A stretch of 46,614 bases of DNA, filler included, from Jimgerdemannia flammicorona (taxonomy: Eukaryota), in assembly GCA_003990765.1 (NCBI GenBank). It is 2 parts of 2 records of this genome, joined end to end, with 100 filler letters (N's around TTAATTAATTAA, not from the genome) between each part and the next. Parts side by side here need not be neighbours in the genome. Positions count along the whole stretch, not along the records: positions 23,364 to 46,614 come from RBNJ01001129.1; 1 more part is not named here. One strand, given 5' to 3'. Within the stretch, counting starts at the first letter, position 1, and the number at the start of each line of letters is the position of its first letter. Under the pieces are notes generated by a model. That model saw only the letters and a program-made list of their open reading frames with translations. It was not told the DNA's origin and searched no databases. Both the position numbers and the translations under genes were made by a program. Shown here one piece after another: positions 1 through 46,614 of this stretch.

Positions 1-1
1 A

Positions 2-27
<26 letters not shown>
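1..27 (+). repeat. Poly(A) run, possibly the tail of an upstream LINE inserted into the gypsy element
   Basis: 27 A at the window start, similar to the 29-A tail of the LINE at 18988-19016. Upstream context is not visible. Confidence 0.4.
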
Positions 28-32
<5 letters not shown>

Positions 33-78
33 TGATGAACCACTAGCCCTCTTAGAGAACAGTGATGATGAAGAAGAA

Positions 79-486
79 ATCAAAGTCAAGATTCAGAAAA
101 TCCACTCTAATGTAGTTCTACCAGAATATAAGTCAGATAATATAGCTGGAATGGATATTGCCACAGTAGAGAAAACTATATTAGAGCCCCAGATAACTAT
201 CCTACTTATAACTAGTCTGGAAATAACTATTCCAAAGGACTATATTAGGATCCTTAAGACAAGAAGTAGCCTAACTAAGAGTAAGATTACTATCAAAGGA
301 GGAGTCATCAATTCAGACTATATTAGAAAAATACTTCTCATTGCTAGAAACCACAATCTTATAATTCTATTTCTAATCAAGAAGAACTAATTGGTGCAGA
401 TATTGATCTTTCTAGTTCTTCAGCCAAAGATCATAAAAGTCAAAAAGTTGGAGAAAACAGAAAGAGGAAAGAAAGAATTCAGATAT
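79..486 (+). pseudogene. dUTPase domain of the gypsy pol
   Basis: One frame gives LPEYKSDNIAGMDI (motif 1), RSSL (motif 2), GGVINSDY (motif 3) and TERGKKEF (degenerate motif 5 RGxxGFG). One internal stop at 388-390. Confidence 0.85.
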
Positions 487-699
487 ATAAGAAGAGAAGT
501 ATTTACCAGTACTAAGATTATTGAACTAGATTATAAGAAGGAGGAAACTACAAAAAAGTATAGCTATACTATTAGAGATGAATTTCTGCTCAAGAAGGAA
601 CTCAAGAAAATACTCTATAAATTTGAGGATATCCTAGCTACAAACTTTAAGAATATCAAAAAAAAAAAAAACTCTATACTACTATCATAATATAGATAT

Positions 700-1629
700 A
701 GAAGATACTGAACTAATTTATCAAAAAGCAAGACCAATTCCATCAGTTTATTATAAATGGCTCAGAGAAGAAATCAAGCAGATAGAAGAAACCAGTATCA
801 TCAAAAAAGCCAGTAGCCCTTAGACTTTACCAGTTATATTGACTCTAAGAAAGAAAAGTAAACTAGAAGAATTTACTCTAAGGCTCTGCACTAATTACAG
901 AAAGCTCAACCTAACTATAAAGAAGGATTGTCAACCACTGCTACTTATCAGCAACATTCTTATAACCTTAGGAGATAAAGTATAGTACTATAGTATCTTA
1001 GACTTATATTCAGAATTCTATCAAATTGGTCTTACAGAAGTAGCAAGTGAGAAGTCAGCCTTCATCACTCTAGATAGAATCTATATCTATCTATAAATAC
1101 TATTCAGAATATATAATATACTAGCAAGCTTTCAGTAAATAATAAATAAAATCTTCTACTATAATATAGAAAGATAGATGATAGTTTATATAAATGATAT
1201 TATCATCTATAGTAAAACAGCTGAAGAATATCTGCAGTACATCTAGCAGATAATAGAAAAGCTAAGTATGGTCTATATATTAAGCTCAAGAAGTACAAGT
1301 TTGTAGAAATTGAGATCTCCTACCTTGGTCACATTATCAACTGAGATAGAATATATATAGACCTACTTAAGATTTAAGCAGTAATAGTATCCTCAAGGCC
1401 CACTACTGTTACTAAAACCCAAGCCTTCATAGAACTTATCTCTTACTACTGTAGATTTATTAAGAAATTCTTCAATATTATAGATCTAATCTATGAACTC
1501 AATAAAAAAGATATCAAGTTCCAATAAACTGGCAGATAACAAAAAGCATTTGATGAGCTCAAGATTAGACTGACTCAAGCATCTATTCTCAGAAGACCTA
1601 ATTGGATCTAAAATTTATTCTATAGACAG
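700..1629 (+). pseudogene. Gypsy reverse transcriptase remnant
   Basis: RLCTNYRKLN, LDLYSEFYQI, KSAFIT, VYINDIIIYS (YxDD decayed), ISYLGHII, YYCRFIKKF, QKAFDELK. Confidence 0.85.
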
Positions 1630-1969
1630 TGTCATGTAGTGGTCACTGAGTCCTTCAAATATACCAGATTCTCTTCAAGGTATATCTCTTAGACTAACTC
1701 AAGTTTGTTATAAGCAAGTTCTTATTGGAGTATCTTCCTAAGGTCTTATAGTCCTCAAACTTCTTATCTTTAACTGTCTTGTTATCTCTTAGATTGCTTG
1801 TAAGGGATTGTGTGTATTATACTGAGAAGACTGACTTTATTTTAGAGGAAATAAGAGTGGTATTTATACAAAATATAATTCAATAGTTACTAAGATATAA
1901 AGCTAAATATAAATTTTAATAACTAAAACTACTAAGTTTCAGGGTCGGCACTGATGGTTGTACAGGTTC

Positions 1970-2135
1970 AGGATGCTGGTATAATTCAGTGTCACATCAG
2001 AATATCAGTGCTGGAACAATTTTGTGTTACTTCAGAATACTGGTGCTGACATTATTTAGTGTTATATGAGAATACTGGTGCTGGAACAATTTTGTGTCAC
2101 CTCGGAATACCAGTGCTGGTATTATCCAGTGTAAC
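1970..2135. repeat. ~35-bp tandem repeat, about 4-5 units alternating two variants
   Basis: AGAATACTGGTGCTGGAACAATTTTGTGTCAC-type units alternate with AGAATACTGGTGCTGACATTATTTAGTGTTAT-type units. Confidence 0.8.
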
Positions 2136-2142
2136 AAAGAAC

Positions 2143-2955
2143 TTAGAGTAGAAAGTTCAGGACTATGGGGGCTTCATCATCATCATCATCATCATCACTG
2201 AAGGAGATGAGATTCGTGAATTCATCATTTTTGCATGCTTTGATGTCATGCGGGATGATGTCATCGCTGATGACATCATCATGTTCAGCAGTGGGGAAAT
2301 CAGAAATAAGATCTAGAGCTCTCCAGTCTATGAGGTTCTCTTCCACAAAATAGGGGACAAATGTCGGGTCTTTGGGAGATCGAACCCAGATGCTTGGGCC
2401 TTGAAATACTGAGATCAACTCTTGCAAGAATTGGTCTGGGTTATCCTGGAGGATAGGGTACCAGAAGTCTTCTACTTCATCACTATTGAGGGTGATAGTG
2501 GACTGGGCTTCTATAACCACTCTGGCTTCTAGTACATTAATATGGCAGGATGACAGGTCTCTGAAATCTGAGACTCTAACATACTCCAAGTTGGGGATTG
2601 ACTATGGTACATGCCTGAAGATCTGATGGATCTTCTTGGCTGTCCTTGTTCCACATATATCCATGGGAGTGGCATCTTGTAGCTCTTGAGTGCTGGCCTG
2701 TGGAAACTCCCAGTAGAGGAGGTTTCCTATTTCGTACTCCTGCCATATTTGGAGGCATTTGGTAGCAATGGTAATCCTTGTTTCCATTTCATAGTGGTAG
2801 AGGATAAAGTGATAGGAGTCTGTAGTATCCAGGTTGACACTAAGAGTCCTTCTTGAGTGGGTCCTCATAGCTCTTCTGATGTCTTGGAACATCCTTTCTT
2901 TAACTAAGATACCTTGGTGGTTCCTTGATCTTGAGATTTGGCAGGTAGCAGGCAT
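2143..2955 (-). pseudogene. ~270-codon ORF of unknown function within the LTR-like insert, with one in-frame TAG
   Basis: ORFs 2602..2955 and 2143..2589 are in the same frame, separated by a single TAG at 2602-2604. The C-terminus is acidic (SDDDDDDDEAP). Confidence 0.6.
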
Positions 2956-3200
2956 TTCATTTATGATAAGTCTTTGAGCTATTTTGGGATTAATGGTTCT
3001 TATTGGTTGCTGCTACTGTAGTTTCTTGATCCTTCTTTTATATTCTTCAGGATGCTTATACTGTGGTCACAATGACTCATAGTTGGTTATCATTGCTCAT
3101 CTCATATGCTATATAATCTTCTTATGTTCCAATCTGGTGGCTTGCAAGAAAAGGCCATCTCCTGTGCTAATGTCATCATTCTGGGGTCACTATTATAACA

Positions 3201-4763
3201 GATATACATAAGTATATAAGGACTAGGAGTAGTTCTGGCTCAAAAGAAAGACAAAGTAGAGTATATTATTATATATCTAAGCTGAGAAACTCAAGAAGCT
3301 GAAAAAGAGTATAAATTCTATAAGTTAGAATATCTTATAGTCATCTGAACTATAGAGAAGTTCTACTACTATCTTGCAGAGAGACACTTCACTATTCAGA
3401 TAGACTACTCAGCCCTTATCTGGCTATTAACTACTAGGTAACCCAAAGGACTCTATGCCAGATAGATTATAAAGTTGTAAGCTTATAATATAACCATTAT
3501 ATACTGCTCTGAAAGAACCAATAAACACAGATACTCTTTTATAGATACCCCAAAGAACTCTCAACTAGTAAATCAATCATAAATAAGAAACTCTACTATA
3601 GAATTATTACCTATATGAAATAGAGAAAGATGCTCCAATATCTAGAAGAATAGACATAAATGATTATTAATAGAATATAGAAACAATTTAAGACTGATGG
3701 AGAAATACTAAAGAAAGGAAAACTACTAGTTATACCTAAATACAAGAAGAAGTAAGCAATGAAATCAGTATATGAACTTAGCTATCTAGGAGGAACAAAC
3801 ATCTATAAAAAAGTAAAAAGAACAATATAGTGATCAGGAATAGAGAAGATATCAGATAATTTGTCAAAACTTATGATAAATATCAGAAATAAAAATAAAA
3901 CTAATAAAATCAAAACTCCAGATCAGTATATATACATAGAACCAGTATCCTTTGTATATATTGCAATAGATATAATTGATCCTCTACCCTTAACTTTGAC
4001 TGATAACTAATATATAATCATTATTATAGATCTTTTCATAAAATAGATAGAGACAGGACCTCTTAAAGAAGTCAATACATAGTCAATTGCTGATTTCTTT
4101 CACAACATCTATCATTTCAAGACCTCAGTACAAGTAACTACAGATAGAGGAACAGAATTCATGAACTAGTTCTTTAAGATTCTCTACAAAAAGTACAAGA
4201 TCCAGTATATTCAGACTATAGCCTATCATCTTCAGGAAAATGAATAAGCAGAAAGAACCAATAAGACTCTCAAGAATATTATTATCAAGATCTGCAATAA
4301 CTATAAAAACTGGAATCACTATCTACTAATAGCATTATCTGCTCTTTGGGATATTCAATTATAAAATACCTATTTTAACCCTTAAGAGATACTGTTTGAA
4401 GAAGAAAGTTCTCAAGAAACTTTATTATCTAATAGAGATACTGTATGGAAATATATAGATATAGAAATATAGAGACTATATCAAATCAGAAAGAAGACTG
4501 AGGATTACATAACCAAGGTGCAGATATTATAGTAGAATAATGTGAAAAAGATTCACAAGTCTTTGGAGATTATTAAGATAAGAGACAAAATTCTAATATA
4601 TCAGAATATAGTAGAAGCTTCATAGTTATGAAAACTGAAGTCTAAGTGGAAAGAATCTTATATTATACAAGATATAAAAGGAACTACCTTTTGGCTATAA
4701 AAACTCTTAGATATAATCTTCCCTACTATTATTTATTGAAATAAACTCAAGAAGTATCATAAC
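3201..4763 (+). pseudogene. Gypsy RNase H plus integrase remnant
   Basis: GLGVVLAQ, AEKEY..LE, HFTIQIDYSALIWL (RNase H); IAIDIIDPLP, TDRGTEFMN, AYHLQENE*AERTNKTLK (DDE core); KLKSKWKESY (decayed GPY/F module). Confidence 0.85.
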
Positions 4764-5750
4764 TAATCAACAGAGTATATACTACCACAGCCCTCAAGAT
4801 TACCAGTGCTATACAATGAGCTATAGAAAGACAATGATACACTACTGAGCTACTAATTATAGAAGAATCCTTTGACAGTATCTAGAGTATTGTTCAGATA
4901 TATTTATTATAAATCTCACATTTCAAGATCTATCAGAACCAGACTGAGTTTCAAGAATACTTCAAGTTGGGATAGCTACTAAACTCATAGCCAGAGATGA
5001 GAAAAGAAGACTGAATTAGAGAGTGCTTGCTTTCTTATACTCAGATCACAATTGCCAAGCAAGTTAATAAGTTGTTTAAAGATAATAAGCTAGCTCTAGC
5101 CCATTTTCAAGAAGAATATAATAATACAAATTGTACAGTATAAGGAGATATAACTGATGAAAGCTTGGGAGTTCAAGTGAATAGGATGTTTTAGAGACAA
5201 ATCATCTATTCAGAAGGAAGTAGTGATGGTTGATCTAAATCAGGAATATGAATCAGAAGAATAGACATTTGATTGCAGTACCTGAATCTGATTTCCAAAT
5301 ATAGTATAGCCTTACAAATAGCAGTCATATTTCACAAATATTAAAGTTTTCACAAATGTCAAAGATGTCAAGAATTAATACTTGTGAAAAGTGACTCACA
5401 GAAAATATAGTCATAACTTAGCCACCTTATAGCTAGCAAACTTATATAAATATCCCCAGTATCTAGAGTGAATAAAACCTCAGATTGAAATAGTTCAAAG
5501 CAAAGAGAAAACAAGAAAAACTAGTAAGTCTGCAGGCAGATACACTTTGAACTCACCCACCCCTGCATCCTGAGGACTCTGCAGAGTCAAAGAAGATCAA
5601 GTTTTCAAGATACAGAAATCTGACATACTTACCCAGTTATGTGTCTGCTACATTACAGTATGCAGGCAGGCTTATGTTGATATTGGCAGATGTTAGTATA
5701 AGGCAGCCATCGGCATTCCGGCGGAGATGGAAAAGGTTGTGGATGGTTCT

Positions 5751-5795
5751 GCGTGATGGAAAGTGGCGCGATGGAAAGTGGCGTGATGGAAAGTG
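5751..5795. repeat. 15-bp tandem repeat x3 (GCGTGATGGAAAGTG)
   Basis: Three adjacent near-identical units at the transposon/unique boundary. Confidence 0.9.
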
Positions 5796-6643
5796 ACAAT
5801 GTTGCGACTATCGAAAATAATATCACATAGTCACATGTCCGTCCCCTTTCCGCGTGGAGATAATCTTATTTTCTTAAAATACTGTGAAACCACGAGACCT
5901 GGAGTGATATCTATGTCGTTATAGGATTGGACCCATTACCAAATTACAACCATATGCATGTTTCGGTACATCTCGAAACCCCAGAGAAGATGCACTACCA
6001 ACGCACGGCTTAACTAACCCGGATAGATCAGAAAAGTCCGTCTGATCAGACAATAAAAGTCGAAATGATAAAAAATAAGGCAGCGATTTGAAATGTGAAG
6101 GCAGAATGCAGCGCATTATAAAATGATCGATTCTTTTATTGGAAGGTACGCCATTTTCGGAGATGTATACGTATTTGTTAGCTGAGAGAATGTAATATCT
6201 CAAGAACGGGAGCCTCCATTGCTCTACTGGCTGTATTATAAAATAAATAAAGCCTAAAGTCGGGAGGCGGAGAGCAGATCGTTGGTAGTTGAGTAGAAGT
6301 GACACACGTGGTGAAGGATGAAAATCGAGTGCCTACGCCCCAGGTCGAGAGGGAAATTGTACTACCATTTACTGATCGTAACGACGGAGATTTTAAGCAT
6401 ATGCGGATTTCCGTGGGCTGATTGTTAATCCCGGCGTCCACAACATTGATAATTACCTGTTATTAACCGAAAATTTTTTATACATAGTTACAAATGATTT
6501 ATTTTGGTTTAGACACAGGAGTTGGGAGTATGTGAGAGAGGTATGTGATAGAGAGTTTGTGCATAGACAGTGACGCTCTATGGGTTTGGTGGGTACCACC
6601 AGCCCGTTTTTGGGTATACCGTATTGAGTCGAGGTCGTTCTCA

Positions 6644-8476
6644 TTACATCATGAATTCATTACTTGTAATTTCCCCAAGGCCTGCATCTGATGTTTCCGC
6701 CAGTGCACTCTTCCTCGCCTTAACCTCCCGTCGATGGTTCCACCAACTTCGTATGCACACGTATATTATGTGGAGTCCGAGAGCTGCAAAAGGTGTGGTC
6801 AAACTGAGGATGCGATGCAAGGTTGTGAGGCAGTCAGCCCGTTGGTGGTTGATGAGCGAAGCGAGAATGCCAATGAAGCCGGCCTGATAGTCGAGAGTTG
6901 GAACAGCCTGTTTAAAGTTTGTGCGTTGATCGATGTATTCGTCAGTGGCGTTGGGGCCTCCAAGCAGAGCTCCTGCCGATTTTAAAAGTGTCAAAGTTAG
7001 TTGAAGTTGTCGGCTTGACAATGCCGAGTAATTTTACGCCCAGGCGGTAGACCCACCTACAATAACGTGCATGTTCCGCGCGGGCGTATTAATGTTGTTC
7101 CCACCGTGAGCTAGTCGGTGGGAGATATTGACGGGTGATTTTTCTGTGCCGGTGATGAAGACCATTCCGATGGGGTTTCTCCCGAGGGCATATTCCAGCT
7201 GCCGGACAGCAAAAGCAGATGCACGCCATGCGGAATGGCTTCCGCGAGTAGTTGGGGAGTCGGCGTACATTTGGGCAAGCCAAGCCGAATTCAGAGCATC
7301 TACAGGTAAATGTGTATATATATATATGAGCACTATATTTAGAGGTCACGGATTGTACGAAAATGCGTGATACTCACATCGGAGGGCACCCGTGTCGCTG
7401 ATATTTTCATAATATAGCATTCCCCCTGGCGTGAATATTGTTCCATATTTGTTATCAAACTTTAGCCACTCCCACATTCTCATATCACAATCCACGACAA
7501 TCGCATCGTCCGCCGCTAGCGTTCTGACGGCCAGTGCGCACATCAAATGCGCTTTTTGATCCCATGATGGCGGAAGACCGCGAATATTAGAGGTGACGGC
7601 GTATTGGCGGATATGGGTATCCAAGTCACGACGGTACGCATATTCCCCTGTGGCTTTGTAGAGCCAGGTGGCCGCCCACGCCAATTCGTCGCCATAGCCA
7701 CTTGACATGTAATGACCACGGAGGCGGGGAACCGAGCTGTTTACAGATCCAAGATATGTGGTAGCAAAGGTGTACATCTGCCGGCCATGGGCGAGGAGCC
7801 CTGCGGCGTACATGGGATCGCTGGCATGTAGAGCAAGTGATGCCGCGGTAAAAGCGGCGGCGGCCTGGTTGTAAAGAATATCGCATTAGCGGTCTGGCGC
7901 CAGCATGGATGACTTGTGAGAGAGTAATGGCATACCTCGCCTGCCAAGTCCGACCCTGGGTTTTGTGGATCAATGAAAGAGACGGGACGACGTGTAGAGG
8001 CTGCGTTTACCCCGTCGAACTGCTGCCAGCTGGCGAGATCAAATTTCGGGTCGCCCACCTACAAGTACAAAATTAGCCGCGCTTGCAAAGGACGCTCCGA
8101 GTGTTTAGCAGTAACAATAACACACCTGTGCAACATATGTATCCTCGTTAGCGTGACAAGCCAACATCCAGTCGGTCGCCCACCGAATCACTCTTGTGAC
8201 ATTATTAAGTTCTCCCACTTCCTCGAAAATGGCTCGGTACTCGATCGCCTGAAAAGATAGCATGGATACTGTGGCGGCAAGCGGGAAACCAAACTTGACA
8301 AAGTCGCTGCTGTCTAAGTAGCCGCCGGAAAGGTCGAGACCGACCGAGGCACCATCGTTGAGGGCAATGTCGGTGCGCCAAGGAACAGTGTTCCATTTCG
8401 GCAAGCGGCCGGATTGCTGGACCTGAAAAAAGACAAGGGACATTTTGAGGAGCTGGTTGAGGGACAAGGTGGCCAT
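6644..8476 (-). CDS. GH9 (endo-beta-1,4-glucanase fold) protein, ~510 aa, 5 exons, substituted catalytic acid, C-terminal hydrophobic segment
   Basis: Exons 8476-8126, 8058-7936, 7864-7378, 7299-7057 and 6972-6644 total 1533 nt. All four introns are GT-AG, 67-84 nt. Motifs: QQSGRLP..VPWRTD.ALNDG..GLDLSGGYLDSSDFVKFGFP, PGSDLAGE, DELAWAATWLYKATG, SWDQK, TPGG, LRYA, GALLGGP..D..R..LDYQAG. An upstream exon or signal peptide cannot be excluded. Confidence 0.9.
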
Positions 8477-9158
8477 ATTGTTTGTCGTGCGCTAATGGTT
8501 ATTGGTTACTTAGGTTTGAGAGAATCGCTGCTAAGCTACTATAATATACCGTTTGCCATGGTCTTTCGTCAAGCCTTTTAAACGATTTATTCATCAGGCT
8601 CCCTTTTTTGGAACACGAGTCAAACATAAAATATAATATAATGAAAGGGGACGGAAATGCAGGTGAGAAAAGTATTGACTTAATCATGTTAGCAAGGAGA
8701 TCAATTTAATGTCTCACATAAGAATGAAAAGCCCTTCGAAGTGTGATTTTATACTCGTGCCCAAAAAATAGAACAAAAACGACGGGGAAATAGTCGAGGA
8801 CGGGTTGGGGCCCGTTTTATGTTTTACCACCTTTTTTTTTGTCTCGGCCATCAGGGTTCAGAAATAGTGTATATTATCTTACCTGGTAAATAAATACAGA
8901 GACTCAATGTACAGGACAGACACAGCAGTATGTGGAATGCAGTATCTGAGAGAACGTCGCTGATGATTTAACCTCTCGCCACCATATCTCACAGTCAATA
9001 TGTGCGGGTATACGAATGGAAATGCCCCTATATGTGTCCACTGCACAGCTTTCATTCCGTTCACACGGCCTGCAAAGTGTCATGTACGGTCACGAGTGAG
9101 GTAGTATAAAAGAATGCCATGAAGCCAGCACCTCGACACCTCGACAAGTGCATAGAAA
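8477..9158. promoter_or_regulatory. Putative bidirectional promoter between the GH9 and GT2 synthase genes
   Basis: 682 bp between divergent ATGs. TATAAAAG on + at 9105-9112 and TATAAAA on - at 8753-8747, each with CACGAG shortly upstream. Confidence 0.55.
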
Positions 9159-11101
9159 ATGGTGTTCTCACTTCGTATTACATTCCGTATTTTCCTTTTA
9201 TTACTCTGCACGATCACCACAATCTCTTATACCGTCCTTCGAGCGCAATACACCATCGACCAACGAACACCAGCAAGGATTTGGTACACCACCCTTGTAG
9301 TATTCCTCGAACTCGTAAACGGGGTTGCGTTCCTTCTGATGCTCCTGGAGCGGGTTAGGTCAAACGCATCGCCGGGCCTCCCCATACCTTCCAGTAAGCG
9401 TGTCCCCGGAGACGTACAACGCAGCTCATCGTCTACCCTTAAGGCCACTGATCTCAATGAGGTCGCTGACAAGTCAAATATAGACGCCGTGTGGCCCACC
9501 GTCACAATCCTAATCACATGCTGTGGAGAGGATCCCGAGGTCATCCGTGGGACTGTGCTCGCTGCCCAGCGCGTGCGGTATCCTGTCGCAAGTAAGGTCC
9601 AGGTCTACCTTTGCGATGACGGCAAGAACCTCGACGGAATACCCCTCCACGTCGACGATCTCTTGCCCATCGTACTCGACCCATCCGCCTTCAGCACCGT
9701 TCGCGCCCCTCCAATTTACATCCGCCGCAAGAAGACCCCGAGCGTTCCACACCACGCAAAGGCCGGCAATTTAAACCATGCCCTGAAATGCACCCCTTAC
9801 TCTGACTTCGTGGCGGTATTCGATGCTGACATGCAATGCGATCCTGATTTCCTGCTCGAAACCGTGTCCAGATTATGCGAGGACAAGCAAGCCGCGTTCG
9901 TGCAGACGCCGCAAAGCTTTACTAATGCTGAGGAAAGTTCCGCGCGTGATCCGTTGGATACAATATCGCGAGTGTATTATAACGTGATCTTGCCGGGGTG
10001 GGCGGCGTGGGGTTGTACCCCATGTGCGGGGACCAACTTTTTAATGCGCAGGGCGGCCATTGACTCGATTGGGGGATTCCCGACTGGGTGCGTAACGGAG
10101 GACTATCTTATGAGCATGAAGGTACTGTGTCGGTTGCTTTTTGGCTTTGATATGAATGCCGCACCTAGTCTGACACTACCTATTTAACAGCTTCACGGAA
10201 AGGGCTGGACCTCCCTCTATCTCAACAAGGTTTTGGCCCGTGGTCTTGCACCCGAGAACATCAAGGACCTGTTCCGCCAACGCTCCCGCTGGGCCAAGGG
10301 CAACCTTCAGATCTGGTTCAACCACAACCCCATAATAGAACCCGGCCTCACTCCCATACAACGTCTTCTCTATATGTCTGTTGGTGTGGGATATCTCAAC
10401 TCCGCCCTCCTCGTATTCTGGATGGTTATCCCTATCTTTCACCTTATCACCGGTATCCTCCCGATTTTCCTGCAGGATACGTGGATGGCATACATCATTG
10501 TGGCGCAACTACTGTTCACGCAGGTCGCGGGAATCTTCCTGTCCATCCCGAGTGGTGGTGATCAATTTACGGAGCATCTGCTATCTTTCTGGTCATCCTC
10601 GCAGTTTGCGTGGATGTTCCAGTACTATCATGCCAAGGTATGCTTCTTGAGTAATTGTTGGAGTTCTAAGCTCGACAAGTTTTGACTACAACTCTTTTGC
10701 AGGCCACGATAGTCTCCTTCCTTGGCCGCGACTTAAGTTTCAAAGTCTCTGACAAGGGTGGCCCACAGCGCAGCCACGTCTCCGCCTCCCTTCGTTTGAC
10801 GTGGTTCAACTTGGTGGTGTCAGTTATTATGCTCGCCGCTCTTGCGTACCGTATTGTCCTCCTTGCCATCAAGGCCAAGAACACCGGCCTTAATCCTCAG
10901 GACGTACAGTATCTGCTATCTGCAGTGTTCATCCTCAACATTATTTGTGTTCAGAGTCAGGTCGTGTTTCTTGCCATCAAAGACAACATCCTCCGCGGGT
11001 GCAGCCACATCTTTGTGTTAGTTTGGCAGAACTTGTCCCTGTTTGGGGTGGGAGCGGCACTGTGCATACTCGCGAAATTGGTGGGATTTTCTGACGTATG
11101 A
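9159..11101 (+). CDS. Cellulose synthase-like processive GT2 (BcsA/CesA/CelA type), ~602 aa, 3 exons
   Basis: Exons 9159-10121, 10191-10637 and 10703-11101 total 1809 nt. Two N-terminal TM segments, then DDG, HAKAGNLN, FDAD, FVQTPQ, TED, RGLAPE, QRSRW, gating-loop-like FKVSDK, and several C-terminal TM segments. No PilZ domain seen. Confidence 0.92.
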
Positions 11102-11699
11102 AAATGGTGCTTACATGAAATAAGCAAAACAAAAATCATTCGAATTTCATATTAAACGAGCTGATTATAAATAGATAGTTCATTTACCAATATGTTGGTC
11201 ATATATAAACCATTCGAATCCTGGGAATGCGAACGATTCCCTTGTAACAGAATTTTGTCGCCTGTAAAGCCCGGAAGTCATCGACGTAAGTGCAAGCACT
11301 TCGTTTGCTTTTCGAAACGATTTTCATGTTTATCACGACTGCCGATGCGCTCCAGCCACCGCAATTAGCGCAGACTGCTTCGATCGTACCACGTGTCGCC
11401 AATGGAGGTAGACGTTGTTTGTTTCACCTGAGGCGTTGACGGTGACGTATTATTTGCAATTGCGGTAGTAGGCCGAACAAAACGAAACTCGGCAAGGGTA
11501 CCAATGGCGGAAAGAACAACCTGCTCGTCTTGAAGCCTTGGAACGCATCTAGAATCGCTTTGTTGCCGTCGACACAAAGCATCACCATTGATGATATCTA
11601 CATCTAGAACAAGCCACTGAAGAAATCCTGTTAGTCAAGTTGCATATTTTAGCACTCCTGCTCAACAAGATGTAATTTTCAAGTTGCAATAATAACCCA

Positions 11700-12875
11700 A
11701 GTATAACCCAAGCAGAAATACATATAAAAAAGAAAGATCTAAAAGATCCATTTATCCCTACTTATAGTATAGAAAAAAGTGGTAAAAAAATATAAGTCAT
11801 AGATACATATATATTATTGATAATATACATAGTTGAAATTTATGAAATTATCAGTAATAAATATAATAAATATAAGATATATAAAAATATTGGTCTTTTT
11901 CTTATTTTTTTCTTAATATTAAGTATCTTATCTTAGCTAATTATAGAATTTTTTTTAGTTATATTTTGCTAAAATTCCTTTTTAGCATTATTTTGATATT
12001 TTTTTTTATTTCTAAGATTATTTTAGATCTTTTTTTTAGATCTTATATAAACTACTTTATCTGTTTAAATAAAGCTTAGAATATTTTTTCTCAGAAAATC
12101 TTTAAGAACTACTTAAATCTATAATATCATTTTAAGCTATTTAGATTACTTAAATATTTTAAAACTTAGTTATTTCTTATTAAAAACTAGAACTATTATA
12201 CTTAATAGTAGTAGTGAAGTTATATTTTATCTTATTAAAAAATCTAAAGATTATAATTTAATATTAGAAAAACTCTAATTTATATACTATAACTTATTAT
12301 AAAATAAAGTTACTTTATTTTAAAATAGAGCTAACATTGTCATTATGTCAAATAAGTCTATAAATAAAACTTAAATTATAACTCTCTCAGTAATATATTA
12401 TAAAAAAGTACTTAGAAAATCTATATATACTTTTATTACTATTATTAATCTAAAAAGTAAGATAAGAAACTATTAATTAATAAAAGTATCAAGTTACTAC
12501 TAAAAGAATTCAAGAATATCTTTTCTGAAAATTTATTTAATCTATTATCTATATAAGAAATAGATAATAAATTATTATATATCTATATAAGAAATAGATA
12601 ATAAATTGTTATATATCTATAAGTCACTGGAATTTCTGATGAAAATTCTGATAGAAATTTCTATAAAAATTTTTATAAAATTTTTAACTAGTAGTTATAG
12701 TTATCTAAAATAGTATAAATATAAATAGATATATTCAGCATATTATATTTAGTTATAGCCTCAAATATATATAAATACTCTCTATACTAAGAGTATTATA
12801 ACCTTAGCACTTATTTCTTCTCTTAAGAATAAATCAATATTCTTATTCAAGAACTTCCAGATATAACTTATTAAC
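11700..12875. mobile_element. Extremely AT-rich, heavily mutated repeat relic of unknown family; right part is LTR-like
   Basis: Very TpA-rich with no ORFs. 34-bp direct duplication near 12547-12620. A TATATAAATA...CTTATTTC...AATAAA segment resembles the LTR-like insert. Confidence 0.45.
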
Positions 12876-13218
12876 AAGACACTTTTCACTATAATATTCA
12901 GGTGATACAAGACTCAGACAATACTTTCTGCAATATTTTTGATAAAAGGAGACTATCAACATAGATAGCAATAAATGTACTGGTGAGCATGTTGGCCAGG
13001 GGGACAGTAGTACCTTCAACTGGCAATATGTCAGAAGGAGGCAAGAAGATGGTTTAGAGATGCCGGAGCCTTCTATGGTTGGCCATAATACTGGTAATAG
13101 AGGGAGGGGTGAATTGAGGCAGTAAGGAGGGCATCACACCTTTCTCCTATACAATTCATGTTATACAAAACTTCAAGCAACAGTTTTCAACACAACTAGG
13201 AGAAAAGGTACTATCAAA

Positions 13219-15246
13219 ATGTCATCAAGCAAGAGCTCTGACAGGCATACTGGGTCAGGGGGATCTGGAGCTTTTGGCTGGCAAAATGTAGGGAGGGGTT
13301 ATGGCCTGGGGATGGGGGTCTTTAGAGAGTCAAAGAGCAGTGAGGGTTCTGGAGAAGGATAAGAGTTGGGTGGTAATGGGGGAAGGTCTGGCCTCTCAAG
13401 CTTTGTGGACAAGGTGAAGGGAAGTGGATGGCCAGCTGGAGACAGGACTAGTGCTACTGTGGGAAAGGGCAAGGTGAGCCTTGGGAGGGGGGGAGGCCCT
13501 CAGGCTAGGGACATGAGCATAGGGTCTGGAGGTGTGGTGGCTGGGGGGGGGGACTGCTGATAGAGGTATAACGGAGAATCAGAAAAAAAAAGAGATGTGA
13601 CAGCTGATAGTGGAGTAGGGCTGGGGCTACCGATTTGGAAGGGGGACCTGGCTGATGGTGTAACAGGGCTGGTGGTAGCACTATTACTCAAGAAGTCAGT
13701 TTCCGAGTTCACAGCTACCTTGTGCTTCCAGGACTTGGCAGTGATGGCAAGGATAGTCCTGGGGCTTATCTTGCAGCAGGTGGCTAGGGCAGCCTCAGTG
13801 AAGTTCCTGAAGGGGCTGGAGGGAGTGGAGGTAGGCTTTGAGGAGGTGAGCCCACTGGATGAGGCAATGAAGACTGGAGTGGTAATTGGTGAAGTGGTGG
13901 TCTCTATAGTGCACTGCCTTAGGTGAGACCCCAGAGTGGTACAGCTACTAGTCAAAGGGGTACCTATAGTGATGAAGGTTGAGACTAGGAGAAGGGTAGA
14001 GGAGGTGGTGGCAGAGTATAGCAATATAGTGAATATCGGATTCCAGGTGTGGGAGGGGACAGCAATCAGGACAGATGATGTGGATGTCAGGATTAGGCTG
14101 GCAGGAAGGGAGGCCACTGGAAAGGTGAGTGACTGGCCTTCAGTGCTGATGTGGGGGGCTGTTGTCTGTAGGGTGTCGAGGGTGAAGGGGAGTGAAGAGG
14201 AGGAGGAGGACTTGTTGGAAGTGCTGGAGAAGTTGAGTGGTGCAGTGGAATGGAGGGCGAAGGCCTGGAAGCTCTTTGAGGAGATGATGTATCTGGAGGT
14301 TATGGAGGGGAAGTATATCCACATGGACAAGAGGCAGTGGGAGTGAGCACAAGGGCACAGGAGGCAGAGGGAGCTTTTGGCAAGTATGAAAGTAGAGGTG
14401 AAGAAGAAGGCAGATGGGGCCAAGGTGACTGGGGGCATCGAAGCCAGTATCTGGGCTGGTAAAGGAGAGGGGGAGGTGGAGGCAGGCAAGGAAGAAGTTG
14501 GGAAGGTATCGAGCAAGGACCCCTATACCGATGGCACTTTTGAGGTCTGGGAGCAGAAATTGGATACCACCTCCCCCCCTCTTATCAGGAGGGGCCTGGC
14601 TGTAAAGAGAAGGACAACAGAGGATGTACTGATGAAGGGGGCCCAGCAAGTGTGCTTTAGGGTCCCTGATGTGGCAGAAGGGGACCAGGTGGTGGTAGTT
14701 GGTGAGGATGAGCTGGTGGATGTCTCTGAGGAGAAGTGGGATGAGGCTGCCAGTGTAGGTGCTGACACCATGATGTTGGATGCAGGACAGCCAGGGACTC
14801 CGAGTGGGAAGGAGGTGGGGAACTTGCTGTGGATGAGCAAGGTGATGGACAACCTTGTGGCTGAGGTATTGGGAGAAGTGGACCTGTGGGTAATACCTGA
14901 TGAGCATTGGGCATGAATTCTGTGCAGAGATGGAGTAGTAGAAGCACTGAGGGCAGAGATTCTTACAATCTTCCTGGAGGAGGAGGGATATGAGGTCGAT
15001 GAGGTGAGGAAGGTGGAGCTGATGGTGGTCACAGGTGAGCGAGCAGCCTACTATTGGGCTGAGCATCATGGTTTGTAGCTCTGGAGGGAGGCCTGTCTGG
15101 AGTATCATGAGGACTTTGAGGAGAGAGAAGATGGGGCAATGGTAGAACTTCTGGGAGGGTTGGAGGCATAGAAAGCTGGGGAAAGGGAACTAACTGCTGA
15201 ACATGACTTAGACTTGGTATAGGAGGAGCAGAATGTGGACTTGTAG
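13219..15246 (+). pseudogene. LINE A ORF1 (~675 codons, several stops)
   Basis: ORF fragments at 13366, 13597, 13936 and 14377 share one frame from ATG 13219 and are colinear with LINE C ORF1. Confidence 0.75.
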
Positions 15247-15281
15247 AGGATAGGATCACTATTTAACATTATTTCTTATAA

Positions 15282-18200
15282 ATAGTACAACTAACATTTT
15301 CTCTTTGAATGTAAATGGGTTGAGGGGACCTGGGTGGCATAAGAACATTTTTACTTGGCTCAAGAGAATGGAGGCTGATCTCTTTTACTACAGGATGTTC
15401 AATGTGAGGATGAGAATGATTAGGTGGAGTGGACTAGGGAATGGGGTGGGGCTACTGCTTGGTTTGGAAAAGTGGCGATTTTGGTAAGAAAGGGTAGAGG
15501 AGACTTGGAGGGAATCAGAAGCTGGGGTGATCACTTGGTCTGGGGAGATTGGCAGCAGCCAGAGTAGGAGTCAGTGAGAGTTGACTCTTGCTACTGCCCT
15601 ATAGTTAGGGGTGAGAGGACTGCATGGATTAAGGAGCTGCTGGAGGAGGGTATTCTCTTAGAGGAAGGGGTCAATGTTCTAAGTGGGGACTTTAATATGG
15701 TTCGGGATTAGCATCTGGACAGAACTGATAGAGAGAGGAGTACAGGGGGGAGAAGTAGAGGTCGGGATGTATGAGAGGAGATAGAGAAGTTGAGTTCCTT
15801 AGGGGATATGAGCAGAACATGTTGGGGCAATGCCAGGGTCTACACATATTGGGTGAATGGCTTAGATACAAGGATTGACTGGATTCTGATGGCAGAGTGT
15901 TAGGGTTCCAATGTTTGAAAGACATTAGAGGTGGAGTGGTGCCCATGGTCTGATCACTAGGGACTGTTGGGGCAGGGGCAGTTTGGGGGGAGTAGAGACA
16001 GACCCAGACATTGGCACCTTAACTCCTCCCTGCTGGCTGAGAAGGGATTGTGGGACTTATGGGTGGAGGACATTCAGGTGAAGGTTTTTGTCTAGAGGCA
16101 TGAGGGTTTGTCTGTGGGTGTCCATTGGATGAGATTGAAGGAGGTGGTGAGGGTCTATTGGGGGAGAGTGGGTAGAGATGCTGGGAGGTGGAGGAGGGAG
16201 CACATGAGGTATGCTTCCAGCAGGCTGAGGAGACTGCAAATAGATTGGACAGATTTGCTTACTTCTGATGGAGTGGAGGATTGGAGGATAGAGTGGGCTA
16301 AATTGGAGATAGTGGAACTGTGACAGGTATTGAGAGAAGAGGAGAAGACTCATATGTATGGAATGGCTGCTAGGCTATGGTGGCAGGGGCTTGAGGAGGA
16401 TGAGCAGCCTACTAGGTACTTATCAAGACTCCTCAAAGCTAGGAGGGTGTGACATCAGTGGGATGGGATCTTGGATGCCAATGGGGACATAGTGTATGGC
16501 ACACAATAAATCTTGGGGGTTTTGAAGGAGAGATGGTAGAGTTTGTAGAGTGAGGGGGAAGGGGGTGCTGATGGGGTAGAGATTGCTGATACACTAGGGG
16601 AGTGGGAGCCACTGTGAGTAGCTGGACTGGGTAACTTGATCTTACCAGTACAAGGAGAGGAGATCCAGAGTGTCCTTGTGGCAACTAAGCTTGGAACAGC
16701 ACCTGGAGAGGATGAGTTACTATGGGACTTCTGGAAGAAGATAGTAAAGATCCCAGGCATTTTGGGTGAGATGGCTGCTCTCTATGACCATGTTCTTCAG
16801 AGTGGTGAGTGGGTTGGAGAGCAGGACCTTGGACTGGTAGCCTTATTATATAAAGACTAGGGGAGAAGAGAAGACTGGAAGAACTGGAGGCTGATAATGC
16901 TTCTGAATATAGACAGGAAGATGGTGACTAAGGTGATTGTCACAAGGCTACAGAAAGTTGCCCAACAGGTGCTGGGGGAGGAGCAGTGGGGCTTTGTTGG
17001 GAGCAGACTTATAAGAGATGGAATTGCATGGGTGCATGGTATCATTGAAGTGGCCCAGGCTTGTGGACTGGATGGAAGATTGGTCTTTTTGAACCAGGAG
17101 AAGGCCTATGACCATGTATGGTGGGTCTGGCTGAGCAAGGTGTTGGATCAAATAGGTATTTCTCTAAGATTTTGGACATCTATATTGAATCTGCTAGAGA
17201 GCAGTCAGGCAGCACTGATATGTAATGGCCACTGAGGTTTGGCATTCTCCTTGGATAGAGGAGTTCCTCAGGGGGATCCTCTGTCTTCTATTCTCTATGC
17301 CCTTTCATTGGAGCTATTGATGGATAGGATTTGCAGGAAGGTAGCAGGGCTCTCTATATATGGTATAGTGTGGAAGGTGGGGGCCTTTGCTGATGACATG
17401 GTGGTTGAACTTAGGTCTGTGGCAGATGTCAAGATACTTAAGGAGACAGTGGAATGGTATGAGGCTCACTCAGGGGCAAAGCTCAACTGGCATAAGTGTG
17501 AGATGATGGTGCTTGGAAATGGGCTAGTGGGTGGGGACATCATTGGAACAATTGTCCCTACTGGTGAGGCAGTGTGGTATCTGGGCATCTTCCTTTCTGT
17601 ATATGGTTCTGTCTTGCCACAAGTGTGGTGGGAGAGCAGGGTGACCATTTGGGGAGAGGCCCTTTGAAGTTGGGGAGGCCACTATATCTCTCTGGTAGGG
17701 CAGGTGACAATTCTGAATGTATACTGGTTCCTCAAGCTGTGGTACATGGCCTATCACCTTGACTTCTCAGCTTAGGTGGTGAAGAGACTGACAAAGATGG
17801 CTAGAGATTGGATCTGGGCAGAGAGGAGGTCTCAGATAGGTTGGGATACTCTTGTAATACTAGTGGTCAGGGGAGGTCTTGGCCTTGTGGACTTCCCTAA
17901 GAGGCTGTACTGCTTGCAAGCCTGGTAGTTGAAGAGAGCTGCTGAACTGCAGAGAGGGGGTTGGGTGCCACTGCTGCAGAAGGTGTGGGAGATGAGGACT
18001 TCCTCTCATGGGTCCTCTGGAGACCTGCTCTCTTTGGTGGGACTGAATGGAACTTGGCAACTGTGGTTTAAGGACTTTTGGTAGAGAGTGGTAGATGGAG
18101 CACACCACATTGGTCTGCACTGGCAAGGCAATAAGGGAGAGGTGGTGTGGGGGCCTGATATGTAGTGATGGGATAGACTGCTCCTGGGGGGTGCTCCACT

Positions 18201-18800
18201 TGATATATTTAATTTTGGGGATAGAGTGGAGTGTCAGCAGGGTCTTGGCCAGGATCTTTGGCCCAGTGGCTGGCAGGCAGCAGGGATTGGTGAGGAGTGG
18301 GACTGGGCAGATATCTGGTCTTGGAGTGCTGAGGTGCAGAGGTGGCTTCCTCCCAAGTTCTGGGTGGTATAGTGGCGAATGCTGCAGAGGAATGTTATGT
18401 TAAACTTTCACACTGGGCATCTGGTGGATGGTGGCCATTATGATTGTGAGGAGTATTACAATATAGAGTAAGCAAGGGGACTTGTGCAGATACTGGAATA
18501 TTGGCTGGGAGAGTGTGAGGTTTTGGGGGACTTTTGGATAGAAATAGAGAATAGACTGGGTGTGGAGCAAAGGCTGGCGGGTGTGGGAGGCTGCTGGGAG
18601 GACTTGAGATCTTGGCTAGTGGGTGGAGTGGGGGATAGCTGGCTCACTATAGGGTGGGTGTTGGCAGTGTAGGTGGGACTGGTGGGACATTGGCTTTTTG
18701 TATTTGAGGAGGGGCAGCAGATGGGGCTGTGGGAGAAGATTTCCCAATAGGAGGAGCTGTTGGGGGATCTGTTGACTGGATGGTGGGTGGGTTGGGGTCC
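15282..18800 (+). pseudogene. LINE A ORF2 (APE endonuclease-RT), disrupted; 3' limit approximate
   Basis: SLNVNGLRG, GDFN, RIDWIL, SDH (APE); NWRLIMLLNIDRK, QWGF, FLNQEKAYD, GVPQGDPLS, FADD (RT). The presumed start ATG is mutated to ATA. Confidence 0.85.
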
Positions 18801-18984
18801 TCAGGGCAGGCAATATCATGGTTTGGTGGCAAGGATCTATACACAGAGTGGAGGGAGAGTAGAGATTATGTTAGACAAAGTGGTCTTTCATCGAGAAGGG
18901 GGGCCCCTCAGGGGGATCGGATAGGAGGGATCACTATATTTATATAGGATAGATGGCATAATAAAGGAAGGAAGTCTAAGTGAC

Positions 18985-19020
<36 letters not shown>

Positions 19021-22000
19021 CAGTAAGGAGGGGAGAGGATGACCTTTGCTGATAAGGTCAAGATAAGAAGGATGGCATCAGGTCTGGATAGTTGGTTGGG
19101 ACTGGAAAAGGCATCATTAACTTTAGTTAGGGGTCAGGGAGGGACTCCCATGGGAGGGTTGGGTAGTAGGAGAGAGGGGGAAGTAAGGGCTGGAGATATG
19201 ACCACTAATAGAGCTGTGACTAGGAATCTGGAAAAAATCCAGATGTGACAGTTGTTGGTAGATCAGGACAGGGGGAGGGCATAAGGTCCAGGGATCTGGT
19301 AGATGGCATGATGGAAATAGTGTCAGCACTATTACTCAAAAAGTTGAGGTTGGAATTTACTATCACATTGTGCTTCTAAGACTTAGCAGTAACTGCAAGG
19401 ATGATTTTGGGGTTGATGATATAGGAGGTGAAGAGGGCAGCTTTGGTGAAGTTCTTGAAGGAGAAAGAAGGAGTCAAGGTTGGATTTGAGGAAGAGATAT
19501 CATTGTTGGAGGCCATGGAGAAGGGGGTAGTGGTGGGCAGAATAGTGGTTCTTATGGCCAGATATATACACTGAGACCCCTGAGTGGTACAGCTAACAGT
19601 GCTGAATCTTCCTATAGTATCAAGGAAGAAGGCCAGGAAGCTGATTATAGAGGTGGTCAAGGAGTATGGGGAGATTATGGACATTGGGTTCAGGGTCTGA
19701 GAGGGTACTGAACTCCAGACAGAAGATGTTGATGTCAGGGTGAGACTGACTGGAAGAGAGAATATGGAGAAGACAAGGAACTGGCCTGTAACTCTTAAGT
19801 GAGGTCTAGTTGAGTACAAGGTCTTGTGGGTGAAAGGAATGCTAAAGGAAGAGAAGGACTTGCTGGAGGCTCTTGAGAATCTGGTGGGAGCAGTTGAGAG
19901 GAAGAGACTGGCTTGGAAGGAGTATGAAGCCAAGATAGTGGTAGAAGTTGTGAATGGAAAGAGGATCAGGATGGATAAGGTGGCCTGAGAGAAGACACAG
20001 GAGAGGTGAATCCAGAAGGAGTTGTTGGAGAAGCTAGGAGAGAGTGTGGCAGATAGTGGGGTGAGAGAAGGTAGTATTGGACTGAGAGAGAGCACCTGGG
20101 CTGGGGAGCACCAGATGGCTCAGAATGCAGCCTAGGATGGATCGAGTGAGGAGAAAGGGAGTGGTATAGTGGAGGATACAGAAATGAGAAAGGAAGTATA
20201 CCCCCAGTATGGTGTCTCAAGTGGGGCAAAGGGGGAGAATGAACTACTAGATATACTAAAGGATGAGTGGGATGAGTTAGAGAGGAGGAGTGCTCTGGTG
20301 GACCCTGTGGTGGGGGTTAAAGGGGTCACTCAGAGTGTTGCTAAGGCAGTAGATAAAGAGAAGTGGCTGTAAAAGACTCTGGAGAGAGTGGCAGCTGAGG
20401 AGCTGAGGGGAGAGGACTTTTAGGTACTAAGTGACAGGCATTAAGAGGAAATCCTTCATAGGGAGGAGGTGTCAAGAAAGATTAGAAATGAGATCCTGGC
20501 AGTGCTCTTGGAGTTTGAGGAATATCAAGTTGATGATCAGAGGGAGGAGGCCCTTAGAAGAATTGTAAATAACTAGGCAGTATACTTGTGGGGCTCAAGG
20601 AAGAGGTTGGAGAAGTAGAGAATGGTATGCACAAATTATTGGGCAGAAATAGAGGTTGTGGACAGAGTGGAGTGTTAGGAAATCTTGGAAGCACTGGATG
20701 CTTAGGTGGTAGCAGAGGATGAGTTGGAGGCAGAGTGGTATATAGATCTGGCTAGTGATGAGATAAGCATAGAATTCTAGACTGAGCTCTCAATAGCAAA
20801 CATTTTTCATTATAAATAGTACAACTAGAATATTTTCTTTGAACATAAATGGGTTGAGGGGAGTGATACGGTAAAGGAATATCTTTGGCTGGCTGAGGAG
20901 ACTGGATGTGGATCTCTTTTTACTATAGAATATATGGTATGAGGTAGATATAGACTTACAGGATTGGACTAGTAAATGGGGTGGGGCAGCTGTGTGGACT
21001 GAGTAGATGGGTATTCTGATTTGAAAGGAGATGGGGAATATTGGGGATATTGAACATTGTGGGAGTAGGTTGGAGTGGGGAGTATGGAAAAGGCCTGGAT
21101 AGAACCCTTTGACTATTGAGTCATATTATTGCCTAGCTGAGAGAGAGGAATGCATAGATTGGATTAGAGATCTGAGAGAGGCTGGTATTATAGGTGAGGC
21201 AGAGATTGACTGTCTGGAGGGTAATTTCAACATAGTACATAATAATGAGATAGACAGGACTAATGGTAAGAGAGAAATGAGAGATAAAAGTGGTGGATTG
21301 GATGATTGAATGGAGATTGAGAGGGTGAGCTCCTTAGTTGACTCAGAGTGATAGCTCTGAGTAGATCACTGAATTTATACCCACTGGGTTGCAGGGCTGG
21401 GCTCCAGGATTGACTGGGTGTTGATGGCAGAGTATTGGGGAGTAGATGTCTGGGATATACTGGAGGTAGTTTGGTGCTTGTGGTCAGATTACTGGGGTCT
21501 GATTAGTAGTAAGAGATTTGGGGGAAGTGGGAATGGACCCAGACATTGGTGACTGAATTCTTCTTTGTTAGAGAATGGTTTCTTATAGATGGACTGGGAG
21601 GTGGAAATTATTGGAAAGATTAGTAGGTGGTATGAGCAGGAACTGAAGATTGGGGATTGCTGGTGGTGGCTGAAATTGAGTACTCAGAGGTACTGAAGGA
21701 AGGCAGGGAAAGGGAGGAGTACTCAGTAGTAGCAGTGAGTATAATGGGCTTCATAAAGATTGGTGGTGCTTCTGGGGAGATGGGTGGAATCACTGGAGGA
21801 TTGGGGGGCAGCTGACTGGTGAATTCTGTAGATACAAAAGAAAGTGGATGAGCTGAAGAAGGTGCTACAGATAGAGGAAGAGGTTCAGATAAAGGGGATG
21901 GTGGTGAGACTGCAGTGGTAGGAGTTGAAGGAGGGGGAGAGGCTCACTAGATTTTTTTCATAGTTGCTCCAAGCTCAGAGGACCAGACAGCAGTGGGAGA

Positions 22001-23263
22001 GTATTTTGGATAAGAATGGAGAGATGGTGACAGGGACTCCTAAGATTTTGGAATTGCTGAGGACTTATTGGGGGAATTTATAAAGTGAAGAAGAAGGGGG
22101 TGAGGATTCTCTGAACATTGAACAGCAATTGGAAGATTGGCACCCAGACCCAGCATTAGGCCTGGGGATACTGAGAGATCCAGTATGAAGAGAGGAAGTA
22201 TATAAGGTCTTGGCTTCAACAAGCAAGAGGACAGCTCCAGGAGAGGATGGACTTCTCTGGGATTTTTAGAAGAAAATGGTTGGGGTGGAGGTGGTATTGG
22301 AGGAGATGTCAGAGATGTATGGTGAGGTCCTTCAGTCTGAAACTTGGATTGGGGGCCAGCACCTAGGGCTGGTTTCCTTACTCTATAAGGATAAGGAGAG
22401 AAGAGAAGATTGGAAGAACTGGTGACTAATTATGCTCCTTGATATAGACTGCAAGCTGGTGACAAAGATCTTAGTGACTAGATTGCAAGAAATAGCTCAG
22501 CAGATACTAGGAGTGAAGCAGAGGGGATTTGTTGGGGGTTAGTTGATCCTAGATAGAACTGCCTGGATTCATGGAGTGATTGAAGGGGCTTGGGCAGCTG
22601 GGGTTAATGGTTAGTTAGTGTTTCTGGATCAAGAGAAGGCATATGACAGAGTGAGAAGGGTCTGGCTGGAAGAAGTACTGAAATATATGGGAGTTCCCCC
22701 AGTATTCAGAAGATCATTAATCAGTCTATTGGAGAACAGTCAAGTAATATTGATAGTAAATGGGTACAGAGGGGTGACTTTTCTGCTGAGTTGCAGGGTG
22801 CTACAAGGAGATCCTTTGTCACCCATCTTATATACCCTTTCCTTGGAGCCTCTATTGGACCAAATTCAGTATCGAATTGGGGGTTTGGATATTTTGGAGA
22901 TTAACTGGAAGATTGGGGCTTTTGCAGATGATATAGTGGTTGGACTGGATTCATTAGCAGATGTGAGGAATTAAGGAGAACTGTGGAATGGTATGAGAGG
23001 CTCTCAGGTACTCAACTCAACTAATATAAGTGTGAGACTCTGGTGCTAGGCAGTGGAATTGTTAGTGATAATGTGATTGGAACAGTAGTTCCAGCAAGAG
23101 AACTAGTTTAGTACTTGGGGATATACTTCTTGGTATATGGGTCTCTTCTGCCCTATATATGGTGGGAATAGTAACTACTAGTATAGAGAAATACTTTTTT
23201 GAAGTGAGGTGGTCAGTATATATCTTTGGTAGGAAGGATGATGGTGCTAAATATGTATTGGCT

Positions 23264-23363
23264 NNNNNNNNNNNNNNNNNNNNNNNNNNNNNNNNNNNNN
23301 NNNNNNNTTAATTAATTAANNNNNNNNNNNNNNNNNNNNNNNNNNNNNNNNNNNNNNNNNNNN
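23264..23363. other. Assembly gap with artificial TTAATTAATTAA six-frame stop linker
   Basis: N44-TTAATTAATTAA-N44, exactly 100 nt. Confidence 0.95.
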
Positions 23364-25032
23364 GCCGAAGCCAATTTGCAAGCATCACACCATTCTTATC
23401 ACCAGCCTCTGCGCGCTTCAGAGTATCGGCATGATCGAGAAGTAACAAACTCGCCGGATAACCTACGAATTCCTTGATGATGTCGGATTCTAACTGAACG
23501 ACGTCGTCATCCCGGTAGCTCCGATTCTTCAACTGCGACTGAATCTCCTCCGGAAATATGACATCAACCAGACGTCTAAGATATTCAATAAACGATATCC
23601 CCATGAGATCGAATTGCCAGGCGAAGATTCCACCGGGGAAGAGATGGGCCGTTCGTCTCACTGCTTCCATAGCCAACGCCGTCTTGCCCACTCCGCTGAT
23701 ACCCTCAATTGTGAATACACCACAAGTCTGATTGCTGCGATTTGCCATGCGCTTCAAAGCATAATTCAATTCGACAAGCTCCCTCTTGCGTCCGAAAAAC
23801 GAGGATGTGCGCAGGTTGTGGAGGTTGTTCCGAGGCATGTGTAGATTTATAATTGGGTCACCCCTTTCGCATTCAAATGTGCCGTCGTTTGCTCTAATCG
23901 TCGACGAATAGAGCACCATGGCGCCAGGGAAATAGTCACGCTTCCGGACGTTGTCGTAGCTGTGGAGGAAAACGCGCGCCCTCCACATCGCCTTCTCAAC
24001 TGTGGAGTCACTAGCAAGAACCTGGTAGAACTTGGATTCGAATTCGCGGGCGAGATCATCTGGTAAGTCACAATACGACCCAATGGTGTACGGAACACCA
24101 TGCTCGAGCAGAATTCGGGCGACGTCACGAGTATTGCAAGCAGAGAGGAATGCGAGTCGCAGGTGTTTTGGCACGTTCAAGTGTGTTGTGTTGACGAATT
24201 CGGGTTCACCGGATTCTTTATCTTCGAAGATGAGGGCCCTCGCACCAGCATTCGATTGGCAGTGACCCATGAAATGAAGTGCTGTGGCTGTCTCAGGGCT
24301 GTCCATGAGTACTACGTCCATTTGGTCAACAGTAGGTGGGAAAACACGTTCCAATATTACTTTTTTTCTGTTGGCCGAGTGGCTATTTATAAAGCTTAGG
24401 AACTGGTCGCTCAAATTCAAAGCTGAAAGATTTGCATCACAATTGCCTGGTGGGATAATAGGGTCCGGTACGACAGCGACAATGCGCAATGGAGATTTCA
24501 GATGCTGATGATATTCCTGAGGGTCCCCTCTGGTTCGGCTCGGTTCTTGACTTATAAAGGGAGCTCTCAAAAAGCTCGTTAATTTCTGTCTCGGTCCTGG
24601 ATTCGAATGGATAGGAACCATATTGTACATGCGAGCAAACATGCATTGGTGTACCAGATATGCATGATTACCCCACGTGTACTCCCAGGGGATAACGTCG
24701 AGATCATGATCATGGTTGAGCTCAAGCAGGATCCGACCCGTTGGGTTAGGCGGTAATATTTTATCAAGCATCTTATGGGCTGGACTGGAGTCATTCTCCG
24801 AAAAGAGGGCCCTAAATAACAACTTTCCGTATTTCCTGAGATCAGCAGACTTGGGTTGCTCGTTGAATACTTCGACAGCAATGAATCGACCCTCCTCGAG
24901 TCGTTGAAGGTTGAAGGAATGGCTATATATGAGCTCCGCCTGCTCATCGTCGATGGCGGAAACCTTGACGCGGACCTTGATCTCTTTGGAGTTGTCGCTG
25001 GTGGTATTATCCTTTAACAACGATACTTGCAT
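23364..25032 (-). CDS. CHAT (caspase-like) protease domain plus STAND/NB-ARC-like NTPase, NLR-like protein; 3' end lost in the gap
   Basis: Uninterrupted ORF of >550 codons from ATG 25032. CHAT motifs IPWE, ALHFMGH (His) and AFLSAC (Cys), then FFGRKRELVEL, Walker A GISGVGKT and Walker B LLLLDHAD. Confidence 0.88.
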
Positions 25033-25647
25033 GATTGGGAATGTGGGTTTGCAGGTATGTACGCAAGTCAAGTACAATAAGCTTGTGTTTGACACACTCG
25101 CTCTTGCGAAACAATCCTGCCTGATTCATCTTTTTCGGGTCGAACCCGATTGGAATGTATTTCCCAATCAGGCATACTCGGCGACATTCGATTTGATTGG
25201 TGAAAGGTATAATAAATCAATTTTTCTCTATCTGACACTCTATAATACCAAAATTTTTATATAAATAAAAGAAAATAGATGTTAAATATATTACTTTAAT
25301 ATCTACTTTGAATAATTATATTTCAAAAATTTCAATATAAAATAAATCTATATCAAATAGATATTTAAGAATATATATAATTAAAATTAAAAATCTATTT
25401 CAAATTATTGAAAAATAATATTAGAAAAAATATATTATACTTTTATATATCTCTTTCTCTATAACTGAGAATATTACTAAGTAGATAATTTTTATTTTGA
25501 AAAAAATGATAATAATATATTTTTTATTATAAATATAACTCAATTTATTCAAAAATGAAATTTGTTTAAAGTTATTTATATCTGGTATCAACTATAGAGA
25601 ATATATTGTCAACTAAATACTAATCAGTTAATAGAAAATGAATAATT

Positions 25648-25770
25648 AAAAACTTGCCCATATAGGGCTATCCACTCAGGAAAATTATATCATCCTTGTG
25701 TAGTGGCCATACTAATCTTCTCTGTATAATTCTAATTTTTTCAAGTGTCAGCAGTCCTGAAGGACTTGAC
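25648..25770 (-). ncRNA. U6: U6 snRNA-like sequence, probably a mutated pseudogene
   Basis: The minus strand reads GTCAAGTCCTTCAGGACTGCTGAC (5' stem-loop) ...ATACAGAGAAGATTAGTATGGCCACTACACAAGGATGA... and ends in T5. It matches the U6 ACAGAGA box and ISL, with transitions. Confidence 0.85.
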
Positions 25771-25789
25771 AGAAATGAATAATTAATTA

Positions 25790-26745
25790 TAATTTCAATA
25801 ATAAGGAGAAATAATTAAATTATATAAAAGAAAAGAAAATAATAAAAAAATATATAATTACTTGATCACCTAAATATCCTTATAATTTTGATCAAACAGA
25901 ACCTGACTGCAAAATAGTCACTAGAATTATATATAGTATTGATAGCATAGTGAGTTATTTTATAAAGATTATGAAGAGAGAATATATAGAGTTTTTTTTA
26001 TTTAATAATTATTATAGTATTGTATTTCTATCAAAAAAGACACTTTCTGAGATAGATTTATTGTTCTCTCTCTATATACTCTATTATTTAAGCTATTGAT
26101 AGATAGAATTTGCTATAAGATAGCTAGGCTCTTTATTTTAAAAATAGAATAGAAGGTTAGAGTCTTTGCTGATAATATAGTAATTGATCTTAGCTTAGTT
26201 ACTAATATTGGAATACTGAGAAAGATAGTAAAGTAGTATGACAAGTATTCTGAGGTAAAGCTCAGTATAAGTGTGAGATAATAGTTTTGAAGAATAGTCC
26301 AATAGATTGATATATTATTAGAAGTATTATTTCTAAAGAGAAGCCATATAGTATCTAAGTATTTTCTTATTAGTATATGAGTCTGTCTCATCTAAAGTCT
26401 GATGAGAGAAGAAGATAGTTAATTGGAGTATAGTTCTTTAGAGCTAGAGAGGATATTATAACTCTCTGACAGAGTAGATATTGATATTAAATATTTACTA
26501 GTTACCAATACTATAGTATCTAATATATTATTTAAACATTTTATCATAGTAATAAAGAGATTAGTAAAGATAGTAAATAATTATATCTGAGCTGAAAAGT
26601 GGTGTCAAATTGGTTAAAAGGTCTTAAAATTACTAGTAAATAGGAGTAGTCTTAAATTGATAGACTTCTCTAAGAGACTATATTACTTACAAGCTTAGTA
26701 ATTAAAGAGAGCTGTAGAGTTACAAAGAGATAGGTGAGTATAGAG
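25790..26745 (+). mobile_element. LINE D: very decayed ORF2 RT fragment related to LINE A/B/C
   Basis: VFADNIVIDL (FADD) near 26162. 26500-26740 aligns by eye with LINE A 17725-17965. Left limit is approximate. Confidence 0.65.
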
Positions 26746-29700
26746 ACATCTTTCTCCTAGACAATTTATGTTATACCAACTTCAAGCAGCAGTTTTCAAT
26801 ATAATTTAGAGAAAAGGTACTATAAAAATGTCATTAAGGAAGAGTTCTGATAGGTGTGCTGAGTCTGGTGGATCTGGGGTATTTGGCTGGCAGAAGGTGG
26901 GGAGAGGTTATAGACTGGAAATGGGGGCCTTTGGAGAGTTGAAGGGGAGAGAAGATTCTGAAGGAAGACCAGTAATGGGTGAAACTGGGAGTAGGCCTGG
27001 CCCCCCTAGCTTTGCAAATAAGGTGAAAGTGAGTGGATGGCTAACTGGAACTAGGGTGGGTGCTGCTGAGGGGAAGGGCAAGGTAAGCATCAGGAGGAGG
27101 AGTAGTACTCAGATAGGGGATGTGAACATAGGTACTAGAGGAGCTGTGGCTGGAGGTGTGACTGTTGATAGGAGTATGACAGAAAATCAGAAAGAAAAAA
27201 GAAATGTAACAGCTGATGGCAGAATGGGGCAGGGGTTTCCGATGTAGAAGGGGGACCTAGCAGAGAGTATAATGGGGCTGGCAGTAGCATTATTGCTCAA
27301 GAAGTCAATCTCGGAGTTTGTGGCTATCTTGTATTTCCAGGGCTTGGTGGTGACTGTGAGAATGGTCCTGGGGCTTATCTTAAAGCAGTTGGCTGAAGCT
27401 GCCTTATTGAAGTTCCTGAAGGGTCTGGAGAGGATTGAGGTGGGCTTTGAGGAGACAGGTCTGCTAGATGAGGCTCTGAAGACTAGAGTGGTGATCAGGG
27501 AAGTGGTGGTCTCTATGGTATACTATCTTAGGTGGGATCCCAGAGTGGTTCAGCTATTGGTGAAGAGAGTGCTTACAGTAATAGCAGTTGAGACGAGAAA
27601 GAGAATTGAGGAGGTGATGGCAGAGTATAGTAATGTTGTTGATATTAGTTTCCAGATATGGGAGGGAACCACTATCAGGACAGGTAATATTGATGTCCAG
27701 ATTTAGCTAATAGGAAAGGAGGCCACTGGAAAGACAAGTAACTGGCCATCAGTGATACTATGGGGGGCTTTTATCTATTGGGTGTCAAGGGTGAAAGAGA
27801 GTGAGGAGGAAGAGGAGGATCTACTGGAGGCTCTGAAAGAGATGCATGGGGCTGTCGAGCAGAGAGCAAAATTCTGGAAGAAATATGTAAAGTTGACATA
27901 TTTGGAGATTGTAGAGAAGAAGTATATTCGCACTGACAAGAGGTAGTGGGAGTAGGCCCAGAGGCATATGAGACAGAGAGAGCTGTTGGCAAGTATGAAA
28001 GGAGGAGTGAAGAAGAGGGTTGATGGGACTGAGGAGTCTGGGAATATTAAAGTCAGTGTCTGGGCTAGTAAAGGAGGAGGAGAGGTGGAGGCAGACAAGA
28101 AAGAGGTTGGGAAGATGCCAAGCAAGGATCATTATACAGATAGTACATTTGAAGTCTGGAAGTAGGATTTGGATAACACCCTCCCTCTCTTGTCAGGAGA
28201 GGCCCAGTTGTAATAAGAGAGGTAGTAGAGAATGTACCAATGCGAGGTACTCAGCAAGTATACTTTGGAATTCCCAATATAGTAAAAGAGAGTCAGGTAT
28301 TGGCAGTTAGCAAGGACAAGCTGGTGGATATCCCAGAGGAGAGGTGGGATGAGGCTGCTAGTGTAGGAGCAGATATTATAATGCTAGATGCAGGGAGGCC
28401 AGAGATGCCTGGAGGAAAGGAGGTGAAGAACCTGCTGTGGATGAGCAAGGTAATGGATAACCTTGCAGCTGAGGAGTTGGGAGAAGTAGACTTGTGTGTG
28501 ATGCCTGAGGAGTACTGGGTGTGGATTCTGTATAGAGATAGAGTGGTTGAGGTGCTGAAAACAGAGATTTTTGCAATTTTTCTGGAAGAAGAGAGATACA
28601 AGATTGATAAGATGAGAGAGGCTGAGCTGGCAGTTGTTGCTAGTGAGTGGGCTGCCTACTGTTGGGCATAGCATTATGGTTTGCAGCTCTGGCAGAAGGC
28701 CTGTCTGGAGTATCATGAGGACTTTGAGGAAAAAGAGGATGGGGAGATGGCTGAACTTCTAGAAAGATTGGAGGCAAAGGCAGCTGAAGAGAAGGAACTA
28801 GCTGCAGAACTTAGCTTGGACTTAGTACAGAAAGAGTTGAATGTAGATTTGTAGATGATGAGATAGATAATTAACTTTATTCCTTATAAATAGTACAATT
28901 AATATTTTCTTTCTGAATGTGAATGGATTATGGAGTTCTGAGTAGTATAAGAACATTTTTACTTAGCTTAAGAGATTAGAGGCTGATCTCTTTTTACTAC
29001 AGGATGTATAGTATGAGAATGAGGAGGATCAGGTAGAGTGGACTAGAGAATGGGGAGGAGCTACTGCTTTAATTAGCAAAGTGGTGATTCTCGTGAGGAA
29101 GGGTAGAGGAGATTTGGGTGAGATCAGAAGCTGGGGTGACTATTTGATCTAGGGAGAATGGCATAGATTTGGGTAGGAATCAGTGAGAGTTGGCTCCTGC
29201 TACTGTCCTGCAGTTAGGAGAGAGCAGATTGAGTGGATTAGGGATCTTTTGGAAGAGGGCATTCTCTTGGAGGAGGGCATTCTCTTAGAGGAGGGCACTC
29301 TCTTAGAGGAGGGCATTCTCTTAGAGGATGGGGTCAATGTTCTGAGAGATGACTTTAATATGGTACAGGATCTCTGGGTAGATCAAACTGATAGAGAGAG
29401 GAGTGCAGATGGGAGGAGTGGTGGTCTGGATAAGTGAGAGGAGGTTGAGATCCTTAGCTCCTTAGGGGATATAAGTAGAATATAGTAGGGCAACAGGAGA
29501 GTCTATATGCAATAGATGAATTGATTGAGTATGAGAATTGACTGGATTCTGATAGCAGAATGTTCGGGTATTGATATTTGAAGGAGTCTGGAGGTAGAGT
29601 GATGCCTATGGTCTGATTACCGGGGGCTTTTGGGGCAGAGGCAGTTTGGGGCGAGTGGAGATGGATCTGGACATTAGTGCCTTAACTCCTTTCTGCTAGC

Positions 29701-31929
29701 TGAAAAGTAGTTGTGGGACCCATGAGTGGATGATATTCAAGAGAAGATCACAAACTGGATATATAAGAGTTTATCTGTGAGTGTTTGTTGTATGAGATTG
29801 AAGGAGGCTGCAAGGGTATATTAGGGAGGAGCTGGTAGGGAGGCTGGGAGGCAGAGAAGGAAGTGAGTAAGGTTTACTTCTAACAGGCTGATTAGATTGC
29901 AGATAGAATGGGCTGATTTGCTTTCTTCTATAGAGATAGAGAATTGGAGGCTTGAATGGGTGATTTTGGAGGTAGTGGAGTTGCATCAGATATTGCTAGA
30001 AGAGAAAGAGATTTGTATAAAAGGAATAGCTGCCAGGCTATAATGGCAGAGACTTGAGGAGAGAGAGTGGTCTACTAGATACTTATCTAGGCTTCTCCAA
30101 GCTAGAAGGGTACAATATAGATAGGATAGGGTTCTTAATGCCAAGGGGGAGATAGTGCATAGTATGCAATAGATCTTTGAGATACTGAAGGAGAGATGGA
30201 GGAGACTATAGAGTGAGGAGAAAGGGAGTGCTAATGAAGAAATGATTGGAGACACATTGCAGGAGTGGGAACCACCACAAGTAGAGAAACTTAGTAACTT
30301 GATTCTACCAGTCCAAGAGGAGGAAATCCAGAGAGTCCTTGTATTAACTAAGCTCAGGACAGCACTAGATGAGGATGGGCTGTCTTGGGACTTTTGGAAG
30401 AAGATGGCAAAGATCTCTAGAGTATTAGGAGAGATGACAGCCCTCTGTGATCATGTCCTATTAGAGGGCAAGTGGGTTGGAGAGCAGGATCTGGGGCTGA
30501 TGGCTTCCTGTACAAAGATAAGAGAAGGAGAGAAAACTGAAAGAACTGGAGACCAATTATGCTCCTGGATATTAACAGAAAGATTGTGACTAAGGTGATT
30601 GTTGTAAGGCTATTGAAGGTGGCCCAACAGATGCTAGGTGAAGAGCAGTGGGACTTTGTTAGAGGCTGACTTATCAGAGATAAGACTGCCTGGGTGCTTG
30701 GTATCATTGAAGAGACATAGGCTTATAGACCAGATAGAAGACTGATCTTTTTGGATTAGGAGAAGACCTATGACTGTGTTTAGAGAGTCTGGCTGGACAA
30801 GGTGCTATAGTGTTTCCCCACAATTTTAAGTCTCTATATTGAATTTGTTGGAGGGCAGTAGGGCTGTACTACTATATAATAGTTACCAGGGTCTGAAATT
30901 TCACTTAAGAAGAGGAGTTCCTCAAGGAGATCCACTGTCTCCCCTTCTCTATACTCTTTCATTAAAATCTCTGATAGATAGGATTCATCAGAAGATAGCA
31001 GAGATCTCTCTGTATGGTATAGTATAGAAGGTGGGGGCTTTTGCTGATGATATGAGAGTTGGACTTGACTCTGTAGCAGATATTGAGGCACTAAGAAGTC
31101 AGTGGAATAGTATGAGGTATACTTTGGGGCAAAATTTAACTGGCATAAGTGTGAGATAATAGTGCTGGGGAATGGGCTAGTGGGGAGAGACATTATTGGA
31201 ATAATTGTCCCTACAGGAGAGATAGTTCGGTATCTAGGCATCTTCCTCTCTATATATGGCTCTATCTTACCATGAGTATGGTGGGAGAGGAGGGTGGACA
31301 TTTGAAAGGAAGCTCTTAGAGGTTGTGGGGGTCACCATATCTCTCTGGCAGGATGGGTGTCAATTCTAAATGTCTACTAGTTCTCCAAGCTATGGTATGT
31401 GGCCTATTACTTCGACTTCCCAGCTTGGATGAGGAGGCTGACAAAGCTAGCTAGAAATTGGATTTGGATAGAGAGGAGATCTCAGATCAGTTGAGATACT
31501 CTTGGAATACCAATAGTTAGAGGAGAACTAGGCCTTGTAGACTTCTCTAAAAGGCTGTACTACTTATAGATCTGGTGATTAAAAAGGGCTATTGAACTGC
31601 AGAGAGAGGGTTGGGTACCACTGATACAAAAGATATAGGAGAGGAGATTCTCCCCTCAAGAGTCCTCAAGAGATTTGCTCTTACTGGTGGATCTGAATAG
31701 AAGTCGAAGGATGTGGTATAAGGGCTTCTGGTGGGGGGTAGTGGATGAAGCATACTGAATAGGTCTGTACTCGCAGGGTATGAGGGGGAGGTACTATGGG
31801 AACTAGCAATGTAGCGATGGAATAGACTACTTCTGTGAGGTGTTCCACTTGATAAGTTTAATATTGAGAATAGAGTAAAGTGTCAGCAGAGACTTGGCCA
31901 AGATCTTTGGCTGAGTGGTTGGCAGGTAG
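26746..31929 (+). mobile_element. LINE C: decayed copy of the LINE A family, 3'-truncated at a telomeric tract
   Basis: 5'UTR, ORF1 (ATG 26828) and ORF2 (~28890 onward) are colinear with LINE A up to GGCAGGTAG (LINE A ~18280). No 3'UTR or poly(A). Confidence 0.9.
29252..29323 (+). repeat. 18-bp tandem repeat x4 (EEGILL) in the LINE C endonuclease
   Basis: GAGGAGGGCATTCTCTTA x4; LINE A has a single copy. Confidence 0.9.
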
Positions 31930-31964
31930 TTAGGGGTAGGGTTAGGGGTAGGGTTAGGGTTAGG
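31930..31964 (+). repeat. Interstitial telomeric tract (TTAGGG with GTAGGG variants)
   Basis: TTAGGGGTAGGGTTAGGGGTAGGGTTAGGGTTAGG. Confidence 0.9.
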
Positions 31965-34900
31965 CTTCAAGTAAGAATTTATTTATTGTAGAGAAGAAAA
32001 GATACATCAGAGCAATAAATGGCAAAGACTCCTAAGATGAGAAAAGCAGAACAAGGCCAGTGAAGTAAACAACTAGCTAAGAAGTACAAGACAAAGGCTA
32101 GAGAGGTAATCACCCTATCGATGGGCTGGATAAAATCATTTTGTCATGACTATAAAGATAAAAAATGCAGAAAGCAAAGAAGAGAGAAACTAAGATAAAA
32201 TATACAAATGACTGATACTAACTACAGAAATAATATCAATAACTAAATACCAAATAGCTGATATGAGAAATATAACTCAATGCACTCTCAACAACAAGAG
32301 AATCAACTGGAGTGAATGAGAGAAAAAAAAAAAAAAGAATTAAAGAAAATGTGTGATTGCTCAATTACCCAAGTATCATTGTAATCTCGGCTAGGCAGAA
32401 CCCGACCACGAGGTGGCCACCAGAATTATACATGGCATCAATAGCATGGTAGGCTGTCTTGTGAAGAGCATGAAGAGAGTATGTGTGAAGTTCATTCTGC
32501 TATTTGTCATTGGTAAACCAATCAAGCTGTTCAGCATGATCGGTATCATCTCGAAAAGCAGCATAGAAACCATCAAGAAGACCATATCTGAGGAGATAGC
32601 CATGATGAAACTTATCTCCATAGGGGCAGGGGTGGGGTTGGCCAAAGTAGCCATAATACTAGGCAAGCATAGAGTGCCCAAGCTGGGGAGAGAAGGAGAG
32701 AATGTGATCAGCAACTCTAGACTATAAGCAGTCTTTGGGAGTAATGTACCAGACAAGCACCTGGGAGAAGGAGGCCCATTCCTGCAACAATTGGTCCCGA
32801 AGGAACGATTGGAGGAAGGAGCAGAGCAAGCGAGTCTTGTGGACCTGGGGATGAAGGTCCCAGTACTAGTCAAGAAAGTCAAGCCAGGAAGTCCAATGCT
32901 GGAACTTACCTATGATGAACCTGGGGGATGCATGATAAAGCACTCACTAAGGGAGTTGATGAGGTTGTTGCCGGACTTGCTACACCAATCCAGATAGGCT
33001 TGGAACATGCAGCAGAGGTCTGACATATGACAGAAGAAGGAGGCGAGGTCAAGAATCAAGCTACCAAGCAAGGAACAGTCAGAAAATCCGACCACCTAAG
33101 TAACAGCATCATCAAAGACCTGCTTGGGATGCTTCAGCACCTGAAGCCCTATGGTAGTTGCCGGGCAGGAGGCTCATAGAAGGGGAAGGCCATATTCCAG
33201 CTGAGGCCTGATGAAAGTTTGAACGATGGCCAGCTTGACCATTGGCAACCAGAGGGGCCCATGGGAATGGCAGAATCCAAGAGTTCATTCCACCTTTACC
33301 ATATTCTGTAATACCAGGCTGACAAAGTCAAACCCTTTGTTAGTGTACAGTACACCCAGGTATATATAGGAGAGAGGCCATGGGCAGGGCTTGCCACCAA
33401 TCTGTACAATACAGTCGATAGAGCCAACATAGCTGCACTTCTTAGGATTGAGTTCCATACCATTCACCAGGAGCCAGTTGTTGCAGAAGTCAATCATCCT
33501 CTGTCCTTCTGTAGCAGTGCAGAGAGTGAGGGCAATATCATTGGCAAAAAAGAGCCTGAGAGAGAAGTCATACTCCTTAAACTATTCATCAAAGGAGGTG
33601 GCAAGGGGGTCAATAAAGACATCAAAGAGCCAGGGGGAGAGGAGGGAGCCCTGAAAAAGGCCATGCTCAGTGGAGACTGAAGGGGTGATGAGGCCATTAA
33701 TAACTACCTGGTAAGAACAGTAGTTGATCAGGCTGCGAATAATGCTTAGGAGGGCTGCATCAGCACCTCTTGCCTCAAGTCAAGAAAGAATAAGCTTGAG
33801 GGAGACTCTATCATAAGCCTGCCAGAGGTCAAGGAAGAAATGGTAGCCCTATCTCTTGGCCCATATCTCATATGAAAGCAAGACATGAGAGAGGGACAAG
33901 AAGCAGGTTCAGAAGCTGCCTTGGTAGTGCAACATTTCTGACAGGTCACTTTGGCTCTTGACATAACCTTCCAAACACTGCTTAAAGAGTCTACGAAATA
34001 TTTCAGTGAGAGTGATAGAGCGAAAACCATTGATTGTATATGATTTCTCCTTCTTAGAGATGGGGGTAATAATGGCAGAGTTCCAGTGGTGGAGAGTGAG
34101 CCCCCAAACCACACACATCTAGAAGAAGAAGGACAGGGCTTTGGAGAGGCTACAGAGAGTGTCCTTCTCACCTGCCATTACTTGAAGGATCTAGACATGC
34201 AAGGAGTTCGCCCCACAGGCCTTCGAGAGGGGGTAGCTGTAGATAGCCCTCCAAACTATAGGCTGGTCAAACCAAGCCTACTGCCCAAGAGCACCAATAC
34301 CAAAGGAAAAGACATCCTTGGAGTTATCGAGGCGGAGGGAGGCATTAGGCTGGCTAAAGATAGTGGTAAAGTGAGCAACTATATCGTCAAACACTGAAAT
34401 AGCAGGAGAATGAGATTAAAGGGCAGTGGAGGGGGTGGAGCGGTATGCTCACTTGAAATAATGGATAGCATCAGAGACAGAGAATGCACTGCAAAGAAGG
34501 TCCTGCCAGAGGAGTGGTGCTGCTCTGATTTCTCTTGCATCATACGAGTCAAGAATGTCCTCATAGACTAACTGTAGACCAGAGATCAAAAGAGTATCAA
34601 GAGAATCCACAAACTACTGGCAATCTTCTACAGAGTGAAAGCTAGAGATGTGGTCCCAGATGGAATAAATGGACCTGACAACAGTATCACAAATGATATC
34701 TGCTGATTCCCAAAGGTAGGCTTGAATGACCAGATCGGTCAGATATCTTACAGAGTAGCAGCGGACACCAGCCAAGATAGCAACTGGCAAGGGGGAGAAG
34801 GGAAAGGAGACAGTGAGGAGGGAGGGGTGATCTGTAGCGATAGGAGGGGTTGAGCAGGTGAGAGATGTGTAGAGGGATGTAGTGGCGAATATGTGATCAA

Positions 34901-37317
34901 TGTATGTGGATCCAGCCACTAGGGTCAGGTGGTTCAATGACCACATCATCAGAGAGGTGTTGATGACATCCATCCAATTGCAAGGACCAGAGTTGACATT
35001 ACCAAGACAAGCACCAAAGTGGATATTGATGTCACTGATCAGGAGGGCCTTAACCAGGAAGAGTCCAGACATAAGATCAAAGAAGCCACCAATGGGAAGA
35101 GAGGGAGAGACATAAACCCTGATCAAAGCCAAGCCCTGGAATATGAGCTGGAAATAGAAGAGATCGGCAGAGGATATAGAAATGAGGGGGTGAAACAGTT
35201 TGACACAAGGACTACAAGCTCACCATTCTGGTAGCCCATGATTTTGTGTGATGCCAGAGGAGAGAACATGTGAATAAGCAGAGAGGGATGCAGTGGAATG
35301 TACCATATTTCACATATAAAAAGAATATTAAGGGCAGGATCAATCAACCAACTGAGTACATCAAACTTGTCCTGAGTTAGTTTATATTATATGCATTGAG
35401 GAACCTGACTCTCATTGAGGGCTGGGTGCATTAGTACCAACAGCATAGGAAGCACCTAAGGAGGAAGCTTCAGCTTCCTAATCTATTGCCATCTCACTAG
35501 TCATGACTACAATACCACTTGCCTTTGAAGCAGGGCCAGCCAACAGGGGAGCAGAGGAGGGGGGAGAGTTAGGCTAAGTTCTACAGCCTAAGCTTGATAG
35601 AAGATCTGCACCTCAGGCTGCTTTATAGTGGCATTGCTTGCCAACTACCGAACCTGAGTATGGAAAGATTGGAGTACCTGTGTCTTCATGGCCTCTGTGG
35701 TGTTCTTGTTGTAGGGGAGCACAGGGTCCTAGGCCAAGAGTACTGAGAACCCAAGTGCGTTCATCTTCTTTTGGAATTATGACATAATCAGAGCAGAGCA
35801 GGAATTCGATAGTTGATACCGAGATGTACGATATGTTGAGAATCTTTGACAATATCACATAGATGTCATACAAGTTCTTCTGGATCTAACCAATCTTAAG
35901 ATGGGTAAATCCATTGATGTAAACATGCTGCAGCTGAGTACCTCTCTCAGTCAGCAACAAATAAGAGATTGGCTTGTAGGTCATGTGTGAGAGGGCGGCA
36001 GTGGCGGCTGCCCTTTCCATCTCGAGGTAGGCCTGGGTCCTATCTTTGATAGAAACCTTCTTGGTGGTGACAGCATACAATTTGGGGAGGGCAGGGGTTG
36101 AAGCAGGGGATGAAGATGGGCCAGTGGTGCTGGGTCCTATCTTTGATAGAAACCATCTTAGTAGTGACAGCATACAATTTGGAGAGGGCAGGGGTCGAAG
36201 CAGGAGACAAAAATGGGCCAGTGGTGCTGGGTCCTATCTTTGATAGAAACCTTCTTGGTGGTGACAGCATACAATTTGGAGAGAGCAGGGGTCAAAGTAG
36301 AGGATGAAGATGGGCCAGTGGTACTGGGTCCTACAGGCATAGTCTGGGGCACTGGCCCGGGAGCCTTGGCTTTGTCCTTTTTAGGGGGTGTGACTTTAGC
36401 AGCCTGGGGTGCTACCATGGGAGTTATCTCTTTTAGTAGCATACTAGACTGCGATGCAGTGGCTTTAGCAGCCCGCTTATCCACTTGCTTCTGAGCCTTA
36501 GACCGCCTGTTCATGGCAGGGCCAGTAGAAGGGAGGGCTGAGGACTTGGGGAGGGCAGATGTAGAAGGGACAGCAGGGGTACTTCCTGAAAGAGTACCAA
36601 ATAACAAGGAGGTGGTGGGCACAGACCACGCAGTAAGCTGCGCCATCAGCTGAGTATTGATTTTGGCCAGATCAGCCACTTGAGTCAGCAGATCTGAGAT
36701 CTGCTTCCTTATCATGGCTATCTCTAAGACCAAATTGGGATTAGCTGAGGGGCCAGTATGACCAGCAGTCAGGGTCATGCCCAATCTAGTGTTCGGGTGA
36801 CCACGCTTATTCCAATTGAGGGGCAGAGGTATGGGGGAGAAGAGTGGGTGCTGGGCATTGTGGTCCAAAACAGAAGAGATCGTGATCTCTTCGTCATCTT
36901 TCACATCACACAGGGAAGATAAATATGCTGATATTGGTCATGCATCCCCGCACGACCTACACATTGCTGTAAGGCTACCCTCGCTGAAGCTGAGGGAAAG
37001 AAAACTGATGCTGTGATATTCAGCATAGCAGAGCAAAGCACCAAAGTGCACAAAGAGACAGATAGCATTACCATCATCATCAATGATGGAGGAGGTGGCC
37101 AACATTGCTGAAATAGGTGGAGGTATGTTTGCTTGTATTTGTGAAATTGTAAAATATGGGTCATATGACCTTTGTTTATTCAATGAAAAAATAATGCGGA
37201 AGGGGGTATTTATACCTGATGGGAGACTTAGCTAATCAAAGTGGCTGTTTTCTTAATTTGGAATAGCTTTGGGCCATAAAGCCAAGTCTAGCCAAATGGG
37301 AAAATCATGTGAGTGGC
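31965..37317 (-). mobile_element. Telomere-associated APE non-LTR retroelement, copy 1 (full length ~5.35 kb, decayed)
   Basis: ORF1 ~37180-35412 (coiled coil, P/S/T-rich linker). ORF2 35415-32365 has APE (LFICEIW, ISDIN, IDH, TDH), RT (GFRSITLTE, QGSF, QGSLLSP, LNPKKC, YIYLG) and a C-terminal Cys/His knuckle. ~400-nt 3'UTR with no poly(A). Confidence 0.88.
36034..36324. repeat. 97-bp tandem triplication in copy 1 ORF1
   Basis: TGGGTCCTA recurs at 36034, 36131, 36228 and 36325. Copy 2 has a single unit. Confidence 0.9.
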
Positions 37318-37339
37318 TTGGGTTAGAGTTAGGGTTAGG
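37318..37339 (+). repeat. Telomeric tract between copies 1 and 2
   Basis: TTGGGTTAGAGTTAGGGTTAGG. Confidence 0.85.
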
Positions 37340-40300
37340 CTTCAAGTAAGGATTTATTCATTGTAGAGAAGACAAGATATATTGGAGCAACAAAAGACAA
37401 GACTCCTAAGATGAGAAAAGCAAAACAAGGCCAGCAAAGTAAATAACTAGCTAGAAAGTACAAAACGAAGGCCAGAGAGATGACTACCCTAGAGATGGGC
37501 TGGATAAAACCATTTTATCACAGTTGTAAAGATAATAAATGTGGAAAGCAAGGAAAAGGTAAGCTAAGATAAAATATACAAATACCCGGTACCAACTACA
37601 GAAACTATATCAATATCTAAACTTCAAATAACTGAAATTTGGTGAATAACTCAATGCACTCTCAATAATCAGAGAACTAACCAAGGTGAATGAGAAAAAG
37701 AAAAGAAGTAAAGAAAATGTGCAATCACTTGATCACCCAAGCATTTTTGTAATCTTGGTCAGGCAGAACCTAATCACGAGGTGGGCACCAGAATTATATA
37801 TAGCATCAGTAGCATGGTAGGCTAACTTATGAAGAGCATGAAGAGAGTAGACATGAAGTTCTTCTTGCTATTCATCATTAGTAAACCAATTGAGTTGTTC
37901 ATCATGATTGGAAATATCTCAGAATGTGGAATAGGAATCTTCAAGAAGACTGCACCTGAGGAGATGGTCATGATGAAACTTATCTCCACAGGGGCAGGGG
38001 TGAGGTTGGTCAAAGTAGCCATAATACCAGGCAAGGGCAGAGTGCACAAGCCAGGGGGGGAAGGAGAGGACATGATCAGTACCCCTCGACCACAAGCAGC
38101 CTTTGGGGATAATATACTGAATGAGAGCCTGGGAGGAGGAGGCCCATTCCTGGAGTAGCTGGTCCTGAAAGAATGACTAAAGGAAGGAGTGGAGTGAGCG
38201 AGTCTTGTGGACCTAAGGATGAAGATCTCAGTACTAGTCAAGGAAGTCAAGCCAAGAGGTCCAATGCCAGAACTTGTCAATAATAGAACCTGGGAGACAC
38301 ATGATAAAGCACTCATTAAGGGGACCAATGAGATTGTTACCAGACTTGCTACACCAATCCAGATGGGCTTGGAACATGCAGCAGAGGTCTGATGTACAAT
38401 GAAGGAACAAAGAGAGGCCGAGAATCAAACTGCCAAGCGAGGGCTGGCCAGAAAATCCAACCACCCAGGCAATAGTGTCATCAAAGATCTGCTTGGGACA
38501 CTTCAACACCTGAAGCCCTGTAGTAGTTGCTAGACAGGAGGCACATAGGAGGGGGAGGTCATACTTCAGCTGAGGCCTGATGAAAGTTTGTACAATGGCC
38601 AACTTGACCATTGGTGGCCAGAGGGGACTACAGGCATGGCAGAACCCAAGAGTTCACTCCACCTTTGCCACATTCTGTAATGCAAGGCTGATAAAGTCAA
38701 ACCCTTTGTTAGTATACAGCACACCCAGGTACACATATGAGTGTGGTCATGGGCATGGCTCTCCCCAATCCGCACAGTACAGTCAGCAGGACCAACATAA
38801 CTGTACTTCTTAGGATTGAGTTCCATACTATTCACCAGAAGCAGTCTTCACAGAAGTCAATCATTCTCTGCCCCTCTGTGGCAGTGCGAGGAGTGAGGGT
38901 GATATCATCTGCAAAGAAGAGCCCAAGGAGAAAGTTGTACTCCTTGAACTATTCATCAAAAGAGGTGGCAAGGGGGTCAATAAAGATATCAAAAAGCCAG
39001 GGAAAGAGGATGGAGCCTTGGAAGAGACTGCACTCAGTAGGGACTAAAGGGGTGATAAGGCCATTGACAACCACCTAATAGGAACAGCGATTGAAGAGGC
39101 TTCAGATAATGCTAAGGCGGGCTGTATCAGTACCTTACACCTCAAGTTATGAAAGAATAAGCTTGAGAGAGACTCTATCATATGTCTGCCAGAGGTTAAG
39201 AAAGACATGGTGGTCCCATCTCTTGGCCCATGTCTAATGTGAGAGCAAGATATAGAAAAGGGATAAGAAGCGGGTTCAGAAGCCATCTTGGCAGTGTGAC
39301 ATTTCTGTCAGACCACTTCAGCTCTTGATGTAACCTTCCAAGCACTGCTCGAAGAGTCCAAGAATCATTTTGGTAAGAGCGATAGGGTGAAATCCATCGA
39401 TTGTTTGCAATTCCTCCTTCTTAGGAACTAAGGTAATAATGGTGGAGTTCCAGTAGTGAGGAGTGAGCCCACAAACCACACACATCTGGAAGAAAAAGGA
39501 CAGGGCTTTGGACAGGCTACAGGGGACATCCATCTCACCTGCCATCACCCAAAGGATCCGGACATATAAGGAGTTAGCTCTACAGGCCTTAGAGAGGGGG
39601 TAGCTGTAGATAGCTCTCCAAACTGCAGGTTGGTCAAACCAAAACTATAGCCTAAGAGCTCCCACACCAAGGTGGAAGATGTTCTCAGAGTCATCGAGGC
39701 AGAGAGAGGCATTCAGTTAGCCAAAGATAATAGTAGAGTGAGCAACCACATTGTCAAACACCAAGACAGTAGAGGATTGAAACTAGAGATAGGTGGAGGG
39801 GGTAGAGTGGTAGGCTCGCTTGAAACCATAGATGGCATCAGAGACTGAAAATGTACTGTGAAGGAGGTCTCACTGAGGGAGCAGCACTGCTCTAATCTCT
39901 CTTGCATCATATGAGCCAAGAATGTCCTTACATACTGACTATAGACCAGAGGTCAAAAGGGTGTTGAGAGAATCCACGAACTGCTGGCGATCTTCCACAG
40001 AGCAAAATCCAGTAATATGGTCTTAAATGGAATAGATAGACCTGACAACAGTATCATAAACAATATCTGCTGATTCCCGAAGGTCAGCTAGAATGACCGG
40101 ATCAGTCAGATATTTCGCAGAGAAATGGCAGATGCTTACTAGAGCAGCAACTGGCAAGGGTGAGAAGGAGAAGGAGATGGTAAGAAAAGAGGAGTGGTCA
40201 GTAGTAACAGGGGGAGTAGTACATGTGAGGGACATGTAGAGGGATATGGTGGTGAATGCATGATCAATGGGTGTGGATCCAGTCACCAGGGTCAGATGGT

Positions 40301-41858
40301 TCAATGACCATATTATCAATGAGATGTCAAAAACATCCATCCAATCTCAAGGACCAGAATCGACATCACCAAGGTGGGCACTGAAGCAGGTATTAGTGTC
40401 ACTAATCAAAAGAGCCTTGTCCAGGAAGGGACCAGACACCAGATCATGGAAACCACCAATAGGAAGAGAGGGGGGGGTGTAAACTCCAACCAAAGCCAGG
40501 CCCTTAAACATGAGCCGGATATGGAAGGGGTCAGCAGAGGACTCAGAAATGAGAGGGGTGAATCAGTTTGACATGAGAACTACAAGACCACTATTCTGGT
40601 GACCCATGATCCTGTATAATACCAGGGGAGAAGACATGTAAATGAGCGGAGAGAGATGTAGTAGAATGTGCCATATTTCACAAATGAAAAGAACATCAAG
40701 GGCAGGACCAATCAACTGACTGAGCACATCAAACTTGTCCTGAGTTAGTCTGTGTGCTTTGAGGAATCTGACTCTCATTGGGGGCCAGGTGCAGTAGCAC
40801 CAACAGCATGAAAAACATCTAAGGAGGAAGTTTCAGCTTCCAGATCCATTGCTATTTCACAAGTCATAGCCACAGTACCACCTACCTTTGAAGCAGGGCC
40901 GGCCGATGGAGTGGCAGAGGATGGGAGGGTGAGACCAAGTTCCACAGCCCATGCCTTATCGAAGGTCTGTACCTCAGGCCTCTTAACAGTGGCTTCACCA
41001 GCCAACTGCCAGATCCAAGCATGGAAGAATTAGAGTAACTGTACTTTTATGGCCCCTATAGCATTCTTGTTGCAGGGGAGCACAGGGTCTCAGACCATTA
41101 GAACTGAGAACCTGAGTGACTTTATCCTCTTTTGGAATGCCATGATATAATCAGGGCAGAGAAGAAATTCAATAGTTGATACTGAGATATATGACATGTT
41201 GAGAATCTTAGATAACATCACATAGACATTGTACAGATACTTCTGGATCTACCTGATCTTGAGATGAGTAAATCTGTTGATGTAAACACATTGCAGCTGG
41301 GCACCTCTCTCCATCAGTGACAAATGAGAGGTCAGCTTGCGAGTCATATATGAAAAAGTGGCAGCTGTGACAGCCCTTTCCATCTCAGGGTAGGGCTGGG
41401 TCCTATCTTTAATAAAGACCTTTTTGGTGGCAGTGGCATATGATATGGAGGGGGTGGGGATTGAAGCAGGGGACAAAGATGGACCAGCAGTGCTGGGTCC
41501 CACAGGCATAACCTGGGGCACTGGCCCAGAGGCCTTAGCCTTGTCCTTTTTAGGGGGTGTGGCTTGGCAGCCAGAGGTACTGCTATGGGAGTTGCCTCCT
41601 TTGGTGGCATACCAGACTACAATGTGGTAGCTTTAGTGGCCCACTTGTCTGCTCGCTTCTGGGCCTTTGACTGCATGTTCGCAGCAGGACCAGTTGGAGG
41701 GGGGGCCAAGGACTTGGAGGGAGTGAATGTAGAAGGAGTAGTGGGGGTACTTCTTGAAGGAGCACCAGATGACGTGAGGGCAGTGGCACAAATTGCGCAG
41801 CAAGATGTGCCATTAGCTGAGTATTGATCTAGCCAAATGGAGAAATGACTTGAATGGG
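37340..41858 (-). mobile_element. Telomere-associated retroelement, copy 2 (both termini present, ~630-bp deletion removing the ORF1 start)
   Basis: Colinear with copy 1. At ~41828 it jumps from copy-1 ~36660 to copy-1 ~37288 (TCTAGCCAAATGG). Followed by the degenerate tract CTAAGATTAGG at 41859-41869. Confidence 0.88.
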
Positions 41859-41869
41859 CTAAGATTAGG

Positions 41870-44800
41870 CTTCAAGTAAGGATTTATTCATTGTAGAGAA
41901 GATAAGATACATTGGAGCAATAAACAGCAAAGACTCCTAAGATGAGAAAAGCAGAACAAGGCCAGCAAAGTAAACAACTAGTTAAGAAGTACAAAAACAA
42001 AGGCCAGAGAGGTGACCATCCTTTGGATGAGCTGGATAAACCATTTTGTCATACTGTAAAGATAATAAATGCAGAAAGCAAAGAAAAGAAAGGCTAAATA
42101 AAAAACACATTTGCCTGGTACCAACTACAGGAACTGTATCGACAAACAAATACCAAATGACTGATATAAGATAAATAACTCAATGCACTCTCAACAATGG
42201 GAGAACCAACTGAGGCAAATGAGGGGGAAGAAAGAAATAAAGAAAATATGCAATCACTTGATCACCCAAGCATCTTCATAATCTCGGTCAGGCAGAACCC
42301 AACTGCGAGATGGCCACCAGAATTACACATGGCGTCGATAGCATGGTAGGCTGTCTCATGAAGAGTGTGAAGAGAGTAGGTGTGAAGTTCTTCCAGCTAT
42401 TTGTCATTGGTAAACCAATCGAGTTGTTCATCTTGATCAGAAGAACCTCGGAACATGGAATATGAACTGTCGAGAAGACCACACCTGAGGAGATGGCTAT
42501 AATGAAACTTATCTCCATAGGAGCAGGGGCAGGGTTGGCCAAAATAGCCATAATGCCAGACAAGGGCCAAACAAACAAGCCAGGGAGGGAAGGAGAGGAT
42601 GCAATCGGTATCGCACGACCACAAGCGGCCTTTGGAGGTGATATACCGAACAAGAGCCTGGGAGGAGGAAGCCTATTCCCACAGCAGCTGATCCCAAAGG
42701 AAGGACTGGAAGAAGGAGCGGAGTGAGCGAGTCTTGTGGACCTGGGGACAAAGGTCCCAATACCAGTCGAGAAAGTCAAGCCAAGAGGTCCAATGCTGGA
42801 ACTTGTCAAAAATAGAACCTGGGAGATGTGTGACAAAGCGCTCACTAAGGGGGCTGATGGAGTTGTTGTCAGACTTACTACACTAATCCAGATGGGCTTG
42901 GAACATGCAGCAGAGGTCAGACATATGACAAAGAAAGGAAGAGAGGCCAAGAATTGAACTGCCAAGCAAGGGATAGCCAGAAAATCCAACTGCCCAAGCA
43001 ACAGCATTATCAAAGACCTGCTCGAGATGCTTCAATACCTGAAGCCCCATGGTAGTTGCCGAGTAGGAGGCTTATAGAAAGAGAAGGCCATACTCCAGCT
43101 GAGGCCTAATAAATGTCTGTATGATGGCCAGCTTGACCATTGGTGACCAGAGGGGACTATGGGCACAGCAGAATCCAAGAGTTCATTCCACCTTTGCCAT
43201 ATTCTGCAACACAAGGCTAACAAAGTCAAACCCTTTATTAGTGTATGGCATGCCCAGGGACACATAAGAGGGGGGTCGTGGGCAGAGTTCACCCCCGATC
43301 TGCACAGTACAGTCAGCAGGGCCAATATAACTGTACTTCTTGGAGTTAAGCTCTATACTGTTCACCAGAAGCTGATCTTCACAAAAGTCAACCATGTTTT
43401 GCCCTTCTATGGCAGTGCGGGGGTAAGGGCGATATTGTCAGCAAAGAAGAGCCCAAGGAGAAAGTCATACTCCTTGAACTGGTCATCAAAGGAGGTGGCA
43501 AGGGAATCAATAAAGATATCAAAGAGCCAAGGAGAGAGGAGGGAGCCCTGAAAAAGGCCATGCTCAGTGGGGACCGAAGGGGTGACAAGGCCATTAACAA
43601 CCACTTGATAGGAACAGTGATTAAACATGCTTCAGATAATGCTAAGAAGAGCTGCATCAGCATCTCGCACCTTAAGTCATAAAAGAATGAGCTTGAGAGA
43701 AACTTGGTCATATGTCTGCTGAAGGTCAAGAAAGACATGTTGGCCCCATCTCTTGGCCTACGTCTCATGTGAAAGCAAGATATGGGAAAGGAATGAGAAG
43801 CGGATTCGGAAGCCACCTTGGCAGCATGACATTTCTGTCAGGCCACTTCAGCTCTTGATGTAACCTTCGAAACACTGCTCGAAGAGTCTACGAAACATTT
43901 CAGTCAGATCAATAGGGCGAAATCCATCAATCGTTCGTGATTCCTCCTTCTTAGAGACTAGGGTAATGATAGTGGAGTTCCAGTGGTATGGAGTAAGCCC
44001 CCAAACCATATACATCTGGAAGAAAAAGGAAAGGGCTTTGGATAGGCTACAGGGAGCATCCTTCTTGCCTGCCATCACCCAAAGGATGTAGACATGCAAA
44101 GAATCAGCCCTACAGGCCATTGAGAGAGGGTAGCTGCAGATAGCCCTCCAAACTGTAGGTTGGTCAAACCAAGACTATAGTCCAAGAGTACCAATGCCAA
44201 GAGAAAAGACATCCTCAGAGTTATCGAGCTGAAGAGAGATGTCTGGCTACCCAAAGATAGTGGTAAAGTAAGCAACCACATCATCGAACACCAGGACAGT
44301 GGGGGAGTGGGAGTGGAGAGGGGCAAGAGGAGTGGAGTGGTATGCTCACTTGAAACCATGAAGGGCATCAAAGAACAAAGATGCACTGTGAAGAAGATCT
44401 CACCAAGGGAGCGGCACCACCCTGATTTCTCTTGTATCATACAAGCCAAGAATGTCCTCACAAACTGACTGTAGACCAGAGGTCAAAAGGGCATCCAGAG
44501 AATTAACAAACTGCTGGCAATCTTCTACAGAGTAAAAGCCAGCGACATGGTCTTGGATAGAGTAAATGGACCTGACAATAGTATTGCAAATGATATCTAC
44601 CGATTCAAGAAGGTGAGCTTGAATGACCAGATTGGCCAGGTATCTCGCACAGTAATGATAGACACTAGCCAAGACAGCAACTGGCGAGGAGAAGAAGGGG
44701 AATGAGACAGTGAAGAGGGAGGGGTGGTCGGTAGTAATAGGAGGAGTGGTGTAGGTGAGGGATGCATGGAGGGATGTGGTGGCGAATGCATGGTCAACGC

Positions 44801-45486
44801 ATGTGGATCCAGCCATTGGGGTCAGGTGGTTTAACAACTACGTCATCAGAGAGGTGTCAACGACATCCATTCGATCACAGGGACCAGAGTTGATGTCACC
44901 AAGGTGGGCACTGAAGCAGGTGTTGATATCACTGATCAAAAGGGCCTTACCTAGAAAGAAACCAGACATAAGATCTCGGAAGCCACCAATAGGAAGAGAG
45001 GGGGGGCATAAACCCCAATCAAAGCCAGACCCTGGTGAGCCAGATATGGAAAAGGTTAGCAGAGAACCTGGAAATAAGGGTGGTAAATTGATTTGACATG
45101 AGAACCATGAGACCACCATTCTGGTGGTCCACAATTCTGTTCGATATCAGAGGGGAGGACATGTAAATGAGTGGAGAGGGATGCAGTGGGATGTGCCACA
45201 TTTTACATATGAAAAGAACATTGAGGGCAGGACCAAACAACTGACTGAGCACATCGAACTTGTTCTGAGATTTTCTGTATGTATTGAGGAACCCGACTCT
45301 CATTGTAGGCTGAGCATGTTAGTGCTAACAGCGTGAGAAGCACCTGAGGAGGAAGCTTCAACTTCTAAATCTATCGCCATCTCACCAGTCATAGCTACAG
45401 TATCATCTGTCTTCAAAGCAGGGCTGGCCAACGGGGAGGTAGGGGAGGGGAGAGTGAGGCCGAGTTCTGCAGTCCAAACTCTGTAG
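41870..45486 (-). mobile_element. Telomere-associated retroelement, copy 3 (5'-truncated within ORF1)
   Basis: ORF2 starts at 45303 (MRVGFLN). GFRPIDLTE, GLFQGSLLSPWLFDIFIDSL, LFFADN. Ends ~180 nt into the 3' end of ORF1. Confidence 0.88.
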
Positions 45487-45501
45487 AGGGTTAGGGTTAG
45501 G
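45487..45501 (+). repeat. Telomeric tract between copies 3 and 4
   Basis: AGGGTTAGGGTTAGG. Confidence 0.85.
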
Positions 45502-46614
45502 CTTCAAGTAAGAATTTATTCATTGTAGAGAAGATAAGATACATCGGAGCAACAAACGGCAAAGACTCCTAAGATGAGAGAAGCAAAACAAGGCCAGCGA
45601 AGTAAACAACTAGCTAGGAAGTACAAAAAACAAAGGCCAGAGAGGTGACCACCCTTTGGTCGGGCTGGATAAAACCATTTTGTCACGGCCATAGAGATAA
45701 TAAATGCAAAAAGCAAAGAAAAGAAAAGCTAAGATAAATACGCAACGCCCGGCGCCAACTACAGAAACCGTATCGACAACTGAACACCAAATGACTAACA
45801 TGAGATGAATAACTCAATGCATTCTCAACAACGGGGGAACCAACCAAGGCGAATGAGGGGAAAGAAAAGAATAAAGAAAATGTGCGATCGCTCGATCACC
45901 CAAGCATCTTCGTAATCTCGGTCAGGCAAAACCCGACCGCAAGATGGCCACCAGAATTACACATGGCGTCGATAGCGTGGTAGGCTGTCTCGTGAAGAGC
46001 GTGAAGAGGGTAGGCGCGAAGTTCCTCCTGCCATTCGTCACTGGAAAACCAGTCGAGCTGTTCATCTCGATCTGAAGAACCTCGGAAAGCAGAATACGAA
46101 CCGTCGAGAAGACCGCACCTGAGGAGATGGCCACGATGAAACTTATCTCCACAGGGGCAGGGGCGGGGTTGGCCAAAGTAGCCATAGCGCCAGGCGAGGG
46201 CAGAACGCACAAGCCGGGGGGGGAAGGAAAGGACGCGGTCGGCGCCCCGCGACCGCAAGCGGCCTTTGGGGGTGATGTACCGAACGAGAGCCTGGGAGGA
46301 GGAGGCCCATTCCTGCAGCAGCTGATCCCGAAGGAAAGACTGGAGGAAGGAGCGGAGCGAGCGAGTCTTGCGGACCTGGGGACGAAGGTCCCAGTACCAG
46401 TCGAGGAAGTCAAGCCAAGAGGTCCAACGCCGGAACTTGTCAATGATAGAACCCGGGGGACGCGTGACAAAGCGCTCGCTAAGGGGGCCGATGGGGTTGT
46501 TGCCCGACTTGCTACACCAATCCAGGTGGGCTTGGAACATGCAGCAGAGGTCAGACGTGCGACGAAGGAAGGAAGGGAGGCCGAGAATCGAACTGCCGAG
46601 CAAGGGACGGCCGG
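45502..46614 (-). mobile_element. Telomere-associated retroelement, copy 4 (3' part, barely mutated, continues beyond the window)
   Basis: Same 3' junction TTAGG|CTTCAAGTAAG. CpG-rich, with an open ORF2 frame. Confidence 0.9.
45896..46614 (-). CDS. C-terminal part of copy 4 ORF2 with CPCGDKFHRGHLLRC zinc-knuckle-like motif
   Basis: At least 235 codons without a stop, homologous to the stop-riddled frames of copies 1-3. Confidence 0.8.
   Translation of the reverse strand, partial: GRPLLGSSILGLPSFLRRTSDLCCMFQAHLDWCSKSGNNPIGPLSERFVTRPPGSIIDKFRRWTSWLDFLDWYWDLRPQVRKTRSLRSFLQSFLRDQLLQEWASSSQALVRYITPKGRLRSRGADRVLSFPPRLVRSALAWRYGYFGQPRPCPCGDKFHRGHLLRCGLLDGSYSAFRGSSDRDEQLDWFSSDEWQEELRAYPLHALHETAYHAIDAMCNSGGHLAVGFCLTEITKMLG

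Follow-up and report, generated by a model that had tools for sequence, protein, structure and literature searches.

The window, the whole analysed stretch of 46,614 nucleotides (filler included), contains a GH9 gene of Jimgerdemannia flammicorona (Endogonales) in which valine occupies the position of the general-acid glutamate. A CesA/BcsA-like synthase gene lies head-to-head with it. That this GH9 is not a canonical hydrolase is well supported. We give an even chance to the reading that it is a maintained, non-hydrolytic partner of the adjacent synthase, held in the membrane by a predicted C-terminal anchor.

Active-site residues of the GH9

The GH9 gene was located at 8476-6644 on the minus strand and encodes 510 aa in five exons. 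The initial annotation had given the range 6860..8330; the gene is present there, but its start at 8476 falls outside. The annotation had also described the reading frame and the four introns as intact, and this was upheld. The frame was open across 510 codons, and the introns (67, 71, 78 and 84 nt) each ran from GT to AG. The C-terminal hydrophobic helix was a feature absent from that first reading. The parts of the gene are listed below.

8476-8126, minus strand: exon 1 (aa 1-117), with the ATG at 8476 and D55-S-S-D58; covered by run X1 at 8123-8423
8314-8312, minus strand: codon of D55; the base aspartates D55 and D58 are both retained
8058-7936, minus strand: exon 2, with Leu125 at the His125 position (codon 8037-8035)
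7864-7378, minus strand: exon 3, with GYGDE and WD motifs retained; Thr316 takes the place of the WGxLRY Trp and is preceded by a three-residue 'xxSD' insert also found in fungal GH9s
7299-7057, minus strand: exon 4, with Ser380 replacing Cel9A His376 (codon 7123-7121) and Arg382 (Arg378) retained
6972-6644, minus strand: exon 5, with the catalytic-acid loop, last barrel helix, hydrophobic helix, basic tail and stop
6904-6902, minus strand: Val425 (GTT), at the general-acid Glu position (Cel9A Glu424)
6811-6752, minus strand: membrane helix predicted near the C-terminus at aa 456-475 (Kyte-Doolittle 1.74), then RSWWNHRREVKARK
8125-8059, 7935-7865, 7377-7300 and 7056-6973, minus strand: introns, all spliced in run X1

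When aligned to Pfam PF00759, as had been proposed, all five exons matched in order (profile positions 3-444), the match of exon 2 being weak (E 0.042). In the genome-wide family search the gene scored a summed 117 + 155 bits. Intron 1 (between YxAQ and VG, phase 0) was found at the same place in the paralogues L013, L014 and L015. Introns 2 and 4 were rejected as shared with paralogues because they are 3-4 nt off the paralogue introns.

The C-terminal motif RTNFKQAVPTLDYQAG aligned without gaps to solved GH9s, and Val425 fell on the Glu of NEV (7unp, 2xfg). The Glu424 numbering was taken from Thermobifida Cel9A (1js4), whose residues 401-443 were aligned to query 1-42. In 7v0i the Val425 column holds Gln where the otherwise matching 7unp stretch has Glu, suggesting that 7v0i is an inactivated mutant. 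A homologue set of 100 full-length GH9 domains was drawn from 296 proteins, and 98 of the 100 had Glu in the acid column, confirming the initial report of Val at the general-acid position (GTT, 6904-6902). The codon was said to need two transversions from GAA/GAG. This is correct for GTT, but Val itself is one change away, through GTA or GTG.

The numbering of exon 1, which covers Cel9A 8-112, was identical to that of Cel9A, which identifies D55 and D58 as the base pair. Both were retained in DSSD (55-58), which replaces DAGD, and A56 and G57 (99/100 homologues) had both become Ser. The exon 4 alignment placed Ser380 on His376, which is His in 96/100 homologues, and Arg378 was retained. The further motifs read DL (124-125), TGALRY (316-321) and ISHR (379-382), and all four motif changes (DAGD to DSSD, DH to DL, PHHR to ISHR and WGxLRY to TGALRY) were present as first described. 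As a separate observation, the NPH to NIS change (7129-7121, minus strand) removes His376 and makes a sequon, N378-I-S, at the cleft; the five sequons of the GH9 were near the chance number (P 0.13).

Two of these changes carry little weight for loss of activity. Trp313 was missing in four of four fungal-clade rows, all of which retained Glu, and His125 was Asn in both readable fungal rows (P0004 and L014), again with Glu retained. Because fungal GH9s with Glu had lost them too, these two losses are not marks of a dead enzyme, and the initial use of DH to DL and WG to TG as such signs was not sustained. The changes special to this GH9 were AG to SS, His376 to Ser and Glu to Val.

We take the roles of the Cel9A residues (general acid, base Asp pair and +1-subsite His376) to apply at the corresponding GH9 positions. 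His376 of GH9 enzymes holds the leaving group. Of the feature set of an active GH9 endoglucanase, the base Asp and Arg378 were present, and the general-acid Glu and His376 were absent. With no general acid to protonate the leaving oxygen, normal inverting hydrolysis by this GH9 is very unlikely, judging from the family mechanism. The claim that the protein is not a canonical hydrolase is thus well supported at the sequence level by the lost acid, the lost His376 and AG to SS.

It is quite improbable that the protein is still an enzyme, either with another carboxylate in place of Glu424 or with slow or altered activity (another linkage, a substrate-assisted acid). Such activity would be in keeping with the two retained base Asp, with the retained R418, D429 and Y430 frame, and with the family-rare acids E290, D295, E311 and E413 (found in 2-14 of 100 homologues), E311 and D315 being located in the loop preceding the Trp313 position. 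However, the alignment, in which another acid at this position was to count against the initial annotation, contained no acid residue within three positions of Val425; D429 and D416 are family-wide structural positions; and His376 is gone too.

Maintenance, transcription and paralogues

Conservation was analyzed by column. At columns conserved in at least 95% of homologues, this GH9 kept 33 of 39. Four of the six losses were in active-site motifs (A56S, G57S, H380S and E425V), the others being W75F and A185G; 3/100 homologues lost six or more of the 39. At columns conserved in at least 85%, 73/99 were retained; the median homologue missed 6, and three homologues missed at least 26.

Pseudogene marks (stops, frameshifts, broken splice sites, silencing) were absent. 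The GH9 end branch was 1.7-2.1 changes per column long, with the frame open. In simulated neutral drift to 26% amino-acid change, the frame stayed open in 3/1000 runs, and in 0/1000 runs with indels, indicating that the divergence, taken as a whole, built up under selection. Long neutral decay was thus excluded, and the sequence data support maintenance through most of the gene's history; selection presumably acts on it today. Drift to 2% change left the frame open in 633/1000 runs, and in 415/1000 with indels, which is also compatible with a recent loss of constraint.

Two runs, X1 and X2, were taken as RNA solely from their spliced joints, no run being recorded as RNA. In X1 all four GH9 introns and both synthase introns were spliced. 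In X2 GH9 intron 4 and both synthase introns were spliced, and the Val codon was outside the cover. X1 had 16 listed differences from the window, none of them at 6902-6904. An assembly error was therefore rejected as the source of Val425, since X1 was spliced and showed no other letter at the Val codon despite its differences elsewhere. Four of the differences fell within the GH9 codons; three were silent, and the fourth was L105M. The chance of three silent differences in four is 0.04-0.08 under neutrality, and with four sites this silent excess is only suggestive of constraint. The synthase coding sequence had five listed differences, three silent and two not.

The gene pair lies in a CpG-retaining island with a sharp edge to repeat-like flanks (1-5500 and 12001-14000), whose CpG o/e was 0-0.28.

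5501-11500, no strand: CpG-retaining island, CpG o/e 0.68-1.36 per 500 bp

The GH9 and synthase genes were the only recognised genes of this island, and the CpG o/e of the GH9 gene was 1.0. The CpG scarcity of the flanks suggests methylation-driven loss rather than classic RIP. RIP as a context was rejected, since the flanks were CpG-poor without a CpA/TpA signature and the GH9 gene was unaffected.

The GH9 family search of the genome gave 16 matches at 8 loci, of which 2/8 had the full canonical Asp/Asp/Glu set. These canonical paralogues were L013 and L014. In L015:4157-6150 (G000:C1947), YYATGT stands at the YYDAGD site, so that neither base Asp remains and only the acid Glu is retained; by sequence it is a candidate mirror-image pseudo-enzyme. 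L011:892 and L012:6748 (G000:C3798 and C152) have YEAAN at the base motif (Asp55 to Glu, Asp58 to Asn), with Glu retained; these YEAAN GH9s, together with P0002, form a long-branched subfamily. Two GH9 copies are broken by stops and frameshifts: L017 (G000:C24534), which has Gly at the acid position, and L022 (G000:C229). These pseudogenes are relatives of L015 and of L011/L012. Among the 8 loci, the sole intact one without the acid was the locus adjoining the synthase. No synthase match was found beside the other odd-motif paralogues, and a search with the last exon found no second copy of this GH9 in its own genome.

Orthologues were searched for in several collections. Exon 1 was compared with 1.84 billion representatives, and the best 150 of 2318 matches were at most 49% identical. 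Exon 3 against longer proteins gave six generic GH9s among 5136 candidates, 33-42% identical, and no orthologue. The protein atlas held generic GH9 clusters only, with no orthologue. The best identity of this GH9 was about 48% over exon 1 and 40% overall. The synthase found two distant intron-rich loci among 27 candidates in metagenome contigs, with no orthologous pair, and 0/3 in viral contigs. As these searches found no orthologue, both the Val and the gene pair are known from one species.

An unlikely alternative is that the gene once encoded an active KORRIGAN-like partner cellulase, which diverged under selection and has recently lost constraint. The lost acid and lost signal peptide would then be the first steps of pseudogenisation, and transcription would ride on the synthase promoter. 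The missing signal peptide, the 415-633 of 1000 open frames after 2% drift and the lack of an orthologue to date the Val agree with this, and the genome does shed GH9 copies, as L017 with its Gly, stops and frameshifts illustrates. Recent decay sits poorly with the concentration of four of the six near-invariant losses (39 columns) in active-site motifs. It must also accommodate a codon, GTT, that required a second, silent change, and several more changes for AG to SS and PH to IS, all of which implies time. The same Val codon was present in a second, differing allele, three of four coding differences were silent, and CpG was intact. The initial description of the gene as maintained therefore held for the long open-framed branch, the fold-core columns, splicing, CpG and the silent differences, with a recent relaxation possible.

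The adjacent synthase and the predicted membrane anchor

The synthase gene and the GH9 gene are divergent.

9159-11101, plus strand: CesA/BcsA-like GT2 synthase, 602 aa (exons 9159-10121, 10191-10637 and 10703-11101)
8477-9158, no strand: gap of 682 bp between the two start codons of the head-to-head GH9/synthase pair
8889-9438, minus strand: spliced RNA with a 102-nt intron (9171-9070), overlapping the synthase 5' end

The synthase motifs DDG, DAD, TED and QRSRW were all intact, and the gene was the sole match in the genome (single copy in a 231-Mb assembly). Its spliced product was identical to P0127, a protein assigned to Jimgerdemannia flammicorona. The single-sequence structure model was unusable (pLDDT 40), and the alignment-based model (pLDDT 78) was used instead. 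Its best match was BcsA (E 1.6e-23, TM 0.70), with plant CesA second. The protein already appears as 'JfCesA' in a dendrogram in the available text of an earlier paper (PMC7567880). An Ascomycota GT2 cluster scored equally high by features (0.97). From its sequence, the synthase may make cellulose or a related beta-glucan. It has no PilZ domain, and no BcsB-like neighbour was recognised within the 5501-11500 island.

The two genes may share a promoter. The spliced minus-strand RNA at 8889-9438 is antisense to the first 280 coding bases of the synthase, and a consensus donor (8882) lies 6 nt from its end. It is possibly a GH9 leader or an antisense RNA. No coding frame was found when one was looked for from this RNA into the GH9.

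The predicted C-terminal helix sits where hydropathy places the anchor of the fungal GH9s P0004 and L013. The helix (called by hydropathy alone), a basic tail and the 'xxSD' insert are features that this GH9 shares with the fungal anchored clade. No signal peptide was evident after the ATG at 8476, and the GH9 domain begins at aa 8. The fungal GH9 P0004, in contrast, has a signal peptide. An in-frame upstream exon at 8687-8550 is possible by sequence, in a stretch without read cover. Without a signal peptide, the GH9 domain could be cytosol-facing or mistargeted. With no signal peptide to put the domain where the glucan emerges, its topology is the main weakness of a glucan-binding role. The initial suggestion of glucan binding was accordingly weakened, His376, His125 and Trp313 also being lost. 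Several cleft residues were kept (W128, Y210, W259, R320, Y321, R382 and Y430).

We propose the following mechanism for a synthase partner. The GH9 retains both base aspartates and would still fold as an (alpha/alpha)6 barrel, anchored in the membrane at its C-terminus. Lacking Glu424, the +1-subsite His376 and the Ala-Gly of DAGD, it would be unable to protonate the glycosidic oxygen and would not cut beta-1,4-glucan by the normal inverting route. Its gene is transcribed head-to-head with that of the single CesA/BcsA-like synthase of the fungus; the protein would be made together with the synthase and dock on it through the membrane helix. It might then aid synthase folding or traffic, or guide or release the glucan chain through its partly kept cleft. 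This would correspond to the scaffold half of plant KORRIGAN function, with the protein a member of neither KORRIGAN nor tunicate CesA-GH6. The loss of activity would follow from the family mechanism, and membrane insertion and contact with the synthase are likewise presumed. The synthase-subunit role first proposed would rest on head-to-head position and analogy.

The evidence on this partnership points both ways. GH9/CesA pairing is known from green-algal fusions, and the CesA-linked GH9 of L020 has lost the same residues. Against it, enzyme activity is present in both KOR1 and BcsZ, the established partners of synthases, and odd catalytic motifs also occur in GH9 paralogues beside which no synthase match was found.

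A maintained non-catalytic GH9 might also do a job apart from the synthase complex, which we regard as improbable. It could bind cello-oligomers or plant-wall glucan at the surface or membrane of the root interface, or be a cytosol-facing scaffold, and the neighbourhood would reflect shared regulation or chance in a gene-poor genome. The residues remaining in the cleft are compatible with such a binder, contact between GH9 and synthase is presumed, the gene pair is known from one species, and in L015, near which no synthase match was found, the two base Asp are gone. Yet the only intact acid-less GH9 among the 8 loci sits 682 bp from the single synthase, and green algae have these two families fused in one protein.

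Comparison with known synthase-glucanase pairs

The initial annotation compared this GH9 with the degenerate GH6 domain of tunicate CesA. That domain lacks the catalytic Asp and keeps the rest of the signature, according to the accessible text of PMC7464555, so the comparison holds as described. In both systems a cellulase-family domain has lost its catalytic acid beside a cellulose synthase. The tunicate domain is a GH6, fused and conserved across tunicates, whereas the present one is a GH9 encoded by a separate gene in one species. Green-algal CesA-GH9 fusions and plant KORRIGAN are closer analogues.

Coccomyxa subellipsoidea has four CesA-like proteins with attached GH9, as described in the available part of PMC3446292. 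A search with one algal fusion found four proteins matching both window genes (P0226, P0298, P0299 and P0300) and four further relatives, probably truncated. In this set of algal fused or probably fused GH9s, of which P0226 and P0299 are from Bryopsis, 8/8 kept DAGD and Glu, so GH9s joined to this synthase type are not dead as a rule. These fusions resemble the window pair in tying a BcsA-type GT2 to a GH9. They differ in being one protein, whereas the window has two head-to-head genes and a GH9 with its own predicted C-terminal helix, and this GH9 groups loosely with fungal GH9s, not with algal fused ones. In the Bryopsis-type fusions P0226, P0299 and P0300, the GT2 motifs are degenerate and the GH9 is canonical, the reverse of the window pair.

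A related locus was found at L020:9275-13320 (JADEYI010000051.1), where an intron-rich CesA precedes a membrane helix and a GH9 of the same orientation; CesA and GH9 are probably fused. The gene model was built from tblastn pieces, with a one-residue gap near the acid. Its GH9 has Arg at the acid position, DAGD is lost, and the His125, Trp313 and His376 positions are changed. It thus resembles the window GH9 in lacking the acid and these three residues and in keeping Arg378. L020 grouped with the algal fusions (95 SH-aLRT) and, by sequence, may be a second CesA-linked GH9 pseudo-enzyme.

Plant KORRIGAN1 (GH9A) is an active GH9 within the cellulose synthase complex, as stated in the accessible portions of PMC9099982 and PMC8774047. 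According to the available text of PMC3829318, KOR1 is an endoglucanase of type II topology, anchored at its N-terminus, and that of PMC4226561 reports that its membrane helix is required for CESA binding. KORRIGAN1 and the window GH9 are alike as membrane-anchored GH9s (the latter by prediction) linked to cellulose synthesis. KORRIGAN1 has an N-terminal anchor and is active, in contrast to the predicted C-terminal anchor and missing acid here, and the window GH9 did not group with plant GH9s in the 30-row tree. To our knowledge, KOR1 is not encoded beside CESA. Bacterial BcsZ (GH8) and CcsZ (GH5) are active glucanase partners of the synthase in the part of PMC8892547 available. The bacterial bcsA-bcsZ/ccsZ clusters likewise join a synthase gene and a glucanase gene; their partners are GH8 or GH5 and active, whereas the window has a GH9 without the acid and a synthase without PilZ.

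A further comparison is with the fungal anchored GH9s (P0004 of Melanogaster, L013 and L014). They share the C-terminal helix, the basic tail, 'xxSD', the intron between YxxQ and VG and the loss of Trp313 and His125, and they were tree neighbours of the window GH9 (82/96). They keep DAGD, His376 and Glu, whereas the window GH9 does not, and P0004 has a signal peptide and a linker where the window GH9 has no signal peptide.

The careful GH9 tree used 30 rows picked from 71, leaving out P0147, P0148, P0270, P0197, L020 and two paralogues. The window GH9 was placed on a long branch with the fungal anchored clade and one further row, a grouping not starred, and fell outside a starred group of algal, plant and animal rows. 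Algal placement gave a p-AU of 0.10 and bacterial placement 0.18, neither being rejected. Direct descent from the algal fusions is not favoured. The best BLAST scores were bacterial (36-40% identity, compared with 32-33% for the fungal anchored GH9s), so these scores favour a bacterial origin and the tree a fungal one. In a quick tree with long branches, the synthase fell in a starred 14-row set with the algal-fusion GT2s, apart from the bacterial rows (99 SH-aLRT).

Taken further, the pair might form a two-gene Jimgerdemannia cassette for cellulose or a related beta-1,4-glucan, with the dead GH9 as an obligatory membrane co-subunit in the place of BcsB or KORRIGAN; we consider this rather doubtful. 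If it were true, the pair would join tunicate CesA-GH6 and L020 as the third independent instance in which a cellulose synthase took on a cellulase fold that was later disarmed. The disarming would have struck the same active-site positions, and the scaffold role would be separable from cutting. Why cellulose synthases need a cellulase partner, for cutting or for scaffolding, is an open question, and three rival roles for KOR1 are listed in the accessible text of PMC9099982. A natural acid-less GH9 and a small single synthase provide a two-gene system for testing cutting against scaffolding. The pair further points to a Mucoromycotina fungus that forms mycorrhiza and makes beta-1,4-glucan.

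No earlier account of this GH9, its Val substitution or the gene pair was found in a literature search largely outside subscription papers, the genome paper and bioRxiv supplements, and the available part of PMC7928374 held nothing relevant. In the accessible text of PMC12574304, GH9 is counted as the commonest cellulase family of Endogonales, and GH9s of this group are counted as cellulases in lifestyle comparisons, yet only 2/8 loci here were canonical.

On the other contig, apart from the gene pair, a 586-codon frame at 23368-25125 on the minus strand matches a CHAT protease domain and, weakly, the AAA_16 NTPase. By sequence, this may be an NLR-like arrangement.

Follow-up and report, generated by a model that had tools for sequence, protein, structure and literature searches.

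A decayed head-to-tail array of APE-type LINE copies joined to TTAGGG telomeric repeats in Jimgerdemannia flammicorona

The window, a stretch of 46,614 nucleotides from the Jimgerdemannia flammicorona assembly GCA_003990765.1, probably preserves a dead head-to-tail array of an APE-type LINE that belongs to a deep, unnamed clade and targets TTAGGG repeats in one orientation. Positions 23264–23363 form an N gap that contains a TTAATTAATTAA linker, and the sequence to its left may not be physically adjacent. To its right, four LINE copies (c1 to c4) lie on the minus strand as collinear direct repeats, head to tail, with a spacing of 5368, 4529, and 3634 bp between successive copies. The 16-mer TTAGGCTTCAAGTAAG occurs four times on the plus strand (starts at 31960, 37335, 41865, and 45497) against a chance expectation of 0.06, and none of 100 shuffles reached four occurrences. 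The junctions between repeat and element (31964/31965, 37339/37340, 41869/41870, and 45501/45502) fall in the same TTAGG register in all four copies, reading TTAGG/CTTCAAG on the G-strand and ...AATAAA-13 nt-CTTGAAG/CCTAACCC on the sense strand, with AATAAA 13 nt ahead of the junction in each case. The 16-mer count and the direct repeats bear out the original prediction of four same-orientation copies in an identical register, and its junction positions were correct to within one base. Its further claims also hold, in that no A/T run or poly(A) is present at any of the four junctions, the 3' end of every copy points toward the centromere, and the copies are parted only by short telomeric tracts of 5–35 bp.

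The tracts beside the copies measure 35, 17, 5, and 13 bp, all on the plus strand. The innermost (31930–31964) is built of degenerate TTAGGGG/TAGGG units, the last being TTAGG; the second (37323–37339) consists of TTAGAG, TTAGGG, and TTAGG; the third (41865–41869) is TTAGG alone; and the fourth (45489–45501) consists of GG, TTAGGG, and TTAGG. Copy c1 (31965–37322, minus strand) is full length at ~5.36 kb, with the 3' end CTTACTTGAAG, AATAAA 13 nt upstream, and the 5' terminus ...CCCAAGCCACTCAC. Its ORF2 homology spans 33177–35213 (RT core 33354–33857) and its ORF1 remnant 35781–36023, while a tandem repeat of 3.1 copies of a 97-bp unit occupies the ORF1/5' region at 36033–36333, all on the minus strand. 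Copy c2 (37340–41864, minus strand) has internal deletions and a ~40-bp 5' terminus in common with c1; it retains an ORF1 remnant (40895–41386) and an ORF2 with a putative APE N-terminus near 40778, both on the minus strand, and the ORF2 alignment to relatives begins at residue 4. Copy c3 (41870–45488, minus strand) is 5'-truncated to ~3.6 kb and keeps its 3' end intact. Copy c4 (45502–46614, minus strand), the least decayed, runs off the window edge, and the true chromosome terminus lies beyond the sequence examined.

Inward of the first tract lies copy C (26750–31929, plus strand, with RVT_1 matches) of a different, G-rich LINE of the poly(A) type, which is cut short at 31929. Another copy of this LINE (copy A, 13130–19016), located left of the N gap, ends in a 29-nt poly(A). 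Copy C aligns with copy A only up to the equivalent of position 18279 and then switches to TTAGGGG.... Since the innermost tract is joined to a broken LINE copy, position 31929 looks like a broken chromosome end that was healed by telomere repeat addition. A tblastn search with the ORF2 of relatives of the telomere-joined element had no match to the G-rich LINE at E ≤ 1e-3, and the two families are therefore not close kin.

All four copies of the array are dead. They are 79–86% identical pairwise (about 80%), differ mostly by transitions, and carry many stop codons (60 in frame 1 of c1). Among 1106 shared columns, private C>T/G>A changes number 55 in c1, 59 in c2, 35 in c3, and 6 in c4, and the GC fraction climbs distally from 0.42 to the 0.54 of c4. 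Because decay declines distally, we infer that the array grew outward, toward its distal end. The per-site rate of C>T change is highest at CpG (24–25%), followed by CpA (14–18%), and the decay looks like that of methyl-cytosine. Classical RIP is marked by CpA-biased C-to-T change, a TpA/ApT index > 0.89, and a (CpA+TpG)/(ApC+GpT) index < 1.03; it was rejected as the cause, since the indices of 0.69–0.77 and 1.17–1.65, respectively, miss these thresholds. Neither this pattern nor the host genes marked the host as fungal: a homologue search with the CHAT gene gave two hits, and look-ups of the GT2 and CHAT proteins led mostly to bacterial clusters.

The coding remnants support a two-ORF, APE-type LINE. 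Copy c1 has an RVT_1 match in Pfam at 9.7e-15 and aligns with residues 86–760 of the relative P0001 at 1e-77, which covers the C-terminal half of APE and the RT and includes the motifs GDINI, DH, and SDHP. The ORF1 remnants present in c1 and c2 align at 1e-16, and c4 retains a 238-aa open frame as well as the Cys/His motif CPCGDKFHRGHLLRC at 46115–46159. An ORF2 with APE, RT, and a Cys/His knuckle had been proposed for the element; the RT (c1) and the Cys/His motif (c4) were recovered, whereas the putative APE domain of the window copies is supported by sequence homology to the relatives, a Pfam search of the translated APE regions having found an endonuclease family in none of seven frames.

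Intact relatives, found at metagenome loci and at ~30% identity, carry an N-terminal endonuclease. A profile built from the first 250 aa of 15 relatives matches the human L1 endonuclease at 1.4e-10, and the N, E, Y, GDxN, DH, and (S/T)DH positions line up between the two. This profile matches nine L1 endonuclease/ORF2p chains (1.4e-10 to 2.8e-8) and exodeoxyribonuclease III at E 0.53, with no match to a TRAS1 or R1Bm EN chain at E ≤ 1. In a fold comparison, an AlphaFold model of the relatives' endonuclease (pLDDT 83.5) matched L1 EN at 2.9e-11 and APE1 at ~1e-8. The N, E, Y, D-x-N, D, and D-H residues have a catalytic role in L1 EN. The residues N10, E36, Y104, D130, N132, D175, H176, and H198 are invariant in all 15 relatives, and the D of the final (S/T)DH is substituted in three of them (N in L003, V in L019 and L022). 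The whole-ORF2 profile matches L1 ORF2p, the best solved relative, at 1e-37 over both EN and RT. Using Pfam, RVT_1 was identified in all seven relatives searched (2.5e-31 to 3.6e-17), only one of the seven passed the cut-off for APE, and no significant family was found in ORF1 or the C-terminus of ORF2. The ORF1 of L003 and L007 is 556–639 aa long and overlaps the start of ORF2. Thus, the features of a LINE are present, including ORF1 and ORF2, a C-terminal Cys/His motif, 5' truncation (c3), and no LTRs.

Telomere linkage extends well beyond the window. In 13 of 28 related metagenome loci, the sense strand has at least two C-strand telomere units, (CCCTAA)n, just beyond ORF2. None of 52 more distant RT (LINE) loci has a C-strand tract at any place on the sense strand; G-strand repeats occur in two of these 52. 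AATAAA ends 10–17 nt ahead of the junction in 11 of the 13 loci versus 1.4% of background 40-nt windows, and no A run is found at the junction in any of the 13. On the other hand, nine of the 28 loci have at least 543 nt after ORF2 without a canonical tract there (L009, L010, L012, L015, L019, L020, L025, L026, and L028). In L009 and L012, the sequence at the expected position is telomere-like but degenerate, while L010, with a non-telomeric flank after CCTA, and L015, located inside a 39.5-kb contig with no tract following, look non-telomeric. The remaining six end too near ORF2 to be scored for a tract. Arrays and extreme 5' truncations also occur among the relatives (L005, L006, L012, and L016). 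In the ORF2 tree (FastTree, 49 rows × 957 columns, built without named-clade reference sequences and with weaker support values), the junction-bearing loci are spread throughout a 38-row clade (support 99) and occur on its earliest branch as well. The window copies nest within this clade, which is separate from the plant L1-like protein P0029 and from a second unnamed group. Based on the contrast of 13/28 with 0/52 and the AATAAA spacing, telomere linkage is therefore a property of the whole clade, in line with the proposed telomere-targeting family, and is not confined to the window array. The junction evidence covers the four window copies and the metagenome loci, as distinct from copies genome-wide.

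From the observed anatomy, domains, family-wide junction, healed break, and graded decay, we infer a nick site, a pairing with CCUAA, an RNA 3' end, and an order of events. The element RNA would end ~10–17 nt past AAUAAA, at or just inside CCUAA, and a telomeric G-strand 3' end (...TTAGG-3') would pair with this CCUAA. The most likely source of such an end is a nick at TTAGG^G by the endonuclease of the element itself, and the paired G-strand end would prime cDNA synthesis, which would account for TTAGG/CTTCAAG at every copy without poly(A). The element 3' end would face the centromere, and 5' truncation would be common. Read from sequence, the TTAGG/element register is only suggestive of a defined nick position, and the shared register could come from read-through template copying instead. 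As for the history of the array, a terminal break inside another LINE may have been healed by telomere addition, later copies would have inserted one after another into the terminal tract, always distal to the previous one and with 5–35 bp of repeats left between, and C-to-T decay would have inactivated the copies afterward.

The alternative that survives best, although we consider it unlikely, is end healing without a nick in the manner of HeT-A/TART, where the natural G-strand overhang of a short or eroded telomere would prime reverse transcription, every copy would be added at the extreme tip of the chromosome, and telomerase would re-cap the cDNA end. Eroded ends predict inter-copy tracts as short as those observed, the array begins 35 bp from the healed break, decay declines steadily in the distal direction, and the copies have the orientation that overhang priming requires. 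A full-length 5' terminus would also give a cDNA end ...GGCTTGGG-3', presumably a good telomerase substrate. However, insertion into a terminal tract yields the same order and orientation, the internal tracts may have shrunk after insertion, and SART1 has been shown to enter repeats and not ends (PMC7265360). Moreover, a dispensable nick would leave the invariance of the catalytic positions in 15/15 relatives difficult to account for. The conserved catalytic residues favor nick-dependent insertion, as in SART1/TRAS1, and the earlier suggestion that the element extends the chromosome end alongside telomerase was not supported.

A non-specific LINE with a telomere-like 3' tail, whose unit of element and tract was multiplied through segmental duplication or unequal crossing-over, would produce the identical register of every copy, their similar pairwise identities of 79–82%, and relatives without canonical tracts. 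Such an origin is very improbable and already largely refuted, as three kinds of 5' structure occur among the copies (full length, with internal deletions, and 5'-truncated), the four tracts are unlike in length and sequence, decay is graded along the array, and the innermost tract joins a break in an unrelated element. The same junction also recurs in 13 of 28 relatives at ~30% protein identity and in none of the 52 more distant loci. Segmental duplication had been named beforehand as an outcome incompatible with telomere targeting, and the differing 5' ends and graded decay make it unlikely. An assembly or scaffolding artefact that strung repeat copies together, for which the artificial linker and N gap at 23264–23363 might speak, is scarcely credible given ~20% divergence and distinct 5' ends, which are not those of collapsed or duplicated reads, the absence of N within 23364–46614, and the same architecture on independent metagenome contigs.

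The preferred reading, insertion of an APE-type LINE into TTAGGG repeats, sets the element beside several known telomeric retroelements. Like TRAS1 and SART1 of Bombyx mori (R1 clade), it is an APE-type LINE with probable sequence-specific insertion into telomeric repeats, a fixed orientation, and the same inferred primer strand. The nick made by the TRAS1 EN falls on the G-rich (TTAGG)n strand, and these elements have a ~20-nt poly(A) tail that is required for accurate initiation (PMC7265360). The window element differs in its lack of poly(A), its TTAGGG target as opposed to the insect TTAGG, and its TTAGG/element register. R1-clade (TRAS/SART) identity is unlikely on this character, as poly(A) between the 3' UTR and the repeat is absent at four window and 13 relative junctions. 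The nearest described analogue, by description alone, is Tx1-1_ACar (Tx1 clade; Kojima and Jurka, Repbase Reports 2013) of the lizard Anolis carolinensis, an APE-lineage LINE cited as residing in vertebrate-type telomeric repeats (PMC10088271, PMC5537684); the Tx1 clade is likewise stated to encode APE (PMC4640811). Its host is an anole, whereas the relatives of the window element come from environmental contigs. The view that APE-type telomere specialists are described from insects is thus incomplete.

Among fungal elements, MoTeR/FoTeR/Cnl1 (CRE clade) have a nearly identical architecture, being telomere-embedded with 5' tandem repeats and truncated and decayed copies (PMC12857005). On the sense strand, they bear C-strand repeats at both ends, with several copies 3' of the element and short motifs 5' of it, and they encode a restriction-like endonuclease at the C-terminus (CCHC...RHD...E...R/KPD) but lack an APE (PMC12857005). 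In contrast, the element described here has an N-terminal APE, the ~57 residues after the Cys/His motif contain neither an RHD nor an R/KPD motif, and a restriction-like domain was not found with Pfam. CRE-clade identity was rejected based on this N-terminal APE and the ~57-aa tail after CCHC without RHD...E...R/KPD, and the likeness is convergent, not by descent. HeT-A/TART/TAHRE of Drosophila (Jockey clade) also form head-to-tail end arrays with 3' ends toward the centromere. These elements substitute for telomerase, carry a terminal poly(A), and join chromosome ends and not short repeats (PMC7265360, PMC5537684); the window array differs in having telomerase-type repeats between its copies. 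Penelope-like identity was likewise rejected, since the element has an APE and L1 ORF2p is its best solved relative over EN and RT. Coprina/Athena elements reportedly have 3' ends joined to telomeric repeats, and overhang priming is said to have been proposed for them by Gladyshev and Arkhipova in 2007. The window element shares this 3' junction and orientation with Coprina/Athena and differs from these endonuclease-less elements with a Penelope-type RT in its L1-like RT and APE. The original prediction that the family is neither RLE-type (MoTeR/FoTeR/Cnl1) nor Penelope-like was therefore right.

In the literature searched, to which the Tx1-1_ACar Repbase report and supplements did not belong, no APE-type LINE family of TTAGGG telomeres was described from fungi, and to this extent the family is, as suspected, possibly undescribed. 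The best explanation is a deep, previously unnamed clade, which may be new or fall within Tx1 and which differs from R1 in the EN profile and the lack of poly(A). Retrotransposons specialised on telomeres serve as the principal model of the way in which selfish DNA can turn into part of a chromosome end. In the literature consulted, few such cases are known, and they belong to separate lineages: R1 and Jockey (insects), CRE (fungi), Genie (Giardia), Zepp (Chlorella), a single Tx1 element (lizard), and Penelope-like elements that lack an endonuclease. To these the present clade adds an L1-like lineage that has many intact members in environmental DNA, keeps its telomere junction across ~30% protein identity, and has an unusual, poly(A)-less 3' end placed 10–17 nt past AATAAA. 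With this lineage, one can test directly how the starting point of reverse transcription is set by an AP-type endonuclease together with pairing of RNA and target. A bolder and decidedly tentative view is that this is a deep and widespread clade of L1-like APE LINEs specialised on the TTAGGG telomeres of telomerase-positive eukaryotes, whose polyadenylation site would fall exactly at CCUAA, so that a nicked or natural G-strand end would pair with the last five templated bases and prime cDNA while the poly(A) is skipped. If true, elements of the clade could back up telomerase by capping ends that had broken or eroded, and the lifestyles of MoTeR and HeT-A would have arisen independently for a third time, here on an L1-like chassis.

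The array at 31930–46614 contains four minus-strand LINE copies: c1 (31965–37322), c2 (37340–41864), c3 (41870–45488), and c4 (45502–46614). The 16-mer TTAGGCTTCAAGTAAG occurs at four sites on the + strand (31960, 37335, 41865, and 45497) against 0.06 expected by chance, and none of 100 shuffles contained four or more. A direct repeat starts to the right of each site, giving a copy spacing of 5368, 4529, and 3634 bp. The open frames of the element, every one fragmented, lie on the minus strand, so that the element 3′ end appears in reverse complement as CTTCAAGTAAG and reads ...AATAAA-13 nt-CTTGAAG|CCTAACCCTAA... on the sense strand. Read on that strand, no A run is found at the four window junctions. 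The copies adjoin + strand telomeric tracts of 35 bp in degenerate units (31930–31964), TTAGAG TTAGGG TTAGG (37323–37339), TTAGG (41865–41869), and GG TTAGGG TTAGG (45489–45501). It is the + strand that reads TTAGGG in the 5′ to 3′ direction, which places the chromosome end on the right and turns the 3′ end of every element toward the centromere. These observations confirm the original prediction of four same-orientation copies with one junction register, no poly(A), and short intervening tracts, and the predicted junction coordinates are correct to within one base. There is no N within 23364–46614; two N runs around TTAATTAATTAA at 23264–23363 represent an artificial scaffold linker, the flanking sides of which may not adjoin in the genome.

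The element is a two-ORF APE-type LINE, as indicated by the combined APE, RT, and ORF1/ORF2 evidence, with L1 as the nearest among solved structures. The predicted RT is recovered by Pfam in c1 (RVT_1, 9.7e-15), and the predicted Cys/His knuckle is kept in c4 as CPCGDKFHRGHLLRC, which aligns with CPTCSLAFKRSHIHNC of a relative. A c1 query with stops as X matched seven unnamed environmental-DNA proteins (992–1139 aa, ~30% identity); the alignment to one of these, P0001 (residues 86–760, E 1e-77), includes the GDINI, DH, and SDHP motifs, while that of c2 begins at ORF2 residue 4 of the relatives. ORF1 remnants in the window copies align to relatives with E down to 1e-16, and intact relatives have an ORF1 of 556–639 aa overlapping the ORF2 start. 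A profile of the entire ORF2 ranks L1 ORF2p (1e-37, across EN and RT) above R2 proteins. The N-terminal APE domain claimed for the copies stands by the homology of c1 and c2 to the relatives, but Pfam detected an endonuclease family in none of the seven translated frames of the window copies. Pfam support is weak in the relatives, where one of seven (P0006) passed the Exo_endo_phos cut-off. An EN profile built from the N-terminal 250 residues in 15 relatives matched human L1 endonuclease over the whole domain (1.4e-10), and the predicted EN structure (pLDDT 83.5) matched L1 EN at 2.9e-11 and APE1 at ~1e-8; the profile search returned no endonuclease chain of TRAS1 or R1Bm at E ≤ 1. Residues N10, E36, Y104, D130, N132, D175, H176, and H198 are invariant in the relatives.

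The telomere link is a property of the family. Scanning metagenome contigs with the relatives' profile gave 80 loci, including 28 near-full-length family members (L001–L028). In 13 of these 28, ORF2 is followed on the sense strand by at least two C-strand telomere units, in the orientation of the window; none of the 52 more distant RT loci has C-strand units anywhere on the sense strand, and two of them have G-strand units. C-strand units are confined to the upstream side in L028; the expected position is occupied by 1.7 units in L021 and by degenerate telomere-like sequence in L009, L011, and L012. Six family contigs stop too soon past ORF2 for scoring, and nine loci have a tail of at least 543 nt and no canonical tract; these nine, including L010 with a non-telomeric flank and L015 internal to a 39.5-kb contig, count against strict telomere specificity. 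In an ORF2 FastTree, junction-bearing loci occur throughout the family clade (38 rows, support 99), first branch included, and the window copies are nested within it. Arrays also occur among the relatives, as a 3′ end and tract followed by a copy truncated within RT (L006), a tandem pair (L012), a 30-bp 3′-end stub between two tracts (L005), and a truncated copy with a tract on either side (L016). Some relatives have tandem repeats with CCTAACCCTAAT-like units, both in 5′ regions and between copies (L003:1–260 and 5339–5804, L008:4487–4560); these telomere-like variable repeats recall those known from FoTeRs. One distant RT locus with 25% identity to the family carries 16 TTAGGG units at a contig end (L029:4298–4394), in the opposite orientation.

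Among the 13 junction-bearing loci, 11 have an AATAAA ending 10–17 nt short of the telomere repeat (the exceptions are L008, at 1 nt, and L024, with no AATAAA); the hexamer is present in only 1.4% of background 40-nt windows. The four window copies share a distance of 13 nt. The repeat begins CCTAACCC in 7 of the 13. Element RNA may be cleaved at about the junction, and a G-strand 3′ end (...TTAGG) would pair with a terminal CCUAA and prime cDNA synthesis, leaving the poly(A) tail uncopied.

The window copies are mutually 79–86% identical, with transitions outnumbering transversions ~6:1 and 60 stops in c1 frame 1 alone. The C-to-T rate per site is highest at CpG (24–25%), followed by CpA/TpG (14–18%), CpC (9–11%), and CpT (4.5–6%). 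This decay looks like methyl-cytosine deamination; classical RIP was rejected as the cause because the usual indices are not RIP-like (TpA/ApT 0.69–0.77). A ~40-bp 5′ terminus is common to c1 and c2, the latter with internal deletions, c3 is 5′-truncated (~3.6 kb), and c4 ends at the window edge and so is partial. Private decay-direction changes number 55, 59, 35, and 6 in c1 to c4 (1106 columns common to all four), and GC rises from 0.42 to 0.54 toward the distal end. With the fewest such changes and the highest GC, the most distal copy, c4, is clearly the youngest.

To the left of the array is a second, G-rich LINE family on the + strand (RVT_1, 9.4e-23), with APE-like motifs by eye and three copies in the same orientation, A (13130–19016), B (19231–23263), and C (26750–31929). 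Copies A and B are head to tail with 215 bp between them, and copy A has a 29-nt poly(A). The 1-kb windows filled by these copies have an extreme GC skew (+0.31 to +0.56), so that their G-rich strand is also the telomeric G strand. Copy C parallels copy A up to the equivalent of 18279 and no further, switching to TTAGGGGTAGGG... from 31930, the signature of a healed terminal break; the junction 31929|31930 marks a terminal deletion of copy C that telomere addition healed. Beyond it come the telomeric LINE copies, younger toward the distal end, a pattern consistent with successive copies either inserting into the terminal tract or being added onto it. Array order and orientation are the same by either route. 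Nick-dependent insertion into the repeats is favored, because the catalytic residues are invariant in the relatives' EN and SART1, according to PMC7265360, inserts into repeats and not at ends. It is rather unlikely that copies were primed and added directly at the chromosome end, although the uniformly short inter-copy tracts and the start of the array at a healed break would suit such end priming.

The remainder of the window encodes a GH9 glycoside hydrolase (7346–8476, −, 5.5e-35) and a GT2 cellulose-synthase-like glycosyltransferase (9159–10685, +, 7e-14), which are divergently oriented and both appear intron-split. A CHAT-domain open frame (23365–25032, −; CHAT 9.1e-12, AAA_16 below cut-off) runs into the N gap and is 47–49% identical to two unnamed ~1300-aa proteins that also have ankyrin repeats. 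A full-length U6 snRNA match (25658–25761, −; 61.8 bits, E 2.6e-13) lies in a region of 24% GC that separates the CHAT gene from copy C. The window starts with a lysine-rich open frame that has a dUTPase domain (1–390, +, 9.2e-12) and probably belongs to a decayed retroelement; GC is 28–33% in 1–6000 and 11000–13100.

MoTeR, FoTeR, and Cnl1 make up a CRE-type clade whose restriction-like endonuclease is C-terminal, and FoTeRs have sense-strand TAACCC repeats at both ends (PMC12857005). Their architecture is that of the window element but the enzyme differs, restriction-like as opposed to APE, and the resemblance is therefore convergent. TRAS and SART are APE-type like the window family and belong to the R1 clade, but differ in having poly(A) and an insect TTAGG target (PMC7265360). 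Two reviews place the LINEs GilM/GilT, Zepp, MoTeR, TRAS/SART, and Tx1-1_ACar in telomeric repeats, the last being an APE-lineage element in lizard TTAGGG repeats (PMC10088271, PMC5537684). The premise that APE-type telomere specialists are confined to insects is thus incomplete. The interpretation in the original prediction is partly supported, by the family-wide junction, the centromere-facing 3′ end, and the APE-type assignment; its fungal host is presumptive and its role in extending the chromosome end conjectural. No description of an APE-type TTAGGG-telomere LINE from fungi or environmental eukaryotes was found in the literature searched. The interest of this family is raised by the telomere evidence throughout its members and by a junction that lacks poly(A) and lies adjacent to AATAAA.
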